64,000 nucleotides of DNA from assembly GCA_963696385.1 (NCBI GenBank), contig CAVOKF010000007.1, positions 1,312,001 through 1,376,000 of the forward strand. The letters run 5' to 3'. The position numbers were made by a program, and so were the translations under genes. Numbering within the stretch: the stretch's first letter is position 1; the number at the start of each line of letters is the position of its first letter. Below the pieces are notes generated by a model, which worked only from the letters and a program-made list of their open reading frames with translations, had not been told where the DNA came from and searched no databases. Below, piece after piece: positions 1 through 64,000 of the stretch. Source of the DNA: an uncultured delta proteobacterium (lineage in GTDB: Bacteria > Myxococcota_A > Polyangia > Polyangiales > Polyangiaceae).

Positions 1-191
1 ATCCGGGGGTGGGTCGAAGACCTCACCGCGTTCTGCGCAGGCCCCTTGATCATCGGGGCGGCGCTCGGGCAATGGTGAATCCATCGAGTCAACGAGCACG
101 CGATCGGCCAAGGCGCTCCTCGTAGAGATCGTCACTGCGCACGACCGAAGGCCATTCTTGTCGAGGCTCACACACGACGATAGATAGTCGC

Positions 192-1280
192 GTGATCCGC
201 GCGCCCGATGGCGAGTACAATTCTGCCGCTACTCATAGCGTCGTCGCACCGGAGGGGAAGCCCACTACCACGACCTTTCGAGCCGTGATGCTAACCCGCA
301 AAGGCGGCCTGAAGGCGCTCGACGCGCTGGAGGTCGTAGACCTCCCCGTCCCTGAGCCGGGCCGTGGTCAGGTGCGGGTTCGTGTGCGCGCGACGGGGAT
401 CGGCTCAACCGACTTCATGGTCCTCGGCGGGTCGTACCGTTACGGCCCGAGAATCCCCTTTGTCCCCGGCTACGAAATTGCGGGCGTGGTGGATGCCCTG
501 GGACCGGAGGTCAATGGACTCCGCGTCGGCCAGCGGGTCGCAGCGCTGACCGTGTACGGCGGCTTCGGCGAGATGCTCGTGAGAGGGGCAGACCACTTTC
601 TTCCGATCCCCGAGGGCGTCTCCGACCGTGACGCCGCAGCCGTGGTCTTGAACTACGTGACGGCGTACCAGGCGATCCATCGGGTCGCCAAAGCGAAGGC
701 CGGGCAGACCGCGCTCGTGACGGGGGCCGCAGGGGGCGTTGGCACCGCGGCCTTGCAGCTTCTCCGCCTCGCGGGCGTGAAGACCTACGGGGCAGCGTCT
801 TTGGGCAAACACCCCACCCTCCGCGCGCTCGGTGCCATTCCCATCGACTACCGCGCTGGCAGGCTCGATCGGCTCGTTCGCGCCATGGAGCCACGCGGCG
901 TCGATCTTGTGTTCGACGGGATGGGTGGACCCATGATTGGCCCCTGCATAGGGGCCCTGCGCCCGCATGGTCACCTGGTCGCCTATGGCTTCATGGCCTC
1001 GACGGGCACCCTCTCCGCCCTCTTGATGTTCGCCAACATCCTCCTGGGCTCGCGCCTGCGCGGTCGCCGCGGGAGTTTCTACGGCATCTCCGCGCTCTAC
1101 CAGAAGGATCCAAAGCCGCTGCGGGAGGATCTGCCGAAGATCTTCGCGTTGCTGGCGAAGAAGAAGATCGACCCGATGGTCACGAAGACCTTTCCGCTCC
1201 TGGAAGCAAGCAAAGCGCTGGAGCTTCTTGCGACGGGAAAGGTCGAAGGCAAGATCGTGCTGGAATCGTCCGGACCATGA
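192..1280 (+). CDS. MDR-superfamily (zinc-binding alcohol dehydrogenase/quinone reductase-like) oxidoreductase
   Basis: PFVPGYEIAGVVDALG GroES-like motif; nucleotide-binding LVTGAAGGVG; C-terminal GKIVL. True start may lie downstream (MLTRKGG). Confidence 0.9.
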   Translation: MIRAPDGEYNSAATHSVVAPEGKPTTTTFRAVMLTRKGGLKALDALEVVDLPVPEPGRGQVRVRVRATGIGSTDFMVLGGSYRYGPRIPFVPGYEIAGVVDALGPEVNGLRVGQRVAALTVYGGFGEMLVRGADHFLPIPEGVSDRDAAAVVLNYVTAYQAIHRVAKAKAGQTALVTGAAGGVGTAALQLLRLAGVKTYGAASLGKHPTLRALGAIPIDYRAGRLDRLVRAMEPRGVDLVFDGMGGPMIGPCIGALRPHGHLVAYGFMASTGTLSALLMFANILLGSRLRGRRGSFYGISALYQKDPKPLREDLPKIFALLAKKKIDPMVTKTFPLLEASKALELLATGKVEGKIVLESSGP

Positions 1281-1510
1281 GCGATGTGCCCACGGGCATT
1301 CGTGTGTGCGCGCCGAACCGCGATCGGCGGCCGTGTCGCCTACACCCCGATCTGCGCGTCGGTGCCGCCTCTCTACGGCGCTGGCTCCCATACACCTGCG
1401 AAATCCATCGAAGACGCATAAATCCGCTGAAGCTACATCCGAATGCTGCCGTTATTCATCCTGAAGGACGAGCGTGGCGGGTGCGCTGCCGGTCCTGAGG
1501 GGTCGGATCC

Positions 1511-2722
1511 ATGTTCGGACACGGCAGGCGTTCGCGCCTTGCGGCAATCTCGTTTTGTACCACGGTGGCGGGGCTCATCGCGTGGGCGGCCAGCGCGCAG
1601 GCGTTTGCGCTCAAGCTCACACCGCTCGGGCTGCCCGTGCGTTGGCCGGAAGCCCATGTCGGGTTCGTGGTGGACCGGAAGGTCGATGAGTCCGTGAACG
1701 GGGGCGTCCAAGCCGTGACCGCCGCTGTGGGTGCGTGGCACGTTCCCGGTGCGCCAGCCCTCACGGTCGCGATCGGACAAACCCCGAGTGTCCCGGCCGT
1801 GGACGGGCAGAACTCAGTGATATTTGCTCCAAACGGCTTCTTGCCGGCGGGCAACGCGCTGGGGGTCACGCTCGTCAGCTTCGACGCGGTGACAGGCGAC
1901 ATCGTGGACACCGACATCGTCATCAACGGGATTCACGCATTCAGCGTCCTGCCGAGCGATGCGACGCCGCCCGCCGATGCGGAGGCTGTCGCCACCGAGG
2001 GAGGCGCGGGGGTTGACGATCCGAGTAGCCAGACCCACTTCGCGTTCGATTTTCAGCACGTCGTGGCGCACGAAGTCGGACACGCGCTCGGACTCGCGGA
2101 TTCGACCGATTCCAACTCCGCCCTGATGTACTCCTACACGAAGCCGAACGACGCGTCGGTGCGAGGGCCCGCCGACGACGATACCGACGGCATCTCCGAC
2201 CTCTACAGCGGCGGCTTCGTGCCGTCGTCCTCATCGGGGTGCGGAGCCAACGTCGCAGGGGCGCCCGTTCGATCCGGGGACGCGGGTGCGGCGCTCGCAC
2301 TCGCGGTCATCGCCGGCGCCTGGGTCGCCTCGCGCCGGCGGGCGCACCGGTTCGTGTCGTTCGGAGCGATTCTCTTCGCCGTCGGGGCCGGCCCGCTGCC
2401 CGCGCACTCCGCACAGCGACCCGTTCCGTCGCGCGTCTACGCGACGGCGCATGTCGTCGGCGCAACGACCGAAAAGGTCGGGGGCGTCTTCCAGACGACG
2501 CTCGATCTCGTCCCGACCGCATGCAGGGGCGCCACCGACTGCCCCCGACGCGTGCGCGTCTGGGGCGGCACGATCGACGGCATCACCCAAGCGGTCGACG
2601 GGGCGGTCGCACCGCGAGTCGACGACGACGTCGACATCGCCTTGGCCGGGCTGCCGCCCGGTGCGGCCGAGCCACAAGAGACCGACGTCATCGCCATACG
2701 AACGCCGTCAAGGCGTCCGTAA
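1511..2722 (+). CDS. Secreted matrixin/metzincin-like metalloprotease with internal MYXO-CTERM-like segment
   Basis: Signal peptide (AWAASAQA); HEVGHALGLAD (HExxHxxGxxD); Met-turn ALMY; then SSSGC...hydrophobic helix...RRR. Confidence 0.8.
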   Translation: MFGHGRRSRLAAISFCTTVAGLIAWAASAQAFALKLTPLGLPVRWPEAHVGFVVDRKVDESVNGGVQAVTAAVGAWHVPGAPALTVAIGQTPSVPAVDGQNSVIFAPNGFLPAGNALGVTLVSFDAVTGDIVDTDIVINGIHAFSVLPSDATPPADAEAVATEGGAGVDDPSSQTHFAFDFQHVVAHEVGHALGLADSTDSNSALMYSYTKPNDASVRGPADDDTDGISDLYSGGFVPSSSSGCGANVAGAPVRSGDAGAALALAVIAGAWVASRRRAHRFVSFGAILFAVGAGPLPAHSAQRPVPSRVYATAHVVGATTEKVGGVFQTTLDLVPTACRGATDCPRRVRVWGGTIDGITQAVDGAVAPRVDDDVDIALAGLPPGAAEPQETDVIAIRTPSRRP

Positions 2723-2858
2723 TCCCCACTCTACCGTTGGACGGGCCGTCGATCCTGGATCAGCGGCCTAACCCTAACCGCCGCGGCGACCAGCCGAACA
2801 TTCGCCGATTCGGGCTCGAGAGCGTCATGGGCTAGAGGCGCTCGAGGGTGCGTCACGG

Positions 2859-3155
2859 ATGAATGCTGCCGTGTGCTGTGGTTCCCCGACGACTTCGCCC
2901 ATCGAACTCAAGGGTTTCCGAAGCGGCCCGTTCCCCGTGTTGGGGACAGCCGTGGTAACCCGTTATCTCATCGTGCGTGCGCTCGCCCTTCGCCTGCTCG
3001 ACGGCGAAGTCATCGAGCACGTGGACAAGCAGGGGCGCCGTTGGAGAGCGACGGCGACGGCTCTCACCCTCGTCGCGCCCGAGACCGGGGAGGACACGCT
3101 CGTGGTCGAGGGCGACGCCTACGAAATCGCCGAGAGACTGAGAAAGCTCGTATAG
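2859..3155 (+). CDS. Hypothetical protein
   Basis: 98-aa ORF with plausible globular composition; no motif recognised. Confidence 0.35.
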   Translation: MNAAVCCGSPTTSPIELKGFRSGPFPVLGTAVVTRYLIVRALALRLLDGEVIEHVDKQGRRWRATATALTLVAPETGEDTLVVEGDAYEIAERLRKLV

Positions 3156-3290
3156 AGTTCGATGCGCGACACGGAGTCGCGCAGGGGCCTGAGCTTACGC
3201 GGTGCAAGCACGATGGTGCGTCCGTGTGGTTCAGAGCGAGGTCAGGGGCCCGGAAGCCTGCTGGGCGCCGATCCGAGGTACACTGCTCGA

Positions 3291-4088
3291 ATGCCTGTGA
3301 GCCGCGCCGCCAATCTCGCCGTGGCCTCGTTTCGGGACTCGATGCCCGAGCGGTACCGAGGCCACTTTGACGGTGGTTCCATCCAAGAGCACGCGAAGAT
3401 CGTGGGCCGCCGGGCCAAGCTGCCGGTGCACCTCGAGATATGGCAGCGATTGCCAAATGGCCAGGTGGTTCTGTGCGTGGTCGCCGACGATCGGCCCGGA
3501 TTGCTGTCGTTCATCAGCGCCTCGCTCGTCGCTCACGAGATGGACGTTGTCGCGGTCAAGGCTTACACCCGCACCCACCCGGAGACCGGACGCGCCGAAG
3601 CGGTCGACTTCCTGTGGGTGAAGCGACAAAGCGCGCGGGAGTTGCCCTTCTTCGCGCAGGCGGAGCTCGCGCGAATCGGCAACGTCCTGACGACGCTCGT
3701 GAGCGGGGCAGCCACCGTCGAGTCGATCCTCCAACGGGGTCTGCCGCGTTTGAGGCCACCCAGCACGCCGCCGCGAGTCAGGGTCGAAGGTGCCTCCGGC
3801 CACGGGCCCGCTCTGCTGACGGTTGAGACGGGCGATCGCCCCGGGCTGCTCTTGGCGATCACGATGTCGCTATTTCGGAATGGGGTTCAGATTCTCTCCT
3901 CGGATGCGACGACGCAAGAGGGTCGCGTGGTCGACCGCTTCACGATCGCCGAAGCCGACGGTACGCCTCTCGGGCAGGCCCGCCGGAATACTGTGCAGAA
4001 CGAAGTTCTGTCCGCCATCGAGACTCTCGGGCGCGGGAAATCGAGCAGGAGGAGTTCCAGGCCTCCGAAGCCCCGAGGACCGCCCTGA
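3291..4088 (+). CDS. Tandem ACT-domain protein (GlnD C-terminal-like)
   Basis: Two DRPGLL motifs (ADDRPGLLSFIS, TGDRPGLLLAIT) and VVDRF, typical of GlnD-type ACT domains. Confidence 0.8.
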   Translation: MPVSRAANLAVASFRDSMPERYRGHFDGGSIQEHAKIVGRRAKLPVHLEIWQRLPNGQVVLCVVADDRPGLLSFISASLVAHEMDVVAVKAYTRTHPETGRAEAVDFLWVKRQSARELPFFAQAELARIGNVLTTLVSGAATVESILQRGLPRLRPPSTPPRVRVEGASGHGPALLTVETGDRPGLLLAITMSLFRNGVQILSSDATTQEGRVVDRFTIAEADGTPLGQARRNTVQNEVLSAIETLGRGKSSRRSSRPPKPRGPP

Positions 4089-4446
4089 GAGGCGTAGTCC
4101 GGCTGCACGGCCGCCCGCTCCGCTTTGGCATGCGCACCAACTCCCGCTCGGCGGGTGAGCGCGCAACCGCCTCGTCCAAATGAAGCGCTTTGCACCGTTC
4201 CCCCGCCCGTCCGGCAACCGGGGATCGCTTTCGTCCTTTTGCCGAAGACGGATGAAAGTAAATGACGTAAATGACAGAATTCGGTCCAGCGACGCGTCAG
4301 GGTCCTACTGGCGGACCACCCCCTTATACTGCAAACTGCGCACGGATTGAGGGATGGGCGGGCGACCTGCCCGACACGAGACTAGCGCAGGCGGTCCAGG
4401 GGGATGCGCGAGGCGTCGCGGCTGGCGCGTCGGTCTCGGTGCTCGG

Positions 4447-4600
4447 CTAAGTCGATGCGGACGAGGATTGCGAAGTCGCGTCCACGTCGCGCAGGTCGGT
4501 AGCACTGCGAACGCTAACCTTCCAGATAGCGAGCACCTCGAGCGCGTCGCCAATCACGCGGTAGTAGACGTGGTAACGCGTTCTTCTCATGAGGACTCGC
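4447..4600 (-). pseudogene. RelE/ParE-family toxin C-terminal fragment
   Basis: RVLMRRTRYHVYYRVIGDALEVLAIW resembles a ParE C-terminus; no N-terminus or antitoxin seen. Confidence 0.5.
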
Positions 4601-4649
4601 TCTCGGTCCAAAAAGAAACCTACGGACGACGACGCCCGACGGCGTCCGC

Positions 4650-5294
4650 TTGACGCGCGTGAGCGCGCCTCCCACGGCGGTGACCCTCGACGTCTGCCCG
4701 GCGCACGGGACATGGTTCGACGCGGACGAGCTGCGCGTGACGGCTCTCGCCTATGCTTCCCTTCCGCCCCCGATGCGTTTGTCGGCAGAGGACTACGAAG
4801 CCCTGAAGCCTCGTCGCCCTCGCTTCGACACCCACTGGGTGTTCTTACCCTTCGAAGGGCGCTGGGAGCTTCAGTCCCAAGACCCCGCCGACGAAGAACT
4901 CGCCATCGAGCACGTCGTCGACTTCCTCATCGGCTGCGGCGTCAGAACGCCCTGCGCGGCCGACGTAGCCGCGGCGACTTGCGGGTTGGTCATCGACATG
5001 CACATCCCGAGCGGAGCGATCCAAACAATCTTATCGCCGTGCACGGCCATTCGAGGATGCCACCATCAGCGCGGCAGCCTAGTCAACGAGGATCAAAGGC
5101 TCACGGTGCTGGTGGCCGAGAGCGACCTGAGCAAGCTCCGCGAACTCGCCGAGGCCGATGACGCAGCATCCCGATGCTCGGCAACCGGACTTCTCCGCGA
5201 GCGCCTTCGCCGCGCGCTCGAACGCGCGGGCACGGCAACGAGACCTGACGATCGCCAAAACCGATCAGCGTCGTCGCCGTTGTCCCAATGGTGA
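4650..5294 (+). CDS. Hypothetical protein with partial zf-TFIIB-like motif
   Basis: TLDVCPAHGTWFDADEL resembles the second half of a TFIIB-type zinc ribbon; probably 5' truncated. Confidence 0.4.
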   Translation: MTRVSAPPTAVTLDVCPAHGTWFDADELRVTALAYASLPPPMRLSAEDYEALKPRRPRFDTHWVFLPFEGRWELQSQDPADEELAIEHVVDFLIGCGVRTPCAADVAAATCGLVIDMHIPSGAIQTILSPCTAIRGCHHQRGSLVNEDQRLTVLVAESDLSKLRELAEADDAASRCSATGLLRERLRRALERAGTATRPDDRQNRSASSPLSQW

Positions 5295-5433
5295 TGCACT
5301 CGAAGAACTACGGCGAGAAGTCAAACGGGACGCGGCGCTGGATCGGCAAGTGCGAGCGCCTGCTCGAACGCTGCGCGGCCGCCGTCGGGAAGAGCGGCAA
5401 AACGTCTTCGCCCCTGGGACGTTGGACGCCCAT

Positions 5434-6558
5434 TCAATCCATAGGCCATGTCACGGCGTCGCCGCCCTCGGTGGGAGGCAGGGAGAGGGGCTCCTCGTCG
5501 ATGAGGGGCTCCGCAGCGGTCGTGCGCCACCACGGAGTGACGTGCTCGACCCGAGAGGGCTCGACCGGCTCGCCGAGGCGCGGCATCACGAGTTGCGCAT
5601 CATCTGCGGGCGCCAGGCGGATCAACGTTTCCGCGGGTTCATCCCACGCATGCATCGCGAGGTTGAACGTGCCCCAATGCACCGGCAGCAACTTGCTTCC
5701 CCCGAGCAGCGCGAGGGCCTCCAGTGCGTGCTCTGGCCCAAGGTGGATGTCACCCCACGCTGGATGGTAGGCCCCGACCTCGAGCATCACGAGATCGAAC
5801 GGCCCGAGCCGGTCCCGGATCGCCGCGTACTCGGGCGTGAGGCCGGTATCTCCGCTAAAGAACACCGCATGGCGCGGTCCTCGTACGATGAGCGACGACC
5901 AGAGCGTAAGGTTGCGGCCGCGGAGCGTGCGCCCTGAAAAGTGCTGCGAAGGTGCAGCCGTAATGGTGAGCCCGCCGCCGAGCTCCACGCGCTCCCACCA
6001 GTCGAGCTCGGTGATGCGCGCTGCCGGCACGCCCCACGCCTCGAGGTGCGCCCCTACGCCGAGTGAGGTGACGAAGGGAACGTCGAGCCGTGAAAGTTCC
6101 AGGATCGTCGGATAGTCCAAGTGGTCGAAGTGGTCGTGCGAGACTACGACCGCATCCAGCGGGGGGAGCGCGGCGATGGCAACGGGGACGGGCTGAAACC
6201 GCCTCGGGCCGGCGAACGTGACCGGTGACGCGCGCTCGCCCCAGACCGGATCCGTCAGGACGCGCAGCCCGTCGATCTCGAGGAGCACGGTGGAGTGTCC
6301 GAGCCACGTCGCACGCAGCCCGGTCTCGGGGGCACGCGACCACTGCCGCAACGGGTCGGTCGACGGCAGCGGGCCGGGCGGGGTCCGACGTTGCCCTCCG
6401 CAGAGAAACTCCGAGATCGTCGGCGCCATGCGGCCCTTCTTGATGCCCGACGAGACCGGAGCAGCGTTGTGGAACGCGCCGTCCGCGAAGCGTGGAGAGG
6501 ACTTGATGCGCTCAAGGCGGAGGCCGCTCGTGCGCGCGCCGAAGGATGCCAGAGCCAT
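5434..6558 (-). CDS. MBL-fold metallo-hydrolase (RomA/NAPE-PLD-like)
   Basis: TWLGHST, LTDPVW, SHDHFDHLD, PSQHFSGR, FSGDTG, PVHWGTF. Confidence 0.93.
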   Translation of the reverse strand: MALASFGARTSGLRLERIKSSPRFADGAFHNAAPVSSGIKKGRMAPTISEFLCGGQRRTPPGPLPSTDPLRQWSRAPETGLRATWLGHSTVLLEIDGLRVLTDPVWGERASPVTFAGPRRFQPVPVAIAALPPLDAVVVSHDHFDHLDYPTILELSRLDVPFVTSLGVGAHLEAWGVPAARITELDWWERVELGGGLTITAAPSQHFSGRTLRGRNLTLWSSLIVRGPRHAVFFSGDTGLTPEYAAIRDRLGPFDLVMLEVGAYHPAWGDIHLGPEHALEALALLGGSKLLPVHWGTFNLAMHAWDEPAETLIRLAPADDAQLVMPRLGEPVEPSRVEHVTPWWRTTAAEPLIDEEPLSLPPTEGGDAVTWPMD

Positions 6559-6874
6559 GTTCCCGCCCTCTGAGCCGGTTGTTGAAGCGTCCCCGATGAG
6601 ATGACCGCAGCCACGGCGCCGTTGCGGCCGGTGAGGCGAAGAGCGAGTGGTGCCGGGGAGCGCCGCGGAAGGCGTGCCCGGGCCCGCCTAGACCGAGGTC
6701 GTGTCGGTCGCCTCGACGACAGCAGCCGAGCATGTGCGCCAGCGAGGGTGGGTATTGTGGCGGGCCGCTCCGTCGCAAGCTTTTACGCAAGCTTATCGAC
6801 ACAATGTGTCGATGTTTGAATCTTTGATGATTATTCCGCCGACGCTGGTCGAGCCATTGAGCCTTGACTCGTCT

Positions 6875-6923
<49 letters not shown>

Positions 6924-6929
6924 GATATC

Positions 6930-7690
6930 GCCCCATGCACCGCAACGGTTGGACCCTTCGCTATGCGGGCAAAACATTTCGCTTCAACTGCGTTCGAATG
7001 ACGGCGGACGGCGTCCATGCCTTAACCGACGGCGATCTGGGCGCAAACTATTGGGCAGTTCAAACAGGCAAAGTGCTCAGACGATTTCCTGGTCCTCGCT
7101 TCGGCTTCTCGACCCTGGCATTGTCGCCGGACGAGCGCGTCGTAGCGACGAGCGGAAGCGACGGACTGACTTTCTGGGGGTTCGACTGGGAACGAGCGTT
7201 CGACGGATCGACGGCGCCAGCGCGCTCTCGATCGGGTACTCATTGGATTCAACGAGAGCGTTTTGGGTAGGCGTCGACGATCGCCTTTGCCAGGCCGAGG
7301 TGCATGGGCACGGGCACGGGAGTCCAACGTGCTTCGATATCGATGCTGGCCGGCTCGACGTCGCGGTCGATGAGTCGCTCACGGGTGAGCGTGACGGAGA
7401 CCTCACGGTCTGGGCAAATGGGACGGGGCACCGTCTCAGGAGCTGGTCGGCCAACGAGCGGGCCATAGACGCGGTCTCCTTTCTTCCAAGCAGAGCGCTT
7501 GCGGCGTCGGCGGGCGAAGACCGCACGATTCGCGTGTGGAGAACCGATACGGGCAAACTGGTATCTGAGCGGCGGACCGTCGGATTCGCGACGGCCGTCG
7601 CTTTGTCCTGAGACGGCGGACGGGTGATCTACGGGACGGACGCGGGCGACGTCCACGTATGGTCCATCGTGGGAGCGGAGCGCTAAACCG
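6930..7690 (+). pseudogene. WD40-repeat protein, frameshifted with internal stop
   Basis: WD blades split over two frames (LALSPDERVVATSGSDGLTFW; AASAGEDRTIRVWRTDTGK); a further blade continues after the TGA at 7609-7611. Confidence 0.7.
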
Positions 7691-7790
7691 ACGGCGTGGG
7701 GACCCGGGTAGATGCCGGCGGCCAAGCACCAGAAAGCATGGCACAGTAGCGAAGAGCAAAACGATGCGTCACCCGTTCGGACCGCGCAGG

Positions 7791-9614
7791 TTATTGCACC
7801 AGCCGGACGCCAAAGTTGACCGCCGGAAGAGCCACCTCCTCAAAGCCGGATTCCCTTTCGGAGATCGTCTGGACGGACGAATCATCGAGATCCACATCAA
7901 AATCAAGGCGCACCTGTTTCGGCGCGTGCTGGTCGTCGACTTGGAGGAGGGTCGCACGCATGCCGGGCACTTCGACGACGTCGCCGCTGTGCAGTTCATC
8001 GGTGTTTCGGAAGAGATCGAACGGACCGGTCGGAAAGAGCGGGTGGTCCCGTGAGGTGATCTCGAGAGTCCGAGGTCCTCTCCGAACGGCCGTCATCAAC
8101 CCGGCGCGGAAGGTCAGCACGCGCCAGTGAGCCGGCGCCCAATCCCGAAGCATGAATGGCATCCACAGGGTGGCCGGGGGCGAGTCGGCTCGGAGTACAA
8201 GCACGGTCGATTTGGTCCGATCGAGGTGCTCGCGTAACCAGGCCGTCCGCTTATCGAATCCGGTGACGGCTTCGATATACTGGCGGATCGCTCGGACCGT
8301 ATCGACCGGACCCCGAACGTAATGGGCTAGGCCAAGCGCGATCGCGACAACGACGGTGACATCGCGCCCCGCAGATCCCTTGTCGGTGCCCCGATGGGCT
8401 GCCCGATCGAGGAGGAGACCGACCAGCCCGCTGACGCCCACCATCGAAACGTCCAAGACGCGGATCGATGGCTCGGCTGCCAGCACCGGAAGAAGGGCAA
8501 GGACCGAGCCGGCAAGCATCCACGTAGCCTGCGATCGGGTGCGTTCGTCGAGACCTCGAAGCACGCGCCAAAGCGGAACGGCGAGCACGGCAATCGTTCC
8601 GAGCCCCAGCAGGATAGCGGCCGGCTGGGGCTGGGCCCCCCAATAGACGTCGTCGAAGCCGAACCAGGCGGCCGACACCAACACCGCGGCGCGCCGGGGT
8701 GCGCCGAGCGCGTACGATGCCATGTCATCGAGCGGACTTCGATAGAACCCAGATCCCCGAGTCCCGTAATGCAGCCCGATGAACGCGAAGATATACGCGG
8801 TCGCTGGAACCGCGAACGGCAAACCGCCTGTCAGGCGTCGGAGCACGGATTCTTTGCGACGCACGAGCTCCATCGCGAACACGTATCCCGCAAAGCAGAG
8901 CGCGTACTCGCCAGCGAGGACGGCCGCGCCGAACATCAAGCCGCTGAGAACGGCATCCGCTGGTCGCCGTCGATCCCGCCACCGCGCGTACAGGAGCAAG
9001 CCGGCGGTACCGAATGCCGTAGCGACGAGCACGTCGCGGTTGGCAACCCACAAGAGGGGTGGTGCTTGAGACGGAGCTACGGCGAACGCCGCTGCCCCCA
9101 AAAGGGCCGCACGGGGGTTCACGAGGGCGCGAAGCAACGCGTAGGTGGCGGCAACGGCGGCGGCCCACCAGAGCAGCGAATGCAGATGCGCCCCGAAGGA
9201 TCCGTAACCGAACGCGCGAATGTCCAGCCAGACCAAAGCGCTTGAAAGCGGACGGAGAAAGCGAAGGGTCAATGGAGGATTCGTCCACCAGGGAATCGCC
9301 CCGCAATCGAAGAGAAACGCGCGGTCGCCATCGTCGATAAAGTTATAGAGATCGAACGCGCTCCGTCTCGGCGAGACGTCCCCGTGCGCCATAGCCCGCT
9401 GCGCGTAGTCGTCCAGGATCAACGGCGCCCAAAGACCGGGCACGTGAATGAGCGCAGCGATCGCCAGGACGGCGCCGAAGACTCCCACGTGCCAGCGGCC
9501 GACATCCCGCACGATCGGCGTGCGCGCAGGGCCGAATGGTTGGGGGACACTCATGTTCGGATCGGATGGCTGCCTTGAAATCCGTGTTGTCGTGGTCTCT
9601 CGATCGTCTGGCAA
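7791..9614 (-). CDS. Multi-pass membrane protein, possible GT-C-fold glycosyltransferase (paralog 1)
   Basis: Many TM segments, LDDY after TM1, FLRPLSS and WVANRD motifs, soluble C-terminal domain. Confidence 0.65.
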   Translation of the reverse strand: MPDDRETTTTRISRQPSDPNMSVPQPFGPARTPIVRDVGRWHVGVFGAVLAIAALIHVPGLWAPLILDDYAQRAMAHGDVSPRRSAFDLYNFIDDGDRAFLFDCGAIPWWTNPPLTLRFLRPLSSALVWLDIRAFGYGSFGAHLHSLLWWAAAVAATYALLRALVNPRAALLGAAAFAVAPSQAPPLLWVANRDVLVATAFGTAGLLLYARWRDRRRPADAVLSGLMFGAAVLAGEYALCFAGYVFAMELVRRKESVLRRLTGGLPFAVPATAYIFAFIGLHYGTRGSGFYRSPLDDMASYALGAPRRAAVLVSAAWFGFDDVYWGAQPQPAAILLGLGTIAVLAVPLWRVLRGLDERTRSQATWMLAGSVLALLPVLAAEPSIRVLDVSMVGVSGLVGLLLDRAAHRGTDKGSAGRDVTVVVAIALGLAHYVRGPVDTVRAIRQYIEAVTGFDKRTAWLREHLDRTKSTVLVLRADSPPATLWMPFMLRDWAPAHWRVLTFRAGLMTAVRRGPRTLEITSRDHPLFPTGPFDLFRNTDELHSGDVVEVPGMRATLLQVDDQHAPKQVRLDFDVDLDDSSVQTISERESGFEEVALPAVNFGVRLVQ

Positions 9615-9635
9615 AGGCCAAGCGTTGGCCTCGGG

Positions 9636-11399
9636 TTATCGCAGCAAGCGCACTCCCTGGTTGACCGACGGCAGGCGCACTTCTCGAAAGCCGTTCTCGC
9701 CCTCGACGATCCACCAAAACGACGGGGCGTCCAGATCGCGATCGAATTCAAATCGAAGACGCCCGGGTTGGCCGCTGCCGTCCACAGAAACGACTGTAGT
9801 CCGCATTCCGGGCACCTCGAACGTTTCGCCCCCGCCCATGCCCGCCGCCCGCACCGGATCGCTTGGCCCCAAATAGACAAGTGGTTCGGCGCCGTCTTGA
9901 ACCACATCCAGCGAGCGCGAGCCGGAACGAACGGCAACGAGGCGCCCGAAGGCTTGTGTGAGCACCCGCCACCGCTCTGGAGCCGCGGAACGCAGCATGA
10001 ACGGCGCGGCCAAGGCGGTGGTTGGCGTCGTCCCGCGAAGAATGACGACCGTCGTCTTGGACGGGGACAAATTCTCTCGGATCCACGCGAGGCGCCGGCT
10101 GTATAGCGGTTCCTCTTCCGTGGCCCGCTTCGAGAACCAGTACGCTTGCGCGGGAACATGAATGAAATGGGCGTAGACCAACCCGAGCGCAGCGACCGCC
10201 GTGACGGCGGTCGAGGGCGCTCGTTCCCATGACCGCCACATCCCTTCGGTCATGTCGGTCCACGCTGCGTCGATCACGACGCCGATCAGCGCACAGACTC
10301 CAAGTGCGCCGACAGCGAGCAAGCGCGAGGACGGCTGCACGGCCGCGACGGGCAACAGGGCAAGAACAGAGCCTCCCAGCAGCCATAGCGTTGCGGAGCG
10401 CGATCGCACGTCCTGACGACGCATGGCGCTGCCTCGCGCGATGCCCATCGCGACCACGATCGCAGCCCCCACGAGCACGAGCTGCTCGAGCGATGCCGAT
10501 GCGGACCAGCGGTCCTCGATCCCAAACCAGGCCGCCCCGAGAAGGATCGCGAAAGCCCGTGGCGTGCCGGACATGTACGAGCCCAGGTCGGCCAGCGGGT
10601 CGTGATAGAAACCCGAGCCGTGGACGCCGTACCCGAGTGCGGCGCGAATGCTTAGATAGGCGAACAAGGGCAGCGCGAATACCGCCAGTCCGGACATGCG
10701 TCGTGCGACCGTGTCGCCTCGGCGCGCGAACTCGATCGCAGCGACGTAGCCGGTAAAGCAGAGGGCGTATTCGCCGGTCAGCATGGTAACGGACCATAGG
10801 CACGCGCTCATCGCACCGTCCCGCGTGCTCCTCGCGTGCCGCCATCGGACATATCGTGCGAGCGCAAAGCTTCCGACCGCGACAGAGACAAGGACATCCC
10901 GATTCGCGAGCCACCAAATCGGAACCGTGTGCGCCGGCGAGAGCGCAAAGACAAGCGTGCCGACAGCCGCCGCGCGCTCGCTCAGCACGCTGCGAAACAG
11001 CGTGCCTGCAGCCGCCACGGCGACGGCCCACCAAAAGAGCGACCGCAAATGCGGCGCAAATGAATGATATCCAGATAACTTGTAGTCGAGCCAGACGAGA
11101 AGACTGGGCAACGGCCGCAAAAATCGCGTCTTTAGAAGCGGATCGCTCCACCATGGCAGCGCGCCGCGGTCGAGCAGACTCGCCCGATTGTCGTCGGCGA
11201 CGAAGTCGAAAAGATCGAAGAGGTTGCGGCTGGGCGTTAGCCGCCCTTCGATCATGGCGCGTTGGTCAAAGTCATCCAACACGAGCGGCGCGCGGAGCGC
11301 CGGCCAGTGGGCCGCCGCGGCGACCAGCAGTACGACCACGAATAGCACACGCGTGCCCGCCCGCGGTTGCGTCCCGACCGCTCGCGCACGCTCTAGCAC
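9636..11399 (-). CDS. Multi-pass membrane protein, possible GT-C-fold glycosyltransferase (paralog 2)
   Basis: Colinear with paralog 1: LDDF, FLRPLPS, WLANRD, GEYALCF, GSGFY. Start codon uncertain. Confidence 0.65.
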   Translation of the reverse strand: MLERARAVGTQPRAGTRVLFVVVLLVAAAAHWPALRAPLVLDDFDQRAMIEGRLTPSRNLFDLFDFVADDNRASLLDRGALPWWSDPLLKTRFLRPLPSLLVWLDYKLSGYHSFAPHLRSLFWWAVAVAAAGTLFRSVLSERAAAVGTLVFALSPAHTVPIWWLANRDVLVSVAVGSFALARYVRWRHARSTRDGAMSACLWSVTMLTGEYALCFTGYVAAIEFARRGDTVARRMSGLAVFALPLFAYLSIRAALGYGVHGSGFYHDPLADLGSYMSGTPRAFAILLGAAWFGIEDRWSASASLEQLVLVGAAIVVAMGIARGSAMRRQDVRSRSATLWLLGGSVLALLPVAAVQPSSRLLAVGALGVCALIGVVIDAAWTDMTEGMWRSWERAPSTAVTAVAALGLVYAHFIHVPAQAYWFSKRATEEEPLYSRRLAWIRENLSPSKTTVVILRGTTPTTALAAPFMLRSAAPERWRVLTQAFGRLVAVRSGSRSLDVVQDGAEPLVYLGPSDPVRAAGMGGGETFEVPGMRTTVVSVDGSGQPGRLRFEFDRDLDAPSFWWIVEGENGFREVRLPSVNQGVRLLR

Positions 11400-11907
11400 T
11401 CGAGACGCATATCGGGCAGCTTTTGCCCGGTCAAGCCGCCAACCGTCGCAGGCAGGCCTTGGCGGTTTCCCGGGCGTCGACCTTGGCGGAGCAGTTCGTC
11501 GGGGAAGTTGTCGTGCAAGGCGATTGCGGCCGTCTGCTCGTTCTCGCCCGAAGGATCTACGGCTTCGCCACCTTCATAATGAGCCCAGTGCTCGAATAAT
11601 TCGTCCAGTACACGCTCGTATCATCGAGGACGATGTCGTACGGATTGGTCTGATCCGAGGCAAGAGTGACGGGATTGCCCCCGGCAATGGGGGCTGCAAG
11701 GACGGCGTTTTCGTTGAAGTCCGTCCATTAAATGTTGACCGAATCAACAGCGACGCCGTTGGCGTTGGCAATGGCCACAACCGTGGTTGGGCGCCCGCCG
11801 TCAAGAGGAGCCAGAGCGATCGTTCCCGCCCCGGTTTCACCAGTCGGATTGTAACCGAAGTACACTCCTGCGGAATTCACAGCAATTCGAGCGGGGTAGC
11901 TGCCGCT

Positions 11908-13383
11908 CATAGGTAGGATCTTTATTTCCCGAGTGATCTCGATCACTTACGTGCATAGTGCACGAATTGGATAGTCAAAGGCATCGGGGATTCTCTAGAC
12001 GCTGTTGTGAGACAACGCGAAAGGAGACCCCCGATGCACGGATCAAACAGTACACGCGCCGGAGTCGGCGTGTATGCGAAACGGCTTACGGAAGTACTCG
12101 GCGAGGAGCAGGTGACCGCGATCGCGAGACGTAGCGGCTGGCTACGGCGAGTGCGCAAGGTGATGCCGCTGGCGATGGTCGTGGCGGTGCTGTCGACGCT
12201 CGGGTCGGGCCACGCCAAGTGGTTGGCCGATATTCTGCGGACGTTCCGGAAATTCGCGGGCCTTTCGCTGCGATATAAGCCCTTTCACAACCGGCTCGCG
12301 CAAGCGTCCTTTCCAGAGATGTTTCGGATGCTGCTGGAAGCGACGGTACAGAAGATGAGCCAGCCGGTTCTGCACGCCGTGTCCCCCAAACTGTCGACCT
12401 TTCGGGACATCGTCATTCGCGACGGGACGTCGTTCGCGCTCAAGGACGACTTGAAAGGCACATGGCCGGGCCGCTTTACAAAAATCTCGCCTGCCGCCGT
12501 GGAACTGCACGTCACGATGAGTCTGCTCCAAGACGATGTGCGCATCGTCGCCCTGACGGCCGACAAGGAGACCGAGCGAACCTACCGTCCCGAGGCCGCG
12601 AGTCTTCGCGAGCGGCTCTTTCTGGCCGACCGAGGGTACGAGGAGCGAACATTCTTTTTCGACGTCGACCAAGCGGGCGGCGCCTTCATCGTCCGCGGAA
12701 CCAAAAACATTCGACCCACCATTCGGGCCGCTTTCGACAGCGCCGGCAAATCCATCCCCAAGTTGCTCGGCCAGAAGTTGAACTGGGACCTGCTTCCGGC
12801 CCAGACGGTCGATCTCGACATCGAATGGCAGGCGAATTCATTCGTGTATCGCGGGCGAATTGTGGCGATCTACAAGCGCGGCAAGCGCAACGCGAAGACG
12901 TTCGTGTACCTGCACAGCAACCTCGCTCGCAAGCGCTTCTCCGCCGCCGACGTGGCCGGCTTGTATCGCCTCCGCTGGCAGGTGGAACTCCTGTTCAAAG
13001 AGTTCAAATCCCACGCCAACCTTCATGCCTTCGATACGGGCAAGGCCGCTATCGCGAAAGCGATGATATGGGCGAGCTTGCTCGCAGCCCTTCTGAAACG
13101 CTCGCTCGCACACTTCGCGGAAGCGTCGCTGGGGGTGGAGCTTTCGACCCAGCGAGCCGCCGCGTCCGGCAAGCATTACTTCGACGATGTCCTCCGCGGC
13201 CTTCTCGACTCGCCGCGCCAACTACGTCGTGCCCTCGCCGAAACGCTCAAGTTCCTCGATTCCAACGCGCGCCGCGCTCATCCTGCTCGCGATCGAAAGC
13301 GCGGACGTCTCGCTATGGGCCTCGAGCCACTCGCACTTGTGTGGTAGCGAGCGCCATCCCGAATCCCTAAGTACCAACTTATG
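11908..13383 (+). mobile_element. IS4-family element, complete
   Basis: Imperfect IRs CATAGGTAGGATCTT / CATAAGTTGGTACTT; 10-bp TSD AGCTGCCGCT at 11898-11907 and 13384-13393. Confidence 0.95.
12007..13347 (+). CDS. IS4-family DDE transposase
   Basis: DGTS, LADRGY and YRLRWQVELLFK (YREK) motifs. Confidence 0.95.
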   Translation: MRQRERRPPMHGSNSTRAGVGVYAKRLTEVLGEEQVTAIARRSGWLRRVRKVMPLAMVVAVLSTLGSGHAKWLADILRTFRKFAGLSLRYKPFHNRLAQASFPEMFRMLLEATVQKMSQPVLHAVSPKLSTFRDIVIRDGTSFALKDDLKGTWPGRFTKISPAAVELHVTMSLLQDDVRIVALTADKETERTYRPEAASLRERLFLADRGYEERTFFFDVDQAGGAFIVRGTKNIRPTIRAAFDSAGKSIPKLLGQKLNWDLLPAQTVDLDIEWQANSFVYRGRIVAIYKRGKRNAKTFVYLHSNLARKRFSAADVAGLYRLRWQVELLFKEFKSHANLHAFDTGKAAIAKAMIWASLLAALLKRSLAHFAEASLGVELSTQRAAASGKHYFDDVLRGLLDSPRQLRRALAETLKFLDSNARRAHPARDRKRGRLAMGLEPLALVW

Positions 13384-14519
13384 AGCTGCCGCTAAGCACC
13401 GTAGACGGAAGGAGGTTCACGGGGGTCCCAAGCGGCGAGAGCGAGCGCAAGGGCATTCGCCTGCCCGGAATAACGAAAAGCAGCCGCTCTGAATCCAGTA
13501 AAGACTGTTCGACCCGCTTGCGATGGCTTGGATGCATGCAATTCCGTTTGGGACCAGAACGGTCGGCGTCGCCGTCGGATTTCCCAGCGGTACCGTAAGC
13601 AACGGCTCGTTGTGATCCCCCGTGCTTTGATCGCAATTGACCCAGTAAATGTTCCGTCATGGCCAACGGACACGCATAAGGCGAACCGATGGGGACGGCC
13701 GGCGTATTGCCGTTCGGTTGCCAAACCAGGCTCCCGTCGGGCTTCGCGCCCCCAATGCCCGCGTTGATCCAGAATATTCCTTGTGTCGTGACAGCGATAC
13801 CGACAGGATCCAGCTGATTGTTTGCAATCAAGCTCCAGGAGGCCGGCGACGAACCCGTAATCGACGCCGACCTCACAGAGCCATTCGTGTCGATCTCGGA
13901 AATGTCCGCGCTCTCCGTTGTCGAGACGGCGCGCCGGCTGCTCAAGTGATGGCGAAGCGCGCTGCAACCCCTCCTGCCGGTGCGTCCGACGCGTGCCTCG
14001 CTTGAGCGCGGTTGGGGATGAGTGTTGATGGTTGGCGGCGGCGATCCATCGAGCACACAAACAGGCATCCGGCACCGCCGAGTCAATCGTGCGTCCCGGG
14101 TGGAATTCGTCGTCACTGTCTCGCGCCACGCCCTTCAGATCGTGCGGACTCCGACGGAGCCGACGGTCAAGATGAGCGCACCGGCGATGGGTCTCTCGTT
14201 CTTAGGGTCAATCATCGTTCGCAACAATTGTAGTCCTCAGGACGAGACCGCTCCACACGGGCGCGTGCAAGATTCGTCGCATCTTCGCTTGCCGTCATCG
14301 ACCTTGCCTAGCCGACGGGACGCCCTTCTTCCGTGCGACCGCTTCGACCTACGTCGTGGTCAGGCGGTCGATGCCCCGCCTGAACGCTTCCGCGAAGGCC
14401 TTCTCGTTCGAAGCCCGATCGGTCTTCGCAGCGATAAGCCTAAAGCTGCACCGGGCCCGGCTCGGGACCCCGACACCAGTGATTCGATGGAAGGGGACCC
14501 CGGGGGACGGCGGTGACAG

Positions 14520-15092
14520 TCAGAACTTGACGCCCACTTGCCCGTTCGCCATGAAGGCAGCCTGCGAGTTATCCAGGCCGGGCGTCAAGAAGATGTCGGC
14601 GTCGGCGCCGACGAACAACAGACCAAAGCCGAGCAGCGCGGTGACGCCCGGCTCGACGTATAGGTTGTGAATATCCTGGCTGCCACCGCCCGAGAGCGAC
14701 GTGTGAATCGTGTAACTGCCGATTTCGACCGTGGGTCGGAGCGTCAAGAGCGCGATCTTGAAGCTGTAGCCGCCCTCGACGCCGTAGAGCCAAGAGGATT
14801 CCGACTCTATTGAGATGGCGCCGGCGGGGGGTGGAGTCACCAGGCTGTTGTTCCCGCCCAGGTAGTACATCCCCGAAACGCCCGCATAGATGCCGAATAT
14901 CGAGACGCCCGCACGGCCCCCTGCGCCGAAACCGAGCGGGTTGAGACCGGGGCCCTTGATGGGGTCCGACGTGCCGCCCACTCTCGCAGCGGCCTCGATG
15001 TCGACCGGACCGAGCGCACGCGCCGGGCGCGAGAAAGCCACGGAGGAAACGAACGCACCAGCGACGAGAAGGAGATTCGTTGCTCTTTTCAT
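14520..15092 (-). CDS. Small outer-membrane beta-barrel protein
   Basis: Signal peptide, alternating amphipathic Gly/aromatic strands, C-terminal Phe (GQVGVKF). Confidence 0.75.
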   Translation of the reverse strand: MKRATNLLLVAGAFVSSVAFSRPARALGPVDIEAAARVGGTSDPIKGPGLNPLGFGAGGRAGVSIFGIYAGVSGMYYLGGNNSLVTPPPAGAISIESESSWLYGVEGGYSFKIALLTLRPTVEIGSYTIHTSLSGGGSQDIHNLYVEPGVTALLGFGLLFVGADADIFLTPGLDNSQAAFMANGQVGVKF

Positions 15093-15209
15093 TAGCTTCA
15101 CAGTGTCGGCGGGTTCGACGGCGAGAACAAGAGAGTAAAGCGAACGTCTCGCGCTCGTGGGCCGCGATCTCCGCCTCTTGTTTGGAGCTTTGGCCGACTG
15201 TCCTCATCC

Positions 15210-15358
15210 GGCGGAAAAGCGCGGCCCCACACCTCGGCCTCCAGGTCCTTGACCTGCTGGCTGAGGGGCGGCTGCCCGATGCCGACGCGCGCCGCGGCGC
15301 GGGTGAAGTTCTTCTCCTCGGCGACGGCCAGGAAGTAGCGGACGTGGCGCAGCTCCAT
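15210..15358 (-). pseudogene. LysR-family regulator, HTH-only fragment
   Basis: [40 protein letters not shown], then similarity is lost. Confidence 0.85.
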
Positions 15359-15516
15359 CTTTGGTATCTTCAAAAGATATCAAGAACGACTCTACCATAT
15401 ATTGGACTGCATGGCGCCGGGACCTCATGTTGAGGAGCAAGAGGGAAGCACCCCAGCAACGAACCTCGAGCGCTGAAACGCTCGGGCAAATCAACGAGAT
15501 GACAGGAGAAGAGATC

Positions 15517-15920
15517 ATGAGCATCACATTTGATCGCGTGCGCAACATCTTCAAGGGGCTCGAGAACGGTGACGGAGCTGCCTTTTTCGAACAGGTGGCC
15601 GACGACGGCGACTGGACCGTCATGGGCACCCACCCGCTTGCCGGTCACTACCCCAGCAAGAAGGCCTTCATCGCCGGAACCTTCGCCAAGCTGGGGCAGG
15701 TTCTTCCGCAGGGCGCGCAGCTGCACGTGGAGAACGTGATCGTCCAGGACGATCAGGCCGTCGTCGAGCTTCATTCCCTCGCGACCGCCAAGAACGGCAT
15801 GCGTTTCGACAACCGCTACTGCTGGGTGGTCGGTTTCCGGGATGCCGTGATCGATCGCGTCGCGCGTACCTCGACTCGGCCCTCGTCGCTCGATTGTTCG
15901 AAGAAAACCCCATCCGGTGA
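15517..15920 (+). pseudogene. SnoaL/NTF2-like protein with a frameshift near the 3' end
   Basis: WTVMGTHPLAGHY, FDNRYCWV; the natural ending AYLDSALVARLFEENP lies in another frame after ~15860. Confidence 0.75.
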
Positions 15921-15943
15921 TCGGTCGTTGAGAGGAGGGACCA

Positions 15944-16435
15944 ATGAATCACACTGATCGACGGATGTTTCCAAAAGAGAGCGGCGCCCTCGTCCTGTCG
16001 GCCGTCGCGGCAACAGCGCCTTTCGCCCGCCGCTCAACCGCAAAGCCCGACTACCCAAAGGACGCGAAGGGGCCTGGTGCAGTCATCTCGGGCCCCAGTC
16101 AGGCAGAGGGCATCGCGCGATTCGGCTCGCGCGCGCGGTACGAGGACGTGACGTCCGATCGGCGCGAGCAGCTGAAGGTTAGCGTGCTCGACTCGCTCGC
16201 GTGCGCAATCAACGCCCTCGGTGCCCCTCTGCTCGAGGCGTCCCGCGCGCAGGTCGACGAGTTCAGCGGTCCAGGCGGGCGGTGCACGTTGATCGGCGGC
16301 GGACGGTCGAACCCAATCGATGCGGCGCTCTACAACACCGCGCTCGTTCGCTACGTCGACTTCATGGACAGCTACCTCGCCGGAGGCGGTCTATGTCACC
16401 CGTCGGACAACATGGCGGCGATCCTCGCCTCCAGG
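15944..16435 (+). pseudogene. MmgE/PrpD-family protein, truncated
   Basis: VLDSLACAINAL, AALYNTALVRYVDFMDSY, CHPSDN; breaks off shortly afterwards. Confidence 0.8.
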
Positions 16436-16590
16436 GCAAATCCGGCGCTTGTCATCGGGCGCAAGCGAAGTCGACAGGCGGATCGCAACACCTTAGCGTA
16501 CCACGCATGCGAACCGGGTCGCTGGCGGGTAATCAGGAAAGAGGCACTGCGCGCGAGGACACGTCGATTGAGGTTCCCCAGGGTCAGCGC

Positions 16591-18126
16591 CTGATCGCGC
16601 CGATTCGAGCCGAGATCTTCGCAATCGTTTTCACGACCGGCGCGGTGGTCCTGTTGGTTGAAATCCTCGGGACGCGCATCGTCGGCCCCGTTTTTGGGGT
16701 CGACCTTTTCGTCTGGTCTGCGCTTTTGGCGGCGACGCTCGGTTCACTCGCCAGTGGCTACTACGCCGGCGGATCGTTGGTCGACCGCAGACCGACTCCA
16801 TGGCTCCTTGGCCTCGTGGTCATGACAGCCGGGGTGCTGCTCGGAATTTTGCGCCTGATTAGCCACGGGGTACTCCTCTTCTCCGACGGCTTTGGTCCGC
16901 GCGCAGGTCCGCTGCTCGCCGCAACGGTGCTATTCGCTCCATGTCTGATTGTTCTTGGAATGGTTGGGCCCATCGCGGTCCGCCTGCTGGCCGTGGACCT
17001 GCGGGCCGCCGGACATGGCGTCGGGGCGGTCTATGCCGTTTCCACGGCGGGCAGCCTCGCGGGAACGCTTGTAACCGCCTTCGCGATCATCCCGGCATTC
17101 GATACCGACCAAGTCGTCGTGGGAGCTGCGACGCTACTCACCCTTATGGGCGCGGCCTCGCTTGCGTTGCACGGGCGTCCTTCGGGGCTCGTGGCGGTCG
17201 CCGTGCCTCTTCTGCTGGCATGGGCCGCACCGGAATCGCGGCTTCCCGCCGGCTTTGAAAGGGTGGCTCGCTCTCAGAGCCTGTACGGGCTCGTCGAAGT
17301 CATCGATGACCATGCCCGCAACGTTCGCTTCCTCCGCAGCGATCACTCCGTTCTTGGCGCGCAGTTTGTCCGTGACGGTTCGCCAGGCTTCGCGTTTGTC
17401 TACGTGATGGAGGCCGTCCGATTCTTGAGGCCAGCCGCGAGGGACATGCTTCAGATTGGTCTGGGCATCGGCTCGTTGCCGTCGGCGCTGGAGGCGCGAG
17501 GAATTAAAGTCGACGTCGTCGAGATCGATCCTGCGGTCGTGCGCTTCGCAAGCCGCTACTTCGGGTTTGCCAGCAAAGGGAATGTCTACCAAGAGGACGC
17601 CCGGACATTTTTGCGTCGAACCGACCGCCACTACGATTTGATCGTGCACGATACGTTCACGGGCGGCACCACACCCGAGCACTTGCTGTCGCGAGAGGTC
17701 ATGCAACGCATCCACGATCTCCTGCGGCCTGGAGGCGTTATGGTGCTGAATTTTGTCGGGTACGAGGATGGCCCGAACGCCGAAGCCACTTGGGACGTGG
17801 CGCGAACCGTACGTAGCGCCTTCCGCTTCGTCCGCACCTTTCGCGACAGCGAACCCGACCTTCGCCCGCATGCGCTGGAGAACCTGGTGTTCTTCGCCTC
17901 CGACAATGACCTCGACTTGACCGTGCCGCGTACTGCGGTGTTCGAGAACGCCACGAGCGAACGCGTCACGCGCTCGCTGCCTGCCTGGGAGGTGCTCAAA
18001 GTAATACCGGACGGCCCGTTGGTCACCGACGGCCACAATCCACTGGCACGTCTCCAGCTACCCGTCGCAGAGGAGCACTTTGCGGCAATGAATGTGCTCT
18101 TGCCTGTTGGGGTATGGATCGAGTGA
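16591..18126 (+). CDS. Fused membrane domain/spermidine-synthase-like SAM methyltransferase
   Basis: EILGTR...P.FG...VW and YAVSTAGSLAGT membrane motifs; IGLGIGS, VVEIDPAV, YDLIVHDTF. Start uncertain. Confidence 0.88.
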   Translation: MIAPIRAEIFAIVFTTGAVVLLVEILGTRIVGPVFGVDLFVWSALLAATLGSLASGYYAGGSLVDRRPTPWLLGLVVMTAGVLLGILRLISHGVLLFSDGFGPRAGPLLAATVLFAPCLIVLGMVGPIAVRLLAVDLRAAGHGVGAVYAVSTAGSLAGTLVTAFAIIPAFDTDQVVVGAATLLTLMGAASLALHGRPSGLVAVAVPLLLAWAAPESRLPAGFERVARSQSLYGLVEVIDDHARNVRFLRSDHSVLGAQFVRDGSPGFAFVYVMEAVRFLRPAARDMLQIGLGIGSLPSALEARGIKVDVVEIDPAVVRFASRYFGFASKGNVYQEDARTFLRRTDRHYDLIVHDTFTGGTTPEHLLSREVMQRIHDLLRPGGVMVLNFVGYEDGPNAEATWDVARTVRSAFRFVRTFRDSEPDLRPHALENLVFFASDNDLDLTVPRTAVFENATSERVTRSLPAWEVLKVIPDGPLVTDGHNPLARLQLPVAEEHFAAMNVLLPVGVWIE

Positions 18127-18334
18127 CGGCGGGGCCTCGACGCGAGTTCGGCTTATCGGATTACGATGACGTTCCGCTTCCTCGCGCCCGACATTTCGTC
18201 TCGCGTTGTTCGAATCTTGTCGACGCTTCACTCGCGAGGTACTCGACTGAGCGACGATGAAAACGCACGACTTCGCGCTCGTGGGCGTTGTCGGGCGCCA
18301 TCGCTCTGCTTCTCGGACTCGTTCAACGGTGACC

Positions 18335-19317
18335 TTGCGCTTGCCGCGCTTGTAGATCGCCACAATTCGGCCGCGATACACGAATGAATTCGCCAGCCAT
18401 TCGATGTCGAGATCGACCGTCTGGGCCGGAAGCAGGTCCCAGTTCAACTTCTGGCCGAGCAACTTGGGGATGGATTTGCCGGCGCTGTCGAAAGCTGCCC
18501 GAATGGTGGGTCGAATGTTTTTGGTTCCGCGGACGATGAAGGCGCCGCCCGCTTGGTCGACGTCGAAAAAGAATTTTCGCTCCTCGTACCCTCGGTCGGC
18601 CAGAAAGAGCCGCTCGCGAAGACTCGCGGCCTCGGGACGGTAGGTTCGCTCGGTCTCCTTGTCGGCCGCCAGGGCGACGATGCGCACATCGTCTTGGAGC
18701 AGACTCATCGTGACGTGCAGTTCCACGGCGGCTGGCGAGATTTTCGTAAAGCGGCCCGGCCATGTGCCTTTCAAGTCGTCCTTGAGCGCGAACGACGTCC
18801 CGTCGTGAATGACGATGTCCCGAAAGGTCGACAGTTTGGGGGACACGGCGTGCAGAACCGGCTGGCTCATCTTCTGTACCGTCGCTTCCAGCAGCATCCG
18901 AAACATCTCTGGAAAGGACGCTTGCGCGAGCCGGTTGTGAAAGGGCTTATATCGCAGCGAAAGGCCCGCGAATTTCCGGAACGTCCGCAGAATATCGGCC
19001 AACCACTTGGCGTGGCCCGACCCGAGCGTCGACAGCACCGCCACGACCATCGCCAGCGGCATCACCTTGCGCACGCGCCGTAGCCAGCCGCTACGTCTCG
19101 CGATCGCGGTCACCTGCTCCTCGCCGAGTACTTCCGTAAGCCGTTTCGCATACACGCCGACTCCGGCGCGTGTACTGTTTAATCCGTGCATCGGGGGTCT
19201 CCTTTCGCGTTGTCTCACAACAGCGTCTAGAGAATCCCCGATGCCTTTGACTATCCAATTCGTGCACTATGCACGTAAGTGATCGAGATCACTCGGGAAA
19301 TAAAGATCCTACCTATG
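18335..19317 (-). mobile_element. IS4-family element, 3'-truncated inverted copy of 11908-13383
   Basis: Near-identical from the left IR (19317) to KRGKR (18335); lacks the YREK region and right IR. Confidence 0.93.
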
Positions 19318-19382
19318 AGAGCACGCTACGAGCGAGCAAATCGCCTCAACCGCCGACACAAAGGCCGGCAGGCACGAGCTTC

Positions 19383-20378
19383 TCAGCGCGTGACTTTCCG
19401 AGTTGGGCGACGTCGCATCCTACGCAGACCTCCGGCCGCCGAGGCCAAACCAAGCACGGCCAAATTGGGCGAGCACGCGCTCGGGCGAGGCATTCCGATC
19501 GCGCACCCAGCACTCGAGCTGGTCGGCGGTGCGGCCGCGGGCGAACTGACGCTGCCCGCGTTGGTCCCATTGACGGCCTGCCCGGACATTACGGGTGTTG
19601 GACCGGGATTTTCGACTCCGGAACCGCCGCCGGCGGGGACGCTGCCGCCGGGGAATTCGCCCGAACACCCCAGGGTTCCGCCGATCGCAAATGCGCCTTG
19701 AAACGCAAAATCCGAGTTTGGTGGCGTGCAGGACATGGTGCTGCATGCGGCCGTCACCATTCCGTTGCCGTCTGGAGGGCACAGGCAGCTCCAGTTCGGA
19801 AGACAATCCGATCCCGTTTTGCACGCCGGCATCTGATTTTGCTGACACGCGCCCGCAATCCCCCAACACAGGCAGGTACTGCCCGCCTCGCAGAGCGATG
19901 GGGAAGACGGACATTCAGCCTGGTTTGCGTTGGTGCAGGGCGGCTGTGGGGGCTGCGCCGACGCGCAAGGTACGCTCACCGCTCCGGCGTCGGCGGGCAC
20001 GTCCGTGTCCGTGCCCGAGCAATCGCAAGCTTCACTGGCAACGACGCACTGAAAGCCGTTGCCGCAATCGCTGTCGACGGAGCAGGGCGCTTGCCATTGA
20101 GGTACGCAGGCATTTCCGGGGATGAGTGATGCGTCCGGACCCGGTACGCAATGAATATTTAGAAAACAAGCGAAGCCAGGGGAGCAGTCGGAGTTGCTCT
20201 GGCATCCCTTTGATGTGCAGGTCTGACCCCCGTCTTGAGCGGTGCCCGTACACTGAAACCCGAGCGGACAGTCCCCGTCCGTGACGCAAGGGCTGGCACC
20301 GGCATCGCGCGCCGACGCGATTGCGACGCCAAACAGCATGGCCGCAACAACGCGGACGGGCGGCAAATTAAAGCGCAT
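19383..20378 (-). CDS. Cys-rich secreted protein with MYXO-CTERM-like tail
   Basis: Signal peptide; repeated CxxDxDCxxGFxC units; ends SSAGCAIG...LAVLGLASAAGGLRRMRRR. Confidence 0.8.
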   Translation of the reverse strand: MRFNLPPVRVVAAMLFGVAIASARDAGASPCVTDGDCPLGFQCTGTAQDGGQTCTSKGCQSNSDCSPGFACFLNIHCVPGPDASLIPGNACVPQWQAPCSVDSDCGNGFQCVVASEACDCSGTDTDVPADAGAVSVPCASAQPPQPPCTNANQAECPSSPSLCEAGSTCLCWGIAGACQQNQMPACKTGSDCLPNWSCLCPPDGNGMVTAACSTMSCTPPNSDFAFQGAFAIGGTLGCSGEFPGGSVPAGGGSGVENPGPTPVMSGQAVNGTNAGSVSSPAAAPPTSSSAGCAIGMPRPSACSPNLAVLGLASAAGGLRRMRRRPTRKVTR

Positions 20379-20759
20379 GGGCGATTCCGGTTACGAAGTC
20401 TGCAGTGTCGAGCAACAAGTGTACCTCACGACGGGGGCCATGGCCGGCCACTTCAGTTCGGGGCTGGCCGGCGATGCCTTGTGCGGCCAATTTGGCGCGG
20501 CCAAGACGGCCACCACGCGGGCTCCCGACTGGAAGACCCGGCGGTCGCGACTTTCTGATCGCGAGTGGCCCACTTCGACACGCGCGGCGACGCAATCGCT
20601 TTGGGTTGGCTCGCCCCATGCGCCGAATAATGGAGCGGTTTTCGGGAGGACCGGCGTCGCGCCGGACCGGGCGGGCGTTGCGTGCGACCGCAGCGTCGGC
20701 TTCTCCAAAGGGACAACCCGCCGGTCGGTTGGTAGTGGTAAGGTCGTCGATCATGCCGA

Positions 20760-21290
20760 ACAACGAAGCTCGACGAGGCACTGGGATAAACTTCCCCTTC
20801 GCGAACTCGATCACCTGCTTGCAGACCACGAGACCGCCGAAGCGATCGTCCCCCTTCTTTCCGCTATCGGCGAATCCGGGTGGGACGTTCTTGTTGTAGC
20901 GCTCTTCACCTCCCTCGAAAAGCGCAGCAAGTTGGCCGTCGGCCCAGACTTTGCCGACCTTCCCATCGTAGATGGTCGGCGATCTTCTCGACCCACGCCA
21001 GCTCTTCGGCAGACTTGTACTTGGCTTGCGCTTCACGGAGGACCTTCTCGACATTCTTGAGCGGCTTGCCAATTCGGGCGCGCTGCTCGGCCGCTCTGAG
21101 CTCCCGTGCGTCTTCGAGTTGACGGGTGAGCCGTCGCAGAGCCGCCACGGGCTCAAAGCGGACCTCGTACAAATGCCGGTGGTACTCACGGGCCACCTGC
21201 TGCGGTATCCACAAGCGATCCTTCACGGAGGCCTGGGATAAGAACTTGTGGAGCGCTTTGCGTGTCTCCGGCAGCTGCGAAACGGAGTGG
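20760..21290 (-). pseudogene. PIN-like domain protein (PIN_8-type), frameshifted and truncated
   Basis: RLWIPQQVAREY in one frame, GEERYNKNVPPGFAD..K.GDDRFGGLVV.KQVIEFAK in another. Confidence 0.65.
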
Positions 21291-21466
21291 ACGCCGGGAG
21301 TGTCGAGAGCTGTGTTGGCTACTTCCCTCCTCCGCCGCACGATCGCTCAGGAGTCGCTGGCGAACAAGCCTTGATGATCGCCCTCGGATCGGCTCGGATC
21401 GCGCCGTACTCCGCGTCCCCGTCTCCCGGCTTGCGGCCAGGGTCGCCGATTCTGGCAGCCCGGGCG

Positions 21467-21918
21467 ATGAGGGCGCTCCGCCAAGCGTGCCGTCCTTCGG
21501 GCGTCGCGCGCGGATTCATCGCCGACCTGACCCGCTCCCGCGCCGAGCTCATCGCCGAGAACGCGCTCCTTCGGCAGCAGCTCATCGTCGCCTCGCGCGC
21601 CGTCAAACGCCCGGCCTTTCGCGTCCACGAGCGAGGCCTGCTCGTGCTGCTCGCGAGCCTATATCGCGGGTGGCGCCAGGCCCTGCTCCTGGTCAAGCCC
21701 AAGACGGTCCTGCGATGGCACAGGGAAGGATTCCGAGTGTTCTGGCGGCGGGCATCGCGCCAGCACGGTCCACGCGAACCGCGCGTCGCGCCGGAGGTTG
21801 TCGCCCTCATCCACCGCATGGCGACCGACAACCGGCTCTGGGGAGCCGAGCGGATTCGAGGCGAGCTCTTGAAGCTCGGCGTCCGCATCGCGAAGCGCAC
21901 AGTTCAACGGTATATGCT
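21467..21918 (+). pseudogene. Integrase-core-type (IS481/IS3-like) transposase, N-terminal fragment
   Basis: ELIAENALLRQQL, VKPKTVLRWHR, NRLWGAERIRGELLKLG, KRTVQRYM. Confidence 0.8.
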
Positions 21919-22240
21919 CGTCTGGTCGAGACCGACGACAGGCTGGGCAAGCACACGCGCGAGCAGAGCGTCGCGGGAGGCTTTCTCGAGGCGTCGTCCC
22001 AGTACGTGCAGTTGGTCCCAAAGCGTCTGCGTTGTGACGTCGAGTCCGTGCCGCCGCAGGATGCGCTCTTGCCGCGCGAGCGGGATGTGATCGAGGTACT
22101 TGTCGATGTCAACCTAGATCGCGAAGTCGAGCGAGTAACGTCCGCCGGGGACGGCGCGCTCGGGGCCCGGCGCGGTCTCGACGCATCCGCCGCACTTGCA
22201 CGCGTACTTCTGCTGCTTGACCTGGACGACGCGGTGAGAA
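21919..22240 (-). pseudogene. IS66 TnpC transposase fragment
   Basis: QQKYACKCGGCVETAPGPERAVPGGRYSLDFAI. Confidence 0.7.
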
Positions 22241-22244
22241 ACGA

Positions 22245-22350
22245 TCCGCGATCGGCCTTCACCTGGCCGGCCGACGTTCGCGTGTACTGTCCGGTCAGAG
22301 CGCCGCTCTTGAGGGGCGACCACGGCGTGATCCCGAGCCCGAGGTGCCAC
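22245..22350 (-). pseudogene. Aldo/keto reductase fragment
   Basis: LGLGITPWSPLKSGALTGQYTR. Confidence 0.6.
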
Positions 22351-22587
22351 GTACTCCGCGCAAACCCTGGTGCTCGCACTCGGCTTGGCACGATCTGGAC
22401 GACCAGGCTAGGGGTGAGGCTTACGAGGCAGCGCCCGCGCTGCAATCCATCGGGGCGGCGCTGGACCCCGGGGGGCTCATCATGACAGCTCGGGCCGCGC
22501 TCCGGCGCATTCATAGGGGTGACGTGATCCCTTTTGGCAGAGGGCGACCGCAGAGGGCGCGGATGAGGTATGGAACCTAGATAGGCC

Positions 22588-22872
22588 ATGGCGACCGTCG
22601 TCGTAGGCGACTTCGAGTGGGACGAGAAAAAGGCGGCTGCGAACGAGCGCAAGCACGGGGTAACCTTCGTTGAGGCCATTACTGCATTCCTCGACGAACG
22701 CGGGATAGCAGCGCCCGACTGTGACCACCCGGGCCGGTTCGTTCTGATTGGGATGTCGCGCGCGCTTCGCGTACTCTTCGTGGTGTCCGCAGAGTCCGGG
22801 GAGCGCGTCCGGCTCATCAGCGCACGCAAGGCCTCCCCCACCCAGCGCAAGATGTACGAAAATGGCCCGTAA
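22588..22872 (+). CDS. brnT: BrnT-family toxin
   Basis: FEWDEKKAAANERKHGVTFVEA and RLISARKA motifs. Confidence 0.93.
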   Translation: MATVVVGDFEWDEKKAAANERKHGVTFVEAITAFLDERGIAAPDCDHPGRFVLIGMSRALRVLFVVSAESGERVRLISARKASPTQRKMYENGP

Positions 22873-23074
22873 GAGCGAGACCGATCTGAGCCGCTACGAC
22901 TGGACTCGAGCCACGCGTGGCAAGTACGTCGAGAAGGCGCGCCGTTCACTCGAGGTCATCGTGATCGACAAGAAGAGCGCCAAGGCCCTGGGCGGGCCCG
23001 AGGCGATTCGACGCATCCTTCAGGCGCTGGCCGAGTCCATTGAGCCGCGGCGCAAGAAGCGACGTGCTGCCTAG
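22862..23074 (+). CDS. Putative BrnA-like antitoxin
   Basis: Overlaps the brnT stop; YDWTRATRGKY resembles the YDFSxxxRGKY of BrnT partners. Confidence 0.75.
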   Translation: MARKSETDLSRYDWTRATRGKYVEKARRSLEVIVIDKKSAKALGGPEAIRRILQALAESIEPRRKKRRAA

Positions 23075-23415
23075 GCGCCCACGGTGCGCGCCCAGGCATC
23101 GGTCGACAAGGAAAACGACCTCGTCACGCGGCACGTGCCGTGCGCTGCTCCCACCTTGAGCCTGCTGAATTTTGGCTTCGTCGAGTTCGAAGTCGCGCGC
23201 GAGAACGTCGATGTCGTCGCCTTCCGCGAACCGATCGGCAATCGCTTGGGTCGGGATTCCTGTCCCGACGAGGACGCGCGGAAGCCCGATTTCAGGTGGC
23301 CATCCTTGGGAAGCCGTTGAGGCGATGGCGTCGAGTCGCGCCGCTGGTCTGCGCGCCGCTCGGCGTGGAGTGCGGTGACGTTGAGCGTCGGTCCGTTGCT
23401 GTAGACTCGTCGCCC

Positions 23416-23883
23416 ATGAGGAAGATCGATATCGAGCAAGCGCCCACCCGTTTCGGCACCATGTACCCCGAGCCCTATGACGTGCCCTGCCGCCATCGCA
23501 AGCGCTGGCGCCTCGGCGCGGCCGCCGGTCTCACTGGGTTTGGTGTGAACTTGTGCCGCCTTCCGCCTGGGACATGGTCCAGTCAGCGGCACTGGCACAG
23601 CAACGACGACGAGTTCATCTACGTCGTCGATGGCGAAGTGGTTCTGGTCACCGATGTGGGAGACGAGATGCTCAAGGCAGGTGATTGTGTTGGTTTCAAG
23701 GCCGGTGAAGCGGATGGGCATCACCTGCAGAATCGCTCCGACCACGAAGCCCTTGTGCTTGAAGTCGGGACCAACAACTCCGGCGGCATCGCAGAGTACC
23801 CGGACATCGACCTTCGGGTCGTCGCGTCGGGTTACGTCCACAAGGACGGGCGTCCCTACCCTACGGCGCCGCGCCGGACTTGA
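23416..23883 (+). CDS. Cupin-domain protein
   Basis: GLTGFGVN, SSQRHWHSNDDEFIYV, GHHLQNRS, YPDIDL. Confidence 0.9.
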   Translation: MRKIDIEQAPTRFGTMYPEPYDVPCRHRKRWRLGAAAGLTGFGVNLCRLPPGTWSSQRHWHSNDDEFIYVVDGEVVLVTDVGDEMLKAGDCVGFKAGEADGHHLQNRSDHEALVLEVGTNNSGGIAEYPDIDLRVVASGYVHKDGRPYPTAPRRT

Positions 23884-23984
23884 CCGGGCCGCTTGCACGT
23901 TTTCGCAAGGCGCGAGACCGCCTGGCAAGGACAAACGTGAGGAGCTACGCCGCGCGTGGACGGTTTGCCAAGGGCGCGCGCGTC

Positions 23985-24161
<177 letters not shown>

Positions 24162-24271
24162 GAGTTCGTGGCTTTCGCTCGGACAATCACGGCTCGCGCT
24201 CTGCGACCACGGACACAAGAGCTTGGCCCGGGCCGGTAGCAGCACGATACGCTCTTCGACGTGCAGACCTC

Positions 24272-24849
24272 GTGTCTCTGGGCTTGCTGCTCGCGGCGGC
24301 GGTCGTCATCGTCGTTCAATCCTGGCGGCTCCGGTGCAAACGCGAGATCGCGCGGGCCAACCATGCAGCTGCGATACGCGAAGAGAACCGTCGGGCCACC
24401 GCGCACGCCCGCACCCTTCGCGCCGTCAACGGCGAACAGGGCGCTTTCGCACTCTTTGAACGCGCGGCTACGAGGTCCTCGAGCGCCAAGTTCGCGGTTC
24501 CTGGACGTTGCTCGCCGACGGCGAGCCGGTCGCGTTCGGTTTGCGCGCCGATTATCTCGTCGCCCGCGACGGGCGACGCTACATCGCCGAAGTGAAGACG
24601 GGGCGGGTGGCTCCCCGCCTTGCCCACGGTCCCACGCGAAGACAGCTCCAGGAATACAGCGCGGCGTTCGACGTTCACGGCGTGATTCTCGTTGACGCGG
24701 ACGCGGAGGCCCTGACGCATATCGATCTCGATTGGTTTGCTCGCAAACCACCTCGTATCGATGGCCGTATCAGCATGCGACTCGTGGCCTTGGTGGCCGC
24801 GGTCTCCCTTTCCATCGGGGTCATCGTGGGCACCGCGATGCATATGTAA
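24272..24849 (+). pseudogene. Membrane-associated PD-(D/E)xK nuclease-like protein, frameshifted
   Basis: RADYLV...IAEVKTG...RRQLQEY; the N-terminal TM part is in another frame. Confidence 0.5.
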
Positions 24850-24975
24850 CGGCGGCGGCGACACCGTGAATGGATGCGGCGGCCACTCAACCCATCGTAT
24901 GCATTACGATTTCCATGGACGATTGCGCGTCGGTCCCTGGCACCGTATCTTTTATTCGGGAAATAAAAGACGGTC

Positions 24976-25548
24976 ATGACCCTCGCAGCGAAGCCCGATC
25001 TCGCCCCCGGCCGCGTCTACCGGACGCGCGACCTGAGCCGTTGGAGCGCGAATCCGCCTCGCCTCGTGAAGCGTCTCGTGCGGTCCGGCGAACTCGTGCC
25101 GCTGGCTCACGGCCTCTTCGCGCACCCGAAGCGCGGTCGCTTCGGGATCGTCCCGCCCGGCGACGAGGAGATGCTGCGCGCGTTCCTCGACGACACGCCG
25201 TTCGTTCTCACGGGGCCCGACCGCTGGAACGCTCTCGGCCTGGGCACGACGGCAGTCTTCGCGGAGCGCCTAGTCTACAACCAAAAGCGGTCCGGCCGCT
25301 TCGTGCTCGGCGGTCGCGCGTTCCAACTGCGCCGCGTGGCGTTTCCGGAGACGCCGACGCCCGAGTGGTATGCCGTCGACCTCCTCGACCACGCCGACCA
25401 GGCGGGCGCGGCGCGCTCGGACATCGTGAACGCACTCGCTCGCGCGCTCGCGGTGGGACGCCTCGACCGCGACCGGCTGCGGACGATGGCGGCGCGCTAT
25501 GCGACGCGAGCGACCCGCGAACTGCTCGACGCGGCGACGGTGGCGTAG
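24976..25548 (+). CDS. AbiEi-like type IV antitoxin
   Basis: N-terminal wHTH-like PGRVYRTRDL...RLVRSGEL...GLF; NALGL.T motif; directly upstream of AbiEii. Confidence 0.75.
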   Translation: MTLAAKPDLAPGRVYRTRDLSRWSANPPRLVKRLVRSGELVPLAHGLFAHPKRGRFGIVPPGDEEMLRAFLDDTPFVLTGPDRWNALGLGTTAVFAERLVYNQKRSGRFVLGGRAFQLRRVAFPETPTPEWYAVDLLDHADQAGAARSDIVNALARALAVGRLDRDRLRTMAARYATRATRELLDAATVA

Positions 25549-25553
25549 GGCGG

Positions 25554-26501
25554 ATGACGTTCGTCCACGAGGACGCCGAGTTCGAGGATCTCTTGCGCAT
25601 CGTCGCCAACGGTCGGCGCCTATCGCTCGGCCTCGTCGAGAAGGACTATTGGGTGACCCACACCCTCTGGGCCCTTCACGCGCAAGGCTTCGACGTCTGG
25701 TTCAAGGGAGGGACGTCCCTGTCGAAGGGCTTCGGGCTCATCGAGCGCTTCTCGGAGGACTTGGACCTGAAGGTGGAGCCGGGCCGCGTGACCAACGTGC
25801 CCGCCGTTACAACCTGGAAGAGTGAGGGCAAGAAGGCGATCGCCGAGCGCAGGAACTACTTCGAGCGGCTTCGTTCGACGCTCACGGTGCCGAACGCTTC
25901 ACTGTCACTCGAGCCCGTCGACGAGTCCTGGCGAGGAGCGAACATCCAGGTCACTTATCCGAGCAAGCACCTTGCGGATCTCTCGGGAGTTCTTCGCCCC
26001 TTCGTCCTTCTCGAAGTGGGGAGTGCCCGCGTGACGCCGGCGATCCTGCGGGACCTGACCTCGTTCGTTCACGTGCACCTCGCAGGGGTCGGGAAGCTGG
26101 CAGAGTTCGACCTGAACCTGCCCACCTCGGTGAGGTGCGTGCATCCGCTCGTAACGTTGCTCGAGAAGCTCGATGCCCTCCACAGGCGAGCGCTCAACCC
26201 GACGGTGGAGCCTGCGACGATCGTCAGACACTTCGAGGACGCGGCCCGCGTGATCGCCGCCGAGAAGGACTTGCCCGCTTTGACTGACTACGTGAACATT
26301 CGCGCGCTTGCTACGGAGATGTTGGGGCAGAAGCAGCTCGCGTCGCTTCCGCACCGCTCCGATCCTGCGTTTGCGCCTGACGATGGTGACAGATGGAACG
26401 CCATCCGCCGTGCGCACGGCGCCATTGCGCCGATGTTTTGGGGAGCCCGCACCCCGATCGAGGAGGCCTGCAAGGCCATCCGTGGGTGGATTGGCGAGTA
26501 G
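25554..26501 (+). CDS. AbiEii/AbiGii nucleotidyltransferase toxin
   Basis: VEKDYWV, FKGGTSLSKG, IERFSEDLDL, TLLEK, RHFED. Confidence 0.93.
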   Translation: MTFVHEDAEFEDLLRIVANGRRLSLGLVEKDYWVTHTLWALHAQGFDVWFKGGTSLSKGFGLIERFSEDLDLKVEPGRVTNVPAVTTWKSEGKKAIAERRNYFERLRSTLTVPNASLSLEPVDESWRGANIQVTYPSKHLADLSGVLRPFVLLEVGSARVTPAILRDLTSFVHVHLAGVGKLAEFDLNLPTSVRCVHPLVTLLEKLDALHRRALNPTVEPATIVRHFEDAARVIAAEKDLPALTDYVNIRALATEMLGQKQLASLPHRSDPAFAPDDGDRWNAIRRAHGAIAPMFWGARTPIEEACKAIRGWIGE

Positions 26502-27262
26502 TAGCTTCCAGCACCAAGACCGCAGCCGTAGTCGCCGGCATCCGCGTGTGGAATCCGGCCGCCTTCATTACCCCTCCCGAGCAATATCCCGTAAGCCGAG
26601 AGCAATCGCAACTGCGGGCGCGTGGGCGGCTCGAGAGCCGATCGCGACTCGTCGCTCGTCTTCAGGTTGCCTCCTTCCCGGATGAACCCGTGGATACCGG
26701 TGATGCCGACCGTCCAGGGTACCACGACGTAGCGTCCGGCGCGTCGAGCACGTATTTCATCGGCGCCCGCGCACCCGATCCTCGACGGCCGGGAACTGCG
26801 GATCGCCGCACCTCTTCGCGTGCGCGAAAAGAACGTACGAAACCGGGTCGTCGGTCATGGCGTTCGCTCGACGGCTTCTGGGGATCGCAAACTTCAAACG
26901 GTGCGATCGCGGCTGACGGTGTTGCCGTGGCCCACGATCCCTTCGTTGCCGCGATGAGGTGACCGGCCTTGGCTGCGCGGCCGGCGGGCGATGTGGTCGA
27001 TTCGCCCCGATTCAAGCCGAACAGGCGCGCGGTCCGTCGCGCCGCAGGGGTGGGCGACGAAGGCCCGGTCGTTGGGTCTGCGGCCGGGCGCATCGAGCTC
27101 TCGACGAGGAGCCCGACCTGCACGTCGGTGCTCAACGGTGTACGAGGCCACGATTCGGGCCGGTGTTTCCTTCAGCGGCGGCGGTTCAGACCGAGGGGTC
27201 GGGCGTCCAAGCGAGTCACCGCCGAGCGTCGAGGTTGACGAGTCGAGCGGAGGGCTCATATC

Positions 27263-27293
27263 ATATTATCGACATATCGATAATATTATCGAT
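27263..27293. promoter_or_regulatory. AT-rich putative operator upstream of the XRE gene
   Basis: Perfect 18-bp palindrome ATCGATAATATTATCGAT (27276-27293); ATATTATCGA repeated at 27263 and 27283. Confidence 0.65.
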
Positions 27294-27301
27294 TATCCGA
27301 T

Positions 27302-27979
27302 ATGAACAACGACAAGAGCGCGCAAGAATTAGAGAAAGGTAGGCTCATCGTCGCCCGGAAGGTCCAGGAGCTACGAAAGCAGCGCCGCTGGACCCAGGTG
27401 GAGCTCGCTCGCCGGCTTCACCTTTCGCAGAGCCGCCTCAGCGAGATCGAGCGCGGAGCCGGCTCCTTCACAGCCGAGCAATTTCTTGAAATCCTGAAGC
27501 TTTTCAATGTCGCAGCCAGCGACTTTGCTCCCACTCGGTCGAGTGCCAGCTCCGAACTCCAGAACGCCCTCGCCCGATTCGGCGCTCTGCACCTTCACGA
27601 GAGCACAGAGGTTCTTCCGAGCGAGCGGCTGAGCACCGCGAGCGACGTCATCCGAGAAGCCATCGTCGCCTCCGAATTCCCGCGCCTCATCACGGCGCTC
27701 GCTCCCGTCCTGATCCGCAACGTCGACCACATCAACTTGAGGGGGCTTCAATTGCAGCTTACCGCCGTGGGGCTCGAGCGAAGACTCGCATGGCTGGTGG
27801 CGAAGTGGTTCTGGTCACCGATGCGGGAGACGAGATGCTCAAGGCAGGTGATTGTGTTGGTTTCAAGGCCGGTGAAGCGGATGGGCATCACCTGCAGAAT
27901 CGCTCCGACCACGAAGCCCTTGTGCTTGAAGTCGGGACCAACACTCCGGCGGCATCGCAGAGTACCCGGACATCGATGA
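27302..27979 (+). pseudogene. XRE-family HTH regulator whose 3' end is replaced by a duplicated cupin segment
   Basis: LRKQRRWTQVELARRLHLSQSRLSEIERG; from 27798 the sequence copies 23631-23810. Confidence 0.8.
27798..27976 (+). repeat. 179-bp near-identical copy of 23631-23810 (inside the cupin gene)
   Basis: Direct comparison shows one substitution and one 1-bp deletion. Confidence 0.95.
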
Positions 27980-28097
27980 GCGCGGCCATCGTCTCCGATG
28001 GGAAAAAGGCTTCTTTTGGTCACGCATTTCGATGGAGTGGGGGTGTGGTCCATCGCCCTTCGTGAGCGGAACGTTGGCGGAGTGAGCGAAGCGAGGG

Positions 28098-28408
28098 TCA
28101 GAGCGAGTCAGCGAGCCGTTGCTGCTTTTCTGCTTGCTCGCGATAATAGTCCTGGTCTTCGTAATCGTCTTTTCGAGTTGGATCGGTGACGAAGGCGAAG
28201 GCTTGGCGGTAGAGGTCGGCCGCGAGGGCGTGATGGCCCAACTTGGCGTGGACCATGGCGGACCGCTCGAGCCCGTCGACAACCTCGGGGAACTCGGCGA
28301 GGAGCCGGGCGCAGGCCGCGAGCGCCTCGTCCAAGCGCCCGGCGTTGGCCAAGTCGACGGCGGAGTGGACAGCTCCGTCAGGCCGTCATCGTCTATCGCA
28401 TCGTCCAT
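28098..28408 (-). pseudogene. TPR-containing protein fragment
   Basis: GRLDEALAACARLLAEFPEVVDGLERSAMVH...AADLYRQA; appears frameshifted upstream. Confidence 0.5.
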
Positions 28409-28846
28409 GGTGAGCAGCGAGGCGAGTGCATGGGCGAACGCGGCCCCGCCCGAGTCCTGGGGAGCACGAGCCCTGATCGGCTCACGAACCTTGGGCGGCA
28501 GGGAGGTCTTGCGTTGCTGGGTGGCAAGCGCCTGGTGAGTGTAGAGCGACGCGAAGAACCGCCTGATCCGGGACGCGTCAGGGCGTAGGACGCCCGAGCA
28601 TTCGTTCAGGACGGGTCGCAAAGGCCATCCTCTTGCGTGAGAGCCGGCGGGAAGGGTCCCCGCTCGTGTCGGCGCGCGTGCTGGCGTAGAAGGCGCGACG
28701 AAATGGACGCACAAAAGAGTGAAGGCCCAGGGCGGCAACCCCGAGCCTTCGGCCCAGACGCGGACGCGGCTCTGGACGCCGCGGACGGTGCCTGAGAGCA
28801 AGCGCCGGGTCAACCCGTGCGCATCACGCGTCCGTGGAATGGACGC

Positions 28847-29608
28847 GTGCACGAGCATGAGGGAGTCGAGCAGCCGCTTCGTTTTGCGTGCTGTGGGGCC
28901 TGCGGCGAGGGGTTCTACGCGTGCGCCAGGTGCGATCGGTTCGGCGAGCGCCGCTACTGCAGCGAGGCGTGCCAAGGGGTAGGGCGCGCGCGGATCTGTC
29001 GCACGGCGCGGCGGTTGGAAGCGACTACGGTGGAGGGTCGGCAGAACAACCGCGACCGGCAGCACTGGTTTCGCCAAGCACATCCGGGCCGGCGAGGCCG
29101 CAAGGCTCGGCAGCGGGGCGTGGTGGCGCCGGTCGCGCCGGGAACGGATGGGCAGGTCGTAACGGATCCCCCTTCTGGTGGGAGTGCCGATTCGCGTGTT
29201 GTGCGCTCGCGCGGCGCGGCGCTCGCCTCCAACCCGGAGGCGGCGACCGAGGCGGCCAGGAGCAGGACCGATGAATCGATGGACGGTGACGATGGATCCC
29301 CGGCGCGAGGCGACGCGGATCCTGATGATGGAGGGGCGCGAGGAACGGATGCGGGCGGTGTTGGGCCCATCGGCGTCGGCGCATCCGCGGGCGGCCTCCA
29401 CGCTGCTCGAGGGGCTGGCGCTCTGGCAGCAGCGCCCGCTCTGCGTTGTTCTCTGTGCGGATACCGAGGAATCTATGTCTGCATTGCGGCTGGAGGACGC
29501 GCTGGGCTTCGGCGTGCGCAATCTGCATTTCGAGGTGGAGGTGATGCTGCGCGGTCCGGCGCATCGCCGTCGCGCGGGCCGTCTGGGGGGATTGGGCTGC
29601 TTCGGTGA
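28847..29608 (+). CDS. IS21-associated Cys-rich (zinc-binding) protein
   Basis: CxxC...CxxC...YCSxxC cluster, an Arg-rich helix and a late CSLC; lies inside the IRs. Start uncertain. Confidence 0.6.
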   Translation: MHEHEGVEQPLRFACCGACGEGFYACARCDRFGERRYCSEACQGVGRARICRTARRLEATTVEGRQNNRDRQHWFRQAHPGRRGRKARQRGVVAPVAPGTDGQVVTDPPSGGSADSRVVRSRGAALASNPEAATEAARSRTDESMDGDDGSPARGDADPDDGGARGTDAGGVGPIGVGASAGGLHAARGAGALAAAPALRCSLCGYRGIYVCIAAGGRAGLRRAQSAFRGGGDAARSGASPSRGPSGGIGLLR

Positions 29609-29645
29609 TCTGCGGCAGGTCTGCTTGCAGGGGGTGTCGCCATGA
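29271..29645 (+). CDS. IS21-associated hypothetical protein
   Basis: AGGAG-type RBS upstream; ATGA coupling to istA; HPRAASTLLEGLALW. Confidence 0.7.
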   Translation: MNRWTVTMDPRREATRILMMEGREERMRAVLGPSASAHPRAASTLLEGLALWQQRPLCVVLCADTEESMSALRLEDALGFGVRNLHFEVEVMLRGPAHRRRAGRLGGLGCFGDLRQVCLQGVSP

Positions 29646-31123
29646 CAGTCAGCAAAGAGTGCGAGAGCGAGATCCTTCGGCTCGTGCAGGCCGAGAAGTG
29701 GCCCGAAGGCACGGTGGCCGCCGAGCTGGGGGTGCACCACGACGTCGTCACGCGCGTGCTCGCCCAGGACGCCACTGGACAGCCCGCGCGCGAGCCTCGG
29801 CCGAGCAAGCTCGACGCGTACAAGGGCTTCATCCTCGAGCAGATCGAGAGGTATCCACGGCTGCGCGCGACGCGGCTGCGCACGATGATCGCCGAGCGCG
29901 GGTTTCGGGGCAGCGCAAAGCTCGTCGAGCGCTTCGTCAAAGGCATCCGTCCGCGCGCGGCGAGCAAGGCGTACCTGGTCTGCGAGCGCCTGCCGGGCGA
30001 GCAAGGGCAAGTGGACTGGGGTCACGTGGGGCAGCTCTCCGTCATGGGAGGGATGCGGGCGCTCTGGGTCTTCGTGATGCTTTTGGCGTATTCGCGAATG
30101 CGGTACGCGGAGTTGGTGCTCGATATGACGGCGGAATCGCTCCGGCGCTCGATCCTGCGCGCGCTGAGCTTCTTCGGTGGCGTGCCACGGCAGCTTCTCT
30201 TCGACAACCCCAAGATCGTCGTGATCGAGCGCCATGGTCGCGCCGCGCGGCTTCACTCCGGGATCATCGAGCTCGCCGGACAGCTTCGCGTCAAACCAGT
30301 GCTCGCGCGCGTGCGGACGCCCGAAGACAAGGGCGGAGTCGAAAGAGCCATACGCGAGCTCAAAGAAGGATTCTTCGCGGGCCGTTCGATCCCGAGTCTG
30401 GAGATAGGAAACCTCGGCCTGCGGCGCCACATCGAATCGGTCGTGATGACGCGTCGCCACCCAACCCTCGCCAGCCGCAGCGTGGGCGAGGTCTTCGCCG
30501 AGGAGAAGGAGCGCCTGATGCCGCTGCCCAATCCGATGCCGACGGCGGACCTGGTGTTGCCTGTCGCCGTCGACAAGACGGCAAGCGTACGGCTCGGGAC
30601 CAACCGCTACTCGGCGCCGCCGAAGTACGCGAGCGCGACGCTGACGCTCGTGGCGGACGACGATCACGTGCGGCTTCTCGATGGGGAGAAAGAGGTGGCG
30701 CGCCACCGACGCTCGTGGGGACGCGGTCAGCGCATCGACGACCCCGCGCATCGTCGCGCCCTCTGCGAGGGGCGGCCACGAGCCGAGGCCATCACGATAC
30801 GCGACCAGCTGCTCGGCGCCGTGCCCGAGCTCTCGGTGCTTTACGAACGCTGGGTCGAGCAGGGACGAAACATCAACTTCATGACCGGGCATGCGCGCAA
30901 GCTCTTCACACTCTACGGGCTGGAGATCTTCGGTTACGCCGTGCGCGTCATGGGCGAGCGCGGCACGCACGACATCGGCGCGCTGGCCCTTCTCTGCGAG
31001 CAAGAGCGGCAGCGAACCGACCGGCCCATGCCGGTGGATATCGTGCTCGGCGCGCACGTCGTCGACGCCATCGTGGTGCCCCACGACCTCGGTTCCTACG
31101 ACCGAAAGCGGGGTGAGTCGTGA
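29642..31123 (+). CDS. istA: IS21 transposase
   Basis: PGEQGQVDWG, LAYSR, FGGVPRQLLFDNPK, KGGVER. Confidence 0.95.
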   Translation: MTVSKECESEILRLVQAEKWPEGTVAAELGVHHDVVTRVLAQDATGQPAREPRPSKLDAYKGFILEQIERYPRLRATRLRTMIAERGFRGSAKLVERFVKGIRPRAASKAYLVCERLPGEQGQVDWGHVGQLSVMGGMRALWVFVMLLAYSRMRYAELVLDMTAESLRRSILRALSFFGGVPRQLLFDNPKIVVIERHGRAARLHSGIIELAGQLRVKPVLARVRTPEDKGGVERAIRELKEGFFAGRSIPSLEIGNLGLRRHIESVVMTRRHPTLASRSVGEVFAEEKERLMPLPNPMPTADLVLPVAVDKTASVRLGTNRYSAPPKYASATLTLVADDDHVRLLDGEKEVARHRRSWGRGQRIDDPAHRRALCEGRPRAEAITIRDQLLGAVPELSVLYERWVEQGRNINFMTGHARKLFTLYGLEIFGYAVRVMGERGTHDIGALALLCEQERQRTDRPMPVDIVLGAHVVDAIVVPHDLGSYDRKRGES

Positions 31124-31905
31124 GCGACGTCGTCGACGAGCTCCGGGCCATCGGCTTCTGCGCGTCGCGCGAGCAGCTCGAGGCACTGCTGTCGCACGCG
31201 ACCGCCAACCGCCTCTCGCACGTGCAGGTCGTCGAGCTGCTGGTCGAAATGGAGCGCCGGCAGCGTGAAGCACGCAATCTCGCCACCCGCACCAAGATGG
31301 CGACGGTGGGGGCGCACACGACGATGGACCGTTTCGACTGGAGCCATCCGCGCAAGATCGACCGCGCCCTATGCGAGAATGTCCTCGGCTTGGGCTTCGT
31401 GGAGCGCCGCGAGAACGTCCTTTTTCGCGGCCCAAGCGGTGTGGGTAAGACCATGCTTGCGCAGAACGTATGCCTCGCCGCGCTCAGCGCCGGCATGACC
31501 GTCTGCTTTACCCCGGTCGTTTCGGCGCTCGCCGATCTCTTGAAACAGGAGTCGCTGCCCGCCGTCGAGCGACGCATGAAGCGCTATACCAATGTCGATC
31601 TTCTCGTATGCGACGAACTTGGATATGTGCCCGTAGACAAGCGCGCCGTCGACCTCTTCTTCCAGATCATCAGCCGGCGCCATGAACGAGCCTCCACCAT
31701 CATCTCGACCAACTTGGCCTTCAAGGAATGGGGGGGCGTATTCCCCGGCGCCGCCTGCCTCGTCGCTCTCATCGATCGCTTCACCCAGCATCTGCACACC
31801 ATCGACATCGATGCCGACTCCTACCGGCAAAAGCCGGGCAACTCCCCACCGCCTCCGCAACCCAGGCCCCGCTCGCGAGGCGCCTCCGCCCGGAGGCGCG
31901 TGTGA
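31120..31905 (+). CDS. istB: IS21 helper AAA+ ATPase
   Basis: GPSGVGKT, LLVCDELGY, STNLAFKEW, IDR, DSYR. Confidence 0.95.
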   Translation: MSDVVDELRAIGFCASREQLEALLSHATANRLSHVQVVELLVEMERRQREARNLATRTKMATVGAHTTMDRFDWSHPRKIDRALCENVLGLGFVERRENVLFRGPSGVGKTMLAQNVCLAALSAGMTVCFTPVVSALADLLKQESLPAVERRMKRYTNVDLLVCDELGYVPVDKRAVDLFFQIISRRHERASTIISTNLAFKEWGGVFPGAACLVALIDRFTQHLHTIDIDADSYRQKPGNSPPPPQPRPRSRGASARRRV

Positions 31906-32195
31906 CGCCGCCGCGCCAGCGGCTCGTTGCGCCCTCCGAGTGGGACATCGTCTTGGCGCCCGAACTCGGTCCGCTCTTCGTGCTCGACGCTGCACTCATC
32001 GCGGCTCGCCGCTTTCTCGCCATCGGCCTCGACCCCTCCTCGTCGACACGCGGCGGCGCCAATCATCCCCCCACTCGCGACCTCCTCAATGCCATGCGCG
32101 CTTTACGCAGGCATATCCGCCAATATCGACTCGCCGAGCAGAACGTCGTCGACGGGCGTGACCACAACCACCACGACAAGCCCCTCCCTCGCTGA
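31902..32195 (+). CDS. IS21 accessory ORF downstream of istB
   Basis: GTGA coupling to istB; DIVLAPELGPLFVLDAAL, similar to 39773-40087. Confidence 0.65.
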   Translation: MTPPRQRLVAPSEWDIVLAPELGPLFVLDAALIAARRFLAIGLDPSSSTRGGANHPPTRDLLNAMRALRRHIRQYRLAEQNVVDGRDHNHHDKPLPR

Positions 32196-32410
32196 GCCAT
32201 TCTCGTCCGCTGCCCGGCGCCGCCTTCCTCAGGAGGTAGCGCCGGATCGGCGGCGCACTGCTTCCACGTCGCCTTTCCCGCGGATTTACGCGTCCGTCTA
32301 CAGGTGAGCGGGCAAGCAGCACTTCTTGAATTTTTTGCCGCTCTTGCAGGGGCAAGGGTCGTTACGTCCAATCGTAGCCACAAAGTTCATCATGGTCGGG
32401 TCATCGGGCG

Positions 32411-33007
32411 ATGTCTCGAGTCATGTGGAACAACGGGACATTCGACGCAAGTTTTTGGCAGCAGCTCACGAGGATCGATCTGGCGCAAGCCGAGCAGGTC
32501 CGCCAGCGAGGGTGCGGGGATTGCGGCGGTCCGCTGGACCGGTCCGACTATGCGCGAAAACCGCGGGGCGAACTCGGCCAGGCGGCTGGCGACGACACGC
32601 GTCGCGTGAGTTTTTGCTGCCGACGCGATGGGTGCCGGCATCGCGCGACGCCGCCGTCGGTGAGGTTTCTCGGCCGCAAGGTGTACGCCGGCGCGGTGGT
32701 GATCGTCGCGAGCATTGTGGGGCGCGTCGCTTGTGCGGGTCTTCGACAGCCCAAACGGGCCATCGAGGGGGTGCCCGCGCGGACGGTGAAGCGCTGGCTT
32801 GCGTGGTGGCAGACGGCGTTTGCTCTCGGGTCGTTTTGGCTGGAGGCGAAGAGCTTTTTCGCAACGCCCGTGGAAGTGACCGAGTTGCCTGCGTCCTTGT
32901 TGTCCCGCTTTGGCGATGCCGGGGCGGCGACCATGGAGAAGCTTTTGCGTTTCATCTCGCCGGTGACGACCGAGAGCGTACGAACGAGGATTTCGATGGC
33001 TGTATGA
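32411..33007 (+). CDS. Transposon-associated zinc-binding/HTH protein (DUF6431-like)
   Basis: [46 protein letters not shown]; precedes a DDE gene. Confidence 0.7.
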
Positions 33008-33101
33008 GTCCGCGCAGAAGATGGCATTGGCCAGCAAACGTGGGGATTTTCTAGAATCAGCCCTACCGACGCGCAGCACTTGCCAGGTCGGCACGGAAGC
33101 C

Positions 33102-33929
33102 ATGAAGAAGGACGAAAGCATCCCGGTGCGGATGCGATGGGCGCTTTTGCGCTTTTCGGTCATCGGCCCGCTATTGGCCAGTCCGCCCGAATCGGGAGAA
33201 CTGGCCTCGCAGCTCTACGAACTCGCCTCGCGCTCCTACGAGCACCCGACGACGGGCGAGCGGGTGCGCTTCGGGCGCTCGACCATCGAGCACTGGCTGT
33301 ACGCCGCGCGCAACGCCACGACCAATCCGGTGCAGGTGCTCGAACGCAAGCTCAACGCGCGGGCGGGCTCGCACCCGAGCATCGGCGCGCGCCTGGGCGA
33401 AGCGATTGCAGCTCAATACCGAGCCCACCCCCGCTGGAGTTATCTGTTGCACCGCGACAATCTTTGCGCGCAGGCCCGCGTAGAACCGACGCTCGGTGTC
33501 GTGCCATCGCGCGTGACGATCGCTCGGTACATGAAGTCGCACGGGCTGGTGCGCTCGCGGTCCAAGAAGAACGCATCGCAGATCGCGCGCGGCTTGGAGG
33601 TGCGAGAGACGCGCTCGTACGAGGTGACGCACGTGGGCAGCTTGTTTCACCTCGACTTCCACGCGGGCAGCCGCCGAGTTCTCGAGCCCGACGGACAGCG
33701 CGTCGAAGTCCGTCTCTGCGGAGTGCTCGACGACTACTCGAGAGTGGGGTGTCATCTGCAATGGTATCGGGGTGCCGGGGAGACCGCCGAGGCGGTGACG
33801 CATGGTCTGTCACAGGCCTTTCAAAAGCGAGGACTGTCTCGTGCCGTGATGAGCGACAACGGCAGCGCGATGTTGTCGGACGAGATGGTCCAAGGCCTCT
33901 GTCGCTTAGGCGTGAACCATCACACCACT
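33102..33929 (+). pseudogene. DDE integrase-type transposase (IS481/Mu-like), truncated before the catalytic Glu
   Basis: RFSVIGPLL, RSYEV.HVGSLFHLDF, LDDYSR, SDNGSAM; stops at an IS5 remnant. Confidence 0.85.
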
Positions 33930-34096
33930 CCGGCTTGGCCGGCAGCAATGGCTGCATGACTGCCCAAAGCTCGTCGGGCATCCGCCAGATATCGGACGGA
34001 CGCCACGTGACCCCTGCCTCCTGCGCTGCCTGCATGCACCCGCCGGTGCCCGAACTCGACCGAAAGGGCCAACTTTCCGACTTTCGAGACCGGCTC
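33930..34096 (-). mobile_element. IS5-family left-end remnant
   Basis: End GAGCCGGTCTCGAAAG next to TAA; encodes WRMPDELWAVMQPLLP. Confidence 0.7.
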
Positions 34097-34310
34097 TAAG
34101 CCATCCGCGATCAACGTCAGCTCACGGAAGACGACGTTCGCGCCCTTCATCGCGTTCACCCCGGCGCGCCACTGCGGCCTTCGCTGCCCTCGCCCGCACT
34201 CCCTTGATCGCGGGCTTCGCGGCAACATCTGACTCGCCGGGAGTGCGGCGGCGTCAACGGGCACCTCGAGCGCCGCGCGAGTCGACAGGTGGCTGGAGCC
34301 CGGTCGTCCC

Positions 34311-34691
34311 TCACGCGAGTTCGAGGATCGCAGCGTCGCGCGTCACGAGAACGGCTTCGCTCGCGAGCGCCGTGGCGATGATCAAGCGATCGGCCGGATC
34401 GCCGTGGCACCTGAGTCCCGCTGCGATAATGGCGATTTCAGGGGTGATCGCCGCGAGATCCCCCGAAACCGTCGCGAGCGCGGCGTCGAACCAGCGTTCG
34501 AGGCGTTCGCCGAGCTTCAGCCGCCCGTCCTGAGCCAAGCGGGCGATCTCCCAGAGCGAGATCGCCGGAATGAGGACGCCGCGCTCTGCCCCCGCAGCGC
34601 GTTCGATCGTCCTGCGTGCACGTTTGGACAGCGAGGCACCTGCCACGAACTCCACCCACACGTGCGAATCGAGGACAAGCACGCTACTCAA
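34311..34691 (-). CDS. vapC: VapC PIN-domain toxin
   Basis: VLDSHVWV, ISLWEI, HGDPADRLIIATA, LVTRD. Confidence 0.92.
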   Translation of the reverse strand: MSSVLVLDSHVWVEFVAGASLSKRARRTIERAAGAERGVLIPAISLWEIARLAQDGRLKLGERLERWFDAALATVSGDLAAITPEIAIIAAGLRCHGDPADRLIIATALASEAVLVTRDAAILELA

Positions 34692-34920
34692 CGGACCAGC
34701 CGTCGCCGGCCGACAGGAGGTCGTCCGACGTATCAACGATCGTTGTTACGCTCCGAAGCGCCCCGAAGCGGGAGGCCGGCGGCTCACCGACGGGTACGAT
34801 GCGGGCTACGGGTTTACCGCGCTTGGTGACGAGGACCTCCGTTCGCGCTGACGCGACCGTATCGAGCACCTGAAGGCATTCCGCGCGAAATTTCGCGGCC
34901 GTCATGGTCCGTTTCGACAT
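34684..34920 (-). CDS. Phd/YefM-family antitoxin
   Basis: AAKFRAECLQVLD, VLVTKRGKPVARIVP. Confidence 0.92.
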   Translation of the reverse strand: MSKRTMTAAKFRAECLQVLDTVASARTEVLVTKRGKPVARIVPVGEPPASRFGALRSVTTIVDTSDDLLSAGDGWSVE

Positions 34921-35146
34921 GTGTACACATTATCATGCGCACGGCGAGCACGCCCATGAGGGCCGCCCCTCTGCCGGTGCGGGCCGAGCGAGTTCGTCGT
35001 CACGGGCAAAGCTCCTCGCCGGAGGAAAAAGCCTCACCACGCTGACCTACGCCGCTTCGCATGTCCAGCACACACCGCCCATCGCCGCGTAGCCCGCATG
35101 CGGCATGAGGGCTGACGCAACGCCCCGGTCGTGCTTGGTTGCACCC

Positions 35147-35602
35147 ATGCTGCCGCTCGAAGGAACCCTGCTCGAGAAGTTGCGCAAGATCGAGGCCCTG
35201 CACGCCGGCACAACGGTCGATGGCGAACGAGAAGCCGCGCGGCGGGCCGCCGAGCGCATTCGCGCCCGTCTCGCCGAGCTCCGGGGTAGCGAACAGGACA
35301 CGGAGCTGCTTTACAGCCTTCCCAATCCGTGGAAGCGCAAGCTGTTCCTCGCCCTCTGTCGTCGCTATGGGCTCAAGCCCTTTCGCCAGCCGGGTCGGCG
35401 CTACAGCACGGTGCAGCTGCGCGCGCCCAAGGCGTTCCAGGAGCAGACCTTATGGCCGGAGTTTCTCGCGCTGTCCGAAGAGCTCCATGCCCATCTCGAC
35501 GAGCTCACGACACGCGTCATCCGCGAGGCGATCGATGAGGACATCAGCGAACCGACCGACCAGGCTCCGCCCAAGGCATTGCCTGCCCCAGAAGCCGGTT
35601 GA
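35147..35602 (+). CDS. Hypothetical protein
   Basis: LLEKLRKIEALHAG...EREAA; W.RKLFLALCRRYGLKPFR; good coding character. Confidence 0.7.
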   Translation: MLPLEGTLLEKLRKIEALHAGTTVDGEREAARRAAERIRARLAELRGSEQDTELLYSLPNPWKRKLFLALCRRYGLKPFRQPGRRYSTVQLRAPKAFQEQTLWPEFLALSEELHAHLDELTTRVIREAIDEDISEPTDQAPPKALPAPEAG

Positions 35603-35875
35603 CGAGCGCCGCGTCGCGCCCTCGTCTGCCTCATACAGACAAGGGCCGAGCTGCACGCAGGACTTCTGCATCACCGTGCGAGAGCAGGACGAAGTGCCGG
35701 ACTTCGCATGCCTCGGGCCGAACGAGCGAAGGGCGGCGGTCGAGCGTCTTCGGAACGAAATCCTGGCGACGTGCCCGGCGGAGAAGCGCGATCGCAAGCT
35801 CGGGATCGGCGAACGGGACACGAATCGGCGAGGCGCCCAGGCAGCCGGCTTGCGCGTACACCATACAGGTGTACA

Positions 35876-36163
35876 ATGATCCGAGTGATCAAGCGGGTCC
35901 TTCTGTCCAAGAAGGCAGAGAAAGACCTGGCGACGGTCCCGGTACACGTAGCGTTGAAACTTCAGAACTGGGTGGAGGATGTGGAAGAACGAGGCGTCGA
36001 GGCCGTGCGCAAGATCCATGGCTACCACGACGAGCCGCTCAAGGGAGCCCTGAAGGGGCAGCGCTCGATTCGGCTGAGCAAGGGATATCGCGCCTATTAC
36101 CGGGTCGTGAAAGACGCGGTCGAGTTCCTACGCGTTGAAGGAGTCGACAAGCATGCCTACTAA
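35876..36163 (+). CDS. HigB/RelE-family mRNA interferase toxin
   Basis: GYHDEPLKGALKGQRSIRLSKGYRAYY; toxin-first gene order. Confidence 0.88.
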   Translation: MIRVIKRVLLSKKAEKDLATVPVHVALKLQNWVEDVEERGVEAVRKIHGYHDEPLKGALKGQRSIRLSKGYRAYYRVVKDAVEFLRVEGVDKHAY

Positions 36164-36464
36164 GAAGAGTAACGCTCGACGATTTCTCGAAAATCTGACG
36201 GGCGGCCCCGTGACTTTGGGCCGCTTCCTCGAGGCGGTGCGGCTCGGCGAGGAGCTGACGCAGGCCGCGTTCGCGGACAAGCTCGGTCTTTCGAGGTCGC
36301 ATCTCAACGACATCGAGAAGGGCCGCAAGGCGGTTAGCCCGGAGCGCGCAGTCCGGTTCGCCGAGATCCTCGGTTACTCCGAGGCCCGCTTCGTCCAGCT
36401 TGCTCTCCAAGACCTGATCAACCGTGGGGGCCTGAAATTCCAGGTCGACGTGAAGGCCGCGTAA
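36153..36464 (+). CDS. HigA-like XRE HTH antitoxin
   Basis: LTQAAFADKLGLSRSHLNDIEKGRK; overlaps the toxin stop. Confidence 0.88.
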   Translation: MPTKKSNARRFLENLTGGPVTLGRFLEAVRLGEELTQAAFADKLGLSRSHLNDIEKGRKAVSPERAVRFAEILGYSEARFVQLALQDLINRGGLKFQVDVKAA

Positions 36465-36598
36465 ACCACCTTGGCCGGGTGAAATGATCGCGGGGGAAAC
36501 GAGCATCACCGGCTGGACCGAGCCGAGTCCAGGTCCCGTCTTGGCTACTTCGCCGATCGGCCGAAAATGCGCTAGGGACAGCGCTATGTTCGCGCACG

Positions 36599-37132
36599 AT
36601 GTTCGCCATCGTGACCGTTCTCGCCGCCGCAGTGGTCGACCTGTTTCGCTCGCGACGGTCGTTGCTCACCGAAATCGCCTTGCTCCGACACCAACTCACC
36701 GTGCTGCACCGGTCGGTCGCCCGACCGCGCGTGACGCGGCTCGACCGGATCGTGCTGGTGGCACTCGCCGCCATCACGCCGACGTGGAGGAACGTGCTGC
36801 GAGTGGTCCAACCCGAGACGCTTCTTCGCTGGCACCGCGCGGGCTTCAAGGCTCTGTGGCGCTGGCGCAGTCGGCCCGGGTGCACGTTGCGCATCGCGGC
36901 CGAGACCGTGGCGCTGATCCGCACGATGGCGCGCGAAAACGCGCTGTGGGGGGGCCGAGCGGATTCGCGGAGAATTGCTCAAGCTCGGAATCAAAGCCAG
37001 CAAGCGCACGGTTCAGAAGTACATGCGCGCTGCGCGAACACATCCGCCTGGAGGGCAGCGCTGGTCCACGTTTCTGCGAAACCATGCCTGCAACGTCTGG
37101 GCTTGCGATTTCTTGCAAGCCTACGACTTGTT
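36599..37132 (+). pseudogene. Integrase-core-type transposase fragment (homolog of 21467-21918), cut by IS21 B
   Basis: VQPETLLRWHR, frameshift in a G-run at ~36948-36954, WSTFLRNH..WACDFL. Confidence 0.8.
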
Positions 37133-37360
37133 CTTCAGCGGCGCCCTCGTCGTGATCCACCGCACGGCGGGATCGTGATCCACGGCACGGCCTGAAGGGG
37201 CGGCCGCGGGCGGCGGGATCGTGATCCAGGGGGGCGCCGTGGAATGCGCGATCGAGGGCGTCTCGCCGGACGCTGGCGTCGATGTCCAGGCGTCGATGCA
37301 GCGAGTGCTGGGCGGCCTGATGAAAACGATCACCGCCGTGACCGAGAGAGCGAGCAGCGC

Positions 37361-38935
37361 ATGACGGTGCACTGGCGCTCTCGCGAGGAATTGATCCACC
37401 AGGTCGTCGTGTTGACGGCCCAGGGGATGAGCCGGCGCGCCATCACGCGGGCGCTGGGGGTCAGTCGGAACACGATCAAGAAGATCCTTCGGACCCACGG
37501 TCGCGAGCGCGACGACGGGCACGCCGCGCTGGCCGCTGCGCCCGTGCGCGCGCCGCGTTCCCGCAAGATCGACGCCTACCAGGGTCGCGTGAGCGAGTTG
37601 CTCGCGCGCTACCCGGACATCACCGCGCAGCGCGTGCTGGAGATCCTCAAGGACGAGGGATTCCAAGGCGGCTACACCGCCGTCAAGAAGCAGATGCGGC
37701 GCGTGCGGCCAGCGGCCAAGCCGACGCCGAGCCTCGAAGCTCCGGTGTTCGGACCGGGTGAGATGGCCGAAAACGATTGGTCGCCCTACACGCTCACGTA
37801 CACGACCGGCCTCTCCGAGACTGTGCAGCTGTTCTCGTATGTCCTGGTCTATTCGAAGCGCAAGTCCTTCGACGTCTTCGGCTCGCCGGACTTGTTCGCG
37901 CTCATGGACGGCCACGAGCGCGCCTTCGCGCGCTTCGGCGGCTGCGCCGCGGGCTGCAAGTACGACAGCCAAAAGCCCGTCGTGCTCCGGTGGGAAGGCC
38001 ACCAGCCCATCTACAATCCTCGGTATCTCGCCTTTGCCGCGCACTACGGCATTCAGCCCGCCGCCGTGCGAGGAAAACCCAACGCCAAGCCGCGCGTCGA
38101 ACGCAGCTTCTGGGAGCACGAGCGATCGTTTCTCAACGGCCGCTCATTTCGCGATCGCGACGACTTCGCCGCGCAGCTCGCCGACTGGCTCGTTCGCGTC
38201 GTCGACCCGCGCAAGCGTCACGGGCTGTCCGCCCTCGATCGGTTTCGCGACGAGGCGCCTCACCTGCGGCCGCTGCCCAAGCATCCGTACGACACCGCCC
38301 GGGTCACGTATCGACTCTGCAGCATCGACGGGTACGTCGAATGGCTCGGTAACCGCTACGCCGTGCCGTACGACCATGTGACCGACTTCCTGCCGCTGCG
38401 CATCACGCAGACGGAGCTGTTCGTCTACGGGCCGAATCTCGCTTGCCTGGCGCGCTATGAGCTGCGACCGCGCGGACGCGGCGACAAGATCGACCCGCTC
38501 GGGCTGCATCCTCGCCCAGAGAGCCGGTCGCCCATCGACGTCGACAAGCTGCGCGCCACCTTCGAGCAGATGGGCGACGGGGCCGCCGCGTTCCTGCTCC
38601 AGCTCTCGGGCGCCCACGTGACCCGTGTCTGGACCCACCACGCCCGGCAGATCCTGCTCTTGCGTGCCCGCTACGACAGCGCCGACGTCGACGCCGCCCT
38701 CGCGCACGCCGTTCGGTTCGGCGCGCTCGACGCGGCCTCGGTCGAGCGCATCCTCGCCCGACGCGCTCCGCCCCGGACCCTCGACGAGTACGTCGCCGAA
38801 GACACCGCCAAGCGCATCGATGACGCGCTCGGTCCCGTCGTCACACGCCCCCGCGATCTGGCCGAGTACGACGCTCTGCCGCTCGCCACCCGCCGCCCCG
38901 TGGAGACCGCCGATGGCCAAGACCAAAACGGATAA
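37361..38935 (+). CDS. istA: IS21 transposase
   Basis: HTH (SRRAITRALGVSRNTI), PGEMAENDWS, YDSQK, KPRVER. Confidence 0.93.
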   Translation: MTVHWRSREELIHQVVVLTAQGMSRRAITRALGVSRNTIKKILRTHGRERDDGHAALAAAPVRAPRSRKIDAYQGRVSELLARYPDITAQRVLEILKDEGFQGGYTAVKKQMRRVRPAAKPTPSLEAPVFGPGEMAENDWSPYTLTYTTGLSETVQLFSYVLVYSKRKSFDVFGSPDLFALMDGHERAFARFGGCAAGCKYDSQKPVVLRWEGHQPIYNPRYLAFAAHYGIQPAAVRGKPNAKPRVERSFWEHERSFLNGRSFRDRDDFAAQLADWLVRVVDPRKRHGLSALDRFRDEAPHLRPLPKHPYDTARVTYRLCSIDGYVEWLGNRYAVPYDHVTDFLPLRITQTELFVYGPNLACLARYELRPRGRGDKIDPLGLHPRPESRSPIDVDKLRATFEQMGDGAAAFLLQLSGAHVTRVWTHHARQILLLRARYDSADVDAALAHAVRFGALDAASVERILARRAPPRTLDEYVAEDTAKRIDDALGPVVTRPRDLAEYDALPLATRRPVETADGQDQNG

Positions 38936-39776
38936 ACCAGACTCCAATGACCGGGTGACCGGCCCGGCCTCTGACGAGGCCGTCGTGGTGATCGATCGCC
39001 TGCGCCGGCACCTCGGCTACTTGGGCCTCTCCCATACGCTCTCCACGCTCGACGACTGGCTCGCGTGGGCCACCCGCGAGCGACCCGGACACACCGCCCT
39101 GCTCGAGCACGTCCTGGCCGCTGAGGTCAATCACAAGTCGGCCGCGCGCCTCGACCGGCGTATCCGGGTCAGCGGCCTGGTCGAGCGAAAGACACTCGAG
39201 GCCTTCGACTGGGACTTCCAACCCTCGATCGACAAGAGCCTCGTGCTGGAGCTCGCCCGCCTCGACTTCGTCGGGCGCCACGACGACCTGGTCATCACGG
39301 GAAAGAGCGGCACCGGCAAGAGTCACATCCTCAAGGCCCTCTCCCTGCGCGCCTGCGTGCAGGGCATCTCCCTGCGCTACGCGCGGTGCGTCGACCTGCT
39401 CGCCGACCTGCACGCCGGCCTCGCCGACGGCACCTACCCCCGACGCCTGAAGGCCTGGGCACGACCCGACCTGCTCGTCATCGACGACGTCGGCCTGGGG
39501 CAGGTGCGCCAGCGCGACGACGAGCCCACCGCCGCCCATACTCTCTTCAACCTCGTCGATCGCAGGCACGGCAAGCTCTCGACCGCGGTCACCTCCAATA
39601 TCGATTTGCGCCAGTGGGGACGCTACCTGGGAGACGCGACCGTCGCCGCCGCCATTCTCGATCGGCTCGCCATGCATGCCATTCGTATCGACATCGACGG
39701 ACCGAGCTACCGCCAGCACGTCGCTGCCGAGCGTGCCGGCAAGCCGGTCGCACCCACTCGGGCGACGGCGCCGTGA
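38913..39776 (+). CDS. istB: IS21 helper AAA+ ATPase
   Basis: FDWDFQP, GKSGTGKSH, LLVIDDVG, TSN, AILDRL, GPSYR. Confidence 0.95.
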   Translation: MAKTKTDKPDSNDRVTGPASDEAVVVIDRLRRHLGYLGLSHTLSTLDDWLAWATRERPGHTALLEHVLAAEVNHKSAARLDRRIRVSGLVERKTLEAFDWDFQPSIDKSLVLELARLDFVGRHDDLVITGKSGTGKSHILKALSLRACVQGISLRYARCVDLLADLHAGLADGTYPRRLKAWARPDLLVIDDVGLGQVRQRDDEPTAAHTLFNLVDRRHGKLSTAVTSNIDLRQWGRYLGDATVAAAILDRLAMHAIRIDIDGPSYRQHVAAERAGKPVAPTRATAP

Positions 39777-40087
39777 GGCGCCCGCGCCGCGTTCCACCCG
39801 CTCCGCCTCCGCCCCGCGTCCCGGACCTCGTCGTCGCGCCGGAGCTCGCCTCCATCATTCTGCTCGAACACGCGCTCGACGTCGCTGCCGACGCGCTCTT
39901 GGCCGAGCACCAGACGCTCATCGACGACTTCCATAGGCCACGCGACCAAGGCCCTGTCGTCTTCCTCGCCCACACGATCTGCATCAGAGCCGCCACCTTG
40001 CGCCAGACGCTCTGGCGTTACCGCCACGCCGTCCGCGAAGCAGCTATGCCACCCGCGCACGATCCCACCGACGACAACACCTTCTGA
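39773..40087 (+). CDS. IS21 accessory ORF downstream of istB
   Basis: GTGA coupling; DLVVAPELASIILLEHAL; frame retained in the diverged copy at 63800-64000. Confidence 0.7.
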   Translation: MRRPRRVPPAPPPPRVPDLVVAPELASIILLEHALDVAADALLAEHQTLIDDFHRPRDQGPVVFLAHTICIRAATLRQTLWRYRHAVREAAMPPAHDPTDDNTF

Positions 40088-40934
40088 TAGCCGGACTCCC
40101 GCACTGAGCCGCCGGCCCGAGCGCTCGCGAGTCCTACCGGCGTCTTGGAGGGGTCCCCCTTCGCCCGGCCGAGCATCTCGGGTGCGAGCCACCGGCCCTG
40201 ACGCGCGCCCTTTCCGATAGCAAGGGGTGGGTCACGATCCCGCCGCCGCTGACACCCCGATCCCCGCGACGGGTGGATCACTTCGGTGACCCGAAGTGGA
40301 TCACTCCAAAGGCGCCGCTGAAGGCTCAAGGCACCGTTCGGTACGCGATGGCCGCCGCCACCAAGACGCCAAAGCCTGCAAGCCACACGGCCACCCGGCT
40401 GAAGCCCACCGGCGCCGACGCCCGCCGCGGACGACGCCGATCGCCGGCACAGGACGCAGAAACCATCGGGCCCGCACGCGAGATCGTGCCACGCGCAGCG
40501 CGCGGGTCGATGACGCAGCGATCCGGAGCCCCCACCATGGATTAACCCATGCATCTCACCCGCGCCGTCGCCTCTCTGTCAAAACGCGCGAGACCGCGCT
40601 TTTTCCGAAGGTTTCCGCACAGTGAACAGACGCTCCAAGAGATCGCTCCGGCCTGGCCTGGAGCAAGGGACGCGGAGCGCGCGCAAAAGCCGTGTTTTGC
40701 CTCCACGGGGTGAACTGCGCGGGCGTGACGAAACGTGCGAGGCGGACCCAGGCGCGGACCTTGATAGCAGGCGGAGCAGGTGCGGGAAATAAGTTGCTGC
40801 GGCCGCGCCCGGTCAGGGAAATCTCCCGCTCGCTGTCACCAACTCCGCCGGCCATCGGATTCGGACACGGTACCGTTCCAGCTTCGGGCGGTGTCGTCGA
40901 TGCTCTGCGCTGTCGTCTTCCGATCGCCGGGTCG

Positions 40935-42137
40935 TCACGGCGTTCTGGCACAACGAAAGCCCTCGCCGCTATAGCCGGACGTCGGATTGCCGCTCAAGCG
41001 GTTCTGGGGCAGCAAGTCCAGCGCTTCGACGCCGAAGCTGCCGCCCCGGAACACCCGGGTCAGAGCAGTCGTGAGATAGGCGCAATCTGCACAGGGATCG
41101 ACGTACGCAGCGTACCAATCCAGGTTCCACTCCCACTCTTCGCCCGCCATATCCAGCTGACCCCAGTAGCTTGCTCCCAGGCTTGCTTTCCCCACCGGCG
41201 CGATGTTCGCTACGCCCAAGCAGGAGTCCAACATGCCAGTCGGATAGTAACAATTGAAACCATCGCCATAAATCGCGTACTGGCTCGCTGTCCCGGGATC
41301 CGTCGAGCCCCACGGATACTCTCGCTGCTGGCTCCCTCCCGCTGCCACGTACTCCCACTCTGCCTCGCTTGGCAAAAACCCCCCGTCCCAAATGCAGAAC
41401 GCGTACGCCTCGTACCAGTCCACGCAGTTGATCGGCAGATTCTCTTGGCTGCCCGCTCCGGTCGTCCACGTGCTCAACGGACCGCAAACCGCCGCCACGG
41501 TCAGACTCGCGTTCCACGTGCTCGCCGCGCCAGACCCCGTTGCGATATACGCGTTCCAGTCCGTGTCGTCCCATCCCGTCTCATACGTTCCCGGGCTCCC
41601 GCTGTTGGCCAGCCCCAGGCCGCCGTTCAAGTGCGTATGGATACCGCTACCGTTCGCAGGCGGCGCGCCGCTTGGGCCGGTCAGGTATTTCACGTATTGC
41701 CGAAAACGACTTACCGTTACCAAATACTTGTCCATCCGGAAGCCGCTTACCGTCGCCGGATTGGCACCGCCCGTCGCTCCCGCTCCGTTGTTCGCGTACG
41801 TCCGATCGTACGTACCCCCGATCACCTCCAAGCTCGTGCAGCAACTTTCGCTCCCACTCCCCCCGGGCCCGCAGTTCGTCATGCCGGGACCGCCGGGCTG
41901 GCAGCTGGGCGGTCCGGTGATTGGACCCGAGGAAAGACTCGTCGAATTCGATACGCCCGGACTGCTCGGTGCCGAGCGGGTCGAGCCGGTTGCGACCGCG
42001 TTCTGCGCGGATGCGCCACCATCCACCTCGGTTCCCGGCGCTTCGTCAAGCAGTCCGGTTCTGGCGCCGCACCCGGCCAGAGCCGCGACTGTGGCCGTGA
42101 TCGCTCGCACCCGCGCTTGGAGTCCGACAGGGCTCAT
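40935..42137 (-). CDS. FGE-sulfatase (SUMF1/C-type-lectin-fold) domain lipoprotein 1
   Basis: Lipobox LAGC; DKYLVTV, LPINCVDW, LPSEAEWE, DMAGEEWEW, RGG, GFRCAR. Confidence 0.92.
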   Translation of the reverse strand: MSPVGLQARVRAITATVAALAGCGARTGLLDEAPGTEVDGGASAQNAVATGSTRSAPSSPGVSNSTSLSSGPITGPPSCQPGGPGMTNCGPGGSGSESCCTSLEVIGGTYDRTYANNGAGATGGANPATVSGFRMDKYLVTVSRFRQYVKYLTGPSGAPPANGSGIHTHLNGGLGLANSGSPGTYETGWDDTDWNAYIATGSGAASTWNASLTVAAVCGPLSTWTTGAGSQENLPINCVDWYEAYAFCIWDGGFLPSEAEWEYVAAGGSQQREYPWGSTDPGTASQYAIYGDGFNCYYPTGMLDSCLGVANIAPVGKASLGASYWGQLDMAGEEWEWNLDWYAAYVDPCADCAYLTTALTRVFRGGSFGVEALDLLPQNRLSGNPTSGYSGEGFRCARTP

Positions 42138-42246
42138 TCTCCTGCCGAGAAGTGTCCCGTGGATCGAGAGCGAGCAGGATGGTTCAGGCATCAGGACTCC
42201 AGGGCCGAGCCGAGTCCTCGAACTGCAAATAACCTAGCCGTCCTTG

Positions 42247-43440
42247 TCACGGCGTCCTGGCGCACCGGAAACCTCGAATGGTGGAATGCACCGTCGTGTT
42301 GCCTTGTTCGCGAGATGGGACAAGCAAGAAATCCGGGGGGCCGTTCCAGCCGCCGCGGGCCACCCGGCCATCGTGTTCCGTAAGAAAGGCACAATCTGTG
42401 CACGGATCGACGTATGTAGCATACCAATCCAGGTTCCACTCAAAGACTTCCCCGGCCATATCCAGTTGACCCCAGTAGCCGGCTCCCAGCCTCGTCGTTC
42501 CGACCGGCGCAAGCTGCGTCGGGTTGGACCGGTACAGGTTGTCGTATATGGCGTACTGGGTATTGGACCCGGGCTCGGTCGCGCCCCAAGGGAACGCGCG
42601 CTGCTGACTTCCACCGGCCGCCACGTATTCCCATTCTGCCTCGCTCGGCAAGAAGCCACCGTCCCAAATGCAGAACGCGTACGCCTCGTACCAGTTCACG
42701 CAGGTGATCGGCAGATTCTCATAGCTGGCTGCCGTGCTTGTCCATGTGGGCGGGCCCATGTCCGGGGGGTTCAGGTTCGCGTTCCACGTGTTCGCCGCGC
42801 CAGGCCCCGTTGCGATGTACGTGTTCCAGTCCATCGCATCCCAGCCGGTCTCGTAGGTCCCTGGGTTCCCACTATTGGCCAATCCCAAGCCCCCATTCAA
42901 GTGCGTGTGAATGCCGCTTCCGTTCGCCGGCGGCGATCCCCCGGTGCCCGTCACGTAGTTGACGTAACGCCGGAAACGCCCCACCGTCACCAGGTACTTG
43001 TCCATACGGAATCCGCTCACCGTTGCCGGGTCGGCCAAACCAGTGGCTACACCATCCACGGGCGCTAAGGTCTGCCCGCTCTCGTCGAGATCGTAGGTGC
43101 GGTCGTACGTACCTCCGACGACCTCCAAGCTCGTGCAGCAACTCTCGCTGCCACTCCCTCCTGGCCCGCAGTTCGTCATCCCGGGCCCGCCGGGCTGGCA
43201 ACTCGGCGGCCCGTTCATTGAACTACCCGACGGGCTCGAAGCCGAGCCGGTTGGGCTCGTTGCGCCTACGCCTTGTACGGATGCGCCGCCGTCCACGTCG
43301 GTTACGGGCGTTTCGTCGGGTGCACTGGTTCTACCGCCACACCCTTGTAGAACGCAGATCGTGGCCGCGATCGCCCTTATCCTCGTTTGGAATCCGGCCG
43401 CTAACTGGCCCCTGCCGAGCCGTGCGGACGAAAAACTCAT
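42247..43440 (-). CDS. FGE-sulfatase domain lipoprotein 2
   Basis: Lipobox-like LQGC; same motifs; tandem paralog of lipoprotein 1. Confidence 0.92.
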   Translation of the reverse strand: MSFSSARLGRGQLAAGFQTRIRAIAATICVLQGCGGRTSAPDETPVTDVDGGASVQGVGATSPTGSASSPSGSSMNGPPSCQPGGPGMTNCGPGGSGSESCCTSLEVVGGTYDRTYDLDESGQTLAPVDGVATGLADPATVSGFRMDKYLVTVGRFRRYVNYVTGTGGSPPANGSGIHTHLNGGLGLANSGNPGTYETGWDAMDWNTYIATGPGAANTWNANLNPPDMGPPTWTSTAASYENLPITCVNWYEAYAFCIWDGGFLPSEAEWEYVAAGGSQQRAFPWGATEPGSNTQYAIYDNLYRSNPTQLAPVGTTRLGAGYWGQLDMAGEVFEWNLDWYATYVDPCTDCAFLTEHDGRVARGGWNGPPDFLLVPSREQGNTTVHSTIRGFRCARTP

Positions 43441-43889
43441 TGGGCAATCAAGTGGCTTTCGCATAGCGATGGTGACTCCGGCGATTGGGGCACGAGCGAC
43501 GGTAGCGTTCTCGCTCGGCGGTTCGAGTGCGGCCGAGAGGAGCATCCCCGCTGAGCGGCATTGGATGTCGACGACGACGGTATCTTTTGCTGGCGGCGGC
43601 ATCCATTTCACTCGATTGCAACGAACCCACGTTTGTGGCAGCGTTTCCGCGGCTTTCCGTCGATCGGCAGGCGTTGCACTCGGCCGGCGGCGGTCGTACG
43701 CTCCCGGTCCAGGCGGCATGAAGCTCGTCGACTGCACCCTCGCGCAGCACGGAGCCGCGGCGTGGACGAAGCCGTCACCGTGACTGATGGACGTCACGGA
43801 CGCCGACGCCGTTCACAAAGCTGCCTGGAGGAGAAGGACAATGAGCGTCGCAACAACAGGCCCACCACCCACACGACCCATACGATCGC

Positions 43890-44085
43890 AGGCAGGCGAC
43901 GACGGGCTCCTCGCGCGGCTCAGGGCTCGCTGGCCGACGTCCCTGATGCTCACTCATCCGGACGCGAACCGCGAGACGAGGCTGGCCGACATCGAGAAGG
44001 GGCGCGCGGACATAGTCTCGATTGGCAAGATGCTTCTGGCGAACCCCGACCTGGTTGCGCGCATCCGAGCAGGAGCACCGCCGGC
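43890..44085 (+). pseudogene. Old-yellow-enzyme/alkene reductase C-terminal fragment
   Basis: IEKGRADIVSIGKMLLANPDLVARIRAGAP. Confidence 0.7.
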
Positions 44086-44202
44086 GGAGTTCGCGGGCGA
44101 GTGTGTGCCGGTCTCGAACGAGGGTGTGATGGACCCTGAGCGCGCGTGCGAGCGCGATGGAGACGACGGCGACGGGCGGGGAGAGCACGTCTCCGGATCG
44201 AG

Positions 44203-44312
44203 CAAATCGGTTTGCCGCTCGGTGACAACGGAAGCCCCTAAGACGCGATATGTTTCCGCGGGGTCTTCCGCGGCTCTTCGTTGACCGATACCCTTTCGAC
44301 TGGCTACTCGCC
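44203..44312 (-). repeat. 110-bp repeat, copy A (left-type)
   Basis: CAAATCGG...CCCCTAAGACGCGATATGTTTCCGCGG...GCTCTTCGTTGACCG...GGCTACTCGCC. Confidence 0.85.
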
Positions 44313-44392
44313 TCGGCGGTGGACGAACGAGTGCGCGTCTGAGACCATGCAGTTCGACCTGCCGCGAGCGTGCGTGGACGCTTAAGTCGCCG

Positions 44393-44875
44393 GTGGCATT
44401 CGCGGAGAGACTCACGGCGGCGACCGACGGGCGGTCCACGGATGCGTACAAGTACAACCTTGTTGACGCCGAACCCGGCGGCCATCACTGCTGCACGAGC
44501 CTCGGGGAGTACCGGGTCATCGTGGGCCGCGTTGAGGCAACCGTCGACGCGCTCGCGGAGATTCGCACGAGCTTCGTGCCGCTGGCCGCCGGCGATCCGG
44601 ACCTGGGATGGGAGCCCGCGTCGGTGGGCGCAGACGACGTCGATGCACGCACGTGGACGGACCTCTGCGCCTTCATCGACGGCATCGTCCGCCGCGGAGT
44701 ACGAGGGCCGCCCCAGTTCATGAACAAGGGGGCGATCGCGGAGTTCCCCAGCTTCGAACTCGCGCGCGCGCTGTGCCGCAGCATCATCGCGCGATCTGGC
44801 TGCAGCCAGGGCCGGCCGGGCTGCGTGGCGATTCCCCCTCTAGCTCCACTACGGGCGCAGCGCCGTCAGTCTTGA
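44393..44875 (+). CDS. Hypothetical protein lying between repeat copies A and B
   Basis: 160-aa ORF that nearly fills the gap between the inverted repeats; no motif recognised. Confidence 0.5.
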   Translation: MAFAERLTAATDGRSTDAYKYNLVDAEPGGHHCCTSLGEYRVIVGRVEATVDALAEIRTSFVPLAAGDPDLGWEPASVGADDVDARTWTDLCAFIDGIVRRGVRGPPQFMNKGAIAEFPSFELARALCRSIIARSGCSQGRPGCVAIPPLAPLRAQRRQS

Positions 44876-45016
44876 CGGACGGACGATCGACTACGGCCTT
44901 CACGAGTTGGCCACGCTCGTCTGGAGGGCGAGTAGGCGGCGCAAAGCTTGTCGGCCGACGAAGAGACGCGGAAACCGCCGCGGTCACATAAAAGGCCTTT
45001 GGGGCGCTCGTTGTCA

Positions 45017-46966
45017 GTCGGGTAGGCCGGGGATGTTGTCTCCCCGGCCCCCCTTCGGATCCGGACGTGCGCAATTCACGCATCCGGCTCTTCGGTCACG
45101 GGTTCGCTGCGCGCGGGAGAAATGGGTGAGCGATGCGAGGCGGCGGGAGCGGGTAGCGCTCCAGCAGAAGCCGCATTCGCTTCCAAGGCATATGGCGTCG
45201 TTGCGACCGGCGGTTGAGCCACCGGCGCCACAACGCAATAGTCTTGCGGCAGAAGAGCGCGATGGCGCGGAAATTCCCGGTGATTCCGTAATATCCGTAG
45301 TGACCACGCAGCTTTTGCCCAAGTGCCTTCTGCTGCTCGCGGATGGCGTCGTGCCGGTGCTCCCTGCACCATTGCGCGACCCGCGACACCGCTCTCCGGA
45401 AGCGGTCTTTGGCTGTTTTGCGCATGACAATCCACTTGCCAGAGCGAGCTTTGCCCCAGTAGTGCGTGAAGCCGAGTAGGTCGAAGCTGCCAGGACCTCG
45501 GTCGCCGCCATCGACTTTCGATGAGCGACGGTCAGGGCGCTGAAACTCCACCAACCGCGTCTTCTCGGGATGCAGCGCCAGGCCGTACGCACCCAATCGC
45601 TTCGGCAGCACGTCCAGCACCTTGCGGGCATCCACTTCATGCGAAAACAAAAGCACTGCATCGTCCGCGTAGCGGACGAGCAGCGCCTTGCCCGAAAGCC
45701 TTGGTTTAACTTCGCGCTCAAACCAGACGTCGAGCACCTCGTGCAGGAAAATGTTCGCCAGAATCGGCGAAATCACCCCGCCCTGCGGTGTGCCCGTTTC
45801 CGGATACGCAATGGCTCCGTCTTCGAGCACGCCCGCATTCAACCACTTTCCGATGAGCCGCAGCAGCACTCCGTCGTGCACCCTGCGGCGTAGGACTTCC
45901 CGTAATTTCCCGTGGTCCAGGACGTCGAAGAACTTGCGTACGTCGACCTCGAGGACCCACCCGCCACCCATCATTACCGCTTGATTCTGCAGGGTCTCGA
46001 GCGCTTGATGCGCCGAGCGCCCCGGCCGGAAGCCGTACGAGCAGTCCAGAAAGTCCTGCTCGTAGACCGCCTCCAGCACCATCGCGACCGCGCGCTGCAA
46101 TACCTTATCTTCGAAGCTGGGAATGCCGAGCGGTCTCGTTTCCGAGCCGCTCCCCTTCGGGATATGGACTCGCCGCACCGGCGGTGCTCGGTACGTACCA
46201 GACTTCGCGCGTTCGAGAAGCGACTGCAGGTTGCCCTCCAGGTTTTCCGCATACTCTTGCGCGCTCTGCCCGTCTACGCCACGAGCCCCGTCCTTGCGTG
46301 TGCGTCGGTACGCTTCGCGGAGCCAGTCGGTATCGATGTGATGGGCAAGCGTTCGGAACGCCATATCGGGCGCGTCCTTCGCCAGCTTTGCTATCCGTTC
46401 GAGTTTCGTTGAGATGGGAATTGAGTTCGGCGCCTCGGCCATCGTTCCCTCCAGCGGTTCCGTGTTTTCCGGTGCCGCCCTTTGCTCGGCGGGGTCCCTT
46501 GGGACGGTTCCCCCGCGTCGTCGCTCCTACTGCGGCACTCCGACTTCCCGTCGCCCATCGCGCTTGGCTTCGTTGCCTTCGCCGCGCACTACCGCCGCAA
46601 TTCAACAGCCGGAGGCGCCGGGATATCCCAGGTTCCTGGACCGTCCTTTGCGTACATGCCCTGCTGTTCACCCCGGCAGAGTCGACGGGCCAGGCCTTCG
46701 GGCTCGCCCGACTTTTCGGCACGTCGATGTTGCCTTCCGCGTTTCAAAACGCGTCGGCCTCCGCGAAGAGACGGATTTCGAGGCTCTTTGCACGGCCTGC
46801 ACGCCCGCTGTGTACGCTTCGCAGCCGCGATTGCTCGCGAACCACGCAACACTCGCTTCCGGCTGGCGGCCCCGCCTTGGCCGGTCGGGAATTTCACCCG
46901 CGGACGGTTACGTGAGGTTTCCGCTCTTACATGTCTTCCTCCTCACCCAGGCTTCGCCTGGCGCAC
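45017..46966 (-). mobile_element. Group II intron I1, intact (class E-like)
   Basis: 5' GTGCG at 46966; domain V GAGCCGGATGCGTGAATTGCGCACGTCCGGATC; 3' end CCTACCCGAC; EBS1 TTGAAA (46742-46747) pairs with IBS1 TTTCAA. Confidence 0.95.
45096..46442 (-). CDS. ltrA: Group II intron reverse transcriptase/maturase, no endonuclease domain
   Basis: [34 protein letters not shown], domain X (LRGHYGYYG). Confidence 0.96.
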
Positions 46967-46989
46967 TTGAAAGCGCCGTCCCAATTGAG

Positions 46990-47180
46990 TGTCCTGCCTT
47001 TCTGCGAAGTCGTTCACCGGACAGGAATTCCATCGCCTTGCAGCGACGGCGACTGACGCGCAGCTGGAGACGGCGCAGATCGAGTTGGCCCGGGCCGCAG
47101 TGTCGAAGTTCGACCTCGGCACGAATGTGCTCGCGTTCGACACGACGAATTTTGACACGTACATCGCCACAACAACCGAG
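46990..47180 (+). pseudogene. IS1634-family transposase fragment
   Basis: AVSKFDLGTNVLAFDTTNFDTYI. Confidence 0.65.
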
Positions 47181-47417
47181 GGAGCAGCTGCTGCTTCTTG
47201 ACGGGCGCAGAGCTCGAGGGCGCCGGCTCGGTCCGCGTCGAGCCCATCGGGGCACGCGAGCCGTTGCTCGAGCTTTCGGGTGATCTTGCCCGCACCCTTG
47301 GCGATGGGGGTCCCGATCGCGCGCAAGTGGCACGTTGAGTCTCGTCCCCTCGCGCAAGGGCGTTCTCGCTCGCTGCTCGGAGAAAAGCGCCTCGTCGCAC
47401 TTGACGGTCAAATGGAA

Positions 47418-47466
47418 GCCGGTCGAAAGCGTATCGGTCAACGAAGAGCCGAGGAAGCCGCCGCGA
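47418..47466 (+). repeat. 110-bp repeat, partial copy C
   Basis: GCCGGTCGAAAGCGTATCGGTCAACGAAGAGCCGAGGAAGCCGCCGCG. Confidence 0.8.
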
Positions 47467-47566
47467 TGGCCGCGCGACCGGCAAAGCACCTTCCGGCGGG
47501 CTGAACCCAACCCAAGCGGGCACGACAAGTCCAGGTCTCCCCTGCCCCGTCGGGCGTACTTGCGGT

Positions 47567-48778
47567 TTAGGCTGCCCAGGCGCTCGGGGGAACGGCCACA
47601 GGATCGCCTGGAACCAGGGTGGCCACGGATACGTGCGGCCAAGTCAGGCCGGCGAAATTCAGGAACACGACCTGTGAGTATTGGATTTGCGTCGATGTAA
47701 CTGTGATCGTGATCGGTGTCGGAATGTCGCGCGGGGGCTCTACATGGAAGACCGGTGCGAATCGTCCGGACGGACCCGACGCCGGGATCTTCAAAGGGGC
47801 GTCTCCCAACTTGAAGACTGGAACGACAATCTTGTGCTCCACGGTCTCGATCCAGAACGTCGCCGTCATCTTGACAGCGTTGGCGTTCGGGTTCGTCGAA
47901 GTCGGATCGCCCAGCAAGAACGCGATGTCGTCCGTGCCTCCGCCGAACTCCGGCGGCGGGGGTATCGTCGAAACGGTAAAGACAATGGTGTTAGTGATCG
48001 TCTGCCCAGCGATGGCCTCTCGCAGCACGGTATTGGGGTCATTCAGGATGGGCTGGGTGATCGTTCCAGCCGCGATGAATTTCGTCAAGTCCTGCGGGAT
48101 TCTGGGGGTATCTCCATTCGACGCCGTCTGACTGGCAAATTGGATCAGATGTGGCGGGCTGCTTCCAATCAAGAACGGCGTGATGCTGACCGGCGGGATC
48201 GTGGGAGGACCCTTGATTGACGTCGTCGGCTCGAGGGTCTGTGCATTGATGGTGGTGCCGTGCGGGATGGACGCCATACGCACCAAGGAATTGGCCAAAA
48301 CGGGCCGCGTCTTGGTGGCTGGAATATGCATCCACAAGCCAGGCTCGAAATGAATAGCGGTTGCCGGCCCGTCCCCCTTGCCCGTTGCCTGGTTGGTCAC
48401 GTCCTTGATGGCTTGAACGTAGGGCACGCCATTGAGAAAAATGTCGTTCTGATCTTCCAAGCCACGATTGGGCACATTCCCGAGTGGGCTGCTGAAAGAC
48501 AGAGTCTCGGTCGTCAAGTTGAGCTCCAGAACGTTCTCGCTCGGTGGCGTTGGGGGCGCAGGGGTGACAGGGGTCGGAAAGGTGGTGGTGGTTGGCGCCA
48601 CGCTATTGGGACGAAAGATCATGTTGAAGCCGCTGCCGACGAAGGTACCGGTGAAGTTGGCCAGAACGCCAAGCGGCGGTGTCGGAGCTGGACCGACGCG
48701 GCGAACGGGTGCGATTTCATCGATGTGGAAATCAGGCGGCAGAGAGATCTGAGCAGGTTTGGACGTCTCGTCTGACAT
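47567..48778 (-). CDS. Putative heme-binding (beta-barrel, FMP-peroxidase-like) protein
   Basis: G.GFNMIFRP, LELNLTTETL.F, VPNRG, IHFEPGLW, SIPHGT, WPHVSVATL; AGGAG RBS upstream. Family recalled from memory. Confidence 0.6.
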   Translation of the reverse strand: MSDETSKPAQISLPPDFHIDEIAPVRRVGPAPTPPLGVLANFTGTFVGSGFNMIFRPNSVAPTTTTFPTPVTPAPPTPPSENVLELNLTTETLSFSSPLGNVPNRGLEDQNDIFLNGVPYVQAIKDVTNQATGKGDGPATAIHFEPGLWMHIPATKTRPVLANSLVRMASIPHGTTINAQTLEPTTSIKGPPTIPPVSITPFLIGSSPPHLIQFASQTASNGDTPRIPQDLTKFIAAGTITQPILNDPNTVLREAIAGQTITNTIVFTVSTIPPPPEFGGGTDDIAFLLGDPTSTNPNANAVKMTATFWIETVEHKIVVPVFKLGDAPLKIPASGPSGRFAPVFHVEPPRDIPTPITITVTSTQIQYSQVVFLNFAGLTWPHVSVATLVPGDPVAVPPSAWAA

Positions 48779-49151
48779 GGCGGTTATCTCCTCGTTGGTA
48801 GCGCGGTTGGCCCGTCTAGAATGCGATTCGAGGAGACAGTGTCCATTTCACTGCATTGCAGCGAGCAGTCCGAGCTTGTGGCTCAGCTTCAGGGCAACGA
48901 GTTTGCGGTTGGGCGGTAAGCGTGCAACGCGCCCCACTGTTTACCTGAGTTCAAGAAAGGTTCAGGGGGTCGGCGTCCGAGCGATCAAGCCACTGCCAAC
49001 GGTTCGGCAAGCTTCTTGCCCCGGTACACCTCGCGAATGTGGGCGAGCACGTTGAGACGGTCGTCGCGTCGACGTCGTTGCCGTGGCGGCAACAGAGCGC
49101 GGCCGTGTTCGGCGACTTCACGCCAGTGGTTTGATGAGGCAGAGGCCAGGC

Positions 49152-49262
49152 GGCGAGTAGCCGGTCGAAAGCGTATCGATCAACGAAGAGCCGCGGAAAC
49201 CGCGGCGGTCACATATAAGGCCTTTGGGGCGCTCGTTGTCATTGAAAGCGCCGTCCCAATTG
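49152..49262 (+). repeat. 111-bp repeat, copy D (right-type, uninterrupted)
   Basis: GGCGAGTAGCC...GGCCTTTGGGGCGCTCGTTGTCATTGAAAGCGCCGTCCCAATTG. Confidence 0.9.
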
Positions 49263-49349
49263 AGCGCACGTACGCTTACCCGTGCGTGCGCCTTTCTTTA
49301 CATCGCTACCGAAGGCGCAAGTGGTACGCTTGTCTATTGGGGGTGATGC

Positions 49350-49967
49350 GTGAGAGGGATAGGCTGGCTCTTTGCTCTGATATTCGGGGTCGTTCTAGTC
49401 GCCGCCGCAATGGGGTCACGCGATCGGGTCAGCCAGATCCGTGAGACTACGATGGCCTCTCCGGTCTCGCCCGCGACCACGACCGCGGCGGCGCGGGACA
49501 TCGAGATACCCGAGCGCGCCGTGATGCGTGCATGGATCGCAGGTGCGCCGCAGACCGACGAATTGCAAGCGTGTCTGAGCGCGCTCGGCTACGACGTGGG
49601 TCCGATCGACGGAATCGACGGCCCGAAGACGACGTCAGCCCTCAAAGCTTTCGTCGCGGGCGGCGAGCCGTCCGACGAACGCACCCGAGTCTGTTGGCGG
49701 GCCATCGAAACGAGACGAGCCTTCGATGCTATCGCTGTGCAGACTGCGCCGCCCGCGGTCGCCCCTGCGCCGACGTACCTACCGGCCTCTCAACAGGCGG
49801 CAACGGCTGCCCGGCAGACGGGTCCGGGGGCAGAACTGCCCGGACTGCCCGCCGCGGGCTACGGCGACGTCTCGAACACGACGGGCCTGCCGCGGACCCA
49901 GTGCGTGAACGGCTACACGCGGAAAGACGGGACCTACGTTGCCCCGTATTATCGGAGTCACCGCTAG
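49350..49967 (+). CDS. Exported protein with a peptidoglycan-binding domain
   Basis: N-terminal TM; LQACLSALGYDVGPIDGIDGPKTTSALKAF; C-terminal VNGYTRKDGTYVAPYYRS. Confidence 0.8.
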   Translation: MRGIGWLFALIFGVVLVAAAMGSRDRVSQIRETTMASPVSPATTTAAARDIEIPERAVMRAWIAGAPQTDELQACLSALGYDVGPIDGIDGPKTTSALKAFVAGGEPSDERTRVCWRAIETRRAFDAIAVQTAPPAVAPAPTYLPASQQAATAARQTGPGAELPGLPAAGYGDVSNTTGLPRTQCVNGYTRKDGTYVAPYYRSHR

Positions 49968-50912
49968 GCTCCACGAACGGACGTCGGCCCGCGAACGGGG
50001 CTTCGGCCGGTCGACCGGAAACGCGGGGGAACGTTCAAACGGTCGGCATGGTGAGGGAATGCTACTTCGGGGCGAAGCGCAAGGTCATGGGCGCGGGACG
50101 TTATAATAAAAGGTGGACACTGCCAGTCGGTTCAGTATGCTCTTGAGCATGCACGAGTTCATCCCGGTTGCTGTCCTGGTCGGCGCGACGTGTCAGATCT
50201 GCGGGCGCTACCTAACAGCCGAAGACGCCGCCGATGCTTCCCATCAAGAGACGGTGATTTGCATGTGCGGGAGCCGAGAGTTTCGCTTGCTGAATGGCGA
50301 GTGTTTGATGGACTGTCCAGACGCATAGCTGCGGCGTAAACCCGCGACCGCCGGCCCCGGCGTCCTACTCACTCCGCCACCCCGGCCAAATGAAAGATGA
50401 GCGCCACGACCAGCTCGCCCTTGGCGTTGGTCTTGATCCCCGAGCGGCAGGCGTAGCCGAGGGCGTGCGCGGCGGCCTTGAAGGCTTCAAGGGCAGAGAC
50501 GAGGGCGATCAGGATGCCTTCCCATCGGGTGGCGCTCATACCTGAACGTATGATCGGTACCGGCACGGCGTCAAGGACCGCTTCCCGCGCATCGCTGAGA
50601 GTGCGGCAATCGTAGCGCCCGGCGAAATTGGCACGGGTAAGTCCCTCAGCGGCGGCAGGACTGCGGAACGTCTCCTTCTAGTCTCTTTGACAGTTTGTTT
50701 GGCCAAATTGTGGCGTTGGCCCGGTTGATCGCGTAGTCCGCGCCGTGTGGAACTGTTCAAACGTTCCGGTTACTTGGACGAGTTGCTATCACTTCAGAGC
50801 CGGCAGACCGCGAAAAAACAGCGATTTTGCAGCACGGCGCGGCGTGCGTATAACATCCAAAGTGTTGGACGGGCGCGTGGACTCGCCCTTGGCCAACCGG
50901 AGTACATGGGGC

Positions 50913-51095
50913 ATGGCTGAAATTGCTGACATGGAGCAAGCGTTTCTGCGCGCACTCGAGGCCCTCAAGCAGATCCAGAACGCACCACGGCGCCAGATCG
51001 TTTACGCGCAAGAGGGCCCGCGGGTGTACGCGTTCACGAAGCGGGATGACCTTGCGGATCAGGTGCCGGCCGCTCGCGAGTTTGCTCGCAGATAA
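50913..51095 (+). CDS. Small hypothetical protein
   Basis: MAEIADMEQAF...; ends 6 nt before the next ORF. Confidence 0.4.
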   Translation: MAEIADMEQAFLRALEALKQIQNAPRRQIVYAQEGPRVYAFTKRDDLADQVPAAREFARR

Positions 51096-51101
51096 CCGCG
51101 C

Positions 51102-52229
51102 GTGTCCTTTTCGAGCCGCCTCCGGGGCGTCTTCGCCGGCCACCTGTTTGCCGGCTTCGTGGCGGCGGCCCTGCTGGTGGCCGGAATTGTGGGCGCTCCA
51201 CTTCTGGGCGCCACTTCACCGGCATACGCTTGGGCGTTCGTCGGAGTCGTAGCCTTCACATTTGTTGTCACGGCGGCACAGCAATTCGCGATTGCCGTTG
51301 AACGGCGCGAAGAGCAAGCACGCCTAACGCTTCAGCTCTCTTCTGCGGAAGCCCACCTCCAGGGCTTGGAGGCGGCTCATCGGCGTCTACCTGACCTTAT
51401 TCGCACAATGCCCGAAGAGGACTTTCTCCATCGGTTGGGGGGCACCGTCGAACAAGTCTTCCTCTTCGACGGACAGGCTGTGTCGAAAGCTGACATGCTA
51501 AAATCTCTTGGACTAAGACTCCATGGGATATCGCGTCTTGCTGCTATGTTCGACAGGGCCGGCGATGGATTCTGTGCCAACGCTATGCTTTTCGTGGAAG
51601 GTGACGAAGCGATTCCATGGTGGTCAAACGTTCTCTTCGATAGTGAAGGGGTCGCTTTGGCCGGACTCAGGGGACTACTAGTTCTTCCTCACGAAATAAC
51701 GTCGACGTCGGATGCCGTTCTAGATCCAAATGTAGCAGAAATAGCGCTACCCGTGCCTTTAGATCCAGGATCGGCCCGAAGTACCGGTGGTAGCGGCTGG
51801 AAAGTACTTCCCGGGGCGCCATTCGTATTCAGCGTTGATACAAGGTTCGAATTATTCGAAGGTTCAAAGGATATCGACGATTGGTGCGAGCGCGAAGGCG
51901 ACCATCCCGCTCACGTTCGCAGGAAACTCAGAGAATACTTCGAGAAGGCGCCATTTAGCGGCTTTCTCTCAATGCCATTGTACCCGCCGAGTGCGGATTA
52001 TAATGTAAAACGCACCCCAATAGGTGTAGTCAACATCCATTGGGGGAAAATCGACCGACTGCGTCAACGCGAAGCCGTCGCGAACTTCGTCGCTGGACTC
52101 TCGCCTCTACGAATTCTACTTGCCAACCGGCTTACCCGCCTGCGTGCGGAGCACGGTCCACCTAAGCCGACGGCAGGCAGGGAACCGCCGCGGGCGTCGG
52201 CTCCGCCTCAATCGAAGAAGACATCATGA
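51102..52229 (+). CDS. Two-TM protein with coiled coil and possible GAF-like domain
   Basis: Two N-terminal TM helices; FLSMPLY...PIGVVNIH is GAF-like; visibly more AT-rich than its flanks. Confidence 0.6.
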   Translation: MSFSSRLRGVFAGHLFAGFVAAALLVAGIVGAPLLGATSPAYAWAFVGVVAFTFVVTAAQQFAIAVERREEQARLTLQLSSAEAHLQGLEAAHRRLPDLIRTMPEEDFLHRLGGTVEQVFLFDGQAVSKADMLKSLGLRLHGISRLAAMFDRAGDGFCANAMLFVEGDEAIPWWSNVLFDSEGVALAGLRGLLVLPHEITSTSDAVLDPNVAEIALPVPLDPGSARSTGGSGWKVLPGAPFVFSVDTRFELFEGSKDIDDWCEREGDHPAHVRRKLREYFEKAPFSGFLSMPLYPPSADYNVKRTPIGVVNIHWGKIDRLRQREAVANFVAGLSPLRILLANRLTRLRAEHGPPKPTAGREPPRASAPPQSKKTS

Positions 52230-52537
52230 CTCTCCTTATCGTTGACGATACGCTTTTCGATTGGCTCAATATGTGGCACAATTCCTACGCTTGCCATGAC
52301 TTAAGGGCAGAGATCCATACTCTGCCGTTTCAACGCCCCCCGCCACCGCGGCGCTGAAATCTATAGTCATTTCTTCACTGACTTCGGGACATGACCCGTT
52401 TGAAACGCATGGCGCCACGCGGCCCTTTGGCTCTGTTCGACTATTGACAGGCGTAGATGGGAGGGATGACATGCCGGCAAAGCGGTCTGGGGTCGACGCC
52501 CGAGCCGTGGCCTCAACGTTCGGAAGGGGGCGAGTGC

Positions 52538-54064
<1,527 letters not shown>

Positions 54065-54072
54065 GCCTGACG

Positions 54073-55056
54073 ATGAAGCGCCCCCTCGACGGCTTGTGTC
54101 TCGCCCTGGCGCTCGCTCTCGCCTCGCCGCTCACCTCGGCGCAGACCGCGCCGGCGGGCCCCTCCGCGCACGATCGGCCCCTTGACAGCGTGCTTCAAGG
54201 GGCGGCGAAGGATGCGTACGTTTCGGCCCGGATCCTCTTCAACAACGGCGACTTCGCGGGTGCGGCCACCAAGTACGCCCAGGCGTACGATCTGTCGAGG
54301 GATCCGCGGCTGATCTTCAATCTCGCCATCTGCGAGAAAAACGCTCGCCACTACGCCCGAACGCAAGACTTGCTCGAGCAGTACGAGCGCGCGCTGGGCG
54401 CGCGGATCACGGCGGACGACCGAGCGACGGTCGACGCGGCGCTGGCGGCGCTTCGGAACCTGGTCGGAACGGTGCGGCTTGCGGTGACCGAGGCGGGGGC
54501 GTCGGTCTCGGTCGACGGCAAGTCTGTGGGCACGACGCCGCTCGACGCTCCGCTGCGGCTCGATCTCGGCGAGCACGCGCTCCGCGTGAAGAAGGCGGGG
54601 TTCGCGACGCACGATCAGACGGTGGAGGTCTCGGGGGGCAGCGAGACCGCCATGGCCATCACGCTGATGGCGGAGGCGCACGGGGCTCACCTCTTGGTCG
54701 TGGGCGAAGAGGACGCGACGGTGGCGATCGACGACAGGACCGTGGCCCAGGGGCGCTTCGACGGCCGAGTTGCGCCGGGCGTGCACACCGTGATCGTGAC
54801 GGCGCCGGGCAAGGTCGCATACAAGGCGGAGGTCGACCTGAAAGACGGCGAGACGCGCAGCGTGAACGTGACGCTCGAGAGCGACAACCACGGGGCCGCG
54901 GTCTGGCCGTGGATCGTGGGCGGGGTGGTGGTGGCGGCTGCCGGAGCGGCCGTCGGCGGGTACTTTTTGTTCCGGCAGCAGCCCGCGCAGGCGTCGGATC
55001 CGCCGGACAACCTGGGGTCGGCTCAACTTCCGCTCTCGGTGTGGGGGCGGCGATGA
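54073..55056 (+). CDS. TPR + PEGA domain membrane protein
   Basis: Signal peptide; TPR (YAQAYDLS...FNLAIC); PEGA (VSVDG..VGTTPL...GEH); C-terminal TM. Confidence 0.9.
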   Translation: MKRPLDGLCLALALALASPLTSAQTAPAGPSAHDRPLDSVLQGAAKDAYVSARILFNNGDFAGAATKYAQAYDLSRDPRLIFNLAICEKNARHYARTQDLLEQYERALGARITADDRATVDAALAALRNLVGTVRLAVTEAGASVSVDGKSVGTTPLDAPLRLDLGEHALRVKKAGFATHDQTVEVSGGSETAMAITLMAEAHGAHLLVVGEEDATVAIDDRTVAQGRFDGRVAPGVHTVIVTAPGKVAYKAEVDLKDGETRSVNVTLESDNHGAAVWPWIVGGVVVAAAGAAVGGYFLFRQQPAQASDPPDNLGSAQLPLSVWGRR

Positions 55057-57899
55057 TCGGGTCGACCCGGTCGAACGACCGAAGCCGCCGATCCGCCAGG
55101 TCGCGTGGGATCGGGTGGGCGCGTGCCCTACCATTGGCCGCGTGCATAGTGACCGTGGGGTCGGCGACGGGCGGATGCTCGAAACCCCCCGCGAAGCCCG
55201 TGGACGGCCTCGAGCTCGTCGTCTCGACCGAGGGGCTGAACGCCCCGCAAGACTTCGACGACATCAAGCTCGAGGTGAGCGACCAGGCGGACGGGGGAGG
55301 CTGGAACAAGATCTGGGACAACGACTACACGCTGCCCTCGACGGAGGTAACGCTGCCGGCGACCTTCACGCTGTTTGCGGGGCAAAGCCCCGACGAGGTG
55401 CTCATCGCCGTGACGGCATATCAGCACGGCCAGGGTGGGACCCCGGTGGTGCAGCGAGTCGCGCAAGTGCAGGTCCCGACCGACCGCCTTGCAGTGCTGT
55501 ACCTCGTCCTGGCGCAGCAGTGCGAGGGGCAAGTGGTCGAGGCCGGCGACGGGGGCGAGCCGATGTCCCTATGCGCGAGCGGAGAGAGCTGCCAGCCGAG
55601 CACGGGCGTGTGCGGGTCGAATATCATCCCGCCATCGGCGCTGCCGACGTATACGCAAGGGCAGAGTCTCGACGCGGGGCCCGACGGCGGGTTGGGCAGC
55701 GTGGTGGCCAGCATGCCGCCGAGTTCGGGCAGCTCAGCAACCAGCAGTTCGGCGTCAAGCAGCTCGGGAGCGGGGGGGACGAGCACATCCACGAGTACGG
55801 GCACCGGCACGTCCACCGGCACGGGCGCGGACGCGGGGCCGAGCGTCACCGGTACCGCCACGGGCACCGGTACCGGGTGCACGGATGCGTGCACCGCGGG
55901 TTTGACCGAATGTATCGACGCGGGCGTGCAGACCTGTCAGACCCAAGGCGGCTGCACGCAGTGGGTCGCGACGGTCACGTGCGGCAGTCACCAGACGTGC
56001 GCGGTCACTGGCGACATTGCCGCATGCGGTTGCACTTCGACGATCTGCACCACGACGGGAGCGGTGTGCCAGGACGCCCAGACGGTTGCGACATGCGCGA
56101 AGGACGCAAACGGTTGCCTCGACGTCGCGTCGACCGTGACCTGCACGTCTCCGGAGACCTGCGCAGCAGGCGATGGTGGCCTCGGCGCCGCGTGCTCGCT
56201 GACGTGCAGCAGTAGCTGCACCAAAGGGCAGGCGTCGTGCGTCTCGGGCGATCTGGCCACCTGTACGCAGGGGATCAACGGTTGCTCGGCTCTCGGCACG
56301 CCGGTCGCGTGCGGCGCCCACCAGAGCTGCACGGGAAGCGCTTTGGCGGCGACGTGCACGTGCAACCCGTCAACCGTTTGCATCGAGATCGGGACCGCGT
56401 GCGACGGGACCGGGACCGTCGCGACATGCGACAAGGACGCGAACGGTTGTTTCTTCGCTGCATCGACGCAAGCATGCGCGTCACCGGAGTCGTGCGTGGG
56501 GGCCCCGCCGAATGCGAAGTGCGCGCTCACTTGCACCAATAGCTGCACGTCGGGCCAGACGTTATGCGTCACGGGCGGCCTCGAGACGTGCACGCTGGGT
56601 ACCGACGGCTGCTGGGCGTACGCGCCGGCGGTGGCGTGCGGGGCGCACCAAAGCTGCACGACGAGCGCCGAGGTGGCGGCATGCACGTGCAACGTTAGCT
56701 CGACGTGCACGGTCGTGGGGAACGCGTGTGAGTCCACATCCACGTTGGCAACGTGCGCACAGGACGCGCAGGGGTGTTTCTTCGAATCGCAATTGACGAC
56801 GTGCACCAACGGCGCGTGCAGCGCTGGAGCGTGTTGCAGCAACGCGTGCACGATCGGAGCCGGTCAGTGTGTTCCGGGTGGGCTGGAGACGTGCACGCAG
56901 CAGCCGAATGGGTGCGCGGCATGGGGAAGTACTGAAGCCTGCCCGGCAGCGATGCCGAATTGCACCGCAGGAGCCTGCGATGCGCCGCCGAGTTGCCAAG
57001 TGAGTGCGGTGGGCACGACGAATTGCGGAACGGCCAGCGAAAGCTGTTGCACGAGTCTAGAGGTGACGGGCGGGACGTACGATCGGACGTACGCGAACAG
57101 CGGCACCGGACCGACGGGCGTAGCCGATCCGGCGATGGTGAGCGGGTTGCGCATGGACAAGTATTTGGTGACGGTGGGTCGTTTTCGGCAGTACGTGAAC
57201 TACCTTACGGGCAACACGGGCGCGCCGCCGGCGAACGGCAGCGGTATCCATACGCATTTGAATGGGGGGCGGGGACTGGCCAATAGCGGAGCTGCGGGGG
57301 CGTTCGAGACGGGCTGGGACGCGACGGACTGGGACACGTACATCGCCACGGGGGCTGGCGCGCCTAGCACGTGGAATACGTACCTGTCCGATTGCGGCCT
57401 ATCGAGCACGTGGACGATTTCCGCGGGCACTCATGAGAACCTGCCAATTAATTGCTTGGATTGGTACCAGGCCTATGCATTCTGTATTTGGGACGGGGGC
57501 TTTTTGCCCAGCGAGGCCGAATGGGAATACGTGGCGGCAGGCGGTAGCCAGGAGTTAGAATATCCGTGGGGTTCTACGGATCCCGGGACCAGCAGCCTGT
57601 ACGCAATTTACGAGAACGACGACATGACCGCGGCGGTTGGCTCAGCGAGCCTCGGCGCTGCCACTTGGGGCCAGCTAGATATGGCGGGCAATGTCGACGA
57701 GTGGAACCTCGATTGGTATGCAACCTACGTCGATCCGTGCGCAGATTGTGCCTACCTTTCCTCAACCTCCAATCGCGTGATCCGGGGCGGCAGTTGCGAG
57801 TCTACCGGCACGTCGCTGTTGCAGCCGCCCAGCCGCAGCGACGACTTTCCTGCAGATATCGAGGAGTGGATCGGGTTCCGGTGCGCCAGAAGGCCCTGA
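55053..57899 (+). CDS. Large lipoprotein with Cys-rich tandem repeats and a C-terminal FGE domain
   Basis: ATGA coupling to the PEGA gene; TGGC lipobox-like; about 3.5 repeats of ~105-110 aa; FGE motifs ending GFRCARRP. Confidence 0.92.
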   Translation: MIGSTRSNDRSRRSARSRGIGWARALPLAACIVTVGSATGGCSKPPAKPVDGLELVVSTEGLNAPQDFDDIKLEVSDQADGGGWNKIWDNDYTLPSTEVTLPATFTLFAGQSPDEVLIAVTAYQHGQGGTPVVQRVAQVQVPTDRLAVLYLVLAQQCEGQVVEAGDGGEPMSLCASGESCQPSTGVCGSNIIPPSALPTYTQGQSLDAGPDGGLGSVVASMPPSSGSSATSSSASSSSGAGGTSTSTSTGTGTSTGTGADAGPSVTGTATGTGTGCTDACTAGLTECIDAGVQTCQTQGGCTQWVATVTCGSHQTCAVTGDIAACGCTSTICTTTGAVCQDAQTVATCAKDANGCLDVASTVTCTSPETCAAGDGGLGAACSLTCSSSCTKGQASCVSGDLATCTQGINGCSALGTPVACGAHQSCTGSALAATCTCNPSTVCIEIGTACDGTGTVATCDKDANGCFFAASTQACASPESCVGAPPNAKCALTCTNSCTSGQTLCVTGGLETCTLGTDGCWAYAPAVACGAHQSCTTSAEVAACTCNVSSTCTVVGNACESTSTLATCAQDAQGCFFESQLTTCTNGACSAGACCSNACTIGAGQCVPGGLETCTQQPNGCAAWGSTEACPAAMPNCTAGACDAPPSCQVSAVGTTNCGTASESCCTSLEVTGGTYDRTYANSGTGPTGVADPAMVSGLRMDKYLVTVGRFRQYVNYLTGNTGAPPANGSGIHTHLNGGRGLANSGAAGAFETGWDATDWDTYIATGAGAPSTWNTYLSDCGLSSTWTISAGTHENLPINCLDWYQAYAFCIWDGGFLPSEAEWEYVAAGGSQELEYPWGSTDPGTSSLYAIYENDDMTAAVGSASLGAATWGQLDMAGNVDEWNLDWYATYVDPCADCAYLSSTSNRVIRGGSCESTGTSLLQPPSRSDDFPADIEEWIGFRCARRP

Positions 57900-57974
57900 T
57901 CGCAGCCGGAAACGGCTTTGGTGGCACTGGCGCGGGCATTCTTGATCGGTGAAGTGCGAGTGCCGGCACGTGCG

Positions 57975-58059
57975 TGGACGCGGTCGTCTCGGAGCGCAGC
58001 CCACAGGAACCCGACGAGCTCGCGTGCGATCGCGATGACGATCTTGTTACTGTTTTTGC
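57975..58059 (-). pseudogene. IS110-family transposase C-terminal fragment
   Basis: KNSNKIVIAIARELVGFLWAAL. Confidence 0.7.
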
Positions 58060-58153
58060 CAAATCGGTTCGCCGATTCAGCGATAACGAACGCCCCTAAG
58101 ACGCGATATGTTTCCGCGCCCGCTTCCGCGGCTCTTCGTCGACCGACGCACTT
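58060..58153 (-). repeat. 110-bp repeat, copy E (left-type), cut by the host intron
   Basis: CAAATCGG...CCCCTAAGACGCGATATGTTTCCGCG...GCTCTTCGTCGACCG matches copy A. Confidence 0.88.
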
Positions 58154-58197
58154 GTCGAGTAGCCCCGGGCGCTTACTGGCCCCGGGGCCCTCGCCGG

Positions 58198-60199
58198 GTA
58201 GGGTCGAGGACTGGCGCGGTGGCGTGCAGGGGGGCCAATCTGTTTCCGTCCCTTTCGGTTGACGGTGCCTCACTTGCCTCTCCATCGCTCCGTTTCCAGT
58301 CCCCGCCTCGTCCAACGGAGCAGGCGGATTTCCCGCACTCCGCTGTCCTGCCAGCTTCGCGCCAAGGTTTATGGGACCTATCGTGCTGGGAGCGCTTTCG
58401 GCATGTCCTGCCGCGGAGCCACTCGGTACCCATTGAAGAGCCCGAGCGTTCCGTAGAGCCATGACCTACTCCACCTCTTCCAGCCGAAACCGGGCAGGTT
58501 CCGGGCACGCATCAGATGTCGCCTCACCTTCTTCTCCACCCAGTCCTTGACGAAGCCGAAGCATCGGCTCGAGTGACCCACTCGAAAGTATTGCACCCAT
58601 CCGCGTAGAATCGGATTGATAATCTGCACCACCCGCTCCACCGGCTGGGACTGAAAACGTCGGAACACGTCCTTGAGCTTGCGCAGCAGCGCCGTCCGTT
58701 TCTTGCGTTGCGGCGTCAAATGCGGACGCCATTCACCGCGGAGACTGCGGATGCGACGAAAGTCAAAGCCGAGAAATCCGAAGCTCTCGTCTTTCGAGAG
58801 GTCCACGAGTCGACTCTTGTCTTCGTTGATTTCCACGTGAAGTTTGCTGAATTCTTCCCGGAGTCTACGGTTGACCGCCTGCAGCAACCAGGCATGGCGT
58901 CGGTAGGCGTCCACGAGGACCACAAGATCGTCAGCAAAGCGCGCATATTCGACATATGCGTACTTGCCTTCGGCCGTGACCTGTTTGGCGCGCTCGAGCA
59001 TCCTATCGACCTCATTGAGGTACAGGTTGCTGAGCACGGGTGAAATTACCCCGCCTTGGGGAACTCCCCTCTTACCGGATGCTTTGAGAATCATCGACAG
59101 GAGAGTCATGACCGCATCGTCGTTCACGCGCTTTGCGACTTTTTCGAGCAACACATGATGCCGAACGTTGTCGAAATAGGCTCGCAAATCGATGTCGAGG
59201 ATCCGGGTCTTATTCCTGACGACGGCCTCCGCTACCCGGCGGACCGCGCCATGCTGCGACCGCTTCGGGCGGTAGCCGTAGGACCCCGGTTGGAAGTCAG
59301 CTTCGAAAATGGGTTCCAGAATGAGCTTGAGTGCCCCCTGGACCACACGGTCGCGGATTGCAGGTATCGAGAGGACGCGAGTTTTGCCCCCATCCTTCGG
59401 TATCGCTTTCCGACGGTTCCGCATGGGTCGATACTGATGCGAGACTAGTTCGTCCCGTATCTGCCCGAGGAACTTCTCGACGCCGCTTGCCTCGATGGCC
59501 TCGAAGGTGACGCCGTCGATACCCGGCGCTCCATCGTTCTGCTTAACCATCTCGTAGGCGGCCTCAATCGTTTCCGTCTTGCAGACGTGGACGTACAGTC
59601 CCCAGAAACGCCAGGTTGGTTCAGCCTTCGCCTTCGCGTATATCCTCCGTCTCAGGTCCTGCAGACTAATAGGCGCCTTTATCATATCGCCCCTGCCTTC
59701 CGTTTCGTAAGAGGAATTACCAACAGCAGGGCCGCTTCGCTCCACGGGCATTACCCCGCTTCGACGCTACTACCGGCCCCTCCGCCACCCTTTCGCCTTC
59801 GGCCGACTTCCCGGGGTTGCCGGTTATACGACCTACCTTTTTCCGTCGATTTCTCGTCGGGGCGAGGAGGGCTTCTCCAGTTTCCAGCGCGTTCTTGTCT
59901 CCGTGCCGTCGCTACCACCCCGCCGGAGCGGTCCACCACGTCAACCAGTTTGTGGTGTGCCGTGCTGCCTTCGCCCTCCGGTTGAGGGCTCGGCCTCCGG
60001 GGTTTCTCCTTTTCGGGGCCACCTCTGCGTTCACTTTCGTTACGGCCCGGGGACTCGCTCACCATCCTTGCGATGGCTTTGTCAGTGGGCTTTAGGTCAT
60101 CGATTTCTCTCCTTCCTACCACTCAAGCTACGAGGCCTCTGGTTCTTAGCCTCGGTGGGACTGGCTCCCACAAAACGCGCCAGCCTTAGCTGGACGCAC
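58198..60199 (-). mobile_element. Group II intron I3 (class F-like), inserted in domain V of intron H
   Basis: 5' GTGCG at 60199; its own domain V GCGGAGTGCGGGAAATCCGCCTGCTCCGTT; long domain VI ending GACCCTAC. Confidence 0.92.
58378..59685 (-). CDS. ltrA: Group II intron RT/maturase of I3
   Basis: [38 protein letters not shown]. Confidence 0.95.
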   Translation of the reverse strand: MIKAPISLQDLRRRIYAKAKAEPTWRFWGLYVHVCKTETIEAAYEMVKQNDGAPGIDGVTFEAIEASGVEKFLGQIRDELVSHQYRPMRNRRKAIPKDGGKTRVLSIPAIRDRVVQGALKLILEPIFEADFQPGSYGYRPKRSQHGAVRRVAEAVVRNKTRILDIDLRAYFDNVRHHVLLEKVAKRVNDDAVMTLLSMILKASGKRGVPQGGVISPVLSNLYLNEVDRMLERAKQVTAEGKYAYVEYARFADDLVVLVDAYRRHAWLLQAVNRRLREEFSKLHVEINEDKSRLVDLSKDESFGFLGFDFRRIRSLRGEWRPHLTPQRKKRTALLRKLKDVFRRFQSQPVERVVQIINPILRGWVQYFRVGHSSRCFGFVKDWVEKKVRRHLMRARNLPGFGWKRWSRSWLYGTLGLFNGYRVAPRQDMPKALPAR

Positions 60200-60793
60200 A
60201 ACCGGACAAGGAGATTTCCACCATCCGGCTCTTCCGCTGAGCTGGCTCGTGGGTTACGTCCCCCAGATTCGGACCTTGATGCGGGGACGCGGGAGAGGAA
60301 GACGCTGCAGAAGCTCGTCATACTTTTCCCAGGTGAGGTGCGCTTGTTGGCTCCGACGGCGGAGCCACTTATACCAAACTCGCCTCGTCTCTTCGGCAAA
60401 CAGAAGCAGACTGCGAAAGTTGCCGCTGATGCCGAAATAGTTGAAGTGACCTTGGATGCGCCTCGTGAGCGCGGCGTGCTGCTCCTTGACCGGAAGGTGT
60501 CGATGGCGACGACACCAGTCCGCGACGGCTTGAATCGACCGTCGTAGGCGCGCACTCCGTGTCTTGCACGTCATTCCCCATCGACCGCTTCGGGAGCGCT
60601 GCCAGTACAGCGTGAATCCCAGAAAGTCGAAGGTGGCCGGACCCTTGCCGCCAACTTGCTCCGCCGGCGGACGCCGGAAGGGCAAGAGGCGGGTCTTGTC
60701 CGGGTGCAGGGTCAGCCCGAAACGCCCCATCCGCTTTCCCAGAACGTTCCATCACACGCTCCGCGTCGTCCTGATGTTCGAATGTCATCACGA

Positions 60794-62672
60794 GGTGAGT
60801 AGGCTGGGGGAATTTCACCCCCAGCCTCTCTCAGAACCGTACTTGAACGTCTCCGCTCATACGGCTCCCATCATCCAACCGCCGGCTTCAGCCCCAGCAA
60901 CTGCCAGTGCGCGAAAAGCCGAGGCTCGCGGCGACCGATGCCTCCGAGCCAATGCTCAGCTCGGCGACGGTGTCGTCGCAGCCTTTTGAATTTCCTCATG
61001 GCCCAACGGACGAGCAATCCGTTGAAGTGTCGGAAGACCGAGTGCAGGGCAGACTTGTAGAACCGACCGTAGTACTGGATCCAGCCCCGAAGGACTGGGT
61101 TCCACATGCGTGCCAAGTCGTCGATGGCCTTGTCGCTCCGCAGAGGAATCCGCCAGCGTCGCATTTCCTGTCGCATCCGCTTCGCCGCGTCGTTGCTGAC
61201 GGCGGGGGTGAAGTTCACGAAGAACTTCCCCCGCCGATTCTTCGACCGGCGAGGACGGAACGTGTACCCGAGGAAGGTAAACTTCTCCTCGGGATAGCGC
61301 CCCTTCCTATCGTCATCTTTGCAGTAGACGATGCGCGTCTTCTCGGGATGCACTTCCAATCGGCAGTGCGCGAGTCGACGCTTGATGTTCGCCAGGACCT
61401 GCTGTGCTTGCTTCTCCGTCTTGCAGTGCGCCACAATATCGTCCGCATACCTCTCGAACGGCACGTCCGGATGCGTTGTGCGCATCCATTCGTCGAACGC
61501 GAGATGCAAGAAGATATTTGCCAGAAGAGGACTCGCTACCCCGCCTTGCGGAGTCCCCTTCGTTCGCGGTACCCGCGTGCCATCCTCCAGTTGCACGGGG
61601 GCTTCCAGCCACCGCTTTACATAGAGAAGGACCCACGGGCACGGCGTGTACTTGCCGACCGCGCGCATTATCAGCGCGTGGTCGAGGTTGTCAAAGAAGC
61701 CTCGGATGTCCAGGTCGATGACCCAGTCGTATCGCCAGCATCGCTGCCGGGTCGCCGCCAGAGCATCGGCTGCAGACTTCCGTGGCCTGTACCCATAGGA
61801 ATCGGGGTGGAAATGCGGCTCCACTTCCGGTTCCAGATACATCTTGACGACCGTCTGGGCGACCCGGTCTGAAACGGTCGGTATGCCCAGACGCCTCTCG
61901 CCTCCGTCTTTCTTCGGTATCGCTACCGACCGAACGGGCGGCGGGAAGTACGTTCCCGACGACATGCGATTCCAAATCTTATAGAGGTTGTTCTTCAGAT
62001 TCTTCTCGAACTCCTCGATGGACTCGGAATCGACTCCGGCCGCTCCGCCGTTCGCCTTCACCCGCTTATACGCTTCCCACACCGCCATTTTGGAAATGCT
62101 ATACGGCTTGGCTTGGCTCGGCGGCTCCTCCCGCTTCCGCGGTTGACCGTCGATACAAGCCGAATGACGCGACCCCCTCGCTCCATCGGGTTTCCCCGGC
62201 TTCTCCGCTACTACGGGCCGCTCCGCCCCTGTGCCTCGCATCGGTACTCTCATCCTCGTGGGGCCTCCACTTGGACTTCTCCCTTAACATCGAGGCGACA
62301 GGTTCCCACGTTCCACACAAGGGCCTGGTCTCGGTTCACGCCACCTTTATGCCGGATGCCGCCCAGGCCAGCTGCAGGTTCCTCCTGGGCTTGTCCCGGG
62401 CAAACGACTCGTCCCGGTTTTGACATCGTTCCTACGCTTTCGACACGTTTCCGGTGGTTCATTCGCTTCGTCTCCCGAGGCCTCACCTGACGCGATCATC
62501 GCCGCGCCTTTTCCATCGACGCGCACCACCCCGGCTCTTTACCGGAGCAGCTCGTGGTGGTTTGGAGCCGGTGCCTGCCGACCGACCCGAGGGGCCTACC
62601 CTCATCCCTTGTGCAGCAAGGCAGCGTTTTAGTTGACCATTTCGGTCTCCCTTCCGCGCCGTCGTGGCGCAC
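60794..62672 (-). mobile_element. Group II intron I2 (class D, RmInt1-like), inserted immediately after the YADD codons of H
   Basis: 5' GTGCG at 62672; domain V GAGCCGTATGAGCGGAGACGTTCAAGTACGGTTC; 3' end CCTACTCACC. Confidence 0.94.
60871..62253 (-). CDS. ltrA: Group II intron RT/maturase of I2
   Basis: KPYSISKMAVWEAYKRVKANGGAAGVD, GTPQGG, RYADD, PRLFAHW. True start probably near 62130. Confidence 0.95.
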   Translation of the reverse strand: MRVPMRGTGAERPVVAEKPGKPDGARGSRHSACIDGQPRKREEPPSQAKPYSISKMAVWEAYKRVKANGGAAGVDSESIEEFEKNLKNNLYKIWNRMSSGTYFPPPVRSVAIPKKDGGERRLGIPTVSDRVAQTVVKMYLEPEVEPHFHPDSYGYRPRKSAADALAATRQRCWRYDWVIDLDIRGFFDNLDHALIMRAVGKYTPCPWVLLYVKRWLEAPVQLEDGTRVPRTKGTPQGGVASPLLANIFLHLAFDEWMRTTHPDVPFERYADDIVAHCKTEKQAQQVLANIKRRLAHCRLEVHPEKTRIVYCKDDDRKGRYPEEKFTFLGYTFRPRRSKNRRGKFFVNFTPAVSNDAAKRMRQEMRRWRIPLRSDKAIDDLARMWNPVLRGWIQYYGRFYKSALHSVFRHFNGLLVRWAMRKFKRLRRHRRRAEHWLGGIGRREPRLFAHWQLLGLKPAVG

Positions 62673-63563
62673 AGTCGTCCGCATAACGCACGAGGTGAGC
62701 TTCCCCGCGCAGACGCGGCTTGACATCGCGCTCGAACCACAGGTCCAATACGTAGTGGAGATAGACGTTGCCGAGTATCGGCGAGAGCACGGACCCTTGC
62801 GCTGCGCCCGTGTCCGGCTCGGCGTATTCCGAGCCGTCGAGCACCCCAACGTGCAAGCACTTGCCAATCAGCCGCATCAGCGACCCATCGGCCACCCGAA
62901 TTTGGAGCATCTCCTTCAGCTGGGTGCGATCCAAGCTGTCGAAGAAGGACACGACGTCGGCCTCCAAAATCCAGCTCACCTTACCCTGATGCGCAATACG
63001 GTCGAGGGCTCGAATGGCGTCATGGGCACCGCGACCGGGCCGGAAGCCGTACGAGCATTCCAAAAAGTCCTGCTCGTATATCGCCTCCAGCACTTCGCGT
63101 AGGGCGTCCTGGACCAACTTGTCCTCGTACGCAGAAATCCCAATCGGCCGTGTCTTGCCCCTTTCCTTTGGGATGTGAACACGCCGGATTGGCTGATGGC
63201 GATACTGCTTCGCCACCAACCGCTCGTGCAGGCTTCGGAGATTTTCTTCCAGGGCCTGCCCGTACTGCTCCTTCGTGACCCCATCCACGCCGACCGCCGC
63301 ATCGTTGCGCATGCGCTTGTCGGCTCGCATCAAGGCGGGCACATCGATAAGATGTGCCAGCGAGTGGAACCGTCCTTCGGGCTCCCTTTTCGCTCGCTCC
63401 ACTACCTTCAATAGTTTCGGTGACATGTCTTCCAACGTCGATGCGTCGGGCATGGTTCCGTCCTGAAGTTCAACTCAGCACGGGCCGCCTTTGCTCGGCC
63501 GGGTCCGGGGTGCCAATCCGTTCCCCGACGTCCACGCTCGTATGCGGCCCTCCGACTCCCCCG

Positions 63564-64000
63564 CTTCAGCGGCGCCTTTGGAGTGATCCACTTCGGGTCA
63601 CCGAAGTGATCCACCCGTCGCGGGGATCGGGGTGTCAGCGGCGGCGGGATCGTGACCCACCCCTTGCTATCGGAAAGGGCGCGCGTCAGGGCCGGTGGCT
63701 CGCACCCGAGATGCTCGGCCGGGCGAAGGGGGGAACCGCCAAGACGCCGGTAGGACTCGCGAGCGCTCGGGCCCGCGGCTCAGTGCGGGAGTCCGGCTAT
63801 CAGAAGGTGTTGTCGTCGGTGGGATCGTGCGCGGGTGGCATCGCCGCTTCGCGGACGGCGTGGCGGTAGCGCCAGAGCGTTTCGCGCAAGGTGGCGGCCC
63901 TGCGGCAGATCGTGTGGGCGAGGAAGACGACAGGGCCTTGGTCGCGTGGCCTATGGAAGTCGTCGATGAGCGTCTGGTGCTCGGCCAAGAGCGCGTCGGC
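63564..64000 (-). mobile_element. Right end of a second, slightly diverged copy of IS21 element B (runs off the window)
   Basis: Reverse-complement match to ~39887-40323, including the accessory ORF tail AHDPTDDNTF. Confidence 0.93.

Follow-up and report, generated by a model that had tools for sequence, protein, structure and literature searches.

Background

Between positions 44203 and 58153 of the window, as we call the whole 64,000-nucleotide stretch that was analysed, lie five copies of a ~110-bp repeat (A–E), and the locus raises the question of what this repeat is and how the DNA between its copies came to be there. The original prediction saw in the A-type and B-type copies two different ends, left and right, of a MITE- or cassette-like element without its own transposase. 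The answer that we consider probable is a different one, namely that each of the five repeats represents the ~110-bp tail of an ISCR/IS91-type rolling-circle element, and that these tails act as spacers between captured pieces of DNA.

The repeat family and its copies in the window

All five copies were found where the original prediction had placed them, with A and E in one orientation and B, C and D in the other, and the outer ends were confirmed as CAAATCGG in A and E and CCCAATTG in B and D. The search of the complete genome returned 86 matches at E<=1e-5 and 104 at E<=0.01, compared with 0 in the reversed-genome control, so the family is not a product of chance. Strands are given below in the sense of the transposase gene.

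Copy A (44203–44312, plus strand) is a whole solo tail of 110 bp, which begins at the internal start CAAATCGG, contains a dif-like core (44231–44258, plus strand; GAAGCCCCTAA GACGCG ATATGTTTCCG) that agrees with the arms of the candidate host dif at 9/11 and 6/11 positions (counted by eye), and terminates with the oriIS-like end TACTCGC; the copy and both its flanks are also present in the genome G003, with one substitution. Copy B (minus strand) is indeed split, and measures 111 bp after removal of the insert: bases 22–110 occupy 44928–45016, with the dif-like core at 44981–45008 and the ori end at 44928, while bases 1–21 and the preceding T, with the TCAATTGGG start, occupy 46967–46988. The insert between bases 21 and 22 (45017–46966, minus strand) was identified with Rfam as a group II intron, with a gene for the RT/maturase at 45096–46442; the Rfam scan of the window yielded nothing except group II intron parts. 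Copy C (~47417–47467, minus strand) is a remnant of the right arm (model positions 54–104), devoid of the dif core and with the ori end lost. Copy D (49152–49262, minus strand) is a whole solo tail of 111 bp with the dif-like core at 49206–49233, and it is a mosaic in which the left part is of the B type and the right part comes from another isoform, with the crossover at model positions 44–46, inside the dif-like centre. Copy E was correctly placed at 58060–58153 (plus strand, core 58089–58116), but these 94 bp are only its bases 1–94 and not its whole length, since group II introns, nested in one another and accompanied by an IS21 element, interrupt it. The nest follows base 94 (58154–64000, minus strand) and continues past the window to C7:1380593, and the last 16 bases of the copy, with the ori end, lie outside the window at C7:1380594. 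Bases 1–94 are identical to the tail, at C4:38203, of an intact transposase of 567 aa (C4:36433–38136).

A and B face each other with their ori ends, and the 615 bp of cargo that they enclose hold a single 160-aa ORF (44393–44875, plus strand), which is single-copy in the genome, belongs to no Pfam family and has no useful match in the Atlas (best 0.76); the predicted inverted arrangement around this one ORF is real and is found also in G003. The fragment of an IS1634 transposase (46989–47184, plus strand), cut at AC/ and joined to the start of B, scores below the cut-off of the NCBIfam IS1634 model (E=2e-4), but its 196 bp are 100% identical to three other places in the genome, where the copies extend beyond both cut points. 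On the other side, the start of E cuts, at GC/, a probable C-terminal fragment of an IS110-family transposase (57893–58057, minus strand), which shows 51% over 39 aa to the C-terminus of the IS110-family transposase of this genome (E=3e-4). Both fragments had been recognised in the original prediction. D and E, which face each other with their start ends, enclose 8.8 kb of cargo (49263–58059); this cargo encodes a peptidoglycan-binding protein, a Ser/Thr kinase, a PEGA protein and a protein with an FGE-sulfatase domain, and 8.5 kb of it are present at 100% in G003. The cargo of the family is often gene debris, and IS4, IS110 and introns, which are themselves repeats, interrupt many of the copies.

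Association with an ISCR-like transposase

The repeat is found 70–72 bp downstream of the stop codon, on the same strand, in all six cases in which the C-terminus of the transposase reaches residue 567. A/E and B/D are isoforms of one tail, and both types also follow ISCR-like transposase genes (the E type at C4:38203, the B type at C7:1421596). Eight copies retain the internal motif upstream, and four of the transposase genes have ~130 bp upstream in common. The transposase exhibits the Y2_Tnp and Zn_Tnp_IS91 domains (Pfam E=2e-23 and 3e-17, above the cut-off), and it can be aligned with ISCR1/ISVsa3 at the HUH motif and the single Tyr; against this assignment, it remains under the NCBIfam cut-offs (ISCR clade Ia 283 of 925, IS91 97 of 125).

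The tail is composed of a dif-like centre with the 11-6-11 layout and an oriIS-like end, which lies downstream of the transposase gene and is conserved, with variable DNA beyond it. The terminal motif of one subtype, TTTGGACTTCCTAT, can be compared with TTTGAACTTCCTAT, found at the ori in an ISCR-type element on a plasmid. In 40 whole copies the two ends are dissimilar and the flanks unrelated, as expected for an element without terminal inverted repeats and target duplications. As regards the subterminal palindrome of terIS in the IS91 family, folding revealed no consensus hairpin at the internal start of the tail, a point against our explanation. Since the end matches the oriIS of ISCR elements, the copies do correspond to a known IS end, an outcome that the original prediction had named as refuting it. 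Given the same solo-tail habit in related soil myxobacteria (see below), they represent a variant, engaged in gene shuffling, of a transposon family already known, rather than the two ends of a novel element. What stands of the non-autonomous carrier is that the copies are putative transposase-recognition sequences that need an enzyme in trans and that their cargo is variable and often broken; the notion of left and right ends of one element does not stand.

Junctions of the solo tails

The junctions of solo copies with the neighbouring DNA follow a constant rule, x-RC/(T)CAA...TACTCGC/(T)C-y (the stroke marks the junction). RC(T) is present on the left in 34/44 unique solo flanks (background 0.20, p=3e-16) and (T)C on the right in 58/64 solo flanks (background 0.40, p=5e-17); among the junctions of the genome G122, 18/25 obey the left rule and 24/29 the right rule. 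The tail starts at a fixed internal site, the (T)CA that closes a conserved TTGGA...TCA motif behind the stop codon of the transposase, and this motif was detected in 20/26 related tails, compared with 16% of random windows, by a regular expression composed after the tails had been viewed. The ori is followed only by (T)C, which is mirrored by the (T)C at the internal start.

The junctions also provide points against our explanation. Their motifs comprise 2–3 bases, shorter than the tetranucleotide target of IS91, which is adjacent to the ori and mirrored at the ter, and are asymmetric. Copy A breaks the left rule (GAG/C), and the donor sequence has RC(T) ahead of it for just 7/16 right flanks and goes on with (T)C for just 6/10 left flanks (p=0.17). 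Moreover, in two pairs (C6:4037/C7:6195 and C2:131497/G003 L019) the right flank is common and the left flank differs, which is unexplained by rolling from the ori alone. The empty sites and target duplications that would accompany the predicted element were found neither in the genome nor in G003: none of the 66 left and 68 right junction flanks searched in the genome rejoins the two flanks of one copy, and the comparison of 37 flanks of G003 (from 15 of about 330 contigs) with the genome revealed no rejoined site.

Arrays in related genomes

A BLAST search with copy A found the family in only 1/40 other genomes (G003); this query is too specific, since other genomes carry their own tails. 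When each genome was queried with its own tail, 8/8 other genomes of the order (G006, G122, G054, G073, G004, G034, G116 and G188) proved to contain solo copies that begin at this internal site, for instance in 10/12 non-self matches of G004 and in 19/27 short matches of G116. The tail of G116 has no dif match (score -2.5), yet forms solo arrays. In G122 the arrays lie behind the transposase and are co-oriented with its tail (38/41 matches in three regions, tails and split halves counted), and no match is present in the 9–11 kb upstream. This genome also contains one exact head-to-tail ori/CA pair. Repeat-free donors were found for a 299-bp cassette (98%) and a 340-bp piece (100%), and three versions of one cargo differ in their cut points. 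In the studied genome, too, solo tails are clustered and mostly co-oriented, and lie between pieces that are often intact elsewhere.

This regularity has its exceptions, which count against our explanation: the arrays of the studied genome are mixed (the same/opposite orientations downstream of eight tails being 1/0, 6/2, 4/2, 5/1, 11/4, 4/3, 1/5 and 8/5), in G188 copies are found on either side of the tail linked to the transposase, and pairs with inward-facing ori ends, such as A–B, require an additional event. No head-to-tail ori/CAAAT pair is present in the studied genome. In four contig sets over 43600–50200 the contigs break at every repeat, and the joints listed resemble cross-mapping among repeat copies, and are thus uninformative with respect to circles or inversion.

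Alternative explanations

The orientations and types of the copies bear directly on the two-ended element. In its favour, A and B form an inverted pair with one ORF between them, in G003 too, and mixed A/B pairs are enriched among inverted neighbours (10/16 inverted versus 7/23 direct typed pairs; p=0.004 by label shuffles, the pairs being non-independent), an excess that we read as co-orientation of copies of the same lineage. However, left/right pairing is not one-to-one genome-wide, as 31 of the 53 pairs of neighbours within 10 kb are direct, 13 have the ori ends inward and 9 outward; mixed inverted pairs face both inward (6) and outward (4), A-like matches outnumber B-like ones by 47 to 13, both types stand behind transposase genes, copy D is a hybrid of the types, and neither a target duplication nor an empty site was found. 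Taken together, these data make the MITE-like carrier very improbable. The arrays do look like arrays of integron cassettes and one strand of A forms a long stem (z -2.3), but it is hardly credible that the repeats are attC-like single-strand hairpins: the RYYYAAC...GTTRRRY cores are present in 0/43 unique copies (both strands checked), the three subtypes fold differently (z from -1.1 to -2.3), the left arm lacks a consensus fold, and the ends of the cargo cut through genes. The hairpin TCAAC...GTTGTCA, proposed earlier as an alternative reading, is not family-wide, and the attC identity was rejected on the missing cores and the lack of a conserved long single-strand hairpin.

The dif-like centre suggests another scenario, in which the tails were first spread by the transposase, and the cargo is now mainly moved by the host XerC/XerD, acting at the dif-like centres and swapping flanks. 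The 11-6-11 layout has conserved arms and a variable centre, and the XerC arm of the commonest core agrees at 10/11 positions with the best genome-wide dif candidate (C3:50596, weakly supported as the terminus by GC skew and KOPS counts); its XerD arm agrees at just 6/11, and the score of this core on a matrix of published deltaproteobacterial dif sites (4.2) does not reach the 95th percentile for random windows (4.7). The arms of the cores agree with this candidate at 8–10/11 and 6–9/11 positions, and the matrix scores range from 4 to 15, versus 23.9 for the host candidate. The genes for XerC and XerD are present, with best NCBIfam scores just below the cut-off (310 of 335 and 314 of 330), and 11/25 related transposases are followed by a dif-like site that scores above the 99th percentile for random windows (p=1e-5, the kin being non-independent). 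The crossover of D falls in the centre, where the density of breakpoints among the 6 mosaics is highest, but clear mosaics make up just 6/43 unique copies, only this one is pinned to the central hexamer, the other 5 have wide or off-centre intervals, compatible with it or elsewhere, and a linkage scan revealed no drop across the dif centre. Copies with a common right and a differing left flank agree with arm swapping, and xrs pairs in Acinetobacter are described as frequently inverted or mismatched in the centre (PMC11705084), but the missing continuation of any left flank is absent from the right arms of other copies, direct pairs with the same centre persist, and the arrays of G116 form without a dif match. 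We regard this scenario as unlikely. The copies could also be passive relics, i.e. one-ended IS91-type minis inserted singly, around which homologous recombination, deletions and other IS subsequently rearranged the flanks, with no ordered capture. The precedent is IS801, for which Bardaji et al. (2011) conclude that rearrangement is the source of most fragments (PMC3189936), a conclusion that also speaks against our own explanation; the mixed orientation in the studied genome, the copies split by repeated IS4, IS110 and introns, and the frequent gene debris are in line with it. Nevertheless, the expected partner with the other half of the target was found for none of the flanks that have donors (10 left, 16 right), and one-sided co-oriented arrays, the exact head-to-tail pair and the multiply cut, rule-fitting cargo are left unexplained, so that passive relics seem quite improbable.

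Proposed mechanism

Judging from sequence comparisons, the best reading is that these are probably integron-like capture arrays built by an HUH enzyme, with a tail that runs from the internal site to the ori. According to the IS91 model, the enzyme would act in trans, nicking the ori and then the internal site, and the tail would be released as a single strand or a circle; IS91 itself is described as forming ori-ter circles without target duplication (PMC13181058). The enzyme might also cut other DNA at ori-like RC/Y sites and stop at loose (T)C sites. The tail and a captured piece would be joined into a resident ori junction, itself the best target, and in repeated rounds such units of piece and tail would stack behind the element in the fashion of integron cassettes, their ends cut anew. 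The dif-like centre would be an accessory, possibly used for resolution of dimers or swapping of arms by the host XerCD, since solo tails arise without dif; its use by Xer is a candidate function suggested by the sequence. The copies would then serve as hot spots for introns and other IS. More tentatively, at not quite even chances, one clade of ISCR-like HUH enzymes in Polyangiales may operate an integron-like capture platform, in which an internal nick creates a reusable spacer tail, arbitrary chromosomal pieces are stacked behind the ori, and many lineages carry a mimic of the host dif for resolution or reassortment by XerCD.

Comparison with known systems and implications

The element resembles ISCR1 and ISCR2/ISVsa3 in the transposase domains, the HUH and single-Tyr motifs (35–38% identity), the location of the ori end behind the gene, the terminal motif, which is similar, and the variable DNA beyond the ori. 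It differs in that the ori is ~180 bp after the stop codon (232 bp for the oriIS region of ISCR1 according to PMC6218425), in the fixed internal start with about 80 solo tails (counted for the element of this genome alone), and in the dif-like centre, which is lacking (shuffle level) in ISCR1, ISVsa3 and L077, borderline in L079 and positive in a plasmid element of Bdellovibrio. IS801 is reported to form right-end minis of 229–679 nt, i.e. short ori-side pieces moved in trans, with a short target-like start motif, and to mobilise neighbours; these minis come in three sizes, with a tetranucleotide, and are rare in genomes (PMC3189936), whereas the tails described here have one start per lineage, a rule of 2–3 bases, tens of copies and ordered cargo arrays. 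The pdif/xrs modules of Acinetobacter plasmids share the many dif-like sites with variable centres and variable cargo, as far as described in PMC11705084; here the site is inside a transposon tail, on large contigs, with non-alternating orientation and weaker arms, and arrays form in G116 without it. With integron cassette arrays (cf. PMC12772301) our arrays have in common the co-oriented units of spacer and cargo behind a gene for the enzyme, but the tails lack attC cores, the enzyme is of the HUH type and not a tyrosine integrase, and cargo ends are cut anywhere, often in genes. Helitrons, as described, also combine rolling-circle transposition, non-autonomous copies and capture of gene fragments; the element analysed here is bacterial, with a 110-bp unit and no helicase domain detected by Pfam.

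In the literature searched, which covers few subscription journals and IS databases and may have missed an earlier description, we found no link between ISCR/IS91 elements and XerCD, and no report of solo ISCR tails, of dif sites within the ends of ISCR elements or of comparable myxobacterial arrays. The capture of resistance genes is commonly attributed to ISCR elements, although PMC6218425 states that transposition had been demonstrated for none of them as of 2018. The genomes analysed here offer tens of dated junctions per element, from which a cut rule and defined substrates of ~110 bp can be derived. If the stacking is true, an HUH enzyme would build cassette arrays without attC, as a bacterial counterpart of capture by Helitrons, and would be a source of variable islands in myxobacteria, while the mimic of dif in many tails would tie rolling-circle IS to the Xer recombination of the host.

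Distribution and identity of the repeat

All five ~110-bp copies (A–E) of the original prediction were found in place on re-inspection of the window sequence. A profile seeded with A, B, D and E and then rebuilt from 40 whole copies was run against the 6.9-Mb genome. It identified 104 matches at E<=0.01, of which 86 reach E<=1e-5, while the reversed genome gave none at E<=0.01; since some matches are halves of split copies, ~80 is a fair copy number. Another match lies within 10 kb of 68 of the 86. A group II intron interrupts copy B, separating base 21 from base 22. In copy E the interruption follows base 94 and consists of a nest of introns with an IS21 element; the end of E lies 10.4 kb further on, beyond the window. 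C is a remnant of the right arm. A weak, degenerate sixth right-arm match occurs upstream of A (window ~43643-43677; E=5e-4 in the copy of G003, another genome).

The flank on the CAA side, common to seven whole copies, pointed to a transposase gene. The repeat follows 70–72 bp after the stop codon, on the same strand, in all 6 gene copies that reach the last residue, two of which look intact (C4:36433 and C6:130997; C2–C8 are contigs of this genome). The transposase carries both IS91-family Pfam domains, and its best NCBIfam match is ISCR clade Ia, with a score under the cut-off. Its closest relative is 92% identical and the nearest plasmid relatives, ISVsa3 and ISCR1, 35–38%; its HUH motif and single Tyr align with theirs. 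In ISCR-type plasmid elements the ends 230–255 bp behind the gene resemble the far end of the repeat; for the oriIS region of ISCR1 the figure in PMC6218425 is 232 bp. The position behind the transposase and the likeness of the far end thus indicate that the repeat is the ori-side tail of an ISCR-like element, a variant within the IS91/ISCR kind. In the sense of the transposase gene, A and E are plus and B, C and D minus.

The proposal that the two subtypes are left and right ends of a MITE-like element has to be abandoned: they are isoforms, both located on transposase genes (E type at C4:38203, B type on a gene remnant at C7:1421596), and the counts of neighbouring pairs do not fit. Mixed-subtype neighbours are inverted more often than in label shuffles, which we read as same-lineage copies being co-oriented.

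Junctions with flanking DNA

Solo copies, i.e. those without a transposase, begin with CA or TCA. These bases close a motif behind the transposase that also follows the gene in 20 of 26 related tails. Of 44 unique flanks before the start, 34 have RC(T) as their last bases, and of 64 beyond ori, 58 open with C or TC. In copy B, for example, an IS1634 piece ends in AC and its other copies continue with C, the T belonging to the tail. Some flanks have a counterpart without the repeat elsewhere; the part of it that the flank lacks was never found on any copy, the one in question included. (T)C follows the cut in 6/10 left donors, which is not significant, and RC(T) stands before it in 7/16 right donors, more rarely than at left junctions (p=0.03). 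The two junctions therefore seem to come from different cuts and not from a single clean insertion.

Other genomes

Members of the transposase family are present in at least 107 of the 251 genomes of the order Polyangiales that were searched. Eight genomes, picked among the best transposase matches, were queried with their own tail; among the matches listed, each of the eight shows solo copies that begin at the corresponding internal site. The A–B locus is present in G003 at 99.98%, and one copy with the same right flank is solo in G003 and on the transposase here.

The clearest case is G122, with three arrays downstream of three transposase-linked tails. In these array regions 38 of 41 matches are co-oriented, and no tail matches occur in the 9–11 kb upstream. 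There is one exact head-to-tail ori|CA pair, and the junction rule recurs (left 18/25, right 24/29). One entire cassette has a donor without the repeat, which it matches at 98% and which is cut at AC|C; a piece of 340 bp flanked by facing ori ends agrees with its donor at 100%; and one cargo has two different starts and two different ends. Against a simple picture count G188, with copies either side of its transposase-linked tail, and the present genome, with arrays of mixed orientation.

Associated mobile elements and neighbours

Several other elements lie in or against the repeat. A 1.48-kb IS with CAT ends, from which we take it to be IS4-like, lies repeatedly after repeat base 48 with a 10-bp duplication (for example at C4:1144851-1146326, C7:1397665-1399140, C8:878418-879892); copies with doubled TAAGACGCGAT look like its excision footprints, and it also inserts outside the repeat (at least 27 ends). 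A 1.79-kb IS110-family element (C6:114405-116194; L110:90-1478 in our locus set) adjoins base 9 of several copies. Two group II intron types (window 45017-46966 and 58154-64000) home into the repeat at fixed sites, the 3' ends adjoining a repeat in 3/3 and 4/4 cases, respectively; four or more RT genes or parts of them lie within the nest in E. In G122, a two-gene element (L087:3397-5904 and related copies) encoding a tyrosine integrase and a canonical IS91 transposase is inserted repeatedly within the tails' dif-like core, beside TAAG, with CAAG at the other end: an IS91-family element targeting the tail of another.

The array on C4 may ride on a conjugative element, since type IV secretion genes (TrbL, TrbE/VirB4, secretion ATPase, coupling protein; L107, C4:22000-38400) immediately precede the intact transposase there; upstream of the G122 transposase, the scanned ORFs showed none. 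An IS21-family element (IstA/IstB) occurs twice in the window, the copies inverted relative to each other (37244-40323 and, within the intron nest, 63564-64000). The window also contains three FGE-sulfatase-domain paralogues, 74–86% alike (40935-43797 and 54909-57899), with many more in the genome.

Mechanism

Tail anatomy and limits, the junction rule, clustering and donors are matters of direct observation. The model for their origin draws on IS91, for which PMC13181058 describes ori-to-ter rolling, bottom-strand circles and one-ended events without target duplication, and on IS801 as described in PMC3189936. By analogy, nicks at ori and at the internal site would release the tail; cargo would be freed by nicks at ori-like RC|Y sites together with loose stops at (T)C, and both tail and cargo would be joined in at an ori junction already present. 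For ori-inward pairs such as A–B, either recombination or another insertion, on the opposite strand, would be required. We consider such an HUH-driven origin with ordered capture the probable explanation; that the copies are passive relics is very unlikely.

Xer recombination as the main mover is suggested by a dif-like centre in the repeat (bases 30–57, 11-6-11 layout). With a matrix made solely from five published deltaproteobacterial dif sites (PMC2731167), the top site genome-wide lies outside the repeats (C3:50596, score 23.9); the repeat arms agree with it at 8–10/11 and 6–9/11 positions, counted by eye. The repeat cores score modestly: the commonest has 4.2 and stays below the 95th percentile for random windows of 300 bases, the B type has 7.4 and the best 15.3. 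Of 31 loci with related transposases in the order, 26 had downstream sequence; leaving out this genome, 11 of 25 tails exceed the 99th percentile. ISCR1, ISVsa3 and the comparison locus L077 show no dif-like site. The genome has genes for XerC and XerD, both scoring just under the family cut-offs. Copy D is a mosaic made up exactly of two parents, the crossover lying inside the centre; of six mosaics it is the only one pinned there. Xer may plausibly act at the centre. The G116 tail lacks a dif match and yet has solo copies, so the site is dispensable. We regard Xer as an unlikely main mover. Three further strong dif-like sites lie outside the repeat family (C4:1148126, C2:75134 and C7:603464; scores 18.9–19.4), two of them inside repeat clusters, and a Bdellovibrio plasmid (AP029177.1) carries an ISCR-like gene followed at 38 bp by a dif-like match that outscores 100 of 100 shuffles.

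The literature searched, which took in few subscription journals, yielded no account of solo ISCR tails or of arrays of them, nor of a dif site within ISCR ends. The family itself, IS91/ISCR, is a known one, yet the capture pattern is general and testable.

Follow-up and report, generated by a model that had tools for sequence, protein, structure and literature searches.

The minus strand of the window (the whole 64,000-nt stretch of DNA that was analysed, from a soil and peat bacterium) carries a nest of mobile elements with a total span of 10,441 nt, in which a host group II intron, H, is interrupted by two guest group II introns, I2 and I3, and by an IS21-family element. The nest is very probably genuine and built by site-specific retrohoming. 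Its anatomy and exact boundaries, the natural empty sites, the covariation of EBS1 with the 5' exon and the recurrence of the same pairs in diverged relatives are all observed directly. The coordinates originally predicted for H, I2, I3 and the IS hold on the minus strand (Table 1), and the three introns have one and the same orientation, as had been claimed. A correction is needed here: the 5' end of H and its domains D1-D3 lie outside the window, the intron starting with GTGCGACC at C7:1380594.

Table 1. Features of the intron nest, in window positions
Feature	Positions	Strand	Description
H 3' exon	58058..58153	-	larger part of the ~110-nt dispersed repeat that is the H homing site, GCGAGTAGTAAGCCCA/AAGTGCGTCGGTCGAC...
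H_c	58154..58197	-	last base of domain V, linker, domain VI with bulged A; 3' end CUCGAC
Guest intron I3	58198..60199	-	2002 nt, GUGCG...CCUAC
I3 RT/maturase ORF	58378..59751	-	457 aa, intact; RVT_1 and GIIM
I3 candidate EBS1 AACCGGA	59977..59983	-	complementary to the domain V 3' strand of H (UCCGGUU)
H_b	60200..60793	-	C-terminal part of RT/X ORF (weak GIIM, 17.5 bits; stop codon 60254-60256) and 32 of 33 nt of domain V (60231-60200)
Guest intron I2	60794..62672	-	1879 nt, GUGCG...CUCACC
I2 RT/maturase ORF	60871..62253	-	460 aa, intact; RVT_1 and GIIM
I2 EBS1 loop AGUCGUU	62403..62409	-	complementary to GACGACU (D-D codons and first base of F)
H_a	62673..63563	-	domain IV leader and H RT ORF codons 1-260 (ATG 63453; YADD codons end 62674)
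IS target-site duplication copy CGGGGGAG	63556..63563	-	8 bp
IS21-family element, right end	63564..64000	-	437 nt in window; continues to C7:1380056

The host intron has the features of a group II ribozyme: a 5' GUGYG, a D1-D4 core (Rfam D1D4-6, 103.6 bits; gathering score, 49), a domain V with the AGC triad and bulge, and a domain VI with a bulged A. When the guest is removed, the resulting D5-D6 forms a pair of hairpins that include the bulged A (-48.4 kcal/mol) and resembles the contiguous D5-D6 of the paralog H' and of 60 out of 64 metagenome relatives. H_c is almost identical to the corresponding part of L076, an uninterrupted relative whose D5-D6 is contiguous. Uninterrupted close relatives of H themselves score close to the Rfam gathering score of 40 (L076, 35.7 bits; L043, 38.7; H', 40.5). 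The H lineage, of the D1D4-6 type, is common in soil and sediment metagenomes.

Domain IV of H contains an RT/maturase ORF. In the C6 copy it encodes 439 aa with a reverse transcriptase domain (RVT_1, E 4.1e-30), a weak GIIM match (17.5 bits against a cut-off of 23) and no endonuclease domain; against the PDB the H RT matches group II RTs (E 1e-36). H_a, which is 99.3-99.8% identical to both C6 copies, covers positions 1-155 of the 205 in the RVT_1 profile (E 1.1e-20). The ORF of the window copy is both split by I2 and frameshifted relative to C6 by an extra A near 60747, 46 nt beyond the I2 site. Neither this base nor a second single-base insertion, at 63507, is present in any of the four metagenome runs searched, which suggests that both are local consensus errors; the frameshift may thus be an error of the assembly.

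The smaller guest, I2, lies in the H ORF exactly where it had been placed, within the YADD codons, with the flanks ...TAT GCG GAC GAC T and TC GTG ATG. Its exact removal rebuilds the YADD-FVM reading frame. I2 starts with GUGYG and has a D1-D4 core (Rfam D1D4-2, 91 bits at 62485-62603), domains V and VI (Intron_gpII, 60.1 bits at 60794-60869, gathering score 40), an EBS1-IBS1 pairing and an RT+X ORF (RVT_1, E 8.2e-42; GIIM, E 7.6e-16), in which no endonuclease domain was detected. It ends in ACC where its relatives end in GAC, with no difference in length. The best PDB match of its RT is the GsI-IIC RT (162.2 bits), which, together with the small ribozyme of about 500 nt, presumably hints at class C.

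The second guest had been predicted to split domain V of H. I3 does lie inside this domain, with GTCCGGTT on its 5' side and CCGG on its 3' side, but it sits before the last nucleotide and not in the middle of the domain. Exact removal of I3 rebuilds domains V and VI of H, as folding of the rejoined sequence confirms. I3 likewise has a GUGYG start, a D1-D4 core (Rfam D1D4-4, 111.3 bits at 60035-60173), domains V and VI, and an RT+X ORF (RVT_1, E 5.7e-33; GIIM, E 3.5e-15) with no detected endonuclease domain; the GsI-IIC RT is again the best PDB match (169.5 bits). The match to its domain V, at 58253-58347, reaches 35.5 bits and so stays under the gathering score of 40, because its domain VI is very long; the fold places a bulged A in this domain 7 nt from the 3' end.

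The EBS1 assignments were examined by comparison with relatives. An alignment shows the I2 loop to match the intron's own 5' exon in I2, L017, L023, L024 and L027 and to fail in L021, and the I2-like intron of L109 pairs with its own exon using two G-U pairs; the loop thus fits in six of the seven introns compared. For I3, the EBS1 of the guest in L084, GATCCGGA, covaries with its own 5' exon, TCCGGATC, including a 1-nt change in length. Complementarity between exon and intron did not reach significance in a crude test: with shuffled exons, the observed match length was reached in 140 of 200 trials in the case of I2 and in 79 of 200 in that of I3, so that the assignments rest on covariation in a few relatives and, for I3, in one. 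EBS2 was looked for and not found; GCAUAA, a candidate in I2, was rejected, as it is also conserved in relatives with other exons.

The joints expected with and without each guest were looked for in Logan contigs from four public metagenome runs on peat and soil (X1, X4, X5 and X7); none of the runs found to hold the stretch is listed as RNA. Both guests have natural empty sites at which the frame or domain V is whole. The joint 60793 to 62673, which skips exactly the 1879 nt of I2, is present in X1 and X7, and the joint 58197 to 60200, which skips exactly the 2002 nt of I3, in X4, X5 and X7, with zero ambiguous letters at either. The sister copy of H at C6:18186-22244 is also contiguous through the I2 site and carries I3, and X5 record 21 joins the 3' end of I2 to H_b and to H_c without I3. 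H is therefore found with I3 only (C6), with I2 only (X5) and with both guests (the window).

It could be asked whether the nest arose falsely in the assembly, through the joining of mobile elements that are repeated. Several contigs of the genome do terminate in the IS, and the insertions at 60747 and 63507 are missing from all the runs. But each of the five junctions (IS/H_a, H_a/I2, I2/H_b, H_b/I3 and I3/H_c) is bridged by contigs of independent runs or assemblies. The occupied intron junctions are crossed by X1 record 4 (60764-62702), X4 record 12 (60202-60831) and X1 record 2 (58168-60149), that of H_a with I2 also by the independent metagenome contigs L070 and L071, and that of the IS with H_a by X1 record 7 and X5 record 24. 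A chimera is thus largely refuted and extremely improbable. None of the metagenome contigs spans both guests, so that their co-occurrence in one H rests on the assembly and on the absence of the I3-less joint from X1.

The proposal that the three introns belong to different lineages holds, as shown by RT identities of 27%, 29% and 31% and by three different Rfam D1-D4 families (D1D4-6 for H, D1D4-2 for I2 and D1D4-4 for I3). Intron hyperparasitism, as originally suggested, also gains support. In this genome the guests occur only inside H copies, full-length I2 once and I3 twice, and diverged relatives of the guests are found at the same two sites of diverged H-like introns. In L109, an H-like RT (79% aa identity) holds an I2-like intron (70% nt identity; D1D4-2, 84 bits) after GAT GAC T; in L084, an H-like intron (69% aa identity) holds an I3-like intron (76% nt identity; D1D4-4, 67 bits) directly after domain V. 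Most guest relatives in whole genomes are at non-intron sites: among their readable junctions, 0 of 5 (5') and 0 of 9 (3') were intronic for I2, and 0 of 1 (5') and 0 of 7 (3') for I3. Intron targeting is therefore a trait of a sub-lineage.

The exons of H are an intergenic repeat of about 110 nt, which is dispersed over the genome in dozens of copies. The 16-nt 5' exon of H has 20 exact matches, of which 15 are empty sites with flanks unique on both sides, four are occupied by H and one holds only the first 11 nt of H. Outside this 16-nt target the sequences 5' of the various H copies are unrelated.

The element upstream of the H ORF was correctly assigned to the IS21 family. It is 4,493 bp long, has the same orientation as the introns, and possesses an IstA (524 aa, with an HTH and a Mu-transposase C-terminal domain), an IstB (383 aa; PF01695, E 6.3e-55), perfect 13-bp terminal inverted repeats and an 8-bp target duplication. 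The second copy of the duplication is at C7:1380057-1380064, and the reference copy of H in C6 has the sequence once. The IS also carries ORFs for a ParB-like (336 aa) and a NinG-like protein (156 aa), which are not known to be typical of the family. Five further full-length or nearly full-length copies are present in the genome, and the IS-less form of H occurs in all four metagenome runs.

By combining these data, a very probable history of the nest can be described. H would home into the dispersed repeat, while I2 and I3, being RT-encoding introns that lack an endonuclease, would take H itself as their homing site. The I2 EBS1 would pair with the YADD codons of H, and the I3 EBS1 with the 3' strand of H domain V. 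Endonuclease-less introns are known to insert by reverse splicing with priming at the replication fork, and the guests probably did so here. Selection on H would hold both targets constant, and each new copy of H would supply one more of each, making H a stable, self-multiplying landing site. The guests would be gained and lost independently of each other, as is seen in the copies with I3 only, I2 only or both. The IS would have entered H later.

A different history, in which H received each of the two guests a single time and the composite then spread as DNA, whether through segmental duplication, through recombination or because the twintron moved as a whole, is improbable. The region is indeed rich in repeats, IS copies and rearranged H fragments, and the I2 junction is common to C7 and C6b, whose H_a segments are the closest pair (2 differing sites, against 5-6 for C6a). 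Such copying is difficult to reconcile with the two I3 copies, which differ at 0 of 2002 nt although their hosts, about 1% apart, differ at ~22 of ~2041 nt. Identical guests within diverged hosts point instead to independent, recent insertions. The finding of every occupancy state and the unrelated 5' flanks of the H copies also speak against it, as does X4, where I3 follows another 5' exon, with only GTCCGGTT in common.

The nest had also been read as an ordered cascade, in which I2 and I3 would splice first from one transcript, rebuild the RT frame and domain V of H, and thereby gate the splicing and mobility of H. Several observations are consistent with this: each guest has an intact ORF and the full set of ribozyme signatures, all elements share a single orientation, and the frame and domain V are whole again once the guests are taken out. 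Sequential splicing of a twintron has been demonstrated in Trichodesmium (PMC4649490). The C6 copy, with an intact 439-aa ORF and I3 alone in domain V, could work as a true twintron. Guest splicing would presumably have to precede splicing of H. As stated, nevertheless, the cascade is not supported for the window copy and appears unlikely. This copy holds the 4.5-kb IS, which cannot splice out, and the +1 frameshift, which may be an assembly error. I2 and I3 need no order relative to each other. Nor would the H maturase require removal of I2, since the intact, 99%-identical RT at C6:18825-20144 could act in trans. Furthermore, H lies in an intergenic repeat, so that there is no selection for its splicing. 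With the non-splicing IS and the possible frameshift, H is probably disabled in the window copy, and the nest there thus probably arose as a side effect of guest homing and does not operate as a cascade.

The arrangement has precedents. Nested homing into introns and a guest in domain V are already described in PMC4424553, PMC2882425 and PMC8393795, and group II introns nested in one another have been recorded in Methanosarcina, Thermosynechococcus, Trichodesmium and Euglena, in the last with the guest in domain V. The present nest adds a well-documented case but no new mechanism.

In Methanosarcina acetivorans (Dai & Zimmerly 2003; via PMC4424553 and PMC2882425) the nest acts as a perpetual homing site. 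As here, group II introns have repeatedly homed, in a site-specific way, into other group II introns' sequences or ORFs, and the exons are without a host gene. The archaeal introns are related and the guests lie in ORFs, whereas the bacterial nest unites three distant RT lineages (27-31% identity) and has one guest that targets ribozyme domain V. The Thermosynechococcus elongatus twintrons TeI4::TeI3 and TeI4g::ISEL2 (Mohr, Ghanem & Lambowitz 2010, PMC2882425) also have identical inner introns within diverged outer ones, the mark of recent independent insertions; other mobile elements are targeted, and one outer intron is interrupted by an IS. The TeI3 guests are ORF-less and related to their hosts, in contrast to I2 and I3, which both encode their own RT and strike the RT active-site codons and domain V.

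A parallel to the I3 site is found in the Euglena gracilis psbF twintron (Copertino & Hallick 1991; via PMC8393795), where a group II intron lies inside domain V of another, so that the catalytic hairpin can be rebuilt only once the inner intron is gone. The Euglena introns are degenerate, ORF-less and located in a protein-coding gene of an organelle, whereas those described here are complete retroelements, lie in an intergenic repeat of a bacterium and show presence/absence polymorphism. Trichodesmium erythraeum T.e.I7/I8 (Pfreundt & Hess 2015, PMC4649490) is similar in being a bacterial nest of two RT-encoding introns that are only distantly related, an arrangement which metagenomes contain as well. 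In that case the guest is in domain I, the nest interrupts a protein-coding gene that is conserved, and experiments demonstrated sequential splicing, while the nest around H is known from its sequence.

In the window, which covers C7:1312001-1376000, all elements of the nested structure are on the minus strand. Its length is accounted for by 2,057 nt of the host group II intron H, two extra single bases, 4,493 nt of an IS21-family element, a duplication of 8 nt, 1,879 nt of the guest intron I2 and 2,002 nt of the guest intron I3. The original prediction had placed an IS21 inside H, and this element has indeed been found to encode IstA (524 aa) and IstB (PF01695, E 6e-55) and to have terminal repeats of 13 bp that match perfectly, next to a target duplication of 8 bp. 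It also carries a ParB-like ORF (336 aa) and a NinG-like ORF (156 aa). Five further full-length or near-full-length copies are present in the genome, and several assembly contigs stop inside copies of the element. The junction between the element and H_a, the adjoining piece of H, is bridged by metagenome contigs, and H lacking the element occurs in all four metagenome runs compared.

Coordinates of the nest, its components and the other H-type introns of the genome (window positions unless a contig, C2, C6 or C7, is named)
Feature	Position	Strand	Description
Nest	C7:1370154-1380594	minus in window	10,441 nt
H 5' end	C7:1380594, beyond window		GTGCGACC; Rfam D1D4-6, 103.6 bits
IS21-family element	63564-64000, on to C7:1380056		4,493 bp, between the H 5' part and 63563
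I2	62672 to 60794	minus	starts GTGCG; D1D4-2, 91 bits (62485-62603)
I3	60199 to 58198	minus	starts GTGCG, ends CCTAC; D1D4-4, 111.3 bits
H 3' end	58154		CTCGAC
H' (paralog of H)	45017-46966	minus	D1D4-6, 127.4 bits; Intron_gpII, 40.5 bits; 448-aa ORF; no guests
H copy	C6:18186-22244		I3 at the same place; no I2, no IS
H copy	C6:39041-40477		H to the I2 site (40460), first 17 nt of I2, then unrelated single-copy DNA
H 5' fragment	C2:79553-80241

Both guests carry complete ribozyme signatures and intact ORFs. I2 scores 60.1 bits with the Rfam model Intron_gpII at 60794-60869 (gathering score 40), and its intact ORF of 460 aa matches RVT_1 (E 8e-42) and GIIM (E 8e-16). The I3 ORF is likewise intact (457 aa) and contains both domains. 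Domain V of I3 scores 35.5 bits, under the gathering score, because the domain VI that follows is unusually long in the predicted fold; its bulged A lies 7 nt from the 3' end. The reverse transcriptases of H, I2 and I3 are pairwise 27%, 29% and 31% identical, and the three ribozymes match three different Rfam D1-D4 families, in agreement with the three separate lineages that had been proposed. In PDB searches each of the three proteins matches group II reverse transcriptases of solved structure, and Pfam finds an endonuclease domain in none of them.

The flanks of the guests are exactly those of the original prediction: TAT GCG GAC GAC T and TC GTG ATG for I2, within the YADD codons of the H reverse transcriptase, and GTCCGGTT and CCGG for I3. 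I3 had been placed within domain V of H. Domain V is interrupted at its end, not midway along the hairpin: I3 is inserted just before the last nucleotide of the domain, the C of the closing G-C pair.

Exact removal of the guests restores the YADD-FVM frame and domains V and VI of H. The H copy at C6:18186-22244 is a natural form lacking I2, and its reverse transcriptase ORF runs unbroken for 439 aa through RYVDDFVM, as expected if excision of I2 repairs the frame. The rejoined domains V and VI fold (ViennaRNA, -48.4 kcal/mol) into two hairpins, one for each domain, that of domain VI having a bulged A, and parallel the contiguous domains of H' (46966-45017). Of 80 metagenome loci kept as relatives of H, 13 were dropped because the reverse transcriptase match stopped short of the C-terminus and 3 more because fewer than 60 nt followed the ORF. 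Domain V is contiguous in 60 of the remaining 64, as far as each contig reaches, and in one of these relatives (L076) domains V and VI are nearly identical to those of rejoined H. Uninterrupted relatives score 35.7 (L076), 38.7 (L043) and 40.5 bits (H') with RF00029, so that rejoined H would sit at the gathering threshold of 40 like the rest of its family.

Logan contigs were compared with the window for four public metagenome runs of peat and soil, from four studies; the stretch is contained in 20 public runs, none recorded as RNA. A joint lacking I2, with exactly 1879 nt skipped (60793 to 62673), is found in runs X1 and X7, and a joint lacking I3, with exactly 2002 nt skipped (58197 to 60200), in X4, X5 and X7. 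The occupied junctions are likewise bridged by contigs of these runs. One contig (X5 record 21) passes from the 3' end of I2 through H_b directly into H_c, the piece of H downstream of I3, and therefore copies of H with I2 and without I3 exist. Two independent metagenome assemblies (L070, L071) show an identical junction of H_a with I2, at 99.6-99.8% identity. Assembly chimera is largely excluded as an explanation of the nest; none of the contigs spans both guests. Contig depths, which are not copy numbers, are higher for I2 than for H in X5 and X7, and lower for I3 than for H. In the window copy of H an extra A near 60747 puts the reverse transcriptase out of frame. Neither it nor the additional C at 63507 occurs in any of the four runs, so both may be consensus errors.

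H itself resides in a dispersed repeat of about 110 nt, which is present in the window at 58058-58153 and at about 70 other places in the genome, its copies having unique flanks. Within the repeat, one hairpin (CCGCGG...CCGCGG) is variable and another, at the 3' side (AATCGG CGAA CCGATT), is conserved, and copies cluster every 1-4 kb on contigs C2, C4 and C6. The 16-nt 5' exon of H has 20 exact matches, of which 15 are empty, four are followed by H and one by the first 11 nt of H only. A truncated H lies at C7:1394721 (minus strand), where no more than the initial 11 nt of H (GTGCGACCAGG) stand between an H target site and unrelated DNA. In the copy at C6:39041-40477, unrelated single-copy DNA begins right after 17 nt of I2, and this I2 has therefore been truncated by a deletion or rearrangement. 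As H in the window lies in an intergenic repeat and adjoins a convergent plus-strand gene with an FGE-sulfatase domain, no host gene needs its splicing. The ORF downstream of H (57752-58153), considered as the C-terminus of an IS110-type transposase, has no Pfam match, and this assignment was rejected.

Two additional copies of the 44-nt H_c, each with the downstream repeat, lie in the genome at C6:105634-105677 and C7:1434044-1434087. In each, unrelated DNA (...CTTCCAG) stops precisely where the 3' splice junction of I3 would be. A relative of this upstream DNA, at C7:238419, has a different continuation. The two pieces may have arisen when I3 copies recombined and the intron was then lost precisely.

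The targets of both guests are explained by predicted base pairing of an intron loop, EBS1, with the 5' exon. In I2 a hairpin loop, AGUCGUU at intron nt 264-270, is the complement of GACGACU, and in an alignment the same loop position is complementary to each intron's own, differing 5' exon in I2 and the relatives L017, L023, L024 and L027, and not in L021. Nucleotides 217-223 of I3 (AACCGGA) pair with UCCGGUU, the 3' strand of domain V of H. The case for EBS1 rests on covariation, because in a crude search against shuffled exons the complementarity was not significant: of 200 shuffles per guest, 140 (I2) and 79 (I3) reached the observed length. Two further candidates were rejected: an EBS2 of I2 (GCAUAA, intron nt 321), a motif kept in relatives with different exons, and a second EBS1 of I3 (AACCGG, nt 375), unchanged in an I3-like intron (L084). 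Introns without an endonuclease domain are described as priming reverse transcription from replication-fork strands (PMC4424553), and insertion of I2 and I3 would be primed in the same way. The I3 copies of the window and of C6:18186-22244 are 100% identical (0 differences in 2002 nt) and their H hosts show about 22 differences in about 2041 nt. Because the guests are identical and the hosts diverged, the two copies point to recent, separate insertions, an argument also made for T. elongatus (PMC2882425).

It is possible, if somewhat doubtful, that H-type introns are dedicated hosts, tracked over evolution by a D1D4-2-type guest lineage at YxDD and a D1D4-4-type lineage in domain V, with EBS1 changing along with the target. 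Within this genome I2 and I3 are found inside H only. In a metagenome locus with an H-like reverse transcriptase (L109, 79% aa identity), an intron 70% identical to I2 in nucleotides (D1D4-2, 84 bits) follows GAT GAC T, at the homologous nucleotide, and its loop pairs with the exon via two G-U pairs. In L084, an H-like intron with 69% aa identity, an intron 76% identical to I3 in nucleotides (D1D4-4, 67 bits) stands directly after domain V; this guest carries GATCCGGA, opposite TCCGGATC in its exon. D1D4-4-type guests are also found in the domain V tetraloop of two H-like hosts (L047:3480-3710, 50.5 bits; L051:1695-1920, 48.2 bits), and another relative (L069) is interrupted after GTCCG. Altogether a domain V guest is present in 4 of the 64 H relatives, and an I2-type guest at YxDD in 3 of the 80 loci, two of the three being I2 itself. 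Relatives of I2 and I3 occur in 9 and 10, respectively, of 401 genomes of the phylum, counts that include this genome. Among their readable junctions none is an insertion into an intron, all being non-intron sites, which counts against an intron-targeting habit of the lineages as a whole. In H' (about 67% nucleotide identity to H in the ORF; second copy at C2:76034-78000), both the domain V 3' strand GTCCGGAT and the YADD codons GAC GAT G are unlike the targets of I3 and I2. Soil, peat and sediment metagenomes contain H-type introns, of the Rfam D1D4-6 type, in abundance. If these introns are dedicated hosts, the EBS1 of I3 may effectively mimic the 5' strand of the host domain V. The nest would then represent a natural host-parasite system consisting wholly of ribozyme retroelements, and the presence/absence polymorphism in the wild would allow one to measure how hyperparasitism among selfish elements proceeds and what it costs.

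Some further observations concern the range of guests. The L047 and L051 guests appear to start with GAGCA, not GUGYG. In X4 record 11, at window position 60207, the I3 5' end stands on a different 5' exon with only GTCCGGTT in common with H; H is therefore not the only host sequence of I3. In L107:2040-2326 an H-like reverse transcriptase ORF diverges 10 codons past YADD at GTGCGCAGC, and the contig ends 286 nt further on; the divergence may mark a further guest intron, inserted close by.

The original prediction envisaged a cascade in which the guests splice before H. It is reasonable to suppose that the domain V guest must leave before H can catalyze its own splicing, and removal of the inner intron before host catalysis is stated for other twintrons (PMC4424553, PMC8393795). 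I2 and I3 need no mutual order. The intact H reverse transcriptase encoded on C6 could act in trans, and the window copy bears an IS incapable of splicing out.

The nest is an unusually well-documented bacterial case of introns upon introns, with exact boundaries, and with natural empty and occupied alleles in metagenome runs from four studies. The guests occupy the two most constrained sequences of their host, the reverse transcriptase active site and domain V, and the case supports a published idea, that the conserved parts of mobile introns serve as safe, self-multiplying homing sites. The YADD codons and the domain V 3' strand offer cloned-target assays for the retargeting of introns without an endonuclease. 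No new mechanism emerges from it. Nested arrays of up to five introns arise in M. acetivorans via site-specific homing into intron sequences (PMC4424553), T. elongatus contains twintrons as well as an IS within an intron ORF (PMC2882425), sequential splicing is described for a Trichodesmium twintron (PMC4649490), and in the founding twintron, Euglena psbF, the guest interrupts domain V (PMC8393795). Among the titles and abstract openings from a narrow search of the twintron literature, none reports a bacterial case of a domain V guest, which is not proof of absence. To these systems the nest adds a bacterial host with two guests that encode reverse transcriptases, belong to different lineages and occupy the two most constrained sites, together with polymorphism at the population level and base-pairing evidence.

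Follow-up and report, generated by a model that had tools for sequence, protein, structure and literature searches.

Within the window (the whole stretch of 64,000 nucleotides that was analyzed), a complete group II intron, I3, was found inside domain V (DV) of another group II intron, the host H. Comparison with homologs indicated that I3 and many of its relatives probably home into the DNA for the 3′ strand of other introns' DV, between the last two bases of that domain, and that their guides have been retuned to each host; we estimate the probability of this reading at about 0.88.

The boundaries of I3 were given by an exact joint. In public contigs from three of the four runs compared, namely, both DNA runs (X10 and X7) and one of the two RNA runs (X15), position 58197 was joined directly to 60200, with 2002 bases skipped and no ambiguous letters; the I3 boundaries 58198-60199 are therefore fixed, and an unoccupied H exists as DNA. 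The joint in X15 was rejected as proof of I3 splicing because the empty form is also present as DNA. The ORF of I3 lies at the position of domain IV, its RT/maturase frame is intact, and its TIGR04416 score exceeds the cutoff (Table 1). The protein gave no NCBIfam match to an endonuclease family and was 48.6% identical to a g2 reference, B.th.I3 of pBMB67, and 35.3% identical to a g3 reference. The DV of I3 carries the catalytic triad AGC, and its RF00029 score falls below the gathering threshold because the DV is atypical and domain VI (DVI) is long. Introns of class F variety g2 are described in the available text of Toro & Martinez-Abarca (2013, PMC3552965) as having FADD, no endonuclease, an ORF of 430-447 aa, and a length of 1970-2006 nt, and I3 is alike in each respect (FADD in RT5, no D/En region, 435 aa, and 2002 nt). 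With 1 of 10 g2 members, 1 g3 member, and no g4 or g5 members as references, the I3 clade branched with the g2 intron of pBMB67, apart from the g3 reference (SH-aLRT, 85). The FADD motif, the size, and the 48.6% identity to the pBMB67 intron would put I3 within class F variety g2 or close beside it, and I3 may be described as a putative endonuclease-less mobile intron, group IIB-like, class F/g2-like, and active-looking.

Table 1. Features of I3 and of its host H in the window
Feature	Position	Strand	Evidence
I3, complete group II intron, 2002 nt, GUGCG ... AC ends	58198..60199	-	two copies; empty joint from which exactly 2002 bases are missing
I3 domain I, Rfam RF02003 group-II-D1D4-4	60035..60173	-	111.3 bits (gathering, 49)
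I3 EBS2 (AAGGAG), partner host -14..-9	60006..60011	-	6/6 Watson-Crick; family covariation
I3 EBS1 (AACCGGA), loop of Id3 hairpin	59977..59983	-	7/7 with host -7..-1; loop in consensus fold
I3 EBS3 (G), partner +1 C of 3′ exon	59915..59915	-	top mutual-information column for +1 base
I3 RT/maturase ORF, 435 aa, FADD motif, no endonuclease domain	58378..59685	-	TIGR04416, 366.7 bits (cutoff, 300)
I3 own DV with non-canonical lower stem; TCCGTT at end of 3′ strand, followed by G	58313..58345	-	RF00029, 35.5 bits (gathering, 40)
I3 long DVI and 3′ end	58198..58312	-	fold; end conserved across homologs
Host H DV except last base; holds IBS2 (60208-60213) and IBS1 (60200-60206)	60200..60231	-	pre-insertion allele fold
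Last base of host DV (IBS3, 58197), then host DVI to 3′ end	58154..58197	-	fold and empty joint
Host H RT/maturase ORF, interrupted by I2; one inserted base near 60747 compared with C6 copy	60254..63453	-	
I2, second nested intron, directly after the YADD codons of H	60794..62672	-	RF01999, RF00029; joint skipping 1879 bases; uninterrupted C6 copy
Remainder of H 5′ ribozyme; upstream of ~63565 replaced by multi-copy element	63454..63565	-	

I3 lies between the last two bases of the DV of H. When the pre-insertion allele of H was rebuilt, it folded as a DV hairpin followed by DVI, and in the RF00029 consensus the last DV base of H, now 3′ of I3, closes the DV stem; with a complete I3 within another intron, the locus can be read as a twintron. 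A second copy of I3 (G000:C6:20199-22200) occupies the same position in another copy of H. The two copies of I3 showed 0 differences in 2002 nt, and their hosts differed at 10 of ~1485 positions. Identical I3 copies in diverged H hosts would be expected for recent separate homing, which this pattern suggests, and Mohr et al. read identical inner introns in diverged outer introns as recent separate insertions (PMC2882425); the identity could instead be due to assembly homogenization. That the nested arrangement as a whole arose by chance insertion or as an assembly artifact is extremely improbable: the region is repeat rich and the draft genome is in 8 contigs, but the same I3-to-host junction occurs in the second host copy and in public contigs (pieces from X10 and X7 extend from I3 to 60207), the empty allele is exact to the base, and 37 distinct flanks among the homologs share one register.

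The copy of H on contig C6 has an intact 5′ end and an open ORF and contains I3 and no I2, and in X15 and X7 the loose contig ends at 63565 run on into intact H. In the window, the 5′ end of H has given way to a multi-copy element (63565-64000), of which there are at least 8 copies with 95-100% identity. H and I1 are presumably class E-like, and I2 is presumably class D-like. The I2-free copy of H reads YVDD (G000:C6:19590-19610), and both copies hit by I2 read YADD (window 62673-62690; G000:C6:40440-40460); the YVDD base change lies in the I2 target and may be an escape mutation. H ends beside a multi-copy repeat of ~90-115 bases (window 58060-58150; ~70 other places in the genome), and I1 sits, in the opposite orientation, at the opposite end of a copy of this repeat. 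In addition, two 3′ remnants of H (G000:C7:1434044 and G000:C6:105634) begin at the 3′ junction of I3, with ~400 unrelated bases before them; their breakpoint is ambiguous because related native sequence shows microhomology there, and they are at most possible traces of I3 activity.

In the initial annotation, the loop of the hairpin GCCCT-CAACCGG-AGGGC was proposed to carry an EBS1, AACCGG (plus strand 59978-59983), perfectly complementary to CCGGTT in the host DV. Position, pairing, and covariation all bore this out and extended EBS1 to 7 nt (59983-59977). The hairpin corresponds to I3 nt 211-227, the 5′ splice site of I3 is immediately preceded by CCGGTT, the 3′ strand of the host DV, and I3 pairs with H at 7/7 EBS1, 6/6 EBS2, and 1/1 EBS3 positions. 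The EBS2 match is one base out of the register usual for the family, in which only 2 Watson-Crick and 2 G-U pairs of 5 would form. By sequence, EBS1 matches the conserved lower stem of DV, EBS2 the variable upper stem and bulge, and EBS3 the closing base.

These pairings recurred across the family. In an unbiased scan of the first homolog set (6620 combinations of an exon position with a domain I column), the 11 pairs with the greatest excess of Watson-Crick pairing all belonged to EBS1 (7 pairs, I3 nt 217-223 with -1 to -7) or EBS2 (4 pairs, with -9 to -12). The EBS1/IBS1 covariation that had been put forward as a check was also strong over 36 distinct combinations, with a mean of 4.22 of 5 Watson-Crick pairs versus 1.66 on permutation (maximum of 2.36 among 10000; permutations here and below ignore relatedness) and at most 1.6 in shifted registers. 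In the full set, the seven EBS1 positions formed Watson-Crick pairs in 102, 91, 93, 92, 90, 80, and 81 of 103 loci, respectively. For EBS3, nt 285 was the column that covaried best with the +1 base, and the two formed a Watson-Crick or G-U pair in 60 of 66 loci. A single-sequence fold of the 5′ 520 nt of I3 was too weak to serve as evidence (z, -1.74), and an alignment fold was used instead. In this consensus fold of 40 sequences, the hexamer AACCGG is unpaired, in a loop of 9 nt closed by a 4-bp stem that shows compensatory changes; this places it inside the EBS1 loop and not outside it. EBS2 lies in an unpaired internal loop.

The conserved hexamer, although matched as first described, is not the whole address of I3; the EBS2 and EBS3 matches had been missed. 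The hexamer alone occurs 3511 times in the genome, and IBS1 alone was rejected as the address for this reason. The 13-base address of EBS2 plus EBS1 is matched perfectly at two places in the 6.94-Mb genome, both of them occupied, and with one mismatch at six, all of them empty. The earlier readings of the other DVs (TCCGTT in I3 itself, CCGGAT in I1, and ACGGTT in I2, with I1 and I2 unoccupied) were confirmed. The DVs of I1 and I2 each miss one EBS1 pair and match EBS2 at only 1/6 and 2/6 positions (the latter plus a G-U pair), and a better reason than EBS1 for their being empty is that EBS2 reads the variable upper stem and is tuned to H. An H-like remnant on contig C4, with a full IBS2 and one IBS1 mismatch, is also empty, which fits specificity yet shows that not every H-like DV is used.

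Homologs were collected from the best 80 of 577 genome candidates and the best 79 of 593 metagenome candidates, with a further 13 loci from 401 same-class genomes and 4 plasmid stretches. Of 174 loci processed, 6 in the minus orientation were left out and 56 had no usable 5′ flank, leaving 112 with at least 40 flank bases; removal of one false boundary (L067) left 111 labelled loci, 8 of them without a parsed EBS1. Under a strict test (triad plus paired lower stem), 41 of the 112 readable loci, with 37 distinct flanks and including the second copy of I3 itself, were at the DV position, compared with 114 of 19000 (0.6%) for the null; the loci are the best-scoring candidates, so this fraction is no census. 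Among the 111 labelled loci, 5 more were DV-like by eye, for a total of 46. The other 65 comprised 6 located ~26 nt inside the 5′ end of another intron, 3 at other intron sites, and 56 elsewhere. The DV-homing loci were spread over many phyla and host intron types, and among the labelled loci DV was the commonest single target, though not that of the majority. The proposal that DV serves as a recurring safe target therefore stands for these 41 loci and not in the sense of one universal target, as EBS2 is host specific; likewise, the suggested survey of homolog flanks found split DV motifs in 41 of 112 loci, with 56 of 111 outside introns and 9 at other intron sites.

Several target groups outside DV were recognizable. 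The six insertions near intron 5′ ends (L027, L032, L033, L106, L130, and L140) formed a sub-lineage with an EBS1 common to all. One insertion (L101:963) interrupts the ORF of another intron in its C-terminal RT codons, with EBS1 matching at 6/7, and a second (L034:2489) lies in a domain III-like region, with EBS1 matching at 7/7. Members of a 17-row clade (e.g., L042, L043, L055, L135, L148, and L151) have targets that consist of a T-run, a short variable stretch, and a C at +1, resembling, on sequence, the ends of mobile elements.

In a quick tree of 110 rows, all 46 DV rows fell in one 86-row subclade (SH-aLRT, 89), where they were mixed with non-DV rows; no DV rows occurred in its sister clade, the 17-row clade, or among the four basal rows, to which the g2 reference belongs. 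When only DV-homers were considered, EBS1 formed a mean of 5.96 pairs with its target versus 4.95 ± 0.16 on permutation (27 distinct pairs), and EBS2 formed 3.56 versus 2.39 ± 0.15 (36 pairs); in each case, 0 of 20000 permutations reached the observed value. Sister rows had changed guide and target together (L001 versus L018; L057 versus L059 and L060), which suggests that guides are retuned to different host DV types even between sister taxa. Host DVs ending in GGAA (L001, L024, L048, L112, and L114) had invaders on separate branches of the tree with the same matching EBS1 and a G-rich EBS2.

Less probable, though not remote, is a reading in which g2-like introns simply drift by opportunistic retargeting among multi-copy mobile DNA, with DV as one of many sinks and no specialization. 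The interleaving of DV and non-DV rows in the tree would fit such drift, as would the guides that match the 6 sites 26 nt inside intron 5′ ends, the 3 in other intron regions, and the 56 elsewhere; moreover, both g2 references for which Table S2 of PMC3552965 names a locus lie in transposases. The confinement of all 46 DV rows to one 86-row subclade with one register argues against it, and the guides of sister taxa track DV variants instead of leaving DV. Drift of this kind is largely compatible with homing into DV by retuned guides and differs from it only in the degree of specialization claimed.

The hosts invaded at DV were diverse in coding content. Of the 37 DV loci with at least 600 upstream bases, host RT similarity was seen within 450 nt in 12 (the closest matches being I1, I2, the g3 reference, or g2 proteins) and was lacking in the remaining 25. 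A domain I match within ~1.1 kb upstream was found without an RT at 9 of the 20 DV loci scanned (L001, L008, L019, L024, L044, L045, L048, L057, and L059; several domain I types), which indicates apparently ORF-less hosts. Bacterial ORF-less introns have been called comparatively rare (in the text seen of PMC3245105). DV-based pipelines miss the outer introns of twintrons (according to passages of PMC8919778 and PMC4028801), and 25 of 37 DV hosts have no nearby RT; ORF-less introns may therefore be undercounted.

The divergent DV of I3 had also been proposed to protect it from self-insertion. Own DVs were recovered by a pairing search at 75 of 111 loci. Among 36 DV-homers, EBS1 formed a mean of 6.06 Watson-Crick pairs on its target versus 3.33 on the intron's own DV; it was weaker on the own DV in 35 of 36, and only L104 matched itself as well as its target. 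With its own DV, I3 would form 4/7 Watson-Crick EBS1 pairs, 3/6 EBS2 pairs in the H register or 4/5 in the usual one, and no EBS3 pair. Self-insertion is thus probably disfavored, and protection seems only partial. The own DV was not found to be a worse EBS1 match than other DVs of the family (permutation P, 0.30), and divergent own DVs were not found to be enriched in DV-homers (GGTT end in 13/40 versus 9/35; Fisher P, 0.61). Relatives also invade the family's own DVs: at L127, a relative (5′ RNA identical at 455 of 522 aligned bases) has split the DV of a full-length family member, and its EBS1 matches that DV at 7/7; at L142, a family DV is likewise invaded with a retargeted 7/7 EBS1; and the intron at L017 sits, at 7/7, in an ORF-deleted relative. 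The protection claim accordingly holds insofar as pairing is worse in 35 of 36 cases and falters on the clade-wide occurrence of the odd DV, the P value of 0.30, and the invasions by retargeted kin.

Among own DVs, a canonical lower-stem end persisted in L159 alone of the 40 DV-homers and in two basal loci of the 35 others. The basal relatives L063, L134, and L163 keep this end, and it had become non-canonical, by compensatory changes, in 39 of 40 DV-homers and was non-canonical in 33 of 35 non-DV-homers (33/33 without the two basal rows), including the 17-row sister clade. One reading, which we regard as rather doubtful, is an arms race: selection would have favored the odd DV of the clade because it gave immunity to the clade's own DV-directed guides, and the guides would later have followed the DVs as they changed. 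The compensatory loss of the canonical end in DV-homers, its retention in the basal relatives, the stronger pairing on targets than on own DVs, the additional failure of EBS3 on the I3 DV, and the guides of L127, L142, and L017 retuned to family-type DVs would all be in keeping with it. The same odd DV, however, is carried by most non-DV-homers and by a sister clade that contains no DV-homer; parsimony puts the DV change before DV homing (branch support of only 89-90); own DVs pair no worse than other family DVs; and L159 homes into DV while its own DV is canonical. The kin invasions fit an arms race and also a history in which a DV change that came earlier was exapted and retargeting then took its ordinary course. 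We offer only tentatively, and as an unlikely extension of DV homing, the view that this widespread g2 clade lives as a hyperparasite on the catalytic core of group II introns and is in an arms race with it, its own DV having been remodelled by compensatory changes that let it evade its guides and the EBS1 of kin (L127 and L142) having then been retuned to the altered DVs. If it were true, parasite pressure would be acting alongside catalytic constraint in the diversification of the most conserved domain of the ribozyme; parasite-driven change in a ribozyme's catalytic domain thereby becomes a testable question.

By analogy with established group II biology, a lariat RNP of I3 would reverse-splice into the target DNA, and in the absence of an endonuclease the cDNA would be primed at a replication fork; DNA reverse splicing and fork-primed cDNA synthesis are described for IIB introns in passages of PMC8643678 and PMC2504315. 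EBS2 would make each element specific to one host lineage, which for I3 is H. I3 would then be transcribed together with H, and because it separates the host DV from the branch-point DVI by 2 kb, the host could splice or move only after I3 is excised; inner-first sequential splicing, of I3 and then of H, is predicted from the insertion site only. A host that moves after I3 excision would create a new empty DV site. The non-canonical DV of the lineage would be a poor target for guides directed at canonical DVs, and kin that retune EBS1 would get in. Reverse splicing into host intron RNA, with the composite reverse-transcribed and recombined into the genome, would make use of an RNA that is co-transcribed and whose DV is always present, but we judge this route very improbable: IBS1 is locked in the DV stem of the folded RNA, the family's guides have the same geometry at sites outside introns, and DNA targeting is the established route for the class (in the text available of PMC8643678).

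No functional group II intron lacks a DV, whether or not it has an ORF, and one lineage can therefore live on nearly all intron types. Insertion into DV makes the splicing of each host dependent on the invader. The family also provides >100 natural guide-target pairs, with an EBS1 of 7 nt, for class F/g2 introns.

No description of homing into DV was found in the full-text literature searched, with subscription papers outside its reach, or in the passages seen of PMC8919778, PMC4028801, PMC3245105, PMC4244168, PMC7049729, PMC12584367, and PMC8643678. Bacterial twintrons have been described in RT codons, in ORF starts, and in domain I (in the accessible parts of PMC4424553, PMC2504315, PMC2882425, and PMC4649490). 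Twintrons and motif-homing introns are already known. The class F g2 loci listed in Table S2 of PMC3552965 are in transposases, non-coding sequence, or a hypothetical protein, never in DV, and the flank of g2 B.th.I3 (pBMB67) is likewise not at a DV. In Lycopodiaceae, cox1i1149g2 is an intron inside a near-identical relative, as occurs in the I3 family, but it belongs to plant mitochondria and its sites are in domains IV and I, not V (passages of PMC7049729). In Trichodesmium, the inner intron of Tr.e.I7/I8 lies in an essential part of the ribozyme, sequential splicing was shown in vivo, and selection for such insertion sites is stated as assumed; unlike the case of I3, it is a single locus in domain I with no homologous lineage (passages of PMC4649490). 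TeI3 in TeI4 of Thermosynechococcus resembles I3 in having identical inner introns in diverged outer ones and in the use of introns as safe, renewable sites, but the TeI3 inners are ORF-less, lie between the first two ATGs of the ORF, and are confined to one host family (from the portions seen of PMC2882425). Also similar in habit are the YADD-homing introns M.a.I5, UA.I3, P.l.I2, and Tourasse's B.th.I3 (an element different from the g2 B.th.I3 of the same name), which, like I3, lack an endonuclease and home by IBS1/IBS2 into a conserved intron motif that forms a perpetual site (passages of PMC2504315); intron arrays of this type occur in Methanosarcina (PMC4424553, in part), and I2 in the window has the same habit. 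I3 works similarly but stands outside that lineage by its target: YADD-homers target the active-site codons of the RT, whereas I3 targets the catalytic RNA domain of the ribozyme, which is present also in ORF-less introns.

Follow-up and report, generated by a model that had tools for sequence, protein, structure and literature searches.

The locus analysed here raises the question of how a complete group II intron, I2, came to sit directly behind the active-site codons of the reverse transcriptase (RT) gene of another group II intron, and what it gains from that position. In a preliminary description of the window, that is, the whole 64 000-nt stretch of DNA, I2 was taken for a class D intron whose EBS1 pairs with the Asp-Asp codons of the RT active site, and possibly for a member of a lineage that is specialised for RT genes and avoids its own. 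We conclude that I2 is very probably a group II intron of class D (IIB-like), without an endonuclease, and that it belongs to a known lineage that retrohomes into the R-Y-A-D-D codons of other RTs, mostly those of group II introns, yielding nested introns; the benefit that it draws would be a safe haven and not a weapon.

I2 lies in a nest of group II introns on the minus strand, from ∼63565 to 58154 of the window. It is a complete intron of 1879 nt (62672-60794, minus strand) running from GTGCGCC to CTCACC; the GTGCG at 62672 agrees with the 5′ GUGYG requirement, and CTCACC is the intron end across the family. The Rfam model RF01999 (D1–D4) matched I2 with 91 bits at 62603-62485, and RF00029 (domain V/VI) matched it with 60.1 bits at 60869-60794, where model positions 1–77 were covered. 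The open frame at 62253-60871 (minus strand), the stop of which lies 77 nt before the intron end, encodes a protein (IEP) of 460 aa with RT and maturase parts and without an endonuclease domain, in which PF00078 (RVT_1) and PF08388 (GIIM) were the only Pfam matches. The IEPs of relatives at 75–100% identity are 456–460 aa long, and the C-terminus of the I2 protein, ...EPRLFAHWQLLG, is common to two of the relatives described below, L005 and L044.

The gene interrupted by I2 belongs to I0, another group II intron with a TIGR04416 RT and recognisable D5 and D6, and the two form a twintron. The 5′ part of the I0 RT gene (62673..63453, minus strand; TIGR04416, 5.6e-70) ends in RYADD, and the profile is matched up to position 215 of its 353, which corresponds to YADD. 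A Phe codon is split at the insertion point (T/TC), with a 5′ exon ending in CGT TAT GCG GAC GAC T and a 3′ exon beginning with TC GTG ATG. The 3′ part of the gene (60254..60793, minus strand) is shifted in frame by one extra A near 60747, which is present neither in the paralogue on C6, elsewhere in the source genome, nor in environmental contigs. The window copy of I0 is also truncated on its 5′ side at 63565, where it abuts another repeat, and its domain V is cut by a second intron. The 5′ part of this domain (60200..60231, minus strand), for which the intact domain V of the neighbouring intron I1 offers a comparison, is followed by the intron I3 (58197..60199, minus strand; FADD-type RT, Rfam D1D4-4) and then by the remainder of domain V with domain VI (58154..58196, minus strand), which resembles the I1 D5/D6. 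I3 is one of a lineage whose targets are the domain V helices, the catalytic RNA helices, of other introns, and this lineage may merit a study of its own.

The proposed guide EBS1, AGUCGUU (62409-62403, minus strand), pairs with positions -7 to -1 of the 5′ exon, GACGACU, through six Watson-Crick pairs and one G-U pair, and is located in a hairpin with the arms CCGGG and CCCGG (62396..62417, minus strand). Its partner IBS1, GAC GAC T (62673..62679, minus strand), consists of the Asp-Asp codons and the first base of Phe in the host RT. EBS2, GCGUAG (62437-62432, minus strand), pairs with UUAUGC at -14 to -9 through four Watson-Crick and two G-U pairs, and the corresponding IBS2, T TAT GC (62681..62686, minus strand), covers the last Arg base, the Tyr codon and the first two Ala bases. 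The first nucleotide of the 3′ exon (+1; 60793, minus strand) is T, the second base of the Phe codon, and is the presumed IBS3; the EBS3 of I2 was not located. The placement, coordinates and pairing of EBS1 had been described exactly, and covariation agrees with them; the equivalent sites in I2 itself (GACGATA), I1 (GACGATG) and I3 (GACGATC) had likewise been quoted correctly.

Taken within the window alone, the match between EBS1 and the exon is weak and not compelling. When the first 420 nt were shuffled 2000 times, a fully pairing 7-mer arose in 191 cases and a 6-nt partner for IBS2 in 1648, as would be expected if the complementarity were a one-off coincidence. A competing EBS2 candidate, GCATAA at intron position 321, which lies 3′ of EBS1 and also pairs with TTATGC, was rejected because such 6-nt partners are this common by chance and because covariation in the relative L022 falls on the GCGTAG columns. 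The EBS1–exon match is lifted above chance by three observations, namely its covariation with the exon in relatives, compensatory changes in the EBS1 hairpin, and a paralogue of the locus with an empty site.

I2 has one full copy in the 6.9 Mb source genome, and the empty-site paralogue (C6:18714-22330) is collinear with the flanks of I2 in the window and lacks exactly 62672-60794. With CGTTATGTGGACGACT/TCGTGATG at its junction, this paralogue confirms where I2 begins and ends and that no target duplication is present. I0 and I3 recur on C6 at >99% identity without I2, and the sole change from the occupied to the empty site is C>T at -9, where a G-U pair is still formed. The window copy and the C6 paralogue can be distinguished at 62681, at 62748 and by the extra A near 60747. 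[quoted passage not shown] We considered it as a signal of recombination or of an alternative boundary and rejected this reading, because the exonic copy also occurs at the empty C6 site and is thus native, and because introns throughout the family end in CTCACC.

In a scan of one genome per prokaryotic species, relatives of the I2 protein were encoded in 588 stretches, of which the best 80 were analysed as 78 loci with intron ends placed by BLAST and a conserved 5′ motif. The sampled relatives come from many phyla. Their 5′ exons gave 56 distinct 16-mers, six of which belong to a sister clade with targets of the ...GTAA type and one to L022, and the other 49 accompany NGTCGTT/GCGTAG guides. 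An Escherichia coli/Shigella pINV relative (57% identity), the flanks of which hold no RT, was left out. In L022, which targets an IS3 transposase, the EBS1 columns read CGTTGTT and the exon ends in GACAACG, and the EBS2 columns read ATCCAG and the exon contains CTGGAT, with six of six pairs formed. In the sister clade, the EBS1 columns and exons were TTACGGA and TCCGTAA (L026), TTACCAA and TTGGTAA (L032), TTACCAT and ATGGTAA (L066), and TTATTTT and AAGATAA (L048). Counted by script, the two arms of the hairpin vary through 16 distinct combinations in the family, of which 15 pair fully, and double compensatory changes are frequent. In this comparison of sequences, both EBS1 and EBS2 are fixed by covariation with the exon. 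With guides that covary in this way and a target conserved family-wide, a one-off chance match is refuted, and we assign it practically no probability.

The target rule of the family was read from its unique 5′ exons. A comparison of homolog flanks had been proposed in the preliminary description, and it showed the anticipated enrichment: 43 of 49 exons ended in [YF][AVC]DD codons plus one nucleotide, and the NGTCGTT/GCGTAG guides accompanied 49 of the 56 distinct 5′ exons. The six exceptions resemble the motif: GDADD (L002), RCADD and GTLDD, together with RNAGD from a decayed RT, RYAGD from a gene of the HIT family that is fused to a helicase/PLD protein, and HSAGD from a DDE transposase. Positions -7 to -2 of IBS1 were free of mismatches in all 48 unique exon/guide pairs. 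The third positions of the Asp codons were occupied by C or T in nearly equal numbers (21 and 22 at -5, 23 and 20 at -2) and that of the Tyr codon by C in 25 and T in 18 sites, and each of them lies opposite a guide G, so that either Asp codon and either Tyr codon is accepted. The third position of the Ala codon (-8) is unpaired and can be any base, and -14 was paired in just 19 of 43 sites. As we read these counts, the guides would accept every synonymous spelling of Y-A-D-D. At +1, T was found in 31 of 41 family sites.

Translated 5′ exon parts were available for 52 insertions and translated 3′ exon parts for 57. The best match of the 5′ parts was TIGR04416 in 43 cases, 41 of which end at profile position 215 of 353; four others matched other families (HIT, two IS3 and terminase) and five had no match. 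Among the 3′ parts, 38 matched GIIM or Intron_maturas2, five RVT_1 only, four other families, and 10 none. Judged from these profile matches, the hosts of the family are almost all group II intron RTs, and the host introns are of several classes (Rfam D1D4-4, -5 and -6). At L075, one of the 43 [YF]xDD sites, the intron follows QYADD in a phage terminase large subunit. At L041 it follows RYVDD in a non-intron RT that PADLOC assigns to RT_UG36, with 1.6e-89 for the part upstream of the insertion and 1.8e-61 for the downstream part, which is in another frame. This RT gene adjoins an AbiLi-like gene, and no ribozyme domains of a host intron were present around it. The earlier suggestion that non-intron RTs can be reached is thus supported, by L041 in an RT of the UG36 DRT type and by the published intron B.th.I3 in a retron-like RT (PMC2504315).

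What the insertions do to their hosts bears on a different reading of the lineage, in which it acts as a weapon against rival retroelements, knocking out RT genes at the DNA level and sparing itself through its own YADD codons followed by A, a mismatch at -1. The source genome lends this reading some weight, as the occupied sites there are those with T at -1: two of the three I0-type sites (GACGACT) genome-wide carry I2 or a remnant of it, and none of the seven others is occupied, these being all four I1-type sites, both I3-type sites and the site in I2 itself. The remnant is in a third I0 copy (C6:39569-40482), where just the first ∼17 nt of I2 are followed by unrelated DNA. The earlier statement that only the matching RT is occupied accordingly holds within the window and agrees with the two of three GACGACT sites, but one GACGACT site is empty; moreover, the sites of one genome are duplicates and not independent trials. 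In the family at large, -1 is paired in 29 of 48 unique sites, from which some preference could follow, but the remaining 19 are mismatched there, with G, A and C all represented. Position -1 is best described as a mere preference, and a quantitative preference for pairing there is possible. Insertion into RTs of the intron's own family also occurs: L005, with the EBS1 AGTCGTT, occupies the site GATGATA in a host RT sharing 82% identity with the I2 protein (residues 274–460), the host RT of L044 is 55% identical, and that of L031 is also of the own family. At the level of the family, self-avoidance through the -1 mismatch is thus not supported. The interruption of a UG36 defence-type RT by L041, with the 3′ part of that gene also frameshifted, would suit a weapon, but I2 itself is intact and in sense orientation, and its splicing would restore the host mRNA. 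Weighing these points, we consider it very unlikely that the lineage serves as a weapon, and prefer a harmless retrohoming into RT codons.

This preferred explanation has points against it as well, namely the six of 49 sites that are not [YF]xDD, the single copy of I2, and the near-perfect target that stands empty on C6. The latter two indicate that the window copy may be inactive, slow or newly arrived. They also fit the alternative that I2 in the window is stranded and no longer mobile, its pairing recording a past homing event only, as do the low copy number, with a single full copy and a ∼17-nt remnant across 6.9 Mb, and the decay of the host I0 with its 5′ truncation, frameshift and second intron in domain V. 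On the other side, the 460-aa frame is open and of full length relative to relatives, D5/D6 score 60 bits, and L002, in another genome, encodes a 99%-identical IEP at a site other than that of I2. In addition, 20 of the 24 listed public runs, six of them RNA libraries, have near-identical copies, with half or more of the words sampled from the stretch present in each of the 20. We therefore regard a stranded I2 as possible but rather doubtful. In two of the RNA-library runs, contigs join 60793 to 62673 exactly, and in a third run contigs end exactly at 60794 and 62672, with a depth of 112–279 compared with 4–46 in the exons. These contigs were considered as proof of splicing and rejected as such, given that an empty paralogue exists, that repeats break assemblies at their ends, and that RNA libraries may contain DNA.

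Homing into RT active-site codons is widespread and already in print from 2003–2008, so that I2 adds a clean example to a known phenomenon; the specialisation for RT genes in the preliminary description is thus borne out and at the same time known. Tourasse and Kolstø (2008; PMC2504315) described B.th.I3 of Bacillus thuringiensis sv. israelensis, the IBS2/IBS1 of which are the RT active site (AGGTATGCTGATGACT, RYADD) and the host of which is a retron-like, non-intron RT. In the same work, M.a.I5 (Methanosarcina acetivorans), UA.I3 and P.l.I2 (Photorhabdus luminescens) share this specificity and make twintrons; these RYADD-homing introns are ∼1.8 kb long, B-like and En-minus, and the four show 58–67% homology over the whole ∼1.8 kb. 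Homing of the lineage into these codons was also published by Dai and Zimmerly (2003), as cited in PMC2504315. I2 resembles this set in its size (∼1.8–1.9 kb for both), in its RT-maturase IEP without an endonuclease domain, in its B-like ribozyme, in the site right after RYADD codons with IBS2 and IBS1 over the motif, and in the formation of twintrons, and in its family as in the published set a non-intron RT can be targeted. I2 differs from them in being an additional member, whose bacterial genome is of the soil/peat type and whose sampled relatives come from many phyla.

The class D label suits I2, given the 57.9% identity between its IEP and that of a published class D intron of the matching Rfam D1–D4 family. 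This intron, ‘D152’ of the Alkalihalophilus (Bacillus) pseudofirmus OF4 plasmid pBpOF4-01 (NC_013792.1 52005-50133C), is listed as class D in Table S1 of Toro and Martínez-Abarca (2013), together with M.a.I5-3 (1875 nt), a P. luminescens intron (1882 nt) and a B. thuringiensis israelensis intron (1866 nt, NZ_AAJM01000003). The identity extends over residues 1–458, compared with 38% identity of the I2 IEP to that of the neighbouring intron I1, both introns match RF01999, and their lengths are 1873 and 1879 nt. At its published boundaries, D152 follows CGTTACGCGGACGATT (RYADD plus T) and has the EBS1 GAGTCGTT; the intron that harbours it is likewise of group II (D1D4-5), and the host-gene cell in the Table S1 row of D152 is empty. 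D152 and I2 differ in the class of the host intron and in phylum. The kinship of I2 with M.a.I5, UA.I3, P.l.I2 and B.th.I3 is suggested by one other published class D member together with the shared target, size and domain make-up. An element that Toro calls ‘B.th.I3’ (pBMB67, group g2) briefly hinted that the lineage is not class D; this was rejected, since it is a different element from the B.th.I3 of Tourasse, which is class D. Class D IEPs are described as having a class-specific C-terminal extension (Molina-Sánchez et al. 2010, as cited in PMC3552965).

Two further systems are instructive by comparison. RmInt1 and RmInt2 of Sinorhizobium meliloti, the class D prototypes, are En-minus like I2, and their retrohoming is biased to the lagging-strand template; their targets are IS elements (ISRm2011-2 and ISRm17), unlike the RT genes of I2. 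The head-to-tail double insertions of RmInt2 reported in PMC4615759 resemble tandem arrays that we observed in the I2 family at L008, L012, L013, L017, L058 and L032, as well as at L080, which lies on a complete S. meliloti plasmid; 698-nt ORF-less copies are part of some of these arrays. The internal junctions of these arrays pair poorly with EBS1, so new copies most likely re-enter behind the same 5′ exon, as reported from experiments on RmInt2 and EcKTE56.groEL. The twintrons of Thermosynechococcus elongatus, as presented by Mohr et al. (2010; PMC2882425), likewise involve an intron adapted to a conserved site in the ORF region of another intron, but they are CL/IIB1 and insert between the two initial ATGs of the ORF instead of at YADD.

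Taken together, I2 would choose its target by RNA-DNA pairing, with EBS2 GCGUAG reading (N)UAYGC at -14 to -9 and EBS1 AGUCGUU reading GAYGAYN at -7 to -1, and with +1 usually U. By analogy with the literature on En-minus class D introns, I2 would then reverse splice into DNA at replication forks and use the nascent strand as primer. A target that is both harmless and conserved, and that is found wherever there are retroelements, would offer the lineage a safe haven. This would accord with published nested cases, which their authors read as harmless perpetual homing sites (Zimmerly and Semper 2015), the Methanosarcina nests among them being described as a perpetual homing site (Zimmerly and Semper 2015; Poole 2006).

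The value of I2 as a discovery is small; it lies in a well-resolved case in which both guides are fixed by covariation, a filled and an empty site occur in one genome, and the tolerance of the pairing can be given in figures, with freedom at the wobble positions and at -1. The additions to what was known are one site in a UG36 defence-type RT and look-alike sites in two other genes, one of the HIT family and one for a phage terminase. A broader reading, to which we give a low probability, is that the guides may read a peptide motif and not one DNA word, with a G at each two-fold pyrimidine wobble, a gap at the four-fold Ala wobble, and +1 on the U that is common to all hydrophobic codons. Any YxDD polymerase gene could then be entered, including defence RTs such as UG36, and together with the domain V-homing lineage of I3 such introns would form a guild of ‘intron-hunting’ introns that may measurably shape the turnover of retroelements and RT-based defence genes.

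The intron I3, an element of ∼2003 nt with an FADD-type reverse transcriptase (RT) and an Rfam D1D4-4 structure on the minus strand (58197–60199), was found to be inserted in domain V of the group II intron I0, the host whose RT gene is also split by the class D intron I2. The host domain V, encoded on the same strand, is thereby divided into two parts that flank I3 (60200–60231 and 58154–58196), with the insertion lying in its 3′ strand immediately after GAGCCGGAUGGUGGAAAUCUCCUUGUCCGGUU. Two relatives of I3 from public sequence data (loci L010 and L068) were likewise inserted in domain V, and the same placement was seen for 14 of the 47 unique 5′ exons of I3 relatives among the metagenome loci L084–L163. 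EBS1, the guide loop that pairs with the 5′ exon, reads AACCGGA in I3, and within the I3 family this loop covaries with the exon (L090, L103, L096/L101, L131, L121 and L122). Our literature search, which did not reach two key papers, turned up no description of domain V as a homing target of bacterial introns.

I0 is bordered by repeats on both sides. Next to its truncated 5′ end lies a repeat sequence, at least 437 nt long (63564–64000), that contains the inverted repeat GGATCACTTCGG...CCGAAGTGGATC and has copies with 95–99.8% identity on contigs C3, C4, C5 and C7 of the genome, and a ∼95-nt repeat (58057–58153) with dozens of genome-wide copies at 78–100% identity lies immediately 3′ of the I0 end. 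Around I2, the 11-nt sequence CTCACCTCGTG is present as two direct copies, one within the 5′ exon (62689–62699) and one spanning the junction of the I2 end and the 3′ exon (60789–60799); we judged this repeat coincidental and rejected it as a recombination or alternative-boundary signal. The I0 RT in the window is also frameshifted by a single additional A at 60747, which is missing from the paralogue on contig C6 and from public-run contigs, including a DNA contig with I2. This base reflects either a mutation in the strain or a mistake in the assembly.

A sister clade of the I2 family (L026, L032, L048, L066, L071 and L072), with intron-encoded proteins ∼61–64% identical, has an EBS1 of TTACNNN and is inserted after ...GTAA/ATAA in AT-rich surroundings; no RT gene was found near these insertions. 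Within the I2 family itself, one member lies inside an RT_UG36 (DRT-type) gene, which it interrupts after the RYVDD motif (L041, 765–4409), where the 3′ part of the gene resumes ∼30 codons later in a different frame and an AbiLi-like gene follows downstream. A triple nest with three consecutive D5/D6 matches was found in L005 (2084–5253), in which an I2-family intron occupies the YADD of a second I2-family intron that itself lies within the YADD of a third RT.

Head-to-tail arrays of two to four I2-family copies were found in L008, L012, L013, L017, L058, L032 and L080, the last on the S. meliloti plasmid pMl3, with zero exon bases between neighbouring copies. Among the array copies were ORF-less derivatives of 698 nt, one each in L012 (1386–2083) and L013 (1189–1886) and two in L017 (3958–4655 and 4656–5353). 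These arrays are consistent with the tandem retrohoming that has been published for RmInt2 and EcKTE56.groEL.
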